Assembly: GCA_964016885.1 (NCBI GenBank)
Contig: OZ024741.1
Location: forward strand, 397,606,001 to 397,670,000
From: Eledone cirrhosa
Lineage: Eukaryota
Direction: 5' to 3'
Length of the DNA: 64,000 nt
Under the pieces are notes generated by a model that saw nothing but the letters and a program-made list of their open reading frames with translations, ran no database searches and had not been told where the DNA came from. This document shows, piece by piece, positions 1 to 64,000 of this stretch; position 1 is the first letter of the stretch; each line of letters starts with the position of its first letter. Both the position numbers and the translations under genes were made by a program.

Positions 1-159
1 CTGGACACCGTTTTGGCTTGTGTCAGACACTGTGACCTCGAATGGACCAGCAGTACCGTTGGTAGGGGTCGCAACTGCAAAAAGTCCATCTCAACAGCCA
101 TTGACCATGGAGTTCTCTGTCTTTCATCTGTATTTTTATTTTTTAAAAGTAGTTTTTTA

Positions 160-247
160 AACCGGAAATTTATAATAAATTGAAATGAAAACCAACAGGT
201 GCGTGTGTTTCTTATTGGCAGCATGACCCTTCCAAAGCATAACAATG
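160..247. repeat. Dispersed repeat terminus; inverted copy at 2768-2882
   Basis: ggtgcgtgtgtttcttattggcagcatgacccttccaaagcataacaat is the near reverse complement of 2768-2820. Confidence 0.7.
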
Positions 248-422
248 TCTGTTTCAACACACGTTTTCATATAAGAAATCTTGCAAAACAAATTCGGAAA
301 CAAAATTTTTTAAGGTTTCCCCTTTAAAAGATTGTTTTTCGTTTTGCCTTGTTTTTGTTCGTTGTCTTATCCTCTCGTGGTTGATTTTCCTAAGTTTATA
401 TATATATATATATATATATACA

Positions 423-605
423 GGAAAAAGTATGACCCCGACGGCAGAGCTCAAGCCATTTCGACGGCTATTTCTGGACGTCGAAACGGCTTGAGCTGTG
501 CCATCGGGGTCATACTTTTTTCCTATTTCCCACTCTACTACCCTAATTATTGAGTACTCTGGTGCGTTATGGTCCATCTGGTTCCTTACCACATTTCCTT
601 TGTTA
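423..605 (+). mobile_element. Short non-coding element with inverted 5' duplication (fold-back), family also at 12083-12271 and 36212-36323
   Basis: Arms 423-466/479-523 are inverted; same body sequence in three places, flanked by (TA)n. Confidence 0.75.
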
Positions 606-625
606 TATATATATATACATATATA

Positions 626-797
626 TCCAGGTGAAACTTGAACCGTTAAGGTCTCATTCCTGGATATGTCAATATTTATAAAACAAACTTTGTATTTTAT
701 CTGATGAGAGCGTACCAAAGTTTTGGTGGCCTTGAAATATATATAATAGAATAAATATGGTTTTATAAATATAGTTTCCATTTATTAATATCATTGA
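626..797 (+). mobile_element. Non-autonomous hammerhead-containing element (Penelope pLTR/retrozyme-like), second copy 24958-25220
   Basis: Two similar copies adjacent to (TA)n, both containing a hammerhead core. Confidence 0.7.
693..753 (+). ncRNA. Minimal type I hammerhead ribozyme motif
   Basis: Stem I TATTTTAT/ATAGAATA, CTGATGA (701-707), stem II hairpin, GAAA (734-737), palindromic TATATA, UA cleavage site. Confidence 0.65.
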
Positions 798-802
798 TTT
801 AT

Positions 803-2701
803 ATCATCATCATCATCATCATCAACGTTTAACGTCCGTGTTCCATGCTTGCATGGGTTTGGGGGTTTTCCCACTTGAGGCAAGAGTGATTGTCTTGCTC
901 GCATAGGACTGTCTGGCAGGTTTTCTACAGTTGGATGCCCTTCCTAACACCAACCACATTTACAGTGTGGGTCTGGGAGGTTTTTACCGTGTTGCCTACA
1001 CGGCCACATTACAGCGTGGACTGTGTGTTTTTTTGTCGTGACACCTACACGATCTCATTTGTTTCGGCCTGGATGGTGTGGCACCAACATAACTTTACAT
1101 AGAACGGGGTGGTGTGGGGGGGGGGGGGGGGGGGTATTTTGTTAGAGATGCCTACTGACTGTAGTAGGTTTTACTTTGTATTTAGGTAAGGCGGGTCTTC
1201 TCTATTACTGAGTACCGCCAAAGGTCTCGGTCCAGTGACATTGTCTTGGTGAGGTGTAAGTGTGTGAGGTCGGAGTTTATCAGCTCGTCCCAGGTTTTTC
1301 TGGGTCTGCCTATTCCGTGGCTACCGTCTATCTTTATTGCCCTGCACTTTGTTATACAGCTATCGTCCTTCATGCGCATCACGTGACCATACCAACGTAG
1401 CCTTCTCTCTAGTAAACAACATCTGATCCCTCTTATTTCTAATTTTTTCCTTAGTTCGTTTATGCTTTGTCGTTCACGTATATTACTATTACACATCCAG
1501 CGGAGCATGCAAGCTTCGTTTCTCTCTAGTCTGCGTATATCCTCTGCACACAATGCCCAGGTCTCACTGCCATGCAACATTGCTGTTCGTATGCAGGCAT
1601 CGTACAACCTGCCTTTCATTTTTAGGGAGAACCCTTTAGCGGCTAATAGTGGTATAAGCTCTCTGAACTTTTTCCACCCAGTTCTGACTCTAGCTACTGT
1701 ACTTTCAGAGCACCCTCCCCCACTGCTGATTTTGTCACCCAGGTAACAGAAGCTGTCCACTATTTCTATAGAACCCTCTGCGCAGTTGAAAGAGCTAGTA
1801 TTTTGTGGGCACTTGCTGCTACTTATTGCCCCAGAACACCGGCCACATGTAAAATCTACGTTCTTAGTTAGCTTACCTGTGATCCCACTACATCTTTTAT
1901 GCACCCAAACTTTGCATTTGGGACACAAAATGGAATTTCTACCTACGCCTTTCCTACACTCTGCGCATGGCCACTTCCCGGAGGGGACCGCCGCCTTATT
2001 TTCTTTCTTACAAACTAGAACTTTAGTCTTAGCCAGGTTAATTTTAAGGCCTTTTGATTCTAGGCCGTGCTTCCATGTTTGGAATTTCTTCTCTAGCTCG
2101 GCCATTGATTCAGCTATGAGCGTTAGATAATCTGCGTATAGGAGTTCCCATGGGCAGCCGGTCTTGAACTCCACTGTTATAGCCTGGAGGGCAATAATAA
2201 ATAGTAGGGGGCTAAGAACAGAGCCCTGATGAACACCAACTTTTACACTAAACTCTTCACTATATTCGTTGTTAATTCTAACCTTGCTGACTGTTTCTTT
2301 ATACATGGCTTGTATAGCTCTCACAAGCCATTCATCAACACCTAGTTTTTTAAGAGCCCACCAGATAATGGAACGGGGGACTCTGTCGAAGGCCTTCTCC
2401 AAGTCGACGAAAGCTAAGTATAGGGGTTTACTTTTAGCTAAGTACTTCTCCTGTAGTTGTCGTACAATGAAAAGAGCGTCTGTGGTACTTTTTCCTGACA
2501 CAAACCCGAACTGCATTTCATCTAGATCAATTCGCTCTCTGATTAGTTGCGCTATTACTTTTTCCGTGACCTTCATGACCTGGTCCATTAATTTAATGCC
2601 TCTATAGTTACTCCTATCTAGGGCATCTCCTTTACCCTTATAACAGTTAACGATAATGCTGCTACGCCAGTCCTTCGGAACAACCCCATTCTGTATGACT
2701 T
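803..2701 (-). mobile_element. 5'-truncated RTE-clade LINE (family A); RT ORF 1182-2588 with YADD mutated to YADY
   Basis: FVDLEKAFD, GVHQGSVLSPLLF, RRLRWYGHV motifs; 3' UTR and (TGA)n tail. Confidence 0.95.
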
Positions 2702-2703
2702 AT

Positions 2704-2752
2704 GTCCCACCCTTGCAAGCAGGGAAAAGCGGACGTAAAATGATGATGATGA
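2704..2752 (+). mobile_element. 3'-terminal fragment of a second RTE family with (TGA)n tail
   Basis: cccacccttgcaagcagggaaaagcggacgtaaaatgatg identical to the 3' end of the RTE fragment at 30470-30708. Confidence 0.8.
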
Positions 2753-2880
2753 TATATATATATATATATTGTTATACTTTGGGAGGGTCATGTTGCCAAT
2801 AAGAAACACACGCACCAGTTGCTTTCACTTCAAATTATTATAAATTAAATTTATAAATTTAGGAATTTATAAATTTCCGG

Positions 2881-3580
2881 TTGGTTGGTTGGTTCCACAA
2901 CCAGATGATTGTTCATATAGTGTCAAAGTTCTTTCGTCACACATTCTGTGACCTCTTCAGTGACTGGGGATTCTTTTCTTTGTTTTTGTGCCTCTCCTTT
3001 GTTCTGTCCTACGCCATCTTGTTTTTGTGTGTGTTGTGTGCTTAGTTTGTGCATGTGTTACATCCGGGAGTCTGTGTGTGTTTATATTTGTTTGTTTATT
3101 TATTTGTTTATTTACATGTTACTGGTTGGTTGTTTGTTCTATGTGTGTGTGTGTGTTTTCATTTTGTCCTTAATTGTAAGTTGTGATGTTGCTGTTCCAT
3201 TCATGTTTTCTATTTAATTTTGGTTGGAGTTTATTTATGTTTATTGCCTCTGTGATTTGTCTAAACATTGCGTCTTTTCTGTGTGTAGATTCTATTTTTA
3301 TTTCTATGTTCTCTAATTTACCCTTATGTTCTATTTTAGCATGTTGGTAGAGTACAGATGATTCTTTACTATCTTGAAGGTCTCGCCAGTGTTCATTTAT
3401 CCGTTCCCCTATACTACGAGCTGTCTCACCTATGTACACTATATTCTTATCTCTACATTGTCCTTCAGTGCATCTTATGCTATATACTACATTTCTAGTT
3501 TTACAGTTAATATGGGGGCTTAATTTACAGATTATACATTTCTTATCTATACAGGGAGGTCTTTGAAAAGACCCCCACCC
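2881..3580 (-). mobile_element. Penelope-like element 3' fragment: GIY-YIG endonuclease (ORF 3170-3592) plus 3' pLTR
   Basis: CxxC...NCKTRNVVYSIRC...VYIGETARSIGERINEH...RQITEAINI...LNR; hammerhead in downstream non-coding part; (CCAA)n end. Confidence 0.9.
2922..2964 (-). ncRNA. Minimal type I hammerhead ribozyme in Penelope pLTR
   Basis: Minus strand GTCA-CTGAAGA-G-GTCACA(gaatg)TGTGAC-GAAA-GAAC-TT-TGAC: intact core and all three stems. Confidence 0.85.
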
Positions 3581-3739
3581 CACCCACCCCAATTGAACTA
3601 ACTACCAACTTCAATGAGTGTGATTTGAAGGTGATTTAACTGCTATTACTAACACGCCCAGAGACCTGCAACTATTTACAAGTTTTTTTCTCGTTGGTTA
3701 GTGACTTGGTTTGTGTAATAGAAAGATATTGATGGAAAT

Positions 3740-4092
3740 GGTAGTGGTGGTGGTGGTGGTGGTAGTAGTAGTGGTAGTGGTAGCATTAGTAATGGTGGTG
3801 GTATTATTAGTGGTGGTGATGGTGGTAGTGGTAGCATTAGTAATGGTGGTGGTATTATTAGTTGTGGTGTGGTGGTGCTATTACTAGTGGTGGTGGTGGT
3901 GGTAGTGGTAGTAGTAGTAGTAGTAGTGGTAGTGGTAGCATTAAAAATGGTGGTGGTGGTGGTGAAATAGTGGCGATGTGATAGTAGTAGTGGTGGTGGT
4001 GTTGGTGGTGGTGGTAGTAATAGTAGTAGTAGTAGTAGGGGTGGTGGTGGTGGTAGTAGTAGTTGTAATGTTGATGGTAGTGGTGGTGGGGA
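3740..4092. repeat. (GGT/AGT)n microsatellite
   Basis: Direct inspection. Confidence 0.9.
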
Positions 4093-4134
4093 TGAAATAA
4101 ATTAAAAAGTCCTAACAAAAATCTGGACTCCCTT

Positions 4135-4525
4135 TCCTCCTGTCCTCCACTCCGCCCCACCTGTCCCCCACTCCGCCCCACCTGTCCTCCACTCCGCCCC
4201 ACCTGTCCCCCACTCCGCCCCACCTATCCTCCACTCCGCCCCACCTGTCCCCCACTCCGCCCCACCTGTCCTCCACTCCACCCCACCTGCCCCCCACTCC
4301 ACCCCACCTGTCCCCACTCCGCCCCACCTGTCCTCCACTCCGCCCCACCTGTCCTCCACTCCGCCTCACCTGTCCCCCACTCCACCCCACATGTCCGCCC
4401 CCCACTCCACCCCACCTGTCCCCCAATCCATCCCACCTGTCCCCACTCCGCCCCACCTGTCCCCCACTCCACCCCACCTGTCCCCCACTCCGCCCCACCT
4501 GTCCCCCACTCCACCCCACCTCACC
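4135..4525. repeat. ~21-nt C-rich minisatellite (ccacctgtcc(c/t)ccactcc(g/a)cc)n
   Basis: Tandem 20-21-nt units. Confidence 0.9.
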
Positions 4526-4636
4526 TATCCCCTGACACCAATCTAATCACTTCTTCATCCCTTTAAAGCACACAAGATATCGTTTGTAATAAAGGTCCTC
4601 TGTAGATGATTCATGTCAGTGTCTGTCCTACACCTG

Positions 4637-7600
4637 CTACTGCTGTTGTGTCTGTTGTGTGTCTGTTGTGTCTGCTGTGTGTCTGTTGTGTGTCTAGTGT
4701 GTCTGTTGTGTGTCTAGTGTGTCTGTTGTGTGTCTAGTGTATCTGTTGTGTGTCTGTTGTGTGTCTGCTGTGTGTCTGTTGTGTGTCTAGTGTGTCTGTT
4801 GTGTGTCTAGTGTGTCTGTTGTGTGTCTAGTGTATCTGTTGTGTGTCTGTTGTGTGACTGTTGTGTCTGTTGTGTGTCTAGTGTGTCTGTAGTGTGTCTG
4901 TTGTGTGTCTGTTGTGTGTCTAGTGTGTCTGTTGTGTCTGTTGTGTGTCTAGTGTGTGTCTAGTGTGTCTAGTGTGTCTGTTGTGTGTCTGTTGTGTCTG
5001 TTGTGTGTCTGTTGTGTGTCTAGTGTGTCTGTTGTGTCTGTTCTGTGTCTAGTGTGTCTGTTGTGTCTGTTGTGTCTGTTGTGTGTCTAGTGTGTCTGTT
5101 GTGTGTCTAGTGTGTCTGTTGTGTGTCTAGTGTGTCTGTTGTGTGTCTGTTGTGTGTCTAGCGTGTCTGTTGTGTGTCTAGTGTGTCTGTAATGTCTGTT
5201 GTGTGTCTAGTGTGTCTAGTGTGTCTAGTGTGTCTGTTGTGTGTCTGTTGTGTGTCTGTAGTGTGTCTAGTGTATCTGTAGTGTGTCTGTTGTGTGTCTA
5301 GTGTATGTTGTGTCTGTTGTGTGTCTAGTGTGTCTTTTGTGTGTCTAGTGTGTCTTTTGTGTGTCTAGTGTGTCTTTTGTGTGTCTAGTGTGTCTGTTGT
5401 GTGTCTAGTGTGTCTGTAGTGTGTCTGTTGTGTGTCTAGTGTGTCTGTTGTGTGTCTAGTGTGTCTGTTGTGTGTCTAGTGTGTGTCTAGTGTGTCTGTA
5501 GTGTGTCTAGTCTGTCTGTTGTGTGTCTGTAGTGTGTCTGTAGTGTGTCTAGTGTGTCTAGTGTGTCTAGTGTGTCTGTAATGTCTGTTGTGTGTCTGTT
5601 GTGTGTCTAGTGTGTCTGTTATGTGTCTAGTGTGTCTGTTGTGTGTCTAGTGTGTCTGTTGTGTGTCTAGTGTCTGTTGTGTCTGTTGTGTGTCTAGTGT
5701 GTCTGTTGTGTGTCTAGTCTGTCTGTTGTGTGTCTAGTGTGTCTCTGGTGTGTCTAGTGTGTCTAGTGTGTCTGTAGTGTGTCTGTTGTGTGTCTAGTGT
5801 GTCTGTTGTGTGTCTAGTGTGTCTGTTATGTGTCTAGTGTGTCTGTTGTGTGTCTAGTGTGTCTGTTGTGTGTCTAGTGTCTGTTGTGTGTCTAGTGTGT
5901 CTGTTGTGTGTCTAGTGTGTCTGTTGTGTGTCTAGTGTGTCTGTTGTGTGTCTAGTGTGTCTGTTGTGTGTCTAGTGTGTCTGTTGTGTGTCTAGTGTGT
6001 CTGTAGTGTGTCTAGTGTGTCTGCTGTGTGTCTAGTGTGTCTGTTGTGTCTGTTGTGTGTCTGTTGTGTGTCTGTTGTGTGTCTGTTGTGTGTCTGTTGT
6101 GTGTCTGTTGTGTCTGTTGTGTGTCTAGTGTGTCTGTTGTGTGTCTAGTGTCTGTTGTGTCTGTTGTGTGTCTAGTATGTCTGTTGTGTGTCTGTTGTGT
6201 CTGTAGTGTATGTTATGGCTGTTGTGTGTCTAGTGTGTCTGTAGTGTCTGTAGTGTGTCTGTTGTGTGTCTAGTGTGTCTGTTCTGTGTCTAGTGTGTCT
6301 GTTGTGTGTCTGTTGTGTCTGTAGTGTGTCTAGTGTGTCTGTTGTGTGTCTCGTGTGTCTGTTGTGTGTCTGTTGTGTGTCTAGTGTGTCTGTTGTGTGT
6401 CTAGTGTGTCTGTTGTGTGTCTAGTGAGTCTGTTGTGTGTCTAGTGTGTATGTAGTGTGTCTGTTGTGTGTCTAGTATGTCTGTAGTGTGTCTGTTGTGT
6501 GTCTAGTGTGTCTGTTGTGTGTCTGTTGTGTCTGTTGTGTCTGTTGTGTGTCTGTTGTGTGTCTAGTGTGTGTCTGTTGTGTCTGTTGTGTGTCTAGTGT
6601 GTCTGTTGTGTGTCTAGTGTGTCTGTAGTGTCTGTTGTGTCTGTTGTGTGTCTAGTGTTTCTGTAGTGTCTCTGTTGTGTCTAGTGTGTCTGTTGTGTGT
6701 CTAGTGTGTCTGTAGTGTGTCTAGTGTGTCTGTTGTGTGTCTGTTGTGTGTCTGTTGTGTCTGTTGTGTGTCTGTTGTGTGTCTGTTGTGCCTGTAGTGT
6801 CTGTTATGTCTGTAGTGTCTGTTGTGTCTGTTGTGTCTAGTGTGTCTGTTGTGTCTGTTGTGCGTCTGTTGTGTCTGTAGTGTGTGTTGTGTCTGTTGTG
6901 TGTCTGTTGTGTGTCTGTTGTGTCTGTTGTGTCTGTTGTGTCTGTTGTGTGTCTGTTGTGTCTGTAGTGTGCCTGTTGTGTCTGCTGTGTGTCTGTAGTG
7001 TGTCTGTTGTGTGTCTAGTGTGTCTAGTGTGTCTGTTGTGTCTGTTGTGTGTGTTGTGCCTGTTGTGTGTCTGTTGTCTGTTGTGTCTGTTGTGTGTCTG
7101 TTGTGTCTGTTGTGTCTGTAGTGTGTCTGTTGTGTCTGTTGTGTCTGTTGTGTCTGTTGTGTGTCTGTTGTGTGTCTGTTGTGTCTGTTGTGTGTCTGTT
7201 GTGTCTGTTGTGTGTCTGTAGTGTGTGTTGTGCCTGTTGTGTCTGTAGTGTCTGTTGTGTGTGATGTGTCTGTTGTGTGTCTGTAGTGTCTGTTGTGTCT
7301 GTAGTGTGTGATGTGTCTGTTGTGTGTCTAGTGTGTCTGTAGTGTCTGTAGTGTGTCTAGTGTGTCTGTTGTGTCTGTAGTGTCTGTTGTGTCTAGTGTG
7401 TCTGTTGTGCGTCTGTTGTGTCTGTAGTGTGTGTTGTGTCTGTTGTGTCCCTGTTGTGTCTGTAATGTGTCTGTTGTGTCTGTAGTGTGTCTGTAGTGTC
7501 TGTTGTGTGTCTGTAGTGTGTCTGTAGTGTGTCTGTTGTGTGTCTAGTGTGTCTGTTGTGTCTGTTGTGTCTGTTGTGTGTCTGTTGTGTCTGTTGTGTG

Positions 7601-9350
7601 TCTGTTGTGTCTGTTGTGTGTCTGTAGTGTGTCTGTTGCGTCTGTAGTGTGTCTGTTGTGTGTCTGTTGTGTGTCTGTTGTGTCTGTTGTGTCTGTAGTG
7701 TGTCTGTTGTGTGTCTGTTGTGTCTGTAGTGTCTGTTGTGTCTGTAGTGTGTGTTGTGTCTGTTGTGTCTGTTGTGTGTCTGTTGTGTGTCTGTAGTGTC
7801 TGCTGTGTGTCTGCAGTGTGTCTGTAGTGTGTCTGTTGTGTGTCTAGTGTGTCTGTCGTGTCTGTCGTGTCTGTTGTGTCTGTTGTGTTTGCTGTGTCTG
7901 TTGTGTCTGTAGTGTGTCTGTTGTGTCTGTTGTGTGTCTGTTGTGTCTGTAGTGTGTCTGTTGTGTCTGTTGTGTCTGTTGTGTCTGATGTGTGTCTGTT
8001 GTGTCTGTCGTGTCTGTTGTGTCTGTAGTGTGTGTTGTGTCTGTAGTGTGTCTGTAGTGTGTCTGTTGTGTCTGTTGTGTGTGATGTGTCTGTTTTGTGT
8101 CTGTAGTGTCTGGTGTGTCTGTAGTGTGTGATGTGTCTGTTGTGTGTCTGTTGTGTCTGTTGTGTGTCTGTTGTGTGTCTAGTGTGTCTGTAGTGTGTCT
8201 AGTGTGTCTGTTGTGTGTGTCTGTTGTGTCTGTAGTGTCTGTTGTGTCTGTTGTGTCTAGTGTGTCTGTTGTGCGTCTGTTGTGTCTGTAGTGTGTGTTG
8301 TGTCTGCTGTGTCTTGTGTGTCTGTTGTGTCTGTTGTGTGTCTGGTGTGTCTGTAGTGTGTCTGTTGTGTGTCTAGTGTGTCTGTTGTGTCTGTTGTGTT
8401 TGCTGTGTCTGTTGTGTCTGGTGTGTCTGGTGTGTCTGTTGTCTGTTGTGTCTGTTGTGTGTCTGTAGTGTGTCTGTTGTGTCTGTTGTGTCTGTTGTGT
8501 GTCTGTTGTGTCTGTTGTGTGTCTGTTGTGTGTCTGTTGTGTCTGTAGTATGTGTTGTGCCTGTAGTGTGTCTGTTGTGTCTGTAGTGTCTGTTGTGTGT
8601 GATGTGTCTGTTGTGTGTCTGTAGTGTCTGTAGTGTGTGATGTGTCTGTTGTGTGTCTGTTGTGTCTGTTGTGTGTCTGTTGTGTGTCTAGTGTGTCTGT
8701 TGTGTGTCTAGTGTGTCTGTAGTGTGTCTAGTGTGTCTGTTGTGTCTGTTGTGTGTCTGTTGTGTCTGTTGTGTCTAGTGTGTCTGTTGTGCGTCTGTTG
8801 TGTCTGTAGTGTGTGTTGTGTCTGCTGTGTCTGTTGTGTGTCTATTGTGTCTGTAATGTGTCTGTTGTGTCTGTAGTGTGTCTGTAGTGTCTGTAGTGTG
8901 TCTGTTGTGTGTCTAGTGTATCTGTTGTGTCTGTTGTGTCTGTTGTGTGTCTGTAGTGTGTCTGTAGTGTGTCTGTTGTGTGTCTGTAGTGTGTCTGTTG
9001 TGTGTCTGTTGTGTGTCTGTTGTGTCTTTTGTGTCTGTTGTGTGTCTGTTGTGTCTGTTGTGTGTCTGTTGTGTCTGTAGTGTGTCTGTTGTGTGTCTGT
9101 TGTGTCTGTAGTGTGTGTTGTGTCTGTAGTGTCTGTTGTGTATGTAGTGTGTGATGTGTATGTTGTGTGTCTGTTGTGTGTCTGTAGGGTCTGTTGTGTC
9201 TGTAGTGTGTGATGTGTCTGTTGTGTGTGATGCGTCTGTGTATGTTTTGTCTATAGTGTGGGTGTGTATGTGTTGTGTGTATGTGTTTTGTATGTTGTGT
9301 GTGTCTATGTGTGCGTGTGTGTGTGTATGTGTGTCTATGTGTGCGTGTGT
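4637..9350. repeat. 4.7-kb compound satellite of 10-12-nt units (tgtgtctgt(t/a)g / tgtgtctag)
   Basis: Direct inspection; the V/C/S/L-rich ORFs are artefacts. Confidence 0.95.
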
Positions 9351-9786
9351 ACTGTTGTTGAAGATATTGTTAAACTTTGAATTTTCTAATTACAAATATA
9401 AACATCACACATAAACACATACTTGCAGGTGTGTCAGATACACACACAAGAATAAAGGCGCACATACACCACACACACACCCCCACACACACACACACCA
9501 CATACACACCACACACACACCACATACACACCACACGCACACCACACACCACATACACCACCTACAAACCACACCACACACACCACCCGCACACCACACA
9601 CACCACACGCACACCACACACACACCACACATACACCACACACATATTCACTTAAGACATTCCACACGCGACCATCCCGTAGTTTCTATAATGCTCATTA
9701 TAGATTTATATTTTACTTTCGTTATGTATGATGGATCTCCGTCGGTCCACGACGAGTGTTCCAGTTGTATTTAAACAGCCTGTGGT

Positions 9787-9953
9787 CCTCTGCTGGATTT
9801 AAGACAAATGAGGCCCTGTGCTAGTTAAGTTATGAGGCGCCTTACTCGTAAAAAATCCACCGTAAAAAATTTGGGGCAGGCAGGAGATGGTTCCCCTGGC
9901 CAACGGGGCTCTATGCCAAAGCACACCTAAGCAGAATGGTAAACCTGGCAGTG
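9787..9953. mobile_element. Degenerate hAT-type MITE
   Basis: Imperfect TIR ctctgctggattta / taaacctggcagtg; 8-bp direct repeat cctgtggt at 9779-9786 and 9954-9961. Confidence 0.5.
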
Positions 9954-10020
9954 CCTGTGGTAAATGTATAGAATACCCCATTCGATTTCAGTGGGAAAAA
10001 CATCTTTTTCTGTTTTTTTT

Positions 10021-10246
10021 TCTTTCGTTTACTATCAATTAATCTAACCCCTAAGATTCTGGCAATCAACTCAGGAGAACTGAGGGGTGGGGTGCTTCCC
10101 CCACTCCTTCTCGAAGTTTTCCCTACGACTTTCCTTTTTTTAGCGTGTTGTCAACAAGTAGGTCCTTGAAACCAGTCGGAAACGACTGGATTTGTAGATA
10201 AAGATAGGCTGAAAGGTTACGAAAAGACCATCCGGGCGCGGTGGAG
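10021..10246 (+). ncRNA. Structured RNA candidate resembling a telomerase RNA template/pseudoknot core
   Basis: CTAACCCCTAA at 10044-10054; enclosing helix 10021-28/10219-27; hairpin 10074-10122; pseudoknot-compatible pairings; GAAA-tetraloop hairpin 10172-10189. No CR4/5 or H/ACA seen contiguous. Confidence 0.35.
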
Positions 10247-10262
10247 GTCAGATTAGTTGATA

Positions 10263-10348
10263 ATGGTGGTGGTGGCGGTGGTGGTGGTGGTGGTGGTGTT
10301 GGTGGTGGTGGTGGTGGTGGTGGCGGCGGTGGCGGCGGCGGTGGCGGC

Positions 10349-10379
<31 letters not shown>

Positions 10380-10392
10380 ATGGTGATGGTGG
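10263..10392. repeat. (GGT/GGC)n microsatellite
   Basis: Direct inspection. Confidence 0.9.
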
Positions 10393-10397
10393 TCATT

Positions 10398-10580
10398 ACG
10401 TTCTGAGTTCAAATCTCGCCCTGATCAAGTTTTCCTTCTTTTCATCTTTCCGGGGCATATGGTGGGGGCAGATATAACTGACTGTTCCCTTTCTATACCA
10501 GTGATACACTGGGTCAATGTAACCAGTCCTCTCCCTCCTCCTCACCAAAATCTCTGGTTTTCTGCCTATCTTGGAGGTTG
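10398..10580 (+). mobile_element. Diverged tRNA-derived SINE fragment
   Basis: tctgagttcaaatc B-box and ttttcatctttccgggg as in the family at 58432-58620. Confidence 0.55.
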
Positions 10581-10632
10581 TATCTATCTATCTATTCTAA
10601 CACACACTTCCTGTTTGTAAGATAAGGATCTT

Positions 10633-10798
10633 TACACACACACACGCTCACACACACACACATATACACACACACATACACACACTCACACATATACACA
10701 CACATACACACACACATACACACACTCACACACACATATATATGCACACACACACTCACACATATACACACACACACTCACACATATACACACACACT

Positions 10799-10830
<32 letters not shown>

Positions 10831-11017
10831 TATACACACACTCACACATACACACATATACACTCACACACGGACACACACACACACATATACATACACA
10901 CACACACATTCACACTCCCCTCTCTCCTTCTTTATCTATCTATCTATCTCATCCCTATCTATCTCTCTATATGTCTGTCTACCACGCCCTCCTCTCCTCT
11001 CTCTCTCCCACTCCCTC

Positions 11018-11052
<35 letters not shown>

Positions 11053-11100
11053 TTATATACACACACACACATATATAGAGAGAGAGGGGAGAGGAGGGTG
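10633..11100. repeat. (CA)n/(CT)n/(TG)n compound microsatellite
   Basis: Direct inspection. Confidence 0.9.
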
Positions 11101-11126
11101 GTGGTAGCTAGACAGACAGACATATA

Positions 11127-11288
11127 TGGCATACGTCAAGACGGGCGGTCTGGAAAGTGAAAGTAATTTTTGACACTGAATTTTTTTTTTTTTTTTTACA
11201 ACAGGTCTCAATAGTGTAATTTACGATACACACGCAATTGTATGGATTTCTTAATATATATATGTGTGTGCCCGTCTTGACGTATGCC

Positions 11289-11289
<1 letters not shown>
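11127..11289. mobile_element. MITE with 20-bp TIR TGGCATACGTCAAGACGGGC in (TA)n
   Basis: Perfect TIRs, TA flanks; inverted second copy nearby. Confidence 0.8.
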
Positions 11290-11320
<31 letters not shown>

Positions 11321-11650
11321 ATTGAAAGATTACTAAAAACTGGACATCGATTGATATTAGTTAGATGTAGCAAGGGCTCTGTGTATGTCGAGGACAGAAG
11401 TAGACTTTTTAAATAACTATATATATATAAATATATATTAGATATTATAATTCGGTTCTTCCTAGTTAGACGTTCAAACGATGTAATAGTATAGGGTTTG
11501 TTTTCTCATAGTTCTGACTTATAATGATGTAGTGAGAGACAGTAGATTGTAAACAAATATATAAAGAAAAACACACACATTATATATATATATATACACA
11601 CACACACATATATATATACGCACATATATATATACATACATATATATATA

Positions 11651-11811
11651 TGGCATACGTCAAGACGGGCACACATATATATATTAAGAAATCCATACAA
11701 TTGCCTGTGTATCGTAAATTATACTATTGAGACCTGTTGTAAAAAAAAAATAAAATAAAAATTCACAGTGTCAAAAATTACTTTCACTTTCCAGACCGCC
11801 CGTCTTGACGT

Positions 11812-11817
<6 letters not shown>
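11651..11817. mobile_element. Second copy of the same MITE, inverted
   Basis: Near reverse complement of 11127-11289. Confidence 0.8.
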
Positions 11818-11875
<58 letters not shown>

Positions 11876-11879
<4 letters not shown>

Positions 11880-12060
11880 ATATAGAAGAGCTTCTACAGG
11901 ACTAGAACTGTTTCATTCGTACAGCCAGCTTCCAGATGATTTCTAAAGAATGAAACAGTTCTAGTCTTGTAGAAGCTCTTCTATATTAAAACTTCTATAC
12001 TCTGCTATGTATTGAATACCTTACTTACTGTCGTTACCTCCGATTCAACCTGGAATAACT
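11876..12060 (+). mobile_element. Short element with inverted 5' duplication and degenerate hammerhead-like core
   Basis: Arms 11876-11918/11948-11990; CAGATGA...GAAACAGTTC; (TA)n both sides. Confidence 0.6.
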
Positions 12061-12082
12061 TATATATATATATATATATATA

Positions 12083-12267
12083 ACAAAGGAATTGTGGTAA
12101 GGAACCAGATGGACCATAACGCACCAGAGTACTCAATACTTAGGGTAGTAGAGTGGGAAATAGAAAAAAGTATGACCCCAACGGCAGAGCTCAAGCCGTT
12201 TCGACGGCTATTTCAGTCCAGAAATAGCCGTCGAAACGGCTTGAGCTCTGCCGTCGGGGTCATACTT

Positions 12268-12271
<4 letters not shown>
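12083..12271 (-). mobile_element. Fold-back element, same family as 423-605
   Basis: Near-perfect ~49-bp-arm palindrome 12166-12270; body matches 479-605. Confidence 0.8.
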
Positions 12272-12307
<36 letters not shown>

Positions 12308-13856
12308 TCAACATTCCACATATACTATATACACCAACATATGTCTCTATATTGTCAGTTGTCTATAAATAGATTTTAGCTGTCGTTTGGACTTTTTACC
12401 AATGACAACATAATATACAGCTTTATGGTCTTTAGTTGTGTAGTGGTGTAGTGGTGTAGTGGTGTAGTGGTGGTGTAGTGGTGGTAGTGGTGGTAGTGGT
12501 GGTAGTGGTGGTGGGGGTGGGGTATGGTGGTAGGTTGTTTGTAGTGGTGTGTAGTGGTGTGGTGCGGTTGTGGTGGTGGTGGTGGTGGTGGTATGCTGGT
12601 AGGTTATTTGTAGTGGTGTAGCATTGGTGTGGTGATGGTGTGTAGTGGTGGTGTTTAGCAGGGTTTCTATGGCTGGATGTCCTTCCTATCACCAACCACT
12701 TTACAGAGTATAAACCACCAATACTAAGGGAGATTGTTGTGCCATTCATACAACAGCAGAATCCTCTGGTGTAATTTCTTAACAGAGACTATATACACAC
12801 ACGTGTGTATATAGCAATATGACCATTTCTAGATATAACAATATATATATATACCTTATTTTTCGGAATATAAGATACCCTCTAAATTTAACAGGAATAT
12901 CCAGGAAAAATAAAATTAAGGGGAAATTAACACAACGCTATTAAAATTTTAATCCCCATCTGTTTTTCAGGCATAGTATATCTTGGAATACATTAACCAA
13001 TGTACCCTTGAATAAATATTATAGTTCTTATTGTAGTAGTTAGTTATATATATATATGTATATAATGTAGGAGGTGAGTTTTATTGTAGCACAATAAAGC
13101 AATGCAAATATCGGATAAGTAGCACTCAACAGTTTGTTGGACTGGAGTATATATAAGAAGAAATTAAAAGATGGTTAAAAATGTTCCATGTATTTTATTA
13201 TGCGCATTTCAAAAACAAATATCATCCTGAGACGATATTTGCGTTCTCATCAGATAAAATAGGGAGACATGATATGAAGCTTAGAAAAACACTTGTGAGC
13301 AAGTTAGTGTCTAATTTCTTCTTATATATGTATATATATATAGATGTTTCTACCAGTGACTTTTTAAAACCATTTTCTTATCTAGTTTTCTTTTATTCTT
13401 CTTGATTTATAACAACAGTAGTTTGTTTGTTTATATCAATCCAGGTAAAAGGTGTGGCCTGTTTTTTTTATTTAATATTTATCATTCACACCTGTTGAAA
13501 AAAAAGGCGTTATATGAAGTTAGAACCACTCAATAAATAACATTGAAAATCTATCAATAAACATCAATCATTTGATTGTATTTATATTAAACTCTTTCTA
13601 GAGAAGAATTGAGTGGAAAACAAACATCGAAGATACACTTGTAACAACCAATATTTGATAGATTTACAACAAATACTAAATATTAGAGTAAAGAATGGTG
13701 TGCTCATGTGTGAAATGTTATGAAATAACTTATAAAGTTGGGTGAAGACCCTTAAACACGGAAAAAGAAGTTGCCATTGACCTTGGTATAATATATCTTC
13801 TAGAGAAGAATTAACTCTAAAATAAACATTGAAGATACACTTGCAACAACCACCAA

Positions 13857-14030
13857 TCATCATCATCATCATCATTATTTAACATCCATTTTCCACGCTA
13901 GCATGGATTAGATGAGTTGTTCTATTTGAGGCAAGTTGAGGTCAGATGACCATGTCTTGCTCATACAGACCCGATATTGGCTTGGTTTCTACAGGTGGAT
14001 GTCCATCCTTTTGCCAACCACATTTACAGG
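13857..14030 (-). mobile_element. RTE 3'-UTR-only fragment with (TGA)n tail
   Basis: ccacgctagcatgg hairpin and ggatgtccatcc...ccaaccacatttacag match RTE 3' UTR. Confidence 0.7.
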
Positions 14031-14075
14031 ATTTACAAGAAGAAAATCAGAATACTAAATATTAATATAAATAAT

Positions 14076-14255
14076 TGTTTCTACATTAGGCACAAGGCCA
14101 GCAATTACTGGTACTTTATTTTATCGACCCCGTAGGGATGAAAGGCAAAGTCAACCTCGGCAGGATTTGAACTCAGATCGTAAAGGGACGTAACTATGCT
14201 GGAAAGTATGGCGTCCGACCCTCTACCGATACTGCCAATCCACCACCCTTACAAC
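14076..14255 (-). mobile_element. tRNA-derived SINE with 15-bp TSD
   Basis: B-box gagttcaaatcc on minus strand; attaatataaataat at 14061-14075 and 14256-14270. Confidence 0.85.
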
Positions 14256-14518
14256 ATTAATATAAATAATGTTGTACTCAAGTGTAGAGATGTTATAGAA
14301 TAACTTATAAAATAGGGTGAAGATCCTTAAACACAGAAAAGGAAGTTGCCATTGGGTGCTAGTTAGTTTGTTGTGTTTCTGCTGATAACAGATTGTTTAA
14401 AGAGAGAAAGATAAGAGATAGAGTGCTCACAAAGTTGGCTTACAACCATTGATGATTACATAAATATGATGATTACATAAATAATATGGGGAGTAAAGGA
14501 AAGGACTATAGAGATTGT

Positions 14519-14981
14519 TTAACCCTTTAGTATTTAAACTGGCCATATCTGGCCAGGGTTCTCTCACCTTGGTGATACCGGCTGCATATACTTATGTTAA
14601 CCCTTTAGCATTTACATTACTCTCTATATACTGTTGTATTTTCACTGTAAACATTTTATCCCACATAATTATCTCACATAATATCAAATCTACGAGATTT
14701 TGATATAATTTATTTTGAGAAGAATACCTTAACATAAGTATGAACAGCCAGTTACAGCTGGTTTGAACAGAAAGAGGTGAGAGAGTTCTGGCCGGATATG
14801 GCTGGTTTAAATGCTAAAGGGTTAAGGTATTGATCTCAAAATAAATAATATCAAAATCTTGTAGCTTCGATATTATGTGAGATAAAGCCTTTTTTGTGAA
14901 AATACAAGAAAGAGTAATGTGAATGCTAAAGGGTTAATATGTGAATTCTAAAGGGTTAATATGTGAATGCTAAAGGGTTAA
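14519..14981. mobile_element. Cluster of piggyBac-type MITE copies and ends (TTAA-CCCTTTAG)
   Basis: ttaaccctttag...ctaaagggttaa termini repeated. Confidence 0.75.
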
Positions 14982-15085
14982 AGAGAGAAAAAGAATAAGA
15001 GATAGTTAAAAAGTTACTAAATAAACTATTGTGAGAGTTTCCTTTATAGTAGATTGATCTGTTGGATTTAGCAGTCAAGTCATCT

Positions 15086-15314
15086 TTAACCCTTTAGCAT
15101 TTAAACCGGCCATATCCGGCCAGAATTCTCTCACCCTTTTCTGTTCAAACTGGCTGTAACCAGCCATTCATAATAATGTTAAGGTATTGTTCTCAAAATA
15201 AATAATATTAAAATCTCATAGATTCGATATTACGTGAGATAGTTATGTGAGATAAAGTCTTTACCATAAAAATACAATAGTATATGTAGAGTAATGTAAA
15301 TGCTAAAGGGTTAA
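15086..15314. mobile_element. piggyBac-type MITE with TTAA TSD
   Basis: TIR ccctttagcattta; interrupts a tandem unit whose uninterrupted paralog lies near 15570. Confidence 0.8.
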
Positions 15315-15624
15315 CTTCCTAGCATCTTCAGATATTTTACTATATAATCCAGTGTGAAGGTGTGGGTGGTGTAACGGTTAGAGTGTTTGGCTCTTGATTT
15401 TAAGTTTCTTGCAAAGTAGATTGATCTGTTGAACCTAGCAGTTAAGTCACCTTCAGATATTTTACTATATAAGCTAGTGTGAAGGTATGGGTGGTGTAAT
15501 GGTTAAGCTGCTTGGTTCTCAATCTTAAGTTACCTCTATATTAGGTTGATCTGTTCAATTTAGCAGTTAAATCACCTTTAATCAACTTCCTGCTATCTTC
15601 AGATATTTTACTACATAAGCCACA

Positions 15625-15905
15625 TGAAGGTGTGGGTGGTGTAATGGTTGCAGTGTTTGTCTATTGATCTTAAGGACATGAGTTCAATTCTCACTGCTGT
15701 GTCATGTCCCTGAGCAAGATATCTCATTTCATGTTGCTACAGTTTATTCAGCTGGTAAAAATAAGTTGTACCTCTAATTCAAAAGACCAGCCTTGTCACA
15801 CACTGTTTCTCCCTCAGAACTACGTTAAGGATGCATGTTTCTGGGATACTCAACCATTTGCATGTTAATTTCATGAGCAGTCTGTTCTGTTGATTGAATC
15901 AAGTG
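15625..15905 (+). mobile_element. tRNA-derived CORE-type SINE preceded by tandem duplications of its 5' junction (15040-15670)
   Basis: ggtgtaatggtt A-box, gagttcaattc B-box, tgtccctgagcaagatatctcatttc CORE-like segment. Confidence 0.65.
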
Positions 15906-16069
15906 TAACACATGTACCTAATACCTGTCCAATTACCACATGGCACTCCTTTCAAGGAGCATTTATGAAATCTTAACTTGCTCAGTATAGCAGGCAATTT
16001 ACCTTTAACTCATTTCCTACCATCTTTAAACACTTTACTACATGTGTCAGCTGACTTCCTACTGTCTTC

Positions 16070-16310
16070 AAATAGGGTTGGATATCACCCAGCCATCTTA
16101 CTCGGGGTCTACTGGATATCACCCAGCCATCTTACTTGGGGTCTACCCCTGGGTCTCCTGTCGGTTGGTTTTGCCCATAAAATCTGTCCAGCCATTCTTT
16201 CCTGAGACATTCTAACCATATGTCATGTCTGTAATATCAGAGCTGTGATCTCTCAATTCAGAGAACTAGCAGCTCTACCTGGAGTGACTCGATCAAGTAA
16301 CGTTACTCCA
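16070..16310 (-). mobile_element. Decayed RTE (Rex3/Expander-like) C-terminal fragment
   Basis: Minus strand encodes IERSQL*YYRHMVRMSQERMAGQI...KPTDRRPRGRP. Confidence 0.7.
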
Positions 16311-16489
16311 AAGTTCCTGTCACCAGGACTACTTAATTACAACAATACATCTTTCCCTTTAAAAAGAAGAAACCTTTGCAAATTCCTGGGGGAAAGTCCC
16401 TGCATTATTTACTGCTCACAGTTTTCCATTGAATATATTAATAGTTTAAATTTAGTTGGTTAGTGGTCATGTTGATGACACAACAGAAA

Positions 16490-16790
16490 GAACCCAGTCC
16501 ACCCTATAAAATGGTTATGTTGATGACACGACAAAAACAACACAGTTCAATCTGTTTCTTGGTCATTTTGGTGCCCTGATAAAAAGTACCCAGTCCACCC
16601 TGTAAAATGTGGTTGGTGTTGGGAAGGACACCCAGCTGTAGAAACCAAGCCAGAAACAACTCTGTATGAGCAACACATGGTCACCTGATCTGACTAGTCT
16701 CACAAGGGGTCAACTCATCTAACCCATACTAGTATGAAACCTAGACATTAAATGGTGATGATGATGATGATGATTATGATGATGATTATG
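16490..16790 (+). mobile_element. RTE 3'-UTR-only fragment
   Basis: ggttggtgttgggaaggacacccagctgtagaaa and (TGA)n tail. Confidence 0.7.
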
Positions 16791-17083
16791 AGGATTCTGT
16801 TGCAATATATCTTGCTCCGTCTTGTCTATTTAAATCTCATAATCTAAACATGTCAGCAGAATTATATCAGATTTTTATGAATGAACACAGAATGGCATTA
16901 TAATGCTATACCCAGGGATGCCTCTGCATGGAAACGTAATAAGTAAAGTGGGTATTTATATACTTCCTATAGTAGGCTGAGAAATGTAATTATATATACA
17001 GTAGAGTGTGTTAAACTGAAGAAAAATACAATAGTGTTTTAAGAAAATCACACATTCATACTTCTAAGACATGAAACTGTGAA

Positions 17084-17135
<52 letters not shown>

Positions 17136-17161
17136 GCACCACCACTACTACTACTACTACC

Positions 17162-17238
<77 letters not shown>

Positions 17239-17242
17239 CACT
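17084..17242. repeat. (CTA/CCA)n microsatellite
   Basis: Direct inspection. Confidence 0.9.
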
Positions 17243-18412
17243 ACAGCTGTTGTGACATAGAATATGGTGTTACAACTGTTGTGACATAGAATATGGTGTT
17301 ACAACTGTTGTGACAGAATATGGTGTTACAGCTGTTTTGGCATAGAATATGGTGTTACAACTGTTGTGACATAAAATAAGGTGTTACAACTGTTGTGACA
17401 GCATATGATGTTACAACTGTTGTGACAGAATAAGGTGTTACAACTGTTGTGACATAGAATATGGTGTTACAACTGTTGTGACTCTGAATATGGTGTTACA
17501 ACTGTGTGACATAGAATATGGTGTTACAACTGTTGTGACTCTGAATATGGTGTTACAACTGTTGTGACTCTAAATATGGTGTTACAACTGTTGTGACACT
17601 AAATATGGTGTTACAACTGTTGTGGCTCTGAATATGGTGTTACAACTGTTGTGAAACTAAATATGGTGTTACAACTGTTTTGACTCTAAATATGGTGTTA
17701 CAACTGTTGTGACACTAAACATGGTGTTACAACTGTTGTGACTCTAAATATGGTGTTATAACTGTTGTGAAACTAAATATGGTGTTACAACTGTTGTGAC
17801 TCTAAATATGGTGTTACAACTGTTGTGACTCTGAATATGGTGTTACAACTGTTGTGACTCTGAATATAGTGTTACAATTGTTGTGACTCTAAATATGGTG
17901 TTACAACTGTTGTGACTCTAAATATGGTGTTACAACTGTTGTGACTCTAAATATGGTGTTATAACTGTTGTGAAACTAAATATGGTGTTACAACTGTTGT
18001 GACTCTAAATATGGTGTTACAACTGTTGTGACTCTGAATATGGTGTTACAACTGTTGTGACTCTGAATATAGTGTTACAATTGTTGTGACTCTAAATATG
18101 ATGTTACAACTGTTGTGACTCTAAATATGGTGTTACAACTGTTGTGACACTAAATATGGTGTTACAACTGTTGTGACTCTAAATATGGTGTTACAACTGT
18201 TGTGACATAGAATATGGTGTTACAACTGTTGTGACTCTAAATATGGTGTTACAACTGTTGTGACTCTGAATATGGTGTTACAATTGTTGTGACTCTAAAT
18301 ATGGTGTTACAAATGTTGTAACTCTAAATATGGTATTACAACTGTTGTGACTCTGAATATGGTGTTACAATTGTTGTGACTCTAAATATGGTGTTACAAC
18401 TGTTTTGACACA
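17242..18412. repeat. 29-nt minisatellite (gttacaactgttgtgactctaaatatggt)n, about 40 copies
   Basis: Period 29; internal imperfect palindrome gttacaac-t-gttgtgac. Confidence 0.95.
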
Positions 18413-19040
18413 TTCAGCTTTTTAAAAAAACTACGATGTTTTTCAACATGCTGACACATATGTATGTGTGTGCATGTGTATCCATGTGTGTATGTATATA
18501 TGTGTGTGTATGTGTATGTACATATGCATACATTTATATGTATGAGTATATAAATATAAACGTGCAAACACAGACACACTGACAAAAATACACACACACA
18601 TACATTCACACAAACACACACATACATCCACACAAACGCACACATACATTCACATAAACACATACATTCACACAAACACAAACACACATGCATTCACACA
18701 AACACACATACATTCACACAAACACACACATACATTCACACAAACACAAACACACATACATTCACACAAACACACACATACATTCACACAAACACACACA
18801 TACACAGGATAACAAATGGAATGCCAGCTGCTATTTTGTTATAGTTTTTTCACCATCCCCTTCCTTCCTTTTATACTTTACATATAGTATGCAGGCAGCA
18901 GATGTAAAGAGAGAGGGTAGTATGAGGTTGTCAAACTCCTCTCTCTTTACGTGTTGTGACAGAACCACAGAAATTTATATATAGATTATTATACCTTATA
19001 TAAAAAAAATATCATTAAAATTGTTTTAAAACAAAGATGG

Positions 19041-19253
19041 GCACACACATTGCACACATTGCACACATTGCACAGATTGCATGCATTTCACAGATTGCAC
19101 ACATTGCACAGATTGTATGCATTTCACAGAATGCACACATTGCACACATTGCACAGATTGCACACATTGCATATATTTCACACATTGCACACATTGCACA
19201 GATTTCACAGATTGCACACATTGCACACATTGCACAGATTTCACAGATTGCAC
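19041..19253. repeat. 9-nt minisatellite (ttgcaca(c/g)a)n
   Basis: Direct inspection. Confidence 0.9.
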
Positions 19254-19399
19254 TGTGCTATAATGGGAGAGATATAATGTCCTGCTGTGGTGCAGGTTGC
19301 TAAATGTGACGGTAATATCTGAGATACTTAAAAAGATTGATGCACACATGGTTGCCATGTGTTGTGTGCAGCTAGTTGTGAGTCAGGGTAATATGAACA

Positions 19400-19971
19400 C
19401 ATCATCATCATCATCAACATCACCATCATTATTACCATCATCATCATCGTTATCATCACCATCATCATCACCATCATCGTCATCATCACCATCATCGTCA
19501 TCATCACCATCATCGTTATCATCACCATCATCATCATCATCACCATCATCGTCATCATCACCATCATCGTTATCATCACCATCATCATCATCATCACCAT
19601 CATCGTCATCATCACCATCATCATCATTATATTCATCACCATCATCACCATCATCACCATCACCAACACCATCACCAACACCACCATCACTACCACCACC
19701 ATCACCAATACCATCATCACCATCATTATCACCATCACCACCATCACCATCACCAACACCACCACCACCACCACCACCATCACCACCACCACCATCACCA
19801 ATACCATCATCATTATCACCATCACCACCACCATCACCATCACCACCACCACCACCATCACCACCACCACCACCATCACCACCACCACCACCACCACCAC
19901 CACCACCATCACCAACACCACCACCATCACCACCACCGCCACCACCACCACCATCACCACCACCACCACCA
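19400..19971. repeat. (CAT/CAC)n microsatellite
   Basis: Direct inspection; poly-S/P ORF is an artefact. Confidence 0.9.
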
Positions 19972-20069
19972 TTTAAGGTCCATTTCTATATTTAAAGAAA
20001 TATAGAAGTTAATAAAGTTCATATCATTCATAAGATTATTAGAGACAAGAATGTTTTTCCATATGCTGA

Positions 20070-21779
20070 CATCATCATCATCATCACCGTTTTACGTCTG
20101 TTCTTCCACGCTAGCATGGGTTAGACGGGTTGTCCTGTTGTGGGCAGTGTCTGGTCGGCTGACCATGCCTTGCTCATACAGGAACTGATTTGGCTTGATT
20201 TCTACAGCTGGATGCCCTTCCTAACACCAACCTCATTTACAGTGAGTGCTGGGTGCTTTTCCGTGGCGCCTACACGTCCACTTTACAGTGTGGGCTGGGT
20301 GCTTTTTTGCCGTGGCACCTCCATGACCACCTTGCGGTGGGGTGTGTGGGGGCATATTGTCTATATGCTTCAGCTTGTACCCATGGGAGGTCGGGTACTC
20401 TGTATTACTGCGTGACGCCAGAAGTCACGGTCGTGTGTCATTGTCTTTGAGAGGTGCAATTGGGTAAGGTCGGCTTTTATCACCTCATCCCAGGTCATCT
20501 TGGGTCTCCCACGTGGTTTCCATCAACTTCTAGTGCTCTGCACCTTTTTATGCAGCTGTCATCCTTCATACGCATCACATGTCCATACCAGCGCAACCGC
20601 CTCTCCTGCACACAGCATTTGATTCCTCTTATGCTCAGTCTCTCTCTCAATTCATTTATGCTTTGTCGTTCACGTATATTACTGTTACACATCCATCAGA
20701 GCATGTAGGCTTCGTTTCTCTCTAATCTACGTAAGTCTTCCACCTTCAGCGCCCAGGTCTCACTACCATGCAACATCGCTGTTCGGATACACGCATCATA
20801 CAGTCTGCCTTTCATTCTGAGGGAGAAGCCTTTTGCAGCTAGCAGTGGTAGTAGTTCCCTAAACTTCTTCCATCCTGTTCTTACCCTAGTTATTGTACTT
20901 TCTGAACACCCACCTCCGCTGCTAATTCGGTCACCTAGGTAGCAGAAGCTGTCTACTGTTTCTACAGGGCCCTCCCAGAGATTGGTGGTACTTGTTTCCT
21001 GTGGCTGTTTGCTGCTTGCTGTCTCAGCACAGCTGCTGCATATGAAGCCTACATTCTTAATTAAGCTTCCTGAGATCCCGCTACATCTCTTGTGTACCCA
21101 TTGTTTGCATTTGGGGCAGAGAATGGAGTTCCTACCTACACCTTTCCTACATACTGAGCAAGGCCATTTCCCTGAGGGGATCTGGGTTCTGTTTTCTCGT
21201 CTACTTACAAGGACCTTAGTCTTTGTCATGTTGACTTTGAGACCCTTTCTTTCTAGTCCCTGCTTCCAAGTTTGGAATTTATTCTCTAGTTCTACCATAG
21301 ATTCAGCTATGAGTGCGAGGTCATCAGCATACAGGAGTTCCCATGGGCATCCGGTCTTAAACTCCTCCGTTATTGCCTGCAGGACTATGATGAACAGAAG
21401 AGGGCTAAGAACAGAGCCCTGGTGGACCCCAACCTGTACACTAAATTCCTCGCTATACTCATTGCTAATCCTAACTTTGCTGACTGCTCCCCTATACATG
21501 GCTTGTACCGCTTTCACAAGCCATTCATCTACTCCCAGTTTTCTAAGAGCCCACCAGATTACAGCACATGGAACTCTGTCAAAGGCTTTCTCAAGGTCGA
21601 CAAATGCCAAGTAGAGTGGCTTACTTTTAGTTAGGTACTTTTCCTGTAATTGCCTCACAAGGAAGAGGGCATCACTGGTGCCTCTTCCTGGTACAAACCC
21701 AAATTGCATCTCGTCTATATTCACCCGGTCCCTAATCAGCTGTGCTATAACTCTTTCTGTTACTTTCATGACCTGGTCA
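20070..21779 (-). mobile_element. 5'-truncated RTE LINE, sister subfamily B (frameshifted near 20695)
   Basis: ORFs 20696-21779 and 20495-20692 with LLYADD and PHD-type finger; 3' UTR and tail. Confidence 0.95.
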
Positions 21780-22040
21780 TATGTATGTGTATATGCATGT
21801 GTGCGTATATGTATGTGTATATGCGTGTGTGTGTGTGCAAATGTGTGTGTGTGCGTGTGTATGTGCATATGCATACATTTATATGGATGAGTATATAAAT
21901 ATAAACGTATAAACACAGATACAAAAATACACACTCACAGATACACATTCACACATACATTTACACAAACACATACATACACATACACTCAGCGTGGTTT
22001 TTTCACCCCCCCCTTCCTTTTACACATACATTAACACAGG

Positions 22041-22260
22041 CAGCAGAGGTAAAGAGAGGGGAGTAGTATGAGGTAGTCAAACTACTCCTCTCTCTTTACA
22101 TGTTGTTCACAAGCAGCAGAGGTAAAGAGAGAGGAGTAGTATGAGGTAGTCAAACTACTCCTCTCTCTTTACATGTTGTACACAGGCAGCAGAGGTAAAG
22201 AGAGAGGAGTAGTATGAGGTAGTCAAACTACTCCTCTCTCTTTACATGTTGTGACAGATC
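22041..22260. repeat. Three tandem 73-nt units each holding a ~19-bp-arm hairpin
   Basis: gtaaagagagaggagtagt...actactcctctctctttac; period 73. Confidence 0.85.
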
Positions 22261-22344
22261 ACAGAAATTTATGTATAGATGTGAATGAAATGGCACACAT
22301 TTTCTCCATGACACAGTGGCTACAAACATTTTACATTCGTTGTT

Positions 22345-22810
22345 TTGGATGTGCAATAGCAATATACGTGAATGGCAAAGTATAGATGTACTGCGTGGGA
22401 AATTAGGCATAAGAGGGATCAGTTGTTGCATTCAGGAGAAGAGATTGCGTTGGTATGGACATGTGATGTGTATGAAGGATGACAGCTGTATAATAAGGTG
22501 CAGAGTGCTCAAATCGATGGTAGCCGTGGGGTGGGCAGGCCTAGGAAGACTTAGGATGATGTAATAAAAGCTGACCTTGTACAATTACACCTCTCAAATG
22601 CAATGACACAAAACCGTGACCTCTGGCGCTATGCAGGTTTACAGAAGACCCCGTCCTCTATTATTCTCAGGCTGAGGCTTATACCTAGTAGGCAACACCT
22701 TCCTCAACCTTCTCCCCTCTCATTCACTTCCCTTAGTGGTAACCATACCTCCCCTACTACCCTGTCCACAATTTCCCCAAGCTTCTCCCCACTCCCTAGT
22801 CCCAAGACAA
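22345..22810 (+). mobile_element. RTE 3' fragment
   Basis: WMCNSNIRE...KRLRWYGHVMCMKDDSCI. Confidence 0.85.
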
Positions 22811-23590
22811 AAGCACCTAGGCCCCACTGTAAAGTGGTTGTGTCAGTGACATGATAAAGGTACCCAGTCCACACTGTAAAGTGGTTGTGTAGGTGACACA
22901 ACAAAAAGAGCCCAGTCCACACTGTAAAGTGGTTGTGTAGGAGTCACAACAAAAAGAGCCCAGTACGCACTGTAAAGTGGTTGTGTAGGAGTGACAACAA
23001 AAAGTGCCCAGTACACACTGTAAAGTGGTTGTGTAGGAGTCACAACAAAAAGAGCCCAGTACGCACTGTAAAGTGGTTGTGTAGGTGACACAACAAAAAG
23101 AGCCCAGTCCACACTGTAAAGTCGTTGTGCAGGAGTGACAACAAAAAGTGCCCAGTACACACTGTAAAGTGGTCGTGTAGGTGACACAACAAAAAGAGCC
23201 CAGTACACACTGTAAAGAGGTCGTGTAGGTGACACAACAAAAAGAGCCCAGTCCACACTGTAAAGTGGTTGTGTAGGTGACAAAACAAAAAGAGTCCAGT
23301 CCACACTGTAAAGTGGTTGTGAAGTGACACAACAAAAAGAGCCCAGTCCACACTGTAAAGTGGTTGTGTAGGAGTCACAACAAAAAGAGCCCAGTCTACA
23401 CTAAAGTGGTTGTGTAGGTGTCACAACAAAAAGTACCCAGTCCACATTGTAAAGTGGTTGTGTCGGAGTCACAACAAAAAGAGCCCAGTCCACTCTGTAA
23501 AGTGGTTGTGTAGGTGACACAACAAAAAGAGCCCAGTCCACACTGTAAAGTGGTCATGTAAGTGTTACAATAAAAAGTGCCCAGTCCACC
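22810..23590 (+). repeat. 48-nt minisatellite derived from the RTE 3' UTR, about 16 copies
   Basis: cccagtccacactgtaaagtggttgtgtaggtgacacaacaaaaagag matches RTE 3' UTR subrepeat (e.g. 63185-63280). Confidence 0.85.
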
Positions 23591-23722
23591 GGGTGAGCTA
23601 AACATTGTCCTCTGACCTGTTTTTTTCCTTAAGGGTCAATTCATCCTATGAATGATGGATGCTAATCGACGAGGCTGATGATATATCTATGTGTGTATAT
23701 ATATATGAAGTGTGTATGTATA

Positions 23723-24899
23723 TCATAATCTATAAAGCTCAGTGTGTGGACATGCTCCTTTGTTATAGAAATCTACGATATAGAATTTCTTCAATTGAAA
23801 TTTACAATTCAGTATTCGAAATAGCTTCGATTGCGTCTTGGCACATCTAATTTTTTCAATTTCGCCCAGAATTACGCAAAAAATAGATAAAACTCAATAT
23901 TTTACGATTTTTCTCTCTCATTTAAACTGCTAAACTCTTTCTACTACCATTCAAAATCTATACAACTTCATACTTTCTGCTACTTTCTCTTTCCAAGCTT
24001 GATGGTGATACTGTCCGTTTTACTCTCTCATATCATCTGCTTACCTCTATCTACAACCCACACATTTTGCTACTTTCTCTTTTATACTTCAAACTTACTG
24101 ATTTATTTACAAACACATACAAACACACACTCACTTCAAATGATAAAAAAACATTTAAAGCAATTAAACAACGTGCGTGATTTATAACCACACTAACTTT
24201 TAGTTGCTCAATTATTATATTTCATACTAAACGACAATTATTCAAAAGCAACAGATACATTTATTCAACAACAAGCGATAAATCTTTTTTAAAACCTCTC
24301 AACGAACCTGGATTCTTACAGACTTTGAGTCGAATCGGTTTGAAATTGTGCAAATGTATAAACATGGAACATGTGCACACACACAACAACAACAACAATC
24401 TGCCTTTTATAGATAATGATAAACAATAATATCCTCTATGAGGTCACTAAACCTGCTAGAAACAGCAGCTAACTCTCCCCCATACCACACCCCTCCCTAC
24501 TGTCTTAAATTTAGAAAACATATCTTCTATGAGGTCACTAAACCTGCTAGAAACAGCAGCTAACTCTCCCCCATATCACACCACTCCCTACTGTCTTAAA
24601 TTTAGAAAACACACAGACAACCATGCAGAACAACTCCATCGCAGCTCTGTTGTTCGGCTGGCATCGTCTACATGCGTGTTGCGCAAGTACTGTGAAACAA
24701 TAAATTTCAACACTTTTTTGCACAGAGATAATATCCATAGGCGAAACTACAATTGTCACTGCTGGCACAGCTCATGCTTCCAGGTCTGCAATTCATTCAC
24801 CCAGTGCCTGGCAGACAAAAAAGTGCTGCCATAAAATGGGTGGTGCAACCTAACTTTGGTAACTTAATGACCCCGAGCAACGCCGGGCTTTAATGCTAG
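23723..24899 (+). mobile_element. Non-autonomous Helitron (composite)
   Basis: A|TC start; 3' hairpin cccgagcaacgccggg followed by CTAG|T at 24896-24900. Confidence 0.65.
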
Positions 24900-24957
24900 T
24901 GTATGATATATGTATGTATATTACATATGGTATATATATATATATATGTAATATATA

Positions 24958-25220
24958 TCCAGGGATAACTTGAACCGTTAAGGTATATTCTCCTTGGTTA
25001 TGTCTCTATTTATAAAACACTTTGTGTTTTATCTGATGAAAGCGTACCAAAATTTTGGTACCCTTGAAATATATATAATAGAATAAATATGGTTTTATAA
25101 ATATAGTTTCCATTTATTTAATATCATTGTATATTATACTCCAAAACTGTAGAGTGCTCTGAATCAGTTATAAACATTTATATTTGTTGAATTACCAACA
25201 AATTGAATATCCCTTCTGCT
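24958..25220 (+). mobile_element. Second copy of hammerhead element (family of 626-797)
   Basis: Sequence match; (TA)n flanks. Confidence 0.7.
25025..25085 (+). ncRNA. Minimal type I hammerhead ribozyme motif
   Basis: CTGATGA (25033-39), stem II aagcgtaccaaa/tttggtaccctt, GAAA-TATATA-TA, stem I tgttttat/atagaata. Confidence 0.7.
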
Positions 25221-25265
25221 TATATATATGTGTATGTCATTATCATGATAAATGCATGTATGTGT

Positions 25266-25565
25266 ATATAAAAGAAAAACGAACACAGATATATAGATAT
25301 ATGAGTTCAAATCGTAAGGGATCAGATTCGCTAAGGTGAAAAGAATACTAACTATAGACAATTGAGACAGGCAAACCCAATTGTCTATAGTTAGTATTCT
25401 TTTCACCTTAGCGAATCTGGTCCCTTACGATTTGAACTCATATATCTATATATCTGTGTTCGTTTTTCTTTTATATTCAATTATAATATACGGCTCGGAA
25501 ATATCTCTTTCTTAGAGCTATTTTGTCGTAAGAAACTATTTTGAGTTCCTAACTCAATATATACT
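25266..25565 (+). mobile_element. Fold-back element with 99-bp inverted arms (25266-25364/25378-25476)
   Basis: Near-perfect inverted duplication, 13-nt spacer, TA-rich flanks. Confidence 0.75.
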
Positions 25566-25879
25566 TTTGATATGTGTATATATATATGTATATATATATT
25601 TACACATACATGCATTTATCATGATAATGACATACACATATATATATATTTGCGTGCATCACATATATATATACCATTTATATGTAATATATGTAGACTT
25701 AGCACTTTCCTATAAACAAGTGCTTTTATGCCTCATATCATTGTATATTATTTTATCTGAAGAGAACACAATTTCTGTCCCAGGATGATTTTGTATTCGA
25801 AATACGTATAATAAAATATATGGAACTCTTATAACCATCTTTTATTTCATCTTTATTATATATATATATATATATGTAT

Positions 25880-26137
25880 ATTATGCTGGTACCACAAAAC
25901 ATCCCGCCCCCACTGTAAAGTGATTGTGTAGGGGTCACAACAAAAAGCACCCAGCATACACTGACAATGTGGTTGGGGTTAGGAAGGGCATCCAGTCGTA
26001 GAAAACCAGCCAGAAACACTGCTATATGAGCGAAACATGGTCACCTGACCCAACTTGCCTCTAAATGGGTCAAACCCATCTAACCCATGCTAGCATGGAA
26101 GATAGACGTTAAACGATGATGATGATGATGATGATGA
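25880..26137 (+). mobile_element. RTE 3'-UTR-only fragment with (TGA)n tail
   Basis: Matches RTE 3' UTR. Confidence 0.8.
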
Positions 26138-26564
26138 TATATATGTGTGTGTTTGACATTCAGTTGATCAAACAACTGATTGCTCATTATTAAAATCAAT
26201 AGGGGGTATCCATCAACATCACAACCATCACCACCAGGAACAGATGTCACAGTTGTGGTGATGGTGGTAGTAACAGATGTCACAGTGGTTGTGGTAGTGA
26301 TAGTATTTAGTAGTAATAATGGTGGTGGTGGTAGTGATGGTATTTAGTAGTAATAATCATGGTGGTTGTGGTGTTGTTGTTGGTGGTGGTGGTGGTGGTG
26401 ATGATGGTGTTGGTGGTAGTGGTGGAGAAGGAGGTAAACTGTTGTATTTGGTGTGAAAGTGGTATTCCTTTAGGCAATGATGTCATACAGTTGAATAGTA
26501 AAGATATATACACCCTGTTGTGTATACACAACCATCAGTAGACAGCTATACAATGTATGACAAT

Positions 26565-26731
26565 GAGGGTCAGACGCCATACTTTGCAGCATAGAGTTAC
26601 GACCCTTTATGGTCTGAGTTCAAATCCCGCTGAGGTTATCTCTGCTTTTCATCCTTACGGTGTCAATAAAATAAAGTACCAGTAATGCACTAGGGTAATT
26701 GCTGACCTTGTGCCAAAAGTAGAAACAATTA
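26565..26731 (+). mobile_element. tRNA-derived SINE (family of 58432-58620)
   Basis: tctgagttcaaatcccgc...ttcatccttacggtgtcaataaaataaagtacc. Confidence 0.8.
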
Positions 26732-26841
26732 TATATACATTGTAATAATTCCATCACATAATCTAATATATAAACACACACACATGCATTCACACATACA
26801 CACACACACATATATGTATTTGTGTATGTATGTATATATAT

Positions 26842-28612
26842 ATCATCATCATCATCATCATCTTCGTTTAACATCCATCTTCCACGCTAGCATGAGTTAG
26901 ACGGGATTTGTTCCACTTGAGGCAAGGTTGGTCGGGTGACCGTGTCTTGCTCATATAGGACTATCTGGCAGGTTTTCTACGGCTGGATGCCCCTCCTAAC
27001 ACCAACCACATTTACAGTGTGGACTGGGAACTTTTTACCGTGTTACCTACAGGGCCACATTACAGCGTGGACTGTGTGTTATTTTTTTTTGTCGTGATAC
27101 CTACACGATCTCAATCTCATTATCTCATTTATTTGGACTGAATGTTGTGGTACTGACTTTACAGAGAGAGGGTGGTGTTGGTGGGAGTCGGAGGATGGGG
27201 TAGTGGATTGGGGTGTATATTTGGTTAAGAGGTGCCTACTGACTGTAGGTTTCGCTTTGTACATAGGCAAGGCGGGTCTTCTGTATTACTGCGTAGTGCC
27301 AAAGATCTCAGTCCAGTAACATTGTCTTAGAGAGGTGTAAGTGTGTAAGGTCTGAATTTATCAAGTCGTCCCAGGTTTTTCTGGGTCTACCTACTCCGTA
27401 ACTTCCATCAATTTTGATCGCCCTGCACTTTTTTATACAGCTGTCGTCTTTCATGCACATCATGTGGCCATACCAACGTAGTCTTCTCTCGAGTAAACAG
27501 CATCTGATCCCTCTTATTCCTAATTTCTCCCTTAGTTCATTTATGCTTTGCCGTTCACGTATATTACTATTACACATCCAACGGAGCATGCATGCTTCGT
27601 TCCTTTCCAGTCTGTGCATGTCCTCTGCACACAATGCCCATGTCTCACTGCCATGTAACATTGCTGTTCGTATACAGGCATCATACAATCTGCCTTTCAT
27701 TTTTAGAGAGAACCCTTTTGTGGCCAACAGCGGTATAAGCTCTCTGAACTTTTTCCATCCCGTTCTGACTTTGGCTATTGTACTTTCAGAACACCCTCCA
27801 CCACTGCTGATTTTATCACCTAGGTAACGGAAAGTGTCCACTATTTCTATAGAACCATCTGGGCAATAGAAGGAGCTAGTATCCAGTAGGTACTTGCTGC
27901 TTACTGCACCTGAGCATCGGCCACATATAAAATCTACGTTCTTAGATAGCTTACTTGTGATCCCACTACATCTTTTATGTACCCATAGTTTGCATTTAGG
28001 ACATAAAATGGAGTTTCTGCCTACTCCTTTCCTACACACTGAGCATGGCGATTTCCCTGAGGGCATCTGTGCCCTATTTTCCTTTCTACAAACTAGAACT
28101 TTAGTCTTAGACAAGTTAACTTTAAGGTCTTTTGATTCTAGGCCATGCTTCCATGTTTGGAATTTCTTCTCTAGTTCAGCCATAGATTCAGCTATGAGAG
28201 TTAGATCATCTGCATATAGGAGTTCCCATGGGCAGCCGGTCTTGAACTCCTCTGTTATAGCCTGAAGGGCAATAATAAATAGGAGGCGGCTAAGGACAGA
28301 GCCTTGATGAACGCCAACTTTTACACTAAATTCTTCACAATATTCATTGTTAATTCTAACCTTACTGACTGTTTCATTATACATAGCTTGTATAGCTCTC
28401 ACAAGCCATTCATCTACACCTAGTTTTCTAAGAGCCTACTAGATAATGGAGTGGGGGACTCTGTTAAAGGCTTTCTCCAGGTCTACAAAACTAAGTAGAG
28501 GAGTTTACTTTTAGCTAGGTACTTCTCCTGTAGTTGTCGTACAAGGAAAAGAGTGTCTGTGGTACTTTTACCTGACACAAACCCAAATTGCATTTCATCT
28601 AGATCAATTCGT
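26842..28612 (-). mobile_element. 5'-truncated RTE LINE (ORF 27308-28402, stops upstream)
   Basis: RT motifs, PHD-type finger, 3' UTR, tail. Confidence 0.95.
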
Positions 28613-28667
28613 ATATATATATATATCATGTGATGATATATATATATCATGTGATGATATATATATA

Positions 28668-28829
28668 CAGGTAAAATTCCGTTATAACAAATTTTTCAGT
28701 ATAATGAAATTTTTCTCACTCCCCAGCCACTCATTCGATGTGTTAGGTCCATCTCGTTATAAAGAATTTTTCATTACAATGAATTTGTTTGTATACCCCG
28801 TGAATTTCGTTATAACGGAATTTCACCTG
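28668..28829. mobile_element. Tc1/pogo-type MITE
   Basis: TIR caggtaaaattccgttataac / gttataacggaatttcacctg after TA. Confidence 0.75.
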
Positions 28830-28990
28830 CCCGTCCCCTCAATTTATCTTATTTCTCATTCTTTCTTCTGAGGAAGGACTAGCATCTGAAACGTTAAGAC
28901 CCTCTTCCTGCTATATCAAGCGTTAACCTAATATATCCCTTCCATATACTGTACCGATTGTGTTGTTATTTCTGTTTACCTTTTACATAC
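28830..28990 (+). mobile_element. Hammerhead-bearing Penelope-pLTR-like fragment; inverted partial copy 30211-30293
   Basis: 28905-28988 is the near reverse complement of 30211-30293. Confidence 0.7.
28864..28899 (+). ncRNA. Minimal type I hammerhead ribozyme motif
   Basis: TCTT-CTGAGGA-A-GGA(ctagca)TCT-GAAA-CG-TT-AAGA; palindromic AACGTT. Confidence 0.7.
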
Positions 28991-29007
28991 ATATATATGT
29001 ATATATA

Positions 29008-30199
29008 TATATTAATAAGTGTATTGAATTCTTTTACAATGGAATTAGCTCGAAGGAGGAAAATACCCCTGAGCCGTGTATAAACTAATATATATGATGA
29101 AACACAGATACCAACACATCTGTATATATATTGCAGAAGAAAATTTAGCCAGAATGAAGTATACTAATTATTATACTACAGTTTGTCCATATCGATTTAA
29201 AATAATAAATCAACAAAGACGAACTGCATTGCCAAAAGGCTATGATGTTTAGACACATTTAAATTTCAAAATCAAACCTGTTCCGTAGATAAGTTTAAAC
29301 TTTAAAATCCAAATATGTTTCGAGATAAATAAGTGTAGGAATATCATGTCCTGCTCTCCTCAGTAAACATCCAGGGACAAATTGATATGCTTCACTTCTA
29401 AATAATTTAAAAGACTGTGTGACGCACATGGTTTAACAGTTTCTAGCTAGTCTCATAACCGTACTGCTAGAAATAACAGTCGTATATATGAGGCGGCTTT
29501 CAGCTCAGACTAGGAGCAGTTATATTAATAAGTGTATTGAATTCTTTTACAATGGAATTAGCTCGAAGGAGGAAAATACCCCTGAGCCGTGTATAAACTA
29601 ATATATATGATGAAACACAAATTTTCTTTTGCAATATATATACAGATGTGTTGGTATCTGTGTTTCATCATATATATTAGTTTATACACGGCTCAGGGGT
29701 ATTTTCCTCCTTCGAGCTAATTCCATTGTAAAAGAATTCAATACACTTATTAATATAACTGCTCCTAGTCTGAGCTGAAAGCTGCCTCATATATACGACT
29801 GTTATTTCTAGCAGTACGGTTATGAGACTAGCTAGAAACTGTTAAACCATGTGCGTCACACAGTCTTTTAAATTATTTAGAAGTGAAGCATATCAATTTG
29901 TCCCTGGATGTTTACTGAGGAGAGCAGGACATGATCTTCCTACACTTATTTATCTCGAAACATATTTGGATTTTAAAGTTTAAACTTATCTACGGAACAG
30001 GTTTGATTTTGAAATTTAAATGTGTCTAAACATCATAGCCTTTTGGCAATGCAGTTCGTCTTTGTTGATTTATTATTTTAAATCGATATGGACAAACTGT
30101 AATATAATAATTAGTATACTTCATTCTGGCTAAATTTTCTTTTGCAATATATATACAGATGTGTTGGTATCTGTGTTTCATCATATATATTAGTTTATA
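29008..30199. mobile_element. Head-to-head pair of >1-monomer copies of a 513-nt non-coding unit (retrozyme-like)
   Basis: Direct repeat period 513 in both arms (29011/29524; 29619/30132); arms are reverse complements; hammerhead-like core at 29910-29971 (+) and 29307-29368 (-). Confidence 0.75.
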
Positions 30200-30430
30200 T
30201 ATATATATATATGTAAAAGGTTAACAGAAATAATAACACAACCGGTACAGTATATGGAAGGGATATATTAGGTTAACGCTTGATATAGCAGGAATATACA
30301 TACTAGTGTCCGAAAAAATATTAGGACTCTTTTCCTTTAATTTCAAGGATTAAACTAATATATTTCTTCATTGTATTGTGTCATTTACTTTGTTATTTCT
30401 GTTTACATTTTACACACATACATATATGTG

Positions 30431-30469
<39 letters not shown>

Positions 30470-30473
<4 letters not shown>

Positions 30474-30708
30474 AGGATGACCGATGGGTGAAGAAGTGCC
30501 AGGAAATGCCAGTTGAAGGAAGACGTGGTGGAGGTAGACCACAAAAAACATGGGCGGAGGTGGTGCGAACAGACCTCAGATCATTGAAGCTCACGGTGGA
30601 GATGACGAAGGACCGTGACGAGTGGAGAGATGCTGTGCTGAATAAGACTCATCCCACCCTTGCAAGCAGGGAAAAGCGGACGTAAAATGATGATGATGAT
30701 GATGATGA
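30470..30708 (+). mobile_element. 3' fragment of a second RTE family
   Basis: MEDDRWVKKC...GRRGGGRPQKTWAEVV...DRDEWR and (TGA)n tail. Confidence 0.85.
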
Positions 30709-30771
30709 TATATATACAACATACAAAAATGCATACATGTATGCATACACATATACATACTTCGGTGCATA

Positions 30772-30821
<50 letters not shown>

Positions 30822-30863
30822 CATACTTGGATGCATATATATATACATATATACATACTTGGA

Positions 30864-30911
<48 letters not shown>

Positions 30912-31084
30912 TATATAGACACATAGAATGTTTATAAAACATTATATTTCAAAAGATTAATGATTCTATAGGGACTATGAAAATTTCCTTTTCTTTACAA
31001 CCTTGCCACCAGGAAGGTCGCCAGTCAAAAATAGACACAAAATTAAGAGAGGCAATATACATACATAACATACATACATATATA

Positions 31085-31982
31085 CGAGGTGTGTCAGAAA
31101 AGTTCCAGGACTGATGTCACAAAAGGTTTATTTCAAACCCAAACTTAACACTAAGAGTTTTCTCCTTCAAAGTAATCCCCCTGGAGTCTAATGCACTTTT
31201 CCATCCTTTTCTGCCACGTTTGCATGCACTCCTGGAAGGATTCTTCCAGGATCCTCCACAGTTCCGTCGTCACGGCCTTTTTGATGTCGTTCACGTCTTC
31301 AAAGCGGGTCCCCTCCAGGTCGTACTCGAAGATCCATGACTCATCACCGGTGATGACTGTCCCTAGCAAGTCTGGTTCGGTTTCAAGATGCTCGAGGATG
31401 TCCTGGCACACTTGCATGCGTCGACCCTTCTGGCCATCGTTCAGCAGTTTTGGCACCATCTTCGCACAGACTTTCCACATGTCCAAATCTTCAGTGAGAA
31501 TCTTCCAGACGCTGTCCCGATTCATGCCCAGCTCATTTGCCATCAGTCGAACAGTCAGCCGACGACCGCTACACACCATCTGCCTGACGCGCTCAACGTT
31601 GACCTCAGTCCTGGTTGTTGAGGGCCTTCCACGACCTCGCGTCCTTCTTTAAACCTCCTGCACCACTCAAAAACACATGAGCGTGACATCGTCTCATCTC
31701 CATACACTTGCTGCAGCAATCCCAGTGCTTCTGATGGAGTTTTCCCCAAGCGTACCAGGAACTTCAAGTTTGTTCGTTGCTCTGTGCTCATTGCTTGACG
31801 ACCTAAAACAGAGGACATGTATATAAAATTATGAAGAAAAAAGTTTGATCGCTGCAGAGAGCTAAGATTACAGTTACATACTCCAGGAGGATTACTTTGA
31901 AGGAGAAAACTCTTAGTGTGAAGTTTGGGTTTGAAATAAATTTTTTGTGACATCAGTCCTGGAACTTTTCTGACACACCTTG
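31085..31982 (-). mobile_element. Internally deleted mariner transposon with ~103-bp TIRs and TA TSD
   Basis: TA|cgaggtgtgtcagaaaagttcc...ggaacttttctgacacaccttg|TA. Confidence 0.9.
31151..31791 (-). pseudogene. Mariner transposase remnant (HTH N-terminus, first catalytic D, C-terminus; core deleted, frameshifted)
   Basis: EQRTNLKFLVRLGKTPSE, VFEWCRRFKEGRE, KVCAKMVPKLL, VITGDESWIFEYD fused to LEGTRFED...GDYFEG. Confidence 0.9.
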
Positions 31983-32809
31983 TACATACATAACTACTTA
32001 CGTACATATATACATGCATATGCACACACATATCTATCTATGTATCTCATTTCATATTTTTTATCCATAACATCTCTGTCTGACGACCAATCCAGACGTA
32101 TATTATTATTGTCTGGTATCCAGAAACCTGAAAGTGTTTGAGTAGTTATATTTTGTGTTGTTCACTTTCTAATTAAATATATATATATATACACTCACAT
32201 ACACACAGACACACATACATATATATACACACACACACATATATAAATACACACATGCACTCACATATCACAAATCAAGTCTAGCATACTTGAGGTGATG
32301 AGTTGAAAATAGTTGTTAATTAATTGAAATTAAATACAGAATGAGAAAAAAGTCATTAGCGATAATGAAAATATCTCAGAAGGGGTGATGGATAATTTGT
32401 AATCAACCAAAAATTAATTATTTAATGAAGATATTCAAGGAGAGCAGTTTGATTTTTGGTAGCTATGGTGACAACTCTGGACATGTTTCTGTCCTATTGG
32501 ACCTCCTTAGCGAACTCATAGCTGCAATGATCTCAGAGTGACTAATAGAGGTTTTTCTTGTTTGTTTATTTTGTGTGTGAAGAACAATCATTCGCTGATT
32601 AGTCAATTAAAAAATCCTAACATAGGAACATTTCCCAGGGGTGCCTTCTACATAAAGATCACATAGCTATGTCAAGCTACCATATTTACAATTGACGTCA
32701 ATTTTATATATACATCCTATTTATTATGTTGACATCAATTCTATATATACACCCTGTTTATTATGTTGACAGATCAATTCTATATATAGAAACAATCTGT
32801 CAATCCTAC

Positions 32810-33310
32810 TGGTGTCCGGACCGGGGGAGTTTTCCCGTGTTGTGAAGGCCTATGATTTTGGCTTGATTTATACAGCTGGATGCCCTTCTTAACACATTTA
32901 CAGTGAGTGCTGGGTGCTTTTTTTCTGTGACGCCTACACATCCACTTTGCAGTGGGAGGGGGTGGAGGCATATTGTCTATATGCTTCAGCTTCGGCTTGT
33001 ACCCGTGGGGGGTCGATTCTTCTGTATTACTGTGTGACGCCAGCGGTCATGGTCATGTGTCATCGCCTTTGAGAGGTGTAATTGGGTAAGGTCGGCTTTT
33101 ATCACCTCATCCCAGGTCTTCTTAGGTCTCTCCAATCCGTGGCTTCCATCAACTTCTAGTGCTCTGCATCTTTTTATGCAGCTGTCATCCTTCATACGCA
33201 TCACATGTCCATACCAACGCTACCTCCTCTCCTGCAAACAGCATTTGATTCCTCTTATGCTCAGTCTCTCTCTCAATTCATTTATGCTTTGCCATTCGTG
33301 TATATTACTA
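32810..33310 (-). mobile_element. RTE subfamily B 3' fragment
   Basis: MRMKDDSCIKRCRALEVDG...KTWDEVIKADL plus partial 3' UTR. Confidence 0.85.
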
Positions 33311-34169
33311 TTATAATATGTAGAATGTTATTAAGTTGGGCATTTGTCTAATCTGTAGAGTCTTTTGTTCGTTATATAAATGATATTAAGTTATTTTATT
33401 TGACAAAGCTGTTTATACAAAAACAAAACACACTATTAGAGGGAACAAAAAAAAAAAAAAAGGAAATGAAAAGAAGAAAAAAAAACAAAAAAATCAAGCA
33501 ATGAAAGAAAGTGTGAGAGGGAGAGACAGGGACAGACATTACACCCCTGTCTGGTGTTTCAGCTGTTCCCCCCCCCACCGCAGACAAAATATCAAAGTCA
33601 TTACCAGAGAGACCTGCTACATCAGCCACACCCACTTCACAGGGCTTTCTCTTCAAGCAGGCTGCTGTCTTTCCAACTTTACTCTAAACACTAAGCTATG
33701 AATTTCATGAGCCATAAATATAATTTTTAATCAATTATTTAAAATAAGAAATAGATAAGACCATCCCTTAGGGGCTAGACAAGAAAAACAGTTTTCTATT
33801 CACAGCTATCCCAGCATTCCCAGCTATCCCAGCAGGCCACTCTCATCTAGGAAAGAAATAGAAGAAGAAAATTATTTATAGTAGTTTTATCTGAAATAAA
33901 ATCTTTAATTATACAAATATCTCTTGTGAGATATTTGTATTTTTTTAAATATCTGCTTTGCTTATTATTAAATCAATCAGGCTTGAAATAGATTTCTTAT
34001 CGATAACTATTTTGTATGCATATTTGTGTATATGTGTGAGTATGTGTGTGTGTATAAATACATATGTATGTGTATATATGTATGTATATATATATTTATA
34101 CACACACACACACACATATATATATATGTGTATATATATAGTGTTTATATGTATATATATATATATATA

Positions 34170-34330
34170 TCATCATCTTCGTTTAATATCCATTTTGCCA
34201 AACAAGCATGAGTTAGATGAATTGTCCCACTGAGACAAGTCAGATCAGATGACCATGTTTTGCTCATACAAAACCATTTCTGGCTTGGATGACCTTCCTA
34301 ATGCCAACCACACTTACAGAGTGTATTTTA
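34170..34330 (-). mobile_element. RTE 3'-UTR-only fragment
   Basis: Tail and 3' UTR similarity. Confidence 0.6.
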
Positions 34331-34434
34331 CTATAACATTAGCTCTAGGGAGGTTGTTATGCCTCACACAGCTGAAGGGTTCTCCTAACCCCTAGGCTAT
34401 GGTAAATGACACTTGTCCAAGAGAAAGACAAGGT

Positions 34435-34656
34435 TTAACCCTTTAGCATTTAAACCGGCCATATCCGGCTAGAATTCTCTCACCTCTTTCTGACCACTCA
34501 TAATGATGTTAAGGTATTGTTCCCAAAATAAATAACATCAAAATCTCATAGATTCGATATTATGTGAGATAATTATGTAAGATAATTATGTAAGATAAAG
34601 CCTTTACCATGAAAATATGAAAGTATATATAGAGCAATATAACTGTTAAAGGTTAA
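34435..34656. mobile_element. piggyBac-type MITE
   Basis: ttaaccctttagcattt...aaaggttaa; matches 15086-15314. Confidence 0.75.
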
Positions 34657-34867
34657 TGTATCAGTAATGTCTTGGGCAAATTCTTAATAAAAACGTCTCA
34701 CAATTCTGTTATTCCACTACCCTTAACTGGTACTTTAGCAACATTGAAACGATAAAAGGAAAGTTGACTTCGGTGAGATTTAAATTCAAATAGCAAGAAG
34801 CCAGAACAATTAGTGCAAGACATCCATTTCTCGAGCTGTATTGATTATGAATATTAACAATATAGTT

Positions 34868-35385
34868 ATTGAATTGAGAGATCACAGCTCCAATATTATG
34901 GACATGTGGTTAGAATGTCTCAAGAAAGGCTCGCTAGAAAAATAAAGTGCGAAACGTGGAGATCAAAGAGTCACTCTAGGTAGAGCTGCTACTTCTCTGA
35001 ATTGAGAGATCACAGTTCTGATATTACGGGCATGTGGTTAGAATGTCACAAGAAAGAATCGCTGGACAGATTTTAAGGGCAAAACCAACCGGCAGGAGAC
35101 CCAGGGTAGACCCTGAGCAACATGGTTGGATAACATCCATGAGCTCAGTTAGTCTCGCTTGTGGATCTAGCTAGGTGGAAAGGTATAAACAGGTAGGAGA
35201 CTCAGGCGTTGACCTTGAGCAAGATGGTTTGATAACATCCATGAGCTTGGCTGGTCTCACTTAGGTATCCAGCTGGATCAAGTGAAGTCAGTAGCTTCTG
35301 ACATGATCTGCTGGAAGGAGTGTTTGAGGACTCTGTCTCCACAACCCTCTCAACAATATGTAGGCAAAGGGTGAAGAACAAGAAC
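34868..35385 (+). mobile_element. Decayed Rex3/Expander-like RTE 3' region with internal duplications
   Basis: IERSQ..YYGHVVRMSQERIAGQILRAKPTGRRPR...TWLDNI. Confidence 0.7.
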
Positions 35386-35746
35386 AACACTCCCTTGCCG
35401 TCCTCTGGGGAAACGCCTTCTCCATTCTGTCCACCGGGGCTGTGGGGAGGCCACCAATATGATTGACTGACTTGTCATTTTATCAGTCAGTTGTTCTAAT
35501 GATTCTATATATATATATACACACACGTTCATATATATATATATATACACGTTCATATATATATACGTTCATATATATATATATACGTTTATATATATAT
35601 ATATATATATGTTTATATATATATATATATGTTCATATATATATATATATATACGTTCATATATATATATATATATACGTTCATATATATATATATATAC
35701 GTTCATATATATATATATATATACGTTCATATATATATATATATAA

Positions 35747-36080
35747 TGGAGGCACATGGCTTAGTGGTTAGAGCATTGGCCTTGCAATCGAAAGGTTGTG
35801 AGTTCAAATCTCAGACCGGGTGATGTGTTGTTTCCTTGAGCAAGACACTTTATTTCACATTGCTCCAGTTTACTCAGCTGTAGAAATGAGATGATAGGGA
35901 CTGGGGTCCCTATCATTCCACTGCAAAGTGGTCGTGGAGGTGCCATGGTAAAAAAGCACCCAGCACTCACTGTAAATGAGGTTGGTGTTAGGAAGGGCAT
36001 CCAGCTGTAGAAATCAAGCCAGAATCAGTTCCCATCCCACCCTTGCAAGCAGGGAAAAGCAGACGTAAAATGATGATGAT
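35747..36080 (+). mobile_element. tRNA-CORE SINE with RTE-derived 3' tail, inserted in a (tatatacgttca)n array
   Basis: tggcttagtggttagagc A-box, gagttcaaatc B-box, ccttgagcaagacactttatttc CORE-like segment, RTE-type 3' end. Confidence 0.8.
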
Positions 36081-36211
36081 ATATATACGTTCATATATAT
36101 ATATATATATACGTTCATATATATATATATATACGTTCATATATATATATACACGTTCATATATATATATATATACGTTCATATATATATATATACGTTC
36201 ATATATATATA

Positions 36212-36320
36212 TAGCTCTGCCGTCGGGGTCATACTTGTTCCTATTACCCACTCTACTACCCTAAGTATTGAGTACTCTGGTGCATTATGGTCCATCTGGT
36301 TCTTTACCACAACTCCTTCG

Positions 36321-36323
<3 letters not shown>
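36212..36323 (+). mobile_element. Truncated copy of the 423-605 family
   Basis: Sequence match. Confidence 0.75.
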
Positions 36324-36360
<37 letters not shown>

Positions 36361-36850
36361 TTATGCCTCTCACTCACCAGTCTGTTCTGCCAGATCCACA
36401 ATATGATCAATGGAAAATACTTTAGAGGAGTGCTGTGTATATTAAATAACAAATATGGTGGAATGTCACATGCAAGCATGGACAAATGGACTTTAAACAG
36501 TGATGATGATGATGATATTACATGTCCCATGTCACATAGTGAGAGGAATAACTTTGATCAGGTGTGATCATCCAAGCAATTAGTTGATAAAAACTTTGTT
36601 TAAAATCTAAAAACAATATATAGATATGTAAATATGTTGTTGTTGTTGTTTTTGTTGTTACTATAATTAACTGTTTCAGAATAAAAGCTTATTTGCATAA
36701 ATAATTTACACAATATCTCATGAATAATTAATAAATGAAATACAATACTGAATTAATGAAATCCTTCAATGTGTGAGAGTCTTTGTAATGGTAACAGTGT
36801 GTCATCAAACCTACATTCCTCCACCAAATCAATCTTCTATATATATTGCA

Positions 36851-37472
36851 CTAGCAGATTTACCCGGCGTTGCTCGGGGTTTGAAATTATGCTAAGAATA
36901 TACAGCTAGGAAGTAAAAGAAGAACATTATTTGTCCCCAACCTGTCAAAATAAGCAGAAGTCTTCAATAATTAATGCAAACGAATATTTAGTGCAATCTT
37001 TGTACAGATAAAACTATGCTGATAATGAAGGAAAACACTGAACAGGATGTAGTTATACAAATGATTAAAGACAATACACGTTGCAAATCTGTAAAAAAAA
37101 ACAGGCAGTTTTGCTAAAGTACAAAAAGTTGTAATGAAAGCAGAGTTGTATACAAACGATAATATTAGTGATTTATCTTCAAATGAATGTGATGTTTATA
37201 TTTCTGAAAAGTTGGTTATCTCCCTTTTTTATAAAGATTGTCAATAAAGTTGGTTATCTCCCTTACATCAATTTTGCTACCGATAATTTTGATATCGATT
37301 TTTTATTGCTCAACGTGGATCGATTTGAAAAATGTTTGTGATGTGACAATCTTAGCGACCTGTGCAACGTGCACAGAAAATTTGGTCAAATTCAGTTGGT
37401 AATTGTAAAAGCCTTAAGTATGCAAAGTTGTACACAGACACACACACATCCTCACTTTTATATATATAAAGA
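36851..37472 (-). mobile_element. Non-autonomous Helitron
   Basis: Minus strand A|TCTTTATATATAT...accccgagcaacgccgggtaaatctgCTAG|T. Confidence 0.8.
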
Positions 37473-37948
37473 TTAGTCTTAGTCACATGTTATATTTACT
37501 ACATTGAGGTTGATGAGGTCTCAATAGTTTGAAAACATAATCCTGAAATTGTCAGTTAATGTCCCCCCCCCCCTCCAATTCTGATATTTTTACTCATTCC
37601 CTTTTTCGGGGGTTAAATAGAAATGTAACCCCCAAAATGTATCTTTCTCTGTCAAGTTAATTTGTTCAAGGTATTATCCCCTATGAGAGTATGTATGTAT
37701 GTTTATAGAAGTTTGTGTGTGTGTGTTGGATCGATGAAGGTCCAAGACACACACACACACACACGCAGAAAGAAAGAAAGATGAACATAATTTTATAGTT
37801 GTATATATATGTAGAAGTTTGTTTTTTGTGTGTCTGTGTGTGAGAGAGATAGGGGTGTTTGCATATGTGTGTGTGTGCGAGTGTTCTGTGTCTACATGTA
37901 TGTAAATATTGTCGTGCACACGTGTGTGACAGAGAGAGGTGGGGTTGC

Positions 37949-37982
<34 letters not shown>

Positions 37983-38082
37983 ATGTGTCTATATATATAT
38001 GTGTGTGTGTGTCTATATATATATGTGTGTATGTGTCTATATATATATGTGTATGTGTCTATATATGTGTGTATGTGTCTAT

Positions 38083-39672
38083 ATCATCATCATCATCATC
38101 ATCGTTTAACGTCCGTGTTCCACGTTTGCATGGGTTTGGACGGGGGTTTTCCCACTTGAGGCAAGAGTGATTATCTTGCTTGCATAGGACTGTCTGGCAG
38201 GTTTTCTACAGCTGGATGCCCTTTCTAACACCAACCACATTTACAGTGTGGGGCTGGGAGGTTTTTACCGTGTTGCCTACACGACCACATTACAGCGTGG
38301 ACTATGTCTACACGATCTCATTTGTTTCGGCCTGGATGTTGTGGCACCAACATAACTTTACATTGAAGGAGCGGTGTGGATGGGGTGGGGGGTGGTGGGA
38401 TGGGGGTGTATTTTGTTAGAGATGCCTACTGGCTGTAGTAGGTTTTACTTTGTATTTAGGTAAGGCGGGTCTTCTCTATTACTGAGTGACATTGTCTTGG
38501 AGAGGTGTAAGTGTGTGAGGTCAGAATTTATCAGCTCGTCCCAGGTTTTTCTGGGTCTGCCTATTCCGTAGCTACCGTCTATCTTTATTGCCCTGCACTT
38601 TGTTATACAGCTGTCGTCTTTCATGCGCATCACGTGACCATACCAACGTAGCCTTCTCTCGAGTAAACAACATCTGATCCCTCTTATTTCTAATTTTTTT
38701 CCTTAGTTCGCTTATGCTTTGCCGTTCACGTATGTTACTATTACACATCCAGCGGAGCATGCAAGCTTCGTTCCTCTCTAGTCTGCGTATATCTTCTGCA
38801 CACAATGCCCAGGTCTCACTGCCATGCAACATTGCTGTTCGTATGCAGGCATCATACAACCTGCCTTTCATTCTTAGGGAGAACCCTTTAGCGGCTAATA
38901 GTGGTATAAGCTCTCTGAACTTTTTCCAACCACTTCTGACTCTAGCTACTGTACTTTCAGAGCACCCTCCCCCACTGCTGATTTTGTCGCCCAGGTAACG
39001 GAAGCTGTCCACTATTTCTATAGAACCCTCTGCGCAATTGAAAGAGCTAGTATTTTGTGGGCACTTGCTGCTACTTATTGCACCAGAGCACCGGCCACAT
39101 GTAAAATCTATGTTCTTAGTTAGCTTACCTGTGATCCCACTACATCTTTTATGCACCCATACTTTGCATTTGGGACATAAAATGGAGTTTCTACCTACAC
39201 CTTTCCTACACACTGAGCATGGCCATTTCCCGGAAGGGACCGGCGCCTTATTTTCTTTCCTACAAACTAGAACTTTAGTCTTAGCCAGGTTAATTTTAAG
39301 GCCTTTTGATTCTAGGCCGTGCTTCCATGTTTGGAATTTCTTCTCTAGCTCGGCCATTGATTCAGCTATGAGCGTTAGATCATCTGCGTATAGGAGTTCC
39401 CATGGGCAGCCGGTCTTGAACTCCTCTGTTATAGCCTGAAGGGCAATAATAAATAGAAGGGGGCTAAGAACAGAGCCCTGATGGACACCAACTTTTACGC
39501 TAAACTCTTCACTATATTCGTTGTTAATTCTAACCTTGCTGACTGTTTCTTTATACATGGCTTGTATAGCTCTGACAAGTCATTCGTCAACACCTAGTTT
39601 TCTAAGAGCCCACCAGATAATGGAACGGGGGGGGGGGACTCTGTCAAAGGCTTTCTCCAAGTCAACAAAAGC
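38083..39672 (-). mobile_element. 5'-truncated RTE LINE family A (ORF 38572-39558, frameshifted)
   Basis: RT motifs, PHD-type finger, 3' UTR. Confidence 0.95.
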
Positions 39673-39796
39673 TATATATATATGCGTATGTGTCTATATA
39701 TATATATATATGTGTGTATGTGTATGTGTCTATATATATATATGTGTATGTGTCTATATATATATGTGTATGTGTCTATATATATATATATATATA

Positions 39797-41283
39797 TCAT
39801 CATCTTCATCATCATCATCATCATCATCAGGTTTAGCGTCCGTGTTCCACGCTTGCATGGGTTTGGACGGGAGTTTTCCCACTTGAGGCAAGAGTGGTTG
39901 TCATTGCTCGCATAGGACTGTCTGGCGGGTTTTCTACAGCTGGATGCCCTTCCTAACACCAACCACATTTACAGTGTGGGGCTGGGAGGTTTTTACCGTG
40001 TTGCCTACACGGCCACATTACAGCGTGGACTGTCTGGCGGGTTTTCTACAGCTGGATGCCCTTCCTAACACCAACCACATTTACAGTGTGGGACTGGGAG
40101 GTTTTTACCGTGTTACCTACATGGCCACATTACAGCGTGGACTGTGTGTTTTTTTGTCGTGACACCTACACGATCTCATTTGTTTCGACCTGGATGTTGT
40201 GGCACCAACATAACTTTACATTGAAAGGGGCGGTGTGGATGGGGTGGGGGTGGTGGGACGGGGGTGGTGGGACGGGGGTGTATTTTGTTAGAGATGCCTA
40301 CTGACTGTAGTAGGTTTTACTTTGTATTTAGGTAAGGCGGGTCTTCTCTATTACTGAGTACCACCATAGGTCTTGGTCCAGTGACATTGTCTTGGAGAGG
40401 TGTAAGTGTGTGAGGTCGGAATTTATCAGCTCGTCCCAGGTTTTTCTGGGTCTGCCTACTCCGTGGCTACCGTCTATCTTTATTGCCCTGCACTTTGTTA
40501 TACAGCTATCGTCTTTCATGCGCATCACGTGACCATACCAACGTAGCCTTCTCTCGAGTAAACAACATCTGATCCCTCTTATTTCTAATTTTTTCCTTAG
40601 TTCGTTTATGCTTTGCCGTTCACGTATATTACTATTACACATCCAGCGGAGCATGCAAGCTTCATTCCTCTCTAGTCTGCGTATATCCTCTGCACACAAT
40701 GCCCAGGTCTCACTGCCATGCAACATTGCTGTTCATATGCAGGCATCATACAACCTGCCTTTCATTTTTAGGGAGAACCCTTTAGCGGCTAATAGTGGTA
40801 TAAGCTGTCTAAACTTTTTCCATCCAGTTCTGACTCTAGCTACTGTACTTTCAGAGCACCCTCCCCCACTGCTGATTTTGTCACCCAGGTAATGGAAGCT
40901 GTCCACTATTTCTATAGAACCCTCTGCGCAGTTGAAAGAGCTAGTATTTTTTGGGCACTTGCTGCTACTTATTGCACTAGAGCACCGGCCACATGTAAAA
41001 TCTATGTTCTTAGTTAGCTTACCTGTGATCCCACTACATCTTTTATGCACCCATACGTTGCATTTGGGACATAAAATGGAGTTTCTACCTACGCCTTTCC
41101 TACACACTGAACATGGCCACTTCCCGGAAGGGAGCGCCGCCTTATTTTCTTTCTTACAAACTAGAACTTTAGTCTTAGCCAGGTTAATTTTAAGACCTTT
41201 TGATTCTAGGCCGTGCTTCCATGTTTGCAATTTCTTCTCTAGTTCGGCCATTGATTCAGCTATGAGTGTTAGGTCATCTGCGT
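39797..41283 (-). mobile_element. 5'-truncated RTE LINE family A with duplicated 3' UTR segment
   Basis: ORFs 40733-41251 and 40328-40726; truncation at YADD. Confidence 0.95.
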
Positions 41284-41356
41284 ATATATATTATATATAT
41301 ATATGTGTATGTGTCTATATATATATATATGTGTATGTGTCTCTATATATGTGTAT

Positions 41357-44300
41357 GATAACTTTGATAGGTTTCGGCCAGTATTGGCCCAGGCCATGTC
41401 TAACTTAATAGCACCACCTGGCGAAGTCTTACAAATCAGTGTTTGGGCACCATGGCCCACTCGAGCAGAGAGTTATTGTTTACGGAGGCATATCCGGGTG
41501 TAGGAGGCTTATCTGGGATTTCTCGAAGGAATTTATCCAAAGACTTCTTGAACTTGATGGGGTCTGTCTCTGCTTTGATGTGTGTTGGTTTAATGTTAAA
41601 GAGTGCAGGGCCAATTGAGGCGAAATAATTGTGCTGTATTGTTGTTATGCGAGTGGGATTTTTGTCGTGGGCGGATAGCACGGGGCTCAAGCCTTGGTGT
41701 ACGCTAAAGATGATGCCAACATCATTTGGGCAAAGCTGATGGAATATTTTCCACATCATACAGATAATGTAGCGCTCACGGCGACGTTGAAGAGAATAAA
41801 GTTTGAGCTTTTCTAATCGACCCCAATAGTCAAGGCCTGTCATGCCAACTATCTTTTTTGTAATTGACCTTTTGGGTGCTTCAACTTTCATGATACTTTG
41901 TTTCGTGTGGGGTGACCACAGTGGACAACAGTATTCAAGGTGGGGTCAGGCAAAAGTGGAGAAGAGAAGGACAACAGTGTGGATATCTCTCGACTGGAAA
42001 GTTCTGAGAATCCAGGAACACATTCTGGGGCCATATCAACTTTGCTGTTTATATGAGTTGTCCACAATTACTCCCAGGTCTCTGATGTTATTGGAAGCCA
42101 CCAGAGTTTCACCCGAAGGAAGAGAGTATGGTAGTTTCAGAGCATCCTTTTTTCCAAAGTGGATTAGTTCAAATTTATCCTCATTCAACAGCATATTATT
42201 CATTCTGCCCATTGGATAACAGCCAGTAGGTCTGACTGAAGGCAAGTCCGGTCATCCACCTCATTGATGACCCTTTGAAGCTTGGAATCATCTGCAAAGA
42301 TTCTTATGTTACTGTGTTTTGATGATGTCAGTAATGTAGATGATGAAAAGAAGTGGGCCCAACACAGTGCCTTGTGAGACGCCACTGCGGACTTTGGCAG
42401 GGCTTGATTTTACTCCTTCGACTACAACATGCTGGGTTCTGCCTGTCAGGAAACATTTGATCCACTGTAGTAACCTTCCAGAGACACCAACATTGGATAG
42501 TTTTTTCAGTAGAATCTTTTGATCAACCCTGTCGAAGGCCTTGCTGAAATCAAGGTAGATGACATCAGTTTTGGAGCCCTCTCCCAAGGCTCTCAAAACA
42601 TTGTCAAAGTGATGCAGGAGCTGCGTTAGGCAGTCCCTTCCATTACGGAACCCATGTTGGCTGGAGTTCAGCAGGCCATTGCTTTCAAGAAAGTGGGTTA
42701 TTCGTGATCTCACCACCCTCTCAAATACCTTGATAATATGAGAGGTGAGTGAGATCGGAAGGTAGTTCACTGCAAGGGACTTGTTTCCCTTTTTGAAGAC
42801 TGGGACAGAAAGTTTTCAGGAATATAGCCAGTGTCCAGTGAGTTCCTCTACAGATTAGCAAGAGGAGTTGCAAGTTGGTGTCGACACACCTTCAGGACAT
42901 AAGCAGGGAACCTGTCGGTGTCTACTGCTGAATTGTGTTTAATTTCGTTTATTGCCGCTAAGACATCAGGGGCGCCAAACGTTATGTCTGATATAGTGTG
43001 TTGGGGGTTAATATCACTGATATGGCCCAGATCGGCCATATCAGGGTTGCTGAAAATAGAGCAGTATTGTTTCTGCAGTATCTCGCCCATGGTTTTGGCA
43101 TTGTCCTGGAGTGTGCCATTTTCATCAACTAGGGGCCAACAGTGGATACGGTGACCTTGTGTTTTTTAGCGAATGAGTAGAACACTTTGGGGTTGAGTTT
43201 GATTTTCTCAATGGCCCATCTCTCTTCAGCTATTCTCTGGTTATTGATGATGGTCATCATGCATTGCTGGAGGTTATATTTTTTTGACTCAAGCAGGGTG
43301 ATAGCCATCGAATGTGTGTGTTGCTGTTGGCAGTATTTTAGTGTGTTAATTTTTTTGTTTGTTCTTTTTATTTTTCTGATAATTGTTTTTCTGTTTTGGG
43401 GGACACTACACTTGGTTTTTTTCACAGGTTTTGGTGGGGTGTGTTTTGTACATATATTTGTGACAGTGTATACAAAGATCTGCCAAGATGTTTTGATGTT
43501 GGTGGAAGTGTGTGCGTGTGTAAAAGACCAGTCGACATGTGATAGTTCGTTCATAATTCCACCCCAGTTGGCATTGTAGAGATTCATGTTATCAAATGGG
43601 TGGGCTGGAGAGAGGACCCTGGGATTAGCTTTCGGCTGGTGGAATCTCAGGTTACAAAGAACCATGTCATGGTCTGAGAGAAGGGTTTTTTCCACTGTAA
43701 TATTAGGGATAGTGTTAGTGTCGTTATAAACACTAGATCCAGAATGTTCTTCTGATGCCGTGTTGGTGCAAGGACAAGTTGGGACAAGAAAAACTCATTC
43801 ATGAAGTCAAGAAGTGACTCGACAGCCTCTTTGTCAGTGGTTGAGACTGTGGAGCCTGGTTTCAAACTACATGTAGACCAATCGACACAGGGTAGATTAA
43901 AGTCTCCCATCAAAAGTATGTTGCTAGAATGGCACTGTTTAATAAAGCATTTAATACTGTTGAGGCATTCTTTGAAGCAGATTATGGGGGTCTGTGGTGG
44001 CCTATAGAGCCCAACTAATGTCAGGTCATTGGCTTTATTGTGCACAGTGACTGATTCACAGTATCCATTAGAGAATGTTGTGTTGCCATCTGCCGTAAAG
44101 GAATCATGCAGGAAGATGCCAGTTCCATCCTTCCTTCTGCCAACACGATCCGCACGGATGGTTGTGAAATTTCTCACTCTTACTTCGGCCTCCAAGTGGG
44201 AGTTGTCAAGGTGGGTCTCAGTAAGAATGAAGAAGGGGATGTGAAATGGATGGTTACCAACCCAATCCTCAATGAATTGGGTCTTCCATTTCTGTGCATT

Positions 44301-44410
44301 GATGGATGGGCTGATACCTTGTGTATTGAGTAAGAATGTGGAGGCTAGTGTGGTGGCTGGTTTTGACTGTTGCAGGGGGCTTGTTTTGTGATTGGACTTG
44401 TTTTGTGATT
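41357..44410 (-). mobile_element. Decayed CR1-type LINE ORF2 (APE endonuclease + RT)
   Basis: GLYRPP, LMGDFNLP, NILDLVF; NYLPISLTS, IYLDFSKAFD, GVSQGTVLGPLLF, IFADDSKL, YSLQRRRER; several frameshifts. Confidence 0.9.
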
Positions 44411-45313
44411 GTATGTGTCTATATATATATGTGTGTATGTGTCTATATATATATATATATATGTGTGTATGTGTCTATATATATATGTGTATGTGTCTAT
44501 ATATATGTGTGTGTGTGTGTCTATATATATATATGTGTATGTGTCTATATATATATATATATGTATGTGTCTATATATACATGTGTATGTGTCTATATAT
44601 ATATGTGTATGTGTCTATATATATATATGTGTCTATATATATATACATGTGTATGTGTCTATATATATATACATGTGTATGTGACTATATATATATATAG
44701 TTGTGTGTGTGTCTATATATATATATATATATAGTTGTGTGTGTGTCTATATATATATATGTGTATGTGTCTATATATATATATATATGTGTATGTGTCT
44801 ATATATATATGTGTATGTGTCTATATATATATATGTGTATGTGTCTATATATATATATATGTATGTGTCTATATATATATATATGTATGTGTCTATATAT
44901 GTGTGTATGTGTCTATATATATATGTGTATGTGTCTATATGTGTGTGTCTATATATGTGTGTATGTGTCTATATATGTATATGTGTCTATATATATATGT
45001 GTATGTGTCTATATATGTGTGTATGTGTCTATATATGTGTGTATGTGTCTATATATATATATATATATGTGTATGTGTATGTGTCTATATATACATGTGT
45101 ATGTGTCTATATATATATGTGTATGTGTGTCTATATATATGTGTATATATATATGTGTGTATGCATCTATATATATATATATGTGTGTGTATGTGTCTAT
45201 ATATACATGTGTATGTGTCTATATATATATGTGTATGTGTCTATATATATGTGTATGTGTCTATATATATATATATAAATGTGTGTGTGTATGTGTCTAT
45301 ATATATATATATG

Positions 45314-45344
<31 letters not shown>

Positions 45345-45439
45345 GTATGTGTCTATATATATATGTGTATGTGTCTATATATATATGTGTATGTGTCTAT
45401 ATATATATATGTGTATGTGTCTATATATATATATGTGTA

Positions 45440-45476
<37 letters not shown>

Positions 45477-45582
45477 ATGTGTATATATATATGTGTATGA
45501 GTCTATATATATATGTGTATGTGTCTATATATATATATGTGTATGTGTCTATATATATGTGTGTATGTGTCTATATATATAT
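44410..45582. repeat. (tgtgtatgtgtc(ta)n)n compound satellite
   Basis: Same motif also at 37950-38082, 39673-39796, 41284-41356. Confidence 0.95.
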
Positions 45583-46506
45583 GTGTCCGAAAGTACAGTA
45601 GCTAGAGTCAGAAAAGGATGGAAAAAGTTCAGAGAGTTTATACCACTATTGGCCACTAAAGGTTTCTCTCTAAAAATGAAAGGCAGGCTGTATGATGCCT
45701 GCATACGAACAGTAATATTACATGGCAGTGAGACATGGGCATTGTGTGCAGAGGATATACGCAGACTGGAGAGGAACGAAGCTTGCTTGCTCCGTTGGAG
45801 GTGTAATAGTAATATACGTGAACAGCAAAACATAAATGAACTAAGTGAGAAATTAGGAATAAGAGGGATCAGATGCTGTTTACTCAAGAGAAGATTACGT
45901 TGGTATGGTCACGTGATGTGCATGAAAGACGACAGCTGTATAAAAAAGTGCAGGGCAATCAAAATAGACGGAAGCTACGGAGTAGGTAGACCCAGAAAAA
46001 CCCGGGACGATTTGATAAATTCCGACCTTACACACTTACACCTCTCTAAGACAATGTTACTGGACCGAGATCTTTGGCGCTACGCAGTAATACAGAAGAC
46101 CCGCCTTGCCTAAGTACAAAGCGAAACCTACAGTCAGTAAGCACCTCTTAACCAAAATACACCCCCGTGCCACTACCCCTACCCCCACCGTCATCTACAC
46201 CACCCCTTTCTCTGTAAAGTTGGTACCACAACATCCAGTTCTAAATAAATGAGGTTGTGTAGGTGTCACAACAAAAAAAAAACACAGTCCACGCTGTAAT
46301 GTGGCCGTGTAGGTAACATGGTAAAAACCTCCCAGTCCACACTGTAAACGTGGTTGGTGTTAGGAAGGGCATCCAGCTATAGAAAACCCGCCAGACTGTC
46401 CTGATCAAGACAAGCAATCTTGCCTCAAGTGGGACAATTCCCGTCTAACCCATGCTAGCATGGAAGATGGACCTTAAACGATGATGATGATGATGATGAT
46501 GATGAT
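45583..46506 (+). mobile_element. RTE LINE 3' fragment
   Basis: SESTVARVRKGWKKF...DRDLWR, 3' UTR, (TGA)n tail. Confidence 0.9.
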
Positions 46507-47864
46507 GTGTGTGTCTATATAAATGTGAATATATTCACACAAGTGTGTTCATGTGTGTGTGAGAGGAGAGGGGTGTGTGTGTATATATACGTGTGTGTGT
46601 GTGTCTACATGAATTTGAATATATTCACACGCACAAGCATGTTCACGTGTGTATGTGTGTGAGAGAGAAGGGCGTATATATATGTGTGTGTGTGTGTGTA
46701 TCTCTACCAGAACAGGAATATAATCACACACACACATGTGTGTGTGGGGGGGAAGTGGGGTATTTACATATATATGTGTGAGTGTTTTTATGTGTATGTA
46801 TGTGTGTGTGTTTTTATGTGTGTATGTTTGAATGTTTTTATGTGTGTATGTATGTGTGTGTGTTTTTATGTGTGTATGTGTGTGTGTATGTGTGTATGTA
46901 TGCATGCGTGTTTGGGAAGCGGGGTATTTACATATATATATATGTGTGTGTGTGTGTGTTTTTTTTATGTGTGTATGCGTGTGTGTGTGTGTGTATGTAT
47001 GTGTGTGTTTTTATATGTGTATGTGTGTGTTTTTATATGTGTATGTGTGTGTGTATGTATGTGTATGTGTGTGTGTATGTGTGTGTATGTATGTGTGTGT
47101 GTGTATGTGTGTGTATGCATGTGTGTGCTTCTGAAAACAATATTATTGAATAAAGGCGCAACTTCCTTCTATTTCTGTCGATACAAGTCGGAAAGAGAAC
47201 ATTTTGTGAAAGATTCTCAGACTCTCAGATTCTCAGGTTACCCTCAAGTTTTGTCCCAGACATCTGATAACTAACGACAGCCCTAAAACATTCTGGTTTT
47301 TAATTGAACATTTTAAACACTTGGCATACTCCACGGAATTTATAATTACAAGAAGAATTGTATCGATTTCTTTCATACAAATAAGCAAGAGATGTGTAAA
47401 ATGTGCATTTCGTCCCACCCCTACCCTCTCTTCCTGCCCTGACAATAACTTGGAAACACAAACATCATCTACAAGGGAGGCCTTCTTTATATCTGTGTGT
47501 GTGTCCCCGCATCACTGACTAGCTAAATATAGTTACCAAAATCTCCCTCAAATCAAACACTGCTCTGTTAAAAAAAAAAAAGTAAGGACTTTGGATAATG
47601 TAGTCTTAGATACACTATGGCTGAAAACCAAGATAATGACAATAATAACAATGGGTTCTAAATTAGGCACAAGGCCAGAAATTATTTTTTCTTCTTCTTT
47701 TTTTGGGGTGGGGTGGGGGCAGTACACATGTTACATAGAGTACTCTTAATACAATAGAAATAACAACAAAAAACAACACTGCACAAAGCCAAGTCTCACA
47801 GAACTGTGCTCGGTAATGCAGCAATGACATGCAGTAAAAATAAGACGTTTCTGATTTTAATAAT

Positions 47865-48280
47865 AATTGTTTCTACTTTTTGGTATGGCACAAGGCCAGC
47901 AATTACCCAGTACATTACTGGTACTTTATTTCATCGACCCCGTAAGGATGAAAGGCAAAGTTAACCTCGGCGGGATTTGAACTCAGAATGGCAAGGGCCG
48001 TAACTCTATGCGTCAAAGCATGGCGTCCGACCCTCTACCGATACTGCCAATCCTCCGCCATATTTTAATAATAATGGTTTCTTATATAGGCACAAGGCCA
48101 ACAATTTTGGGGGAAAGGGAAAGTCGGTTAAATCGACCCCAGTGCTGGTACTTTATTTATCAACCCTGTAAGGATGAAAGACAAAGTTAACCTCGACAAG
48201 ATTTGAAGTTAGACTGTAAAGTGCCGTTACTCTATGCTGCACAGCATGGCATCCAACGCTCCACCAATACTACCAATACA
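47865..48280 (-). mobile_element. Two tandem tRNA-derived SINEs
   Basis: Reverse complements of the SINE family at 58210-58620. Confidence 0.8.
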
Positions 48281-48960
48281 ATATTAACAACAACAATGCT
48301 TTGAGATGTTTGTGCAGACAGTTTCAACTAAAGAAAGAACATTTAATTCTTCAATCTAATTTGTTAAAGGTCAGGCTGTTTGTTAGTTTAACGGAAGATA
48401 GAGAGGGAATGAGAGAATGATAGTAGTGGGGTGGGTGGGGGGATTGGGAGTGAGAGAATGATGGTAGTGGGGTGGGGGAGATAGAGAGAGTGAGAGAATG
48501 ATGGTAGTGGGGTTAGGGAAGATAGAGAGTGAGAGAATGATAGTAGTGGGGTGGAGGGAGTGAGAGAATGATAGTAGTGGGGTGAAGGGAAGATAGAGAG
48601 GGAGTGAGAAAATGAAAGTAGTGGGGTGGGAAGAAGTAAATGTTCAGATGAAGTATTTAGTAACAGGAAAACTATCGTTTGTCAAGATAATATTTCACTC
48701 TTGATGGTCACACACACATTTTAAATCCAATTTGAGTAATAAACAACAAAACAAAATTAGTTTTTATTCTCCTAATCTTTAATTAGTGTCAGTCTATGGC
48801 CATACTGGAGCACCACTCTGATTTAGTCGATTAAATCAATCACAGTTCATATTTTTCATGCCTGATATTTATTTTGTCAATCTTCTTAGCTCTTTCTTTT
48901 GTTGTTATTTATTATTTTTTGTTGTTGTTGTTTTTGTTACAAGATATAATTATAAATATA

Positions 48961-49395
48961 GGTAGATTGTTGTTGTTGTTGGTAGTGGTGGTGGTGGTGG
49001 TGGTGGTGGTGGTGGTAGCAGTTGTGGTAATAGTGGTAGTGGTGGTGGTGGTGGTGGTAATAGTGGTTATGGTGGTAGTGGTGGCAGTTGTGGTAATAGT
49101 GGTAGTGATGGTGGTGGTGGTAGTTGTGGTAATAGTGTTAGTGATGGTGGTGGTGGTGGTGGTAATAGTGGTTATGGTGGTGGTGGTGGTGGTAGTTGTA
49201 GTAATAGTGGTAGTGATGGTGTTGGTGATGTTGGTAGTGGTAGTGATGGTGGTTGTGGTGGTGGTTGGTGGTGGTGGTGATAGTGGTAGTGATGGTGGTT
49301 GTGGTGGTGGTTGGTGGTGGTGGTGGTAGTGATGTTGGTAGTGGTAGTGATGGTGGTTGTGGTGGTGGTTGGTGGTGGTGGTGGTGGTAGTGATA
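48961..49395. repeat. (GGT)n-rich microsatellite
   Basis: Direct inspection. Confidence 0.9.
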
Positions 49396-49490
49396 GTAGA
49401 ACAGGCCAAAGTCAACCCTAATCATTCAGATATGTAAGGAAGAGTATTCCAACCATGACAATAACATTTATTTATAGTTTACCTCCAAAG

Positions 49491-52400
49491 TATCTAGTAC
49501 CACACTATCTAGTACTACACTATCTAGTACTACACTATCTAGTACCACACTATCTAGTACCACACTATCTAGTACTACACTATCTAGTACCACACTATCT
49601 AGTACTACACTATCTAGTACCACACTATCTAGTACCACACTATCTAGTACCACACTATCTAGTACTACACTATCTAGTACCACACTATCTAGTACTACAC
49701 TATCTAGTACCACACTATCTAGTACCACACTATCTAGTACTACACTATCTAGTACTACACTATCTAGTACCACACTATCTAGTACCACACTATCTAGTAC
49801 CACACTATCTAGTACCACACTATCTAGTACCACACTATCTAGTACTACACTATCTAGTACCACACTATCTAGTACTACACTATCTAGTACCACACTATCT
49901 AGTACCACACTATCTAGTGCCACACTATCTAGTGCCACACTATCTAGTACCACACTATCTAGTACTACACTATCTAGTACCACACTATCTAGTACCACAC
50001 TATCTAGTACCACACTATCTAGTACCACACTATCTAGTACTACACTATCTAGTACCACACTATCTAGTACCACACTATCGGGTGCCACACTATCTAGTGC
50101 CACACTATCTAGTACCACACTATCTAGTACCACACTATCTAGTACCACACTATCTAGTGCCACACTATCTAGTGCCACACTATCTAGTACCACACTATCT
50201 AGTACCACACTATCTAGTACTACACTATCTAGTGCTACACTATCTAGTACTACACTATCTAGTACCACACTATCTAGTACTACACTATCTAGTGCTACAC
50301 TATCTAGTACCACACTATCTAGTACCACACTATCTAGTACTACACTATCTAGTGCTACACTATCTAGTGCTACACTATCTAGTGCTACACTATCTAGTGC
50401 TACACTATCTAGTACTACACTATCTAGTGCTACACTATCTAGTACCACACTATCTAATACCACACTATCTAGTGCCACACTATCTAGTGCCACACTATCT
50501 AGTGCCACACTATCTAGTACCACACTATCTAGTGCCACACTATCTAGTGCCACACTATCTAGTGCTACACTATCTAGTGCTACACTACCTAGTACCACAC
50601 TATCTAGTACCACACTATCTAGTGCTACACTATCTAGTACCACACTATCTAGTGCCACACTATCTAGTGCCACACTATCTAGTGCCACACTATCTAGTAC
50701 CACACTATCTAGTGCTACACTATCTAGTACTACACTATCTAGTGCTACACTATCTAATACCACACTATCTAGTGCCACACTATCTAGTACTACACTATCT
50801 AGTACCACACTATCTAGTACTACACTATCTAGTACCACACTATCTAGTGCTACACTATCTAATACCACACTATCTAGTGCCACACTATCTAGTGCCACAC
50901 TATCTAGTACTACACTATCTAGTACCACACTATCTAGTGCTACACTATCTAGTACCACACTATCTAGTGCTACACTATCTAGTGCTACACTATCTAGTAC
51001 TACACTATCTAGTGCTACACTATCTAATACCACACTATCTAGTGCCACACTATCTAGTGCCACACTATCTAGTACTACACTATCTAGTGCTACACTATCT
51101 AGTGCTACACTATCTAGTACTACACTATCTAGTACCACACTATCTAGTACCACACTATCTAGTGCTACACTATCTAGTACCAAACTATCTCGTGCTACAC
51201 TATCTAGTACTACACTATCTAGTACCACACTATCTAGTACCACACTATCTAGTACTACACTATCTAGTACCACACTATCTAGTACCACACTATCTAGTGC
51301 TACACTATCTAGTACCACACTATCTAGTGCCACACTATCTAGTGCCACACTATCTAGTACCACACTATCTAGTACTACACTATCTAGTACCACACTATCT
51401 AGTACCACACTATCTAGTACCACACTATCTAGTACCACACTATCTAGTACCACACTATCTAGTACTACACTATCTAGTACCACACTATCTAGTACCACAC
51501 TATCTAGTGCTACACTATCTAGTACCACACTATCTAGTGCTACACTATCTAGTACCACACTATCTAGTACTACACTATCTAGTGCTACACTATCTAGTGC
51601 TACACTATCTAGTACTACACTATCTAGTGCTACACTATCTAGTACCACACTATCTAGTACCACACTATCTCGTGCTACACTATCTAGTACCATACTATCT
51701 AGTACCACACTATCTAGTACCACACTATCTAGTACCACACTATCTAGTACCACACTATCTAGTACCACACTATCTAGTGCTACACTATCTAGTACTACAC
51801 TATCTAGTACCACACTATCTAGTACCACACTATCTCGTGCTACACTATCTAGTACCACACTATCTAGTACCACACTATCTAGTACCACACTATCTAGTGC
51901 TACACTATCTAGTACCACACTATCTAGTACCACACTATCTCGTGCTACACTATCTAGTACCACACTATCTAGTACCACACTATCTAGTACCACACTATCT
52001 AGTACCACACTATCTAGTACTACACTATCTAGTACCACACTATCTAGTACCACACTATCTCGTGCTACACTATCTAGTACCACACTATCTAGTACCACAC
52101 TATCTAGTACCACACTATCTAGTGCCACACTATCTAGTGCCACACTATCTAGTACCACACTATCTAGTACCACACTATCTAGTACTACACTATCTAGTGC
52201 TACACTATCTAGTACTACACTATCTAGTACCACACTATCTAGTACTACACTATCTAGTGCTACACTATCTAGTACCACACTATCTAGTACCACACTATCT
52301 AGTACTACACTATCTAGTGCTACACTATCTAGTGCTACACTATCTAGTACTACACTATCTAGTGCTACACTATCTAGTACCACACTATCTAGTACCACAC

Positions 52401-54200
52401 TATCTAGTGCTACACTATCTAGTACCACACTATCTAGTACTACACTATCTAGTGCTACACTATCTAGTACTACACTATCTAGTGCTACACTATCTAGTAC
52501 CACACTATCTAGTACTACACTATCTAGTACCACACTATCTAGTACTACACTATCTAGTGCTACACTATCTAGTACTACACTATCTAGTGCTACACTATCT
52601 AGTACCACACTATCTAGTACCACACTATCTAGTACTACACTATCTAGTACCACACTATCTCGTGCTACACTATCTAGTACCACACTATCTAGTACCACAC
52701 TATCTAGTACCACACTATCTAGTACTACACTATCTAGTACCACACTATCTAGTACTACACTATCTTGTGCTACACTATCTAGTACCACACTATCTAGTAC
52801 CACACTATCTAGTACCACACTATCTAGTACTACACTATCTAGTGCTACACTATCTAGTACCACACTATCTAGTACCACTCTATCTAGTGCTACACTATCT
52901 AGTACCACACTATCTAGTACCACACTATCTAGTGCTACACTATCTAGTGCTACACTATCTAGTACTACACTATCTAGTGCTACACTATCTAGTACCACAC
53001 TATCTAGTGCTACACTATCTAGTGCTACACTATCTAGTGCTACACTATCTAGTACCACACTATCTAGTACCACACTATCTAGTGCTACACTATCTAGTGC
53101 TACACTATCTAGTACTACACTATCTAGTGCTACACTATCTAGTACCACACTATCTAGTACCACACTATCTAGTGCTACACTATCTAGTGCTACACTATCT
53201 AGTACTACACTATCTAGTGCTACACTATCTAGTACCACACTATCTAGTGCTACACTATCTAGTGCTACACTATCTAGTACCACACTATCTAGTACCACAC
53301 TATCTAGTACTACACTATCTAGTACTACACTATCTAGTACTACACTATCTAGTGCTACACTATCTAGTACCACACTATCTAGTACCACACTATCTAGTAC
53401 CACACTATCTAGTGCTACACTATCTAGTACCACACTATCTCGTACTACACTATCTAGTGCTACACTATCTAGTACCACACTATCTAGTGCTACACTATCT
53501 AGTACCAAACTATCTCGTACTACACTATCTAGTGCTACACTATCTAGTACCACACTATCTAGTGCTACACTATCTAGTGCTACACTATCTAGTACCACAC
53601 TATCTAGTGCTACACTATCTAGTGCTACACTATCTAGTACCACACTATCTAGTACCACACTATCTAGTACCACACTATCTAGTACCACACTATCTAGTAC
53701 CACACTATCTAGTACCACACTATCTCGTACTACACTATCTAGTGCTACACTATCTAGTACCACACTATCTAGTGCTACACTATCTAGTACCACACTATCT
53801 AGTACCACACTATCTAGTGCTACACTATCTAGTACCACACTATCTCGTACTACACTATCTAGTGCTACACTATCTAGTACCACACTATCTAGTGCTACAC
53901 TATCTAGTACCACACTATCTAGTGCTACACTATCTAGTGCTACACTATCTAGTACCACACTATCTAGTACCACACTATCTAGTACCACACTATCTAGTAC
54001 CACACTATCTAGTACCACACTATCTAGTACCACACTATCTCGTACTACACTATCTAGTGCTACACTATCTAGTACCACACTATCTAGTACCACACTATCT
54101 AGTACTACACTATCTAGTGCTACACTATCTAGTACTACACTATCTAGTGCTACACTATCTAGTACTACACTATCTAGTACTACACTATCTAGTACTACAC
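49491..54200. repeat. 15-nt satellite (tatctagt(a/g)c(c/t)acac)n, about 314 copies
   Basis: Exact period 15 over 4710 bp. Confidence 0.98.
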
Positions 54201-54202
54201 TC

Positions 54203-54452
54203 TATAGGTTTGTGGTTGAGCCTGTAACAATAGAGACTTCCGGCATTCTTAACCGCTGGACCACATCCCTGTTATCGGAGCGGAGTTAACTGTCTGCTGG
54301 TGTGAGCCCCACAGGGTGGAGTGACTGATCCAACATGTCTCCCTCACCGCTGTCATCCTGCAGGGCAATGTCTGCTGGTGTGAGCCCCACAGGGTGGAGT
54401 GACTGATCCAACACGTCTCCCTCACCGCTGTCATCTTCCAGGGCAATGTCTT
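54203..54452 (+). mobile_element. Degenerate RLE-endonuclease C-terminus of a CRE-like non-LTR element, with a 78-nt internal duplication
   Basis: Plus strand YRFVVEPVTIETSGIL and EPHRVE*LIQHVSLTAVILQGNV resemble YxFxPxxxETxG...QRxSxAxxRGNA. Confidence 0.5.
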
Positions 54453-54659
54453 CTCCATCCTGCCAGGACCACAAAGTGGTTATCCCACTTTTTTCCTCTT
54501 CACTTCCAAACACTCTAATGGGATCTGTTACCATGTTACAACCATTATTTTTTATAAAATAATAGGGGTCTATGTGTCCCTTTGTGTCTATGTGTCCCTA
54601 TGTGTCCCTTTTATTACAACAGATATTTCAAAGTGTGATTTGCCCAAAGATCTGACCGG

Positions 54660-56500
54660 CAATTCTTTCCTAAGACATTCTAACCACATGTCTGTAGTAT
54701 CGGATCTGTGATCTCTCAATTCTGAGAGATAGCAGCTCTACCTGAAGTGACTCTCTGATCTCCGAGCTACAAATCTGTCCAGTGATTCTTTCTTGTGACA
54801 TTCTAACCCCATGTCCATAGTATCGGAGCTGTGACTCTCTGATCTCCGAGCTACAAATCTGTCGAGTGATTCTTTCTTAAATCATTCTAACCACATGTCC
54901 ATAGTATCGGAGCTGTGACTCTCTGATATCCGAGCTACAAATCTGTCCAGTGATTCTTTCGTGTGACATTCTAACCCCATGTCCATAATATCAGAGCTGT
55001 GACTCTCTGATCTCCGAGCTACAAATCTGTCCAGTGATTCTTTCTTGTGACATTCTAACCCCATGTCCATAGTATCGGAGCTGTGACTCTCTGATCTCCG
55101 AGCTACAAATCTGTCCAGTGATTCTTTCTTGTGACATTCTAACCACATGTCCATAATATCGGAGCTGTGACTCTCTGATCTCCGAGCTACAAATCTGTCC
55201 AGTGATTCTTTCTTGTGACATTCTAACCCCATGTCCATAATATTGGAGCTGTGACTCTCTGATCTCCGAGCTACAAATCTGTCGAGTGATTCTTTCTTGT
55301 GACATTCTAACCCCATGTCCATAGTATCGGAGCTGTGACTCTCTGATCTTCGAGCTACAAATCTGTCGAGTGATTCTTTCTTAAATCATTCTAACCACAT
55401 GTCCATAGTATCGGAGCTGTGACTCTCTGATATCCGAGCTACAAATCTGTCCAGTGATTCTTTCTTGTGACATTCTAACCCCATGTCCATAATATCGGAG
55501 CTGTGACTCTCTGATCTCCGAGCTACAAATCTGTCCAGTGATTCTTTCTTGTGACATTCTAACCCCATGTCCATAGTATCGGAGCTGTGACTCTCTGATC
55601 TCCGAGCTACAAATCTGTCCAGTGATTCTTTCTTGTGACATTCTAACCCCATGTCCATAATATCGGAGCTGTGACTCTCTGATCTCCGAGTTACAAATCT
55701 GTCCAGTGCTTCTTTCTTAAGTCATTCTAACCACATGTCCATAGTATCGGAGCTGTGACTCTCTGATCTCCGAGCTACAAATCTGTCGAGTGATTCTTTC
55801 TTGTGACATTCTAACCCCATGTCCATAGTATCTGTGACTCTCTGATCTCTGAGCTACAAATCTGTCCAGTGATTCTTTCTTGTGACATTCTAACCCCATG
55901 TCCATAATATCGGAGCTGTGACTCTCTGATCTCCGAGCTACAAATCTATCCAGTGATTCTTTCTTGTGACATTCTAACCCCATGTCCATAGTATCGGAGC
56001 TGTGACTCTCTGATCTCCGAGCTACAAATCTGTCGAGTGATTCTTTCTTGTGACATTCTAACCCCATGTCCATAGTATCGGAGCTGTGACTCTCTGATCT
56101 CCGAGCTACAAATCTGTCCAGTGATTCTTTCTTGTGACATTCTAACCCCATGTCCATAATATCGGAGCTGTGACTCTCTGATCTCCGAGCTACAAATCTG
56201 TCCAGTGATTCTTTCTTGTGACATTCTAACCCCATGTCCATAATATCGGAGCTGTGACTCTCTGATCTCCGAGCTACAAATCTGTCCAGTGATTCTTTCT
56301 TGTGACATTCTAACCCCATGTCGATAGTATCGGAGCTGTGACTCTCTGATCTCCGAGCTACAAATCTGTCCAGTGATTCTTTCTTGTGACATTCTAACCA
56401 CATGTCCATAATATCAGAGCTGTGATCTCTTAATTCGGCTCTACCATAAGTGACTCTCTGATCTCCAAGCTACACATTCTAACAAGTTACGTTACTCCAA
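54660..56500 (-). repeat. 84-nt satellite (about 20 copies) derived from RTE coding sequence
   Basis: Minus strand unit SSEIRESQLRYYGH(G/V)VRMSQERITGQIC; flanks match the RTE fragments at 16070-16310 and 34868-35385. Confidence 0.9.
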
Positions 56501-56573
56501 AGACCCTTCAGAGGGATGCCATTTCAGTTCCTTGTATTCACAATAAACTATATAAAGAAGGAGATAATGACAG

Positions 56574-56788
56574 TTAACCCTTTAACATTTACATTACTTC
56601 ATATTTACTATTGTATTTTCATAGTAAACACTTTATCTCATAATTATCTCACATAATATCGAATCTATGAGATTTTGATATTATATATTTTGAGAACAAT
56701 ACCTTAACATAAGTATGAGCAGCTGGTTATGGCCAGTTTGAACAGAAAGAGATTAAAGATACAGCCGGTTCTAATGCTAAAGGGTTAA
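56574..56788. mobile_element. piggyBac-type MITE
   Basis: ttaaccctttaacattt...aatgctaaagggttaa. Confidence 0.75.
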
Positions 56789-56851
56789 TTGAATTGAAGG
56801 AATGTTTTATGTGATTTGTTTTTGTCATGTTTCATGTGTGAGATGTCCTGA

Positions 56852-56885
<34 letters not shown>

Positions 56886-57199
56886 TGTCCTGAAAGTGTA
56901 TGTGTGTTATGTCCTGAAAGTGTGTGTGTGTGTAACGTCCTGAAAGTGTGTATATGTGTGTGTGTGATGTCCTGAAAGTGTGTGTGTGTATGTGTGATAC
57001 ACTTAAAGTGTGTGTGTATGTTTTCAAATTCCCATTGTATAAACCCAACATTGTATAAACCAGACAGAACCCTACACAAACAATGGCTGCACAATAAATC
57101 TGTTGGGAACTGTCTTATCTAAAGAGGACAACTGTATCTCTTGACCTTGTCTATATAGTTGTTGACATTGTAAAGAACTGAGAAAATATAATACAGTGG

Positions 57200-57822
57200 T
57201 GTGATTGGAAGATAATGTAATAGTATGATGTGATTGGAAGATAATGTAATAGTATGATGTGATTGGAAGATAATGTAATACTATGATGTGATTGGAAGAT
57301 AATGTAATACTATGATGTGATTGGAAGATAATGTAATAGTATGATGTGATTGGAAGATAATGTAATACTATGATGTGATTGGAAGATAATGTAATACTAT
57401 GATGTGATTGGAAGATAATGTAATAGTATGATGTGATTGGAAGATAATGTAATACTATGATGTGATTGGAAGATAATGTAATACTATGATGTGATTGGAA
57501 GAAAATGTAATACTATGATGTGATTGGAAGATAATGTAATAGTATGATGTGATTGGAAGATAATGTAATAGTATGATGTGATTGGAAGATAATGTAATAC
57601 TATGATGTGATTGGAAGATAATGTAATACTATGATGTGATTGGAAGATAATGTAATACTATGATGTGATTGGAAGATAATGTAATACTATGATGTGATTG
57701 GAAGATAATGTAATAGTATGATGTGATTGGAAGATAATGTAATACTATGATGTGATTGGAAGATAATGTAATACTATGATGTGATTGGAAGATAATGTAA
57801 TACTATGATGTGATTGGAAGAA
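57200..57822. repeat. 29-nt minisatellite (tgatgtgattggaagataatgtaata(c/g)ta)n, about 21 copies
   Basis: Period 29. Confidence 0.95.
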
Positions 57823-57979
57823 AATATAGACAGTCTGTGAAATATTTGACCACAAGCCACCCATGCCCAATACAGACAGTAACAGCGACAACCTATGAAT
57901 ATATTTTGGTGATGTTTCTGTGAGGTTTCTAGCAATAGTTAGTCTTTGTTTGTGTTTATCAATGACATTATATTTGTAA

Positions 57980-58620
57980 TGATCTGAGTTCAAATCCCGC
58001 CGAGGTTGACTTTGCCTTTCATCCTTAAGGGGTCAATAAAATAAAGTACCAGCAATGCACTGGGTAATTGCTGGCCTTGTGCCATAAGTAGAAACAATTA
58101 TGTATATATACAAGGTGTCAACAGAATTCTAATAAATATTGCCTGTACAGATAATCAAAGTGTGTATACATTTTTGGGGGACATCCTGTATATATTGTTT
58201 ACTAAAATTAGGTGGTGGATTAGTAGTATTGGTAGAGGGTCGGACGCCATGCTTTAGAGATAGAGTTACGGCCCTTTATGATCTGAGTTCAAATCCCGCC
58301 GTGGTTAACTTTGGCTTTCATCTTTACAGGGTCAATAAAATAAAGTACCTGTCGTGCACTGGGGTCGATTTAATTGACTTCCCCGTCCCCCCAAATATCT
58401 GGCCTTGTGCCTATATAAGAAACCATTATTTACCGGTGAATTGGCAGTATCGGTAGAGGGTCGGACGCCATGCTTTGACGCATAGAGTTACGGCCCTTGC
58501 CATTCTGAGTTCAAATCCCGCCGAAGTTAACTTTGCCTTTCATCCTTACGGTGTCGATAAAATAAAGTACCAGTAATCTACTGGGTAATTGCTGGCCTTG
58601 TGCCAAAAGTAGAAACAATT
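57980..58620 (+). mobile_element. Three tRNA-derived SINE copies (57980-58100, 58210-58430, 58432-58620)
   Basis: tggcagtatcggtagagggtcgga head, gagttcaaatccc B-box, ttcatccttacggggtcgataaa central domain. Confidence 0.85.
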
Positions 58621-59157
58621 ATTTACTAAAATTAATGTAATTGTTAAAACATGTTAAATATTTGACCACAGTGCACTTGGCTGGCAACAACTCTGGAAAT
58701 ACTGCGGAAGAATCATTTAGAATTGCAATCAAGTTTCTTCTAGAATAAAACCAAATTATCTCTATAGAAATAAGACAAAAATAAATTAATAAAACCCTTT
58801 CATTATTTATTATTCGAAACTGTGAATAATGAATAAAATAAACAAATAAATAAAATATATAAAATAAATATATAAAAGAAGGCAGGTTTTGGTATTCAAG
58901 AAACATCTGGTGTTTTTCTACAACATTCTATAGAAATGTCCATCCACAATACCAGTTTTAAACCTACTGCAGCTCCAATAGTCAATTAGGTGAAAAGATT
59001 GAATACATGAAAAACTCAACTGTAAAAAAGCTAAACAGAAATTACTAGAATTTACAATTTCCTTTTTTATTATTATTTTTATTATTATTTTTATTATTAT
59101 TGTTATTTCATCTCTTTGGTTTCAATAGTTTTTGTTCTCTTTTTCCCTCTCACTCCC

Positions 59158-59161
59158 TCTA

Positions 59162-59193
<32 letters not shown>

Positions 59194-59415
59194 TCACACT
59201 CTCTCTCTCTCTCTCTCTCTTACACACACACACACTCTCTCACACACTCACACTCTCTCTCACACACACACACACTCACACACTCTCTCTCTCTCTCTCT
59301 CTTACACACACACACACTCTCTCTCTCACACACTCACACTCTCTCTCTCTCACACACACTCTCTCTCTCACACACACTCACACACACTCTCTCTCTCACA
59401 CACACACTCTCTCTG
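59158..59415. repeat. (CT)n/(CA)n compound microsatellite
   Basis: Direct inspection. Confidence 0.9.
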
Positions 59416-59449
59416 TCTTTTTCACATTTATTATTTTCTTACGTTCCTT

Positions 59450-59572
59450 TACGATCTGAGTTCAAATCCCGCCGAGGTTGACTTTACCTTTCATCCTTAC
59501 GGGGTCGATAAAATAAAGTACCAGTAATGCACTGGGTAATTGCTGGCCTTGTGCCTAAAGTAGAAACAATTA
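59450..59572 (+). mobile_element. 5'-truncated SINE copy
   Basis: Matches 58500-58620. Confidence 0.8.
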
Positions 59573-59894
59573 TTTTCTTACAAATTTCATTACATTTCAT
59601 CATTAGTCCCCTTTTCTCTCTCACCCCCTCCCCTATCGCCCTATATATATTTTTTTTTTTGGGGGGGGGGGGCACAAACCCTCCATCTCAACTCTACTTT
59701 TGAAAAGCAGAACTGCGAAACCGGCAAAGGAACCAAATAAATATATAAATTTTATAAAAAGACTCCAGTTGCATTTTCGATTTCATCTTTTGTCCTTATA
59801 CTTTCACTCGTGTAGGACACCTCGGTTATTTTTCATTTTGTGAAAAAAACCTCACTTTCTAATATATATATACATATACATATATATATATATA

Positions 59895-62800
59895 TGCCAA
59901 AGTTAAAGTCAAATTCACCTCGTGGACGAGAATGCGAGCACTCCTCTTTGTTTCGTCCGCGGATGGCTAACATAACCCTATCTCCTCCCGCCCCCCACCA
60001 CCCCCACCCTCCAAACGCAACCCAAAACTTCAGAGTTGGTACCATAAATGTAGGCACCCTAAAGGGTCGCGCTAACGAGGTTGTAGAAATGCTTGAACGT
60101 AAGGAGGTCGATGTTTGTTGTATTCAAGAGACCAGGTGGAGGGGTGGGTCTGCTAGATTCATTGAGGGTAAAAAACGATGTTATAAGCTTTTCTGGGTGG
60201 GAAACGACGATGGGCTGGGTGGAGTAGGAATCATGGTAGCAGAAAAGTGGGCAGATAAGATAATAGACGTAAATAGAGTGAACGACAGAATAATTAAAAT
60301 AAGACTTGTCCTCAATAGAACTACGGTGACAGTAATATCTGCGTACGCACCCCAATCCGGACTGCCCGGCACTATAAAAGACAGATTCTATGAGACACTG
60401 TTGCTAACTACCTCCCAAATATCTGACAGTGACTATATAATTATTGCAGGCGACCTAAATGGTCACGTTGGACAACATTGTGACGGCTACGACGAAATCC
60501 ATGGAGGCTATGGGTTTGGTACTAGAAATGAGGAAGGCTCCAGAATTCTGGAATACTGTGATGCAAATAACCTAACTATCTGTAACACTAACTTCAAAAA
60601 AACGTGACAATCACCTGATTACCTATAGATCCGGGGAACACACAAGCCAGGTAGATTATATCCTTACCAGAAGACGTGACAGAGTGTCTGTTGTAAACAC
60701 TAAATCCCTCCCCCATGAAGAATGCACCTCCCAACATAGACTGATAATTAGCGACCTCATAGTCAGGATGAGACGTACCCGACAGCAGAAGAGGACTATC
60801 CTCAGGAGGAAAATATGGAAACTAAAGGACCCCACAGCCAGAAATAAATTTCAAAGCATATTACTTGATGCTTTCGACAGTAAGGAAGAGCATCTAGAAT
60901 CGGACAATATAGAGGGACAGTGGAAATTTCTGAAAGCAAACCTGCTGTTGGCGACAGACGAAGTCTGTGGCTGGAGCAGGCCTGTAGGCAGGAGGAGAGT
61001 AACATGGTGGTGGAACAATAGGGTGGAGGGGTCAATTAAGGCCAAAAAGCAGGCTTGGAAAGTATGGCGGGATTCGGGGAAGTAGAGTAGACTATCAAGT
61101 GGCCAGGAGGGAAGCTAGGAGAGAAGTGTACTTAGCAAGAAGGGAAGCTGAGGAAAGAAAGTTCAAGCATGTTCTACAACGCGATGACCAAAAACGTGAG
61201 GTGTTCAGGATTGCCAGGCAATGCGTCAAGGAAAACCGTGATATTGTCGGGGAGAAGTGTGTACTTAACGATGATGGCATACTTGCCATCACCGACACTG
61301 ATAAGAAGGTAGCTTGGAAGTGTCACTATGAAAGGCTACTAAATGAGGAGAATAAATGGGAGAAAGACAGTCTCCCCCATATCGACCCGATAGAGGGACC
61401 AGCAGTGTTAGTCGAGGGGAGTATAATAAGTAAGGCAATCAAGGATATGAAGACTGGTAAGGCGGCTGGGCCTTCGGAAATAGTTGCTGAGATGCTGAAG
61501 GCATCTGGCACGGTGGGACACACCATGGTCACCCGCATAGTTAACCAAGTCGTACAGAATGGGGTTGTTCCGAAGGACTGGCATAGCAGCATCATCGTTA
61601 ACTGTTATAAGGGTAAAGGAGACGCCCTAGATAGGAGTAACTATAGAGGCATTAAATTAATCGACCAGGTCATGAAGGTCACGGAAAAAGTAATAGCGCA
61701 ACTAATCAGAGAGAGAATTGATCTAGATGAAATGCAGTTCGGGTTTGTGTCAGGCAAAAGCACCACAGACGCTCTTTTCATAGTACGACAACTACAGGAG
61801 AAGTACCTAGCTAAAGGTAAACCCCTCTACTTAGCTTTTGTCGACCTGGAGAAAGCCTTCGACAGAGTCCCCCGCTCCATTATCTGGTGGGCTCTTAGAA
61901 AACTAGGCGTTGACGAATGGCTTGTGAGGGCTATACAAGCCATGTATAAAGAAACAGTCAGCAAGGTTAGAATTAACAACGAATATAGTGAAGAGTTTAG
62001 CGTAAAAGTTGGCGTCCATCAGGGCTCTGTTCTCAGCCCCCTACTATTTATTATTGCCCTTCAGGCTATAACAGAGGAGTTCAAGACAGGCTGCCCATGG
62101 GAACTCCTATACGCAGACGACCTGACACTCATAGCGGAATCAATGGCCGAGCTAGAGAAGAAATTCCAAACATGGAAGCACGGCCTAGAGTCAAAAGGAC
62201 TTAAAATTAACCTGGCTAAGACCAAAGTTCTAGTTTGTAGGAAAGAAAACAAGGCGGCGGTCCCTTCTGGGAAATGGTCGTGCTCGGTATGTAGGAAAGG
62301 CGTAGGTAGAAACTCCATCTTATGTCCTAAATGCAAAGTATGGGTGCATAAAAGATGTAGTGGGATCACAGGTAAGCTAACTAAGAACATAGACTTTACA
62401 TGTGGCCGGTGTTCTGGTGCAATAAGTAGCAGCAAGTGCCCACAAAATACTAGCTCTTTCAATTGCGCAGAGGGTTCTATAGAAATAGTGGACAGCTTCC
62501 GTTACCTGGGCGATAAAATCAGCAGTGGGGGAGGGTGCTCTGAAAGTACTGTAGCTAGAGTCAGAACTGGTTGGAAAAAGTTCAGAGAGCTTATACCACT
62601 ATTAGCTGCTAAAGGGTTCTCCCTAAAAATGAAAGGCAGGTTGTACGATGCCTGCATACGAACAGCAATGTTGCATGGTAGTGAGACCTGGGCATTGTGT
62701 GCAGAGGATATACGCAGACTAGAGAGGAACGAAGCTTGCATGCTCCGCTGGATGTGTAACAGTAATATACGTGAACGGCAAAGCATAAACGAACTAAGGA

Positions 62801-63432
62801 AAAAATTAGAGATAAGAGGGATCAGATGTTGTTTACTCGAGAGAAGGCTGCGTTGGTATGGACACGTGATGCGCATGAAAGTCGATAGCTGTATTACAAA
62901 GTGCAGGGCAATAAAGATAGACGGTAGCCACGGAATAGGCAGACCTAGAAAAACATGGGATGAGCTGATAAACTCCGACCTCACACACTTACACCTCTCC
63001 AAGACAATGTCACTGGACCGTGACCTTTGGCGGTACTCAGTAACAGAGAAGACCCGCCTTGCCAGTAGGCATCTCTAACAAAATACACCCCGTCCCGCCA
63101 CCACCCCCACCCCATCCACACCACCCCGTTCTATGTAAAGTTATGTTGGTGCCGCGCCATCCAGGCCGAAACAAATGAGATCGTGTAGGTGTCACGACAA
63201 AAAAACACACAGTCCACGCTGTAATGTGGCCGTGTAGGCAACACGGTAAAAACCTCCCAGACCCACACTGTAAATGTGGTTGGTGTTAGGAAGGGCATCC
63301 AACTGTAGAAAACCTGCCAGACAGTCCTATGCGAGCAAGACAATCACTCTTGCCTCAAGTGGGACTACCCCCGTCCAAACCCATGCAAGCGTGGAACACG
63401 GACGTTAAACGTTGATGATGATGATGATGATA
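59895..63432 (+). mobile_element. Near-full-length RTE-clade LINE (family A)
   Basis: APE (GTINVGTL, CIQETRW, SAYAPQ, IAGDLNGHVG, VDYIL, SQHRL), RT (FVDLEKAFD, YADD, FRYLG), 3' UTR, (TGA)n tail. Confidence 0.97.
59963..63078 (+). pseudogene. APE-RT polyprotein with two +1 frameshifts (A7 run 60596-60602; G4 run 61076-61079)
   Basis: Removing one base in each run joins ORFs 59840-60607, 60684-61085 and 61099-63078. Confidence 0.85.
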
Positions 63433-63436
63433 TATA

Positions 63437-63469
63437 AACCCATGCAAGCGTGGAAGATGGACGTTAAAC

Positions 63470-63502
<33 letters not shown>
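63437..63502 (+). mobile_element. Extra RTE 3'-terminal fragment with (TGA)n tail
   Basis: aaacccatgcaagcgtggaagatggacgttaaacgatgatg. Confidence 0.8.
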
Positions 63503-63562
63503 ATATTATAAAGTAAAATGACAAGAGGCCAAATATATTAAGTTTTCTTAATAGTTTATTCC

Positions 63563-63999
63563 TGCAAACACTATACACATTTCAGTAGCCAGATTGCGTA
63601 AGAACCTGGTGACATCTTCAGGTGTATATTGTGTAATAGATGTATACCAACAGAATGATGGTAAACTCATTCCAAGAGGCTTTAAGGAAAAAAGCAAAGA
63701 AAAAACAGAAGAAAAAGAAGTGTGTTTATGTTTTTGACCCAGAGCCAAATGTTCTTATAATGACGTCATCTCTGAGATGACGGGGCACTATAACAACATG
63801 CTGCTTCATTTGTCTCTGGGTCAAAAACATAAACACACTTTTTTTTCTTCTCTGTTTTTTCTTTGCTTGTTCCCTTAAAGCCTCCTTGGAATGGGTTTAC
63901 CATCATTCTGTTGGTATACATCTATTACACAATTTACACCTGAAGATGTCACTGGGTTCTTACACAACCTGGCCACTGAAATGTGTATAGTGGTTGCAG
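63563..63999. mobile_element. Diverged inverted-repeat element (arms 63563-63751 / 63807-63999) with a hammerhead motif in each arm
   Basis: Arms are reverse complements with scattered mismatches. Confidence 0.75.
63936..63992 (+). ncRNA. Degenerate type I hammerhead motif (minus-strand twin at 63568-63625)
   Basis: ACAC-CTGAAGA-stem II (ccaggtt/aacctgg consensus)-GAAA-TGTGTA-TA-GTG(T). Confidence 0.55.
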
Positions 64000-64000
64000 T

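What the first reader, a model, noticed from the sequence alone, without database searches (positions are those of the whole stretch)
29008..30199. 513-nt unit present as more than one circularly permuted monomer on both strands: footprint of a circular ribozyme RNA
Seen: left arm about 1.19 monomers (minus) and right arm about 1.13 monomers (plus), exact period 513 in both, different start points, only a few mismatches between arms, both outer ends in (TA)n, and no ORF. Each arm has CTGAGGA-GAG...CTC-GAAA-CATA-TT with a weak wobble-rich stem I, plus a multi-stem domain (29765-29832). Known: animal non-LTR retrozymes are hammerhead tandem repeats yielding circRNAs, usually reported shorter than this. 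Inference: twin-primed, rolling reverse transcription of a 513-nt circle, i.e. a young and unusually long retrozyme-like family.
Basis: partly seen in the sequence, partly recalled or inferred. Interest (0 to 1): 0.75.

Follow-up and report, generated by a model that had tools for sequence, protein, structure and literature searches.

The report
Penelope-style hammerhead retrozyme insertion
This is one young copy of a 513-base, protein-free mobile repeat that carries a hammerhead (predicted self-cutting) RNA motif and lies in a TA microsatellite as two mirror-image arms, the same layout as coding Penelope-like retrotransposons of this genome, whose enzyme likely wrote it; it is an ordinary member of a known class, and a circular RNA template is possible but not shown.

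Summary
The repeat geometry is real. Arm 29008-29622 (615 nt, minus sense) meets arm 29619-30199 (581 nt, plus) head to head. The period is exactly 513, the arms differ at 5 positions, both outer ends lie in (TA)n, and no frame exceeds 59 codons.

The supported type I fold has a perfect 8-bp stem I and a 29-bp helix III, and would cut after C30026, not 29966. Two sister families in the same genome (559 nt and about 0.5 kb) keep this fold with compensatory changes.

The "different start points" are not free permutation points. In 41 of 44 family arms the 3' end falls at one of two fixed sites 71 nt apart. 5' ends vary. In 29 of 35 head-to-head pairs one arm uses each site. This is the published signature of Penelope-like element (PLE) insertion: tail, inverted 5'-truncated copy, AT-rich target. 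A coding PLE pair in this genome shows the same layout.

So this is a new family of metazoan non-LTR retrozyme, likely PLE-mobilised. A circular template is neither needed nor excluded. The unit length is not unusual (51-972 bp are reported). Interest is low to moderate.

The parts
29008..29622 (-). Left arm of the insertion, 615 nt. Read on the minus strand it is unit positions 483-513, 1-513, 1-71. Its 3' end, with the tail, is the outer left end.
29008..29078 (-). 71-nt 'tail' (unit 1-71 repeated after a full unit). It is present on this arm only. The boundary with (TA)n is ambiguous by 2-4 nt.
29619..30199 (+). Right arm, 581 nt: unit positions 446-513, 1-513. Its 3' end without tail (position 513) is the outer right end.
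29619..29622 (.). Head-to-head junction. The arms overlap by 4 nt (AAAT/ATTT microhomology). Positions 446-482 are present only in the right arm.
29907..30034 (+). Type I hammerhead motif of the right arm. Stem I is 29907-14/30027-34. The core CUGAGGA is 29915-21. Stem II is 29922-24/29954-56 with a 29-nt loop. GAAA is 29957-60. Helix III is the hairpin 29960-30025. The predicted cut is after C30026.
29244..29371 (-). The same hammerhead motif in the left arm. The core starts at 29363 and the predicted cut is 3' of C29252 on the minus strand. There is one difference from the right arm, in the stem II loop.
29690..29718 (+). Hairpin 1 (GGCUCAGGGG..CCUCCUUCGAGCU), directly 3' of the tail-less end site (513|1). 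It is conserved in families B and C, with a covarying inner stem.
29759..29777 (+). Hairpin 2 (CUGCUC..GAGCUG), directly 3' of the tailed end site (position 71). Families B and C have an ACGGCUC..GAGCU hairpin at the same place.
   Evidence: sequence
29000..29012 (.). (TA)n at the left outer end (target microsatellite).
30200..30212 (.). (TA)n at the right outer end (target microsatellite).
28905..28999 (.). Left flank repeat F, the inverted copy of 30213-30294. It is not part of the element and is likely an older palindromic repeat around the target microsatellite.
30213..30294 (.). Right flank repeat F', 95.7% identical to the left one over 94 nt. A third, 75% copy lies at 30321-30425.

Best explanation
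The stretch 29008-30199 is one insertion of a 513-nt non-coding retroelement with a type I hammerhead motif (a metazoan non-LTR retrozyme). It was likely made by the reverse transcriptase-endonuclease of a Penelope-like element (PLE) that cut a (TA)n site and primed DNA synthesis from both cut strands.

Shown:
- The element is a dispersed family (at least 1631 candidate matches) with variable 5' ends and two fixed 3' ends 71 nt apart.
- Pairs of arms lie head to head, one arm ending at each site, in TA microsatellites.
- The hammerhead fold is kept with compensatory changes in two sister families.
- Coding PLEs (RT plus C-terminal GIY-YIG) abound in this genome, and one such pair has the same layout.

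Inferred:
- A PLE enzyme binds the retrozyme RNA at two related GCUC..GAGC hairpins and starts cDNA just 5' of either one. The 'tail' is the stretch between the two starts.
- The two cDNAs run towards the RNA 5' end for more than one unit, on a multimeric or a circular template.
- They are joined in the middle by microhomology.
- The hammerhead would cut unit-length RNA out of multimeric transcripts. Its part in transposition is not known.
For: Family and ends. One search gave 1631 candidates, of which 40 were scored, yielding 124 matches at 86-100% identity. In 44 arms, 22 3' ends fall at position 71/72 and 19 at 512/513, with 3 elsewhere. None falls at the three other internal (TA)3+ tracts. 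5' ends are scattered from 14 to 483.

Pairs. One tailed and one tail-less arm occur in 14 of 16 independent family A pairs, 8 of 10 family B pairs and 7 of 9 family C pairs. Two pairs are tail/tail and 4 are irregular.

Target. TA repeats lie on both sides in 21 of 23 pair loci. One further locus has only (TA)3 on one side, and one has none on one side.

Hammerhead. All core positions are present. On 25 sequences of families A and B, 93.4% of cells pair, against 17-55% when the partners are slid. Stem I has both-side changes in 5 of 8 pairs and stem II in 2 of 3. Family B also has its own G-C to A-U double changes. Core position N7 varies (U/A/G) while the rest of the core is fixed. C3-G8 is replaced by U3-A8 in family B. 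Family C has CUGAUGA with different stems. The scan found 0 hits in 50 shuffles. The monomer folds with z = -4.97.

PLE link. The GIY-YIG search gave 10596 candidates, and all 150 scored were over the cut-off. Frames carry RVT_1 plus a C-terminal GIY-YIG domain. Locus L044 holds a head-to-head pair of such frames with (TA)n at both outer ends and a 64-nt extension on one arm only.

Literature. A PLE protein extends both strands, starts at two adjacent internal sites whose interval is the genomic 'tail', and prefers AT-rich DNA (PMC11167929, main text read). Inverted 5'-truncated copies, a tail at one end and a (TA)n bias are described for PLEs (PMC8557442, passages). Retrozymes are described as PLE derivatives (preprint 10.64898/2026.07.22.740005, abstract and Results part 1).
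Against: - No coding PLE with a pLTR or 3' end homologous to this unit was found in the 38 PLE loci examined, so the helper is unnamed.
- No Rfam hammerhead model reaches its threshold. There was no hit at E up to 10 on the window locus, and only Hammerhead_3 at 14.3 bits, E = 5, on family C.
- Self-cleavage is untested.
- Stem II has only 3 pairs.
- The covariation rests on few independent events (two or three families plus subfamilies), and the tested structure was drawn from one of the aligned sequences.
- Both end sites sit in short UAUA microhomology with the (TA)n target, so annealing may contribute. The cited in vitro work saw no homology at the start site.
- The loci sampled are the best-scoring ones and are therefore biased to full units.
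- The inverted flanks at this locus remain unexplained.
Confidence: 0.8

Rival explanations
1. One reading: the template was a 513-nt circular RNA made by hammerhead cutting and ligation. Each arm longer than one unit is then the product of reverse transcriptase running round the circle (rolling reverse transcription), primed from both DNA strands. This refines the best explanation rather than opposing it.
For: Arms pass through the predicted cleavage site and exceed one unit in 27 of 44 sampled arms, up to 1505 nt. No array longer than about 2.9 units was seen among the scored hits, so some process has to regenerate multimers. Circular retrozyme RNAs are reported in other animals (PMC7229834, passages). 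The monomer closes on itself through stem I and folds well.
Against: No RNA data could be had. The fixed ends are explained by site-specific initiation on any template topology. Partial tandems are also the rule for 3-4 kb coding PLEs, including L044 here, where no small circle is invoked. In the cited in vitro work, hammerhead mutants did not change insertion, and unprocessed RNA was the main substrate (PMC11167929). Units inside one insertion differ about as much as copies at different loci, so a one-template test has no power. The sample is biased to full units.
Confidence: 0.3
2. A DNA-level fold-back at this locus: a single arm with its flank was copied in inverted orientation during break repair, or by snap-back of the cDNA. 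This would also explain the inverted flanks.
For: The flanks 28905-29012 and 30187-30294 are inverted copies. A second pair in the window (family C) also has inverted flanks.
Against: The two arms end at different unit positions (71 against 513), as do 29 of 35 pairs elsewhere. After masking (TA)n, the other 15 family A pairs scored showed no inverted flank, and among the 9 family B pairs scored only L059 gave a weak signal. The flank copies differ more (4 of 94) than the element arms (5 of 615), which suggests an older flank repeat.
Confidence: 0.07
3. The unit is simply the pseudo-LTR of a coding Penelope-like element, and this locus is a solo or truncated piece of that element.
For: pLTRs carry hammerheads, and truncated PLE copies look like this (PMC4209133 and PMC8557442, passages).
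Against: All 124 matches are contiguous unit-to-unit arrays with a period of 513 and no intervening frame. None of the 38 PLE loci has the unit next to its frame as a pLTR. The only hits were separate insertions about 2 kb away.
Confidence: 0.05
4. An assembly artefact: a false palindrome made from chimeric or fold-back reads.
For: Palindromes and PLE arrays are known trouble spots for assemblers (PMC8557442, passage). The public contigs laid here were too short to bridge anything.
Against: The same architecture recurs at 35 independent pair loci of three families on many contigs, with different junction positions and the same end rule.
Confidence: 0.03

Closest known systems
Metazoan non-LTR retrozymes (Cervera and de la Pena 2020, PMC7229834; Li, Clavereau and Pollet 2026 preprint 10.64898/2026.07.22.740005)
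   Same: A non-coding, AT-rich unit with one type I hammerhead per unit, in short head-to-tail arrays, with thousands of dispersed copies, in a genome that also holds coding PLEs.
   Different: The unit is 513 nt, against about 170-400 nt in the 2020 paper but within the 51-972 bp of the preprint. Helix III is a 29-bp hairpin rather than 1-2 bp with a small loop. Stem II has only 3 pairs and a 29-nt loop. Circular RNA is not shown here.
Penelope-like elements, insertion architecture (Craig et al. 2021, PMC8557442; Frangieh et al. 2024, PMC11167929)
   Same: 5' truncation, partial tandems, an inverted 5'-truncated copy head to head, an extension ('tail') at one end only, two defined start sites, an AT-rich or (TA)n target, and both strands extended.
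   Different: There is no RT or GIY-YIG frame in the unit. The tail is 71 nt (83 and about 72 nt in the sister families, 64 nt in the coding pair L044), against the 30-40 bp reported. Short UAUA homology to the target is present at both start sites.
Minimal hammerheads of PLE pLTRs, including the U3-A8 core variant (Cervera and de la Pena 2014, PMC4209133)
   Same: Type I topology. The sister family B carries the U3-A8 covariation reported for Cercyon elements. Paired motifs on opposite strands 100-700 bp apart were also noted there.
   Different: Those motifs have a long helix II, a 4-5-bp helix I and little or no helix III, and probably act as dimers. This one has a long helix III and an 8-bp helix I, so it is predicted to act as a monomer, more like the fungal and protist PLE variants described there.
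Twin priming of LINE-1 (recalled, not read here)
   Same: An inversion made by priming cDNA from both strands of one target break.
   Different: In twin priming the second primer anneals at variable internal sites, and the two parts do not overlap on the RNA. Here both outer ends are fixed sites, and the arms overlap over a full unit.

Membership tests
Hammerhead ribozyme, type I | Conserved core: C3 U4 G5 A6 N7 G8 A9, G12 A13 A14, A15.1-U16.1, H17 | tested here: met
   CUGAGGA 29915-21, GAAA 29957-60, U30025, C30026. Family B has UUGANAA (U3-A8) and family C has CUGAUGA.
Hammerhead ribozyme, type I | Three helices round the core, kept by compensatory changes | tested here: met
   93.4% of cells paired (17-55% when slid). 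Stem I has 5 of 8 pairs and stem II 2 of 3 pairs with both-side changes. Helix III has mostly one-sided changes (1 of 29 both-sided). Caveats: few independent events, and the structure was drawn from one of the rows.
Hammerhead ribozyme, type I | Match to a curated covariance model (Rfam hammerhead clan CL00010, which includes RF00008 Hammerhead_3) | tested here: not met
   No hit at gathering score. No hammerhead hit at E up to 10 on 28800-30500. Hammerhead_3 scored 14.3 bits, E = 5, on family C. Large loops in stems II and III probably cost the score.
Hammerhead ribozyme, type I | Self-cleavage at H17; loop-loop contacts between helices I and II | not testable with these tools
   Needs transcription assays. 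No loop 1 exists in a type I motif whose stem I is closed only by the rest of the unit.
Metazoan non-LTR retrozyme | Non-coding unit with one type I hammerhead, in head-to-tail repeats, dispersed in many copies, with low GC | tested here: met
   Longest frame 59 codons and GC 32.4%. Arrays up to 2.9 units. At least 1631 candidate matches on many contigs.
Metazoan non-LTR retrozyme | Expressed as linear and circular unit-length RNA | not testable with these tools
   No RNA run is listed for this stretch.
Metazoan non-LTR retrozyme | Monomer size about 170-400 nt (2020 description) | tested here: not met
   513 nt. The 2026 preprint widens the range to 51-972 bp, so this is not disqualifying.
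PLE-mobilised (non-autonomous Penelope-like) element | Fixed 3' ends with an optional tail; variable 5' truncation | tested here: met
   41 of 44 arms end at unit position 71/72 or 512/513; 5' ends run from 14 to 483.
PLE-mobilised (non-autonomous Penelope-like) element | [quoted passage not shown] | tested here: met
   29 of 35 independent pairs in three families have one tailed and one tail-less arm. The coding PLE pair L044 does too.
PLE-mobilised (non-autonomous Penelope-like) element | AT-rich or (TA)n target | tested here: met
   TA repeats on both sides in 21 of 23 pair loci.
PLE-mobilised (non-autonomous Penelope-like) element | Coding PLEs present in the same genome | tested here: met
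   GIY-YIG: 10596 candidates, 150 of 150 scored over the cut-off. RVT_1 plus C-terminal GIY-YIG frames of 515-938 aa. Most RVT_1 scores lie just under Pfam's cut-off (26.8-29.9 against 29.6 bits).
PLE-mobilised (non-autonomous Penelope-like) element | Sequence homology of the unit to the pLTR or 3' end of a coding PLE | tested here: inconclusive
   None found in 38 PLE loci out of more than 10000 candidates.
LINE-1-type twin priming | Second priming site variable and internal; the two segments do not overlap on the RNA | tested here: not met
   The outer end of the second arm is fixed at position 513, and the arms overlap by a full unit.

The most novel reading that the evidence does not exclude
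Each insertion is written by a two-headed Penelope-type enzyme complex that sits on one small circular hammerhead RNA. One head starts at hairpin 1 and the other at hairpin 2, each primed by one strand of a broken TA microsatellite. Both run round the circle more than once. That would explain three things at once: why nearly every pair has exactly one tailed arm, why arms exceed one unit, and why short arrays are renewed without long master arrays.
Probability: 0.2. Interest if true: 0.6.

Novelty: new member of a known kind. Interest (0 to 1): 0.3.

Why it matters
On its own the locus is ordinary: it is one more species-specific retrozyme family.

Its use is as clean genomic data on how Penelope-type enzymes work. 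Three related non-coding families and a coding PLE in one genome show the following:
- The same two start sites, 64-83 nt apart.
- In the three non-coding families, each start site lies directly 5' of a GCUC..GAGC hairpin.
- One arm uses each site in 29 of 35 non-coding pairs, and in the coding pair too.

This agrees with the two start sites and both-strand extension seen in vitro for one lizard PLE. It adds a pairing rule that the papers read here mention only as 'often one end'.

The families also give natural hammerhead variants for ribozyme work: a long helix III, a 3-bp helix II, and a U3-A8 core.

Tried and rejected
- **Rfam.** No hammerhead at gathering score on the window or on 12 loci. 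The E-value search on the locus gave only hairpin-driven microRNA look-alikes from the palindrome.
- **RNA evidence.** No RNA holder is listed for the unit. The three runs that hold it are one sample, kept as contigs of 60-90 nt. These bridge neither the centre nor the outer junctions, so there was no test of the inversion or of expression.
- **Helper element.** blastn, tblastn and motif scans of 18 and then 20 GIY-YIG loci found no coding PLE that shares the unit. Hits in L033, L042 and L089 were separate insertions.
- **One-template test.** Within-insertion differences (0-25) are of the same order as shared non-majority variants (0-7, private 0-2), so the test has no power.
- **RNA-editing scars.** A>G makes up 28 of 310 substitutions, which is no excess.
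- **5' ends near the cleavage site.** In family A, 8 of 44 arm 5' ends lie 9-22 nt 3' of the predicted cut, but these come from only 5 independent loci. In family B 7 of about 50 starts do so, and in family C 2 of 18 lie at the site itself. This is a hint of cut templates and no more.
- **Inverted flanks as a general product of insertion.** Rejected: of 16 family A and 9 family B pairs scored after masking (TA)n, only the window's own locus shows it clearly and one B locus (L059) weakly.
- **Flank repeat F.** An own-genome search rang nothing, not even the query itself. There were only 3 copies in the window and a few fragments in 302 kb of loci.
Rejected: the alternative has perfect stems that covary.

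Full report
**Observation**

- The repeat finder gives direct repeats exactly 513 nt apart inside each arm: 29008-29109 against 29521-29622 at 99%, and 29619-29686 against 30132-30199 at 100%.
- It gives an inverted repeat of 544 nt at 99% (29079-29622 against 29656-30199) with 33 nt between the arms.
- Phased on a unit taken as 29687-30199, the left arm read on the minus strand is positions 483-513, 1-513, 1-71 (615 nt). The right arm is 446-513, 1-513 (581 nt).
- The arms differ at 5 positions. No frame in a unit trimer exceeds 59 codons. Unit GC is 32.4% against 39.7% for the window.
- TA runs abut both outer ends.

**The ribozyme**

No Rfam model reports a hammerhead here, at gathering score or at E up to 10. 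The fold has these parts:
- Stem I: GAUGUUUA (29907-14) with UAAACAUC (30027-34).
- Core: CUGAGGA.
- Stem II: GAG/CUC with a 29-nt loop.
- GAAA.
- Helix III: a 29-bp hairpin opening with A15.1-U16.1 and C-G.
- C17 at 30026.

The unconstrained minimum-energy fold already contains stems I and III. The hammerhead-constrained fold costs 3.9 kcal/mol more.

A descriptor scan (core, at least 3 bp in stem II, GAAA, U-H, a 6-nt perfect stem I) hits both arms and one further site in the window, and nothing in 50 shuffles.

**Comparative support for the fold**

Two sister families turned up in the same genome.
- Family B has a 559-nt unit and at least 3456 candidate matches. It aligns over the ribozyme and keeps the fold with a wholly different stem I (GGUACCUG/CAGGUACC), stem II GCA/UGC, and the core UUGANAA, that is U3-A8 in place of C3-G8.
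- Inside family B, two subfamilies carry their own G-C to A-U double changes in stem I. The one core position that varies is N7.
- Counted on 25 sequences, 93.4% of cells pair, against 17-55% with slid partners. Stem I has 5 of 8 pairs and stem II 2 of 3 pairs changed on both sides.
- Family C has at least 2649 candidates. One truncated pair lies in the window at 25263-25562. It has CUGAUGA, stem I UCACCCA/UGGGUGA, a 4-bp stem II and a 5-bp helix III.

Two caveats apply. The number of independent events is small, and the structure tested was derived from one of the rows. The U3-A8 variant is already in print for PLE hammerheads (PMC4209133, passages read).

**The family and its ends**

The unit has at least 1631 candidate matches in the 3.0-Gb genome. 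The 40 scored candidates gave 124 matches at 86-100% identity on many contigs. The 30 loci held show the following:
- Of 44 arms (identical sequences counted once), 22 end at unit position 71/72 and 19 at 512/513. Three end elsewhere.
- None ends at the three other internal (TA)3+ tracts.
- 5' ends run from 14 to 483, with a group that merges into (TA)n near position 495.
- Arm length reaches 1505 nt (2.9 units).
- Family B behaves alike: 15 of 28 arms end at position 83 and 9 at 555-558 of 559.

Where arms lie head to head, one arm has the extension and the other lacks it. This holds in 14 of 16 independent family A pairs, 8 of 10 family B pairs and 7 of 9 family C pairs. Two pairs are tail/tail and four are irregular. 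The centre junctions overlap by 0-12 nt in most pairs. TA repeats flank 21 of 23 pair loci on both sides.

So the window's two 'start points' are the two canonical ends of the family, not arbitrary points on a circle.

**What makes such insertions**

The pattern matches Penelope-like elements point by point.
- Craig et al. (PMC8557442, passages) describe 5' truncation, partial tandems, an adjacent inverted 5'-truncated copy, a 30-40-bp tail often at one end only, and (TA)n targets.
- Frangieh et al. (PMC11167929, main text) show in vitro that a PLE protein cuts and extends both strands. It starts cDNA at two adjacent internal sites whose interval is the genomic tail, and it prefers AT-rich DNA. 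Hammerhead mutants did not change insertion.

This genome is full of PLEs.
- The GIY-YIG profile gave 10596 candidates, and all 150 scored were above the cut-off.
[quoted passage not shown] Most RVT_1 scores lie just under Pfam's cut-off.
- Locus L044 is a head-to-head pair of two 551-aa RT plus GIY-YIG frames with 2.5-kb arms at 98-99%. (TA)n lies at both outer ends, and a 64-nt extension is on one arm only.

The non-coding family A insertion and this coding PLE insertion therefore have the same build.

In families A, B and C each of the two end sites lies directly 5' of a GCUC..GAGC hairpin. Hairpin 1 covaries between A (GGGG/CC.CC) and B and C (GAAA/UUUC). I infer that these hairpins are what the enzyme recognises.

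**What remains open**

1. *The helper.* None of 38 PLE loci shares sequence with the unit.
2. *Template topology.* Arms longer than one unit need a multimeric or circular template.
   - No array above about 2.9 units was seen among the scored hits, which mildly favours a renewing process such as rolling synthesis on a circle.
   - However, the sample is biased, coding PLEs make partial tandems too, and no RNA data could be had.
   - Tests for a single template per insertion and for RNA-editing scars had no power or were negative.
3. *The inverted flanks.*
   - They are peculiar to this locus and to the family C pair in the window. After masking (TA)n, 15 other A pairs show none, and only one of 9 B pairs (L059) gives a weak signal.
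   - The flank copies differ more than the element arms (4 of 94 against 5 of 615).
   - I therefore read them as an older palindromic repeat around the target microsatellite. A fold-back made at insertion is not excluded.

**Verdict**

This is a young new family of a known kind, a metazoan non-LTR retrozyme. It was likely mobilised by a Penelope-like element and inserted in the standard two-armed PLE manner.
- Unit length is within the 51-972 bp reported in the 2026 preprint (Results part 1 read).
- Unusual details are the long helix III and the 3-bp helix II of the hammerhead, and a tail of 71 nt.
- Earlier notes of this scan report two other retrozyme families in the same genome with the same reading. 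They are not independent evidence.

Noticed in passing
window 25263-25562: A second two-armed insertion, of sister family C. The arms 25263-25364 and 25378-25479 are 98% complementary with a 13-nt gap, and the plus arm runs on about 83 nt as a tail. Its flanks (25221-25270 and 25597-25646) are also an inverted repeat, 50 nt at 98%.
   Followed up: partly
window 25757-25820 (+): A minimal type I hammerhead of the classic PLE/retrozyme kind. Stem I is UAUUUUAU/AUAAAAUA, the core is CUGAAGA, stem II has about 7 pairs, and helix III is 1 bp with the palindromic loop UACGUA. The predicted cut is after A25810. It lies in a fragment of about 180 nt between TA runs. It was found by my descriptor scan, not by Rfam.
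   Followed up: no
window 28905-29012 / 30187-30294 / 30321-30425: Flank repeat F occurs in three copies round the insertion, each ending in (TA)n. Two of them form the inverted flanks. Public contigs give it a word depth 10-100 times that of the 513-nt unit. The own-genome DNA search skipped it entirely, so it is probably a very abundant short repeat.
   Followed up: partly
window 49491-54201: A 15-bp minisatellite (TATCTAGTACCACAC) of 314 copies at 92% match. It is open in several frames on both strands, so it shows up as false ORFs of 1600 codons.
   Followed up: no
window 1182-2699(-), 20696-21934(-), 27308-28435(-), 38572-39579(-), 61003-63078(+); 43647-44474(-), 59816-60607(+): Several decayed LINE-type copies. 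Some frames carry RVT_1 followed by a PHD finger, and others carry an AP-type endonuclease. One lies 0.5 kb left of the finding.
   Followed up: no
L044 (G000:C1:438609200-438619199): A coding PLE in the textbook arrangement. An inverted 5'-truncated copy lies head to head with a plus copy. A third plus copy is offset by about 4.1 kb. The tail-less end reads ...CUUUAUA, and the 64-nt tail ends in ...CUAAUA before (TA)n. The same 3' end and tail sequence also lies beside the family C copy in L072.
   Followed up: partly
L039 about 9028-9090 (+): Another minimal hammerhead-like motif (CUGAAGA, 6-bp stem II, GAAA, stem I AGUCA/UGACU), directly followed by (TA)n. It lies 3.8 kb downstream of a 1096-aa RT frame.
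   Followed up: no
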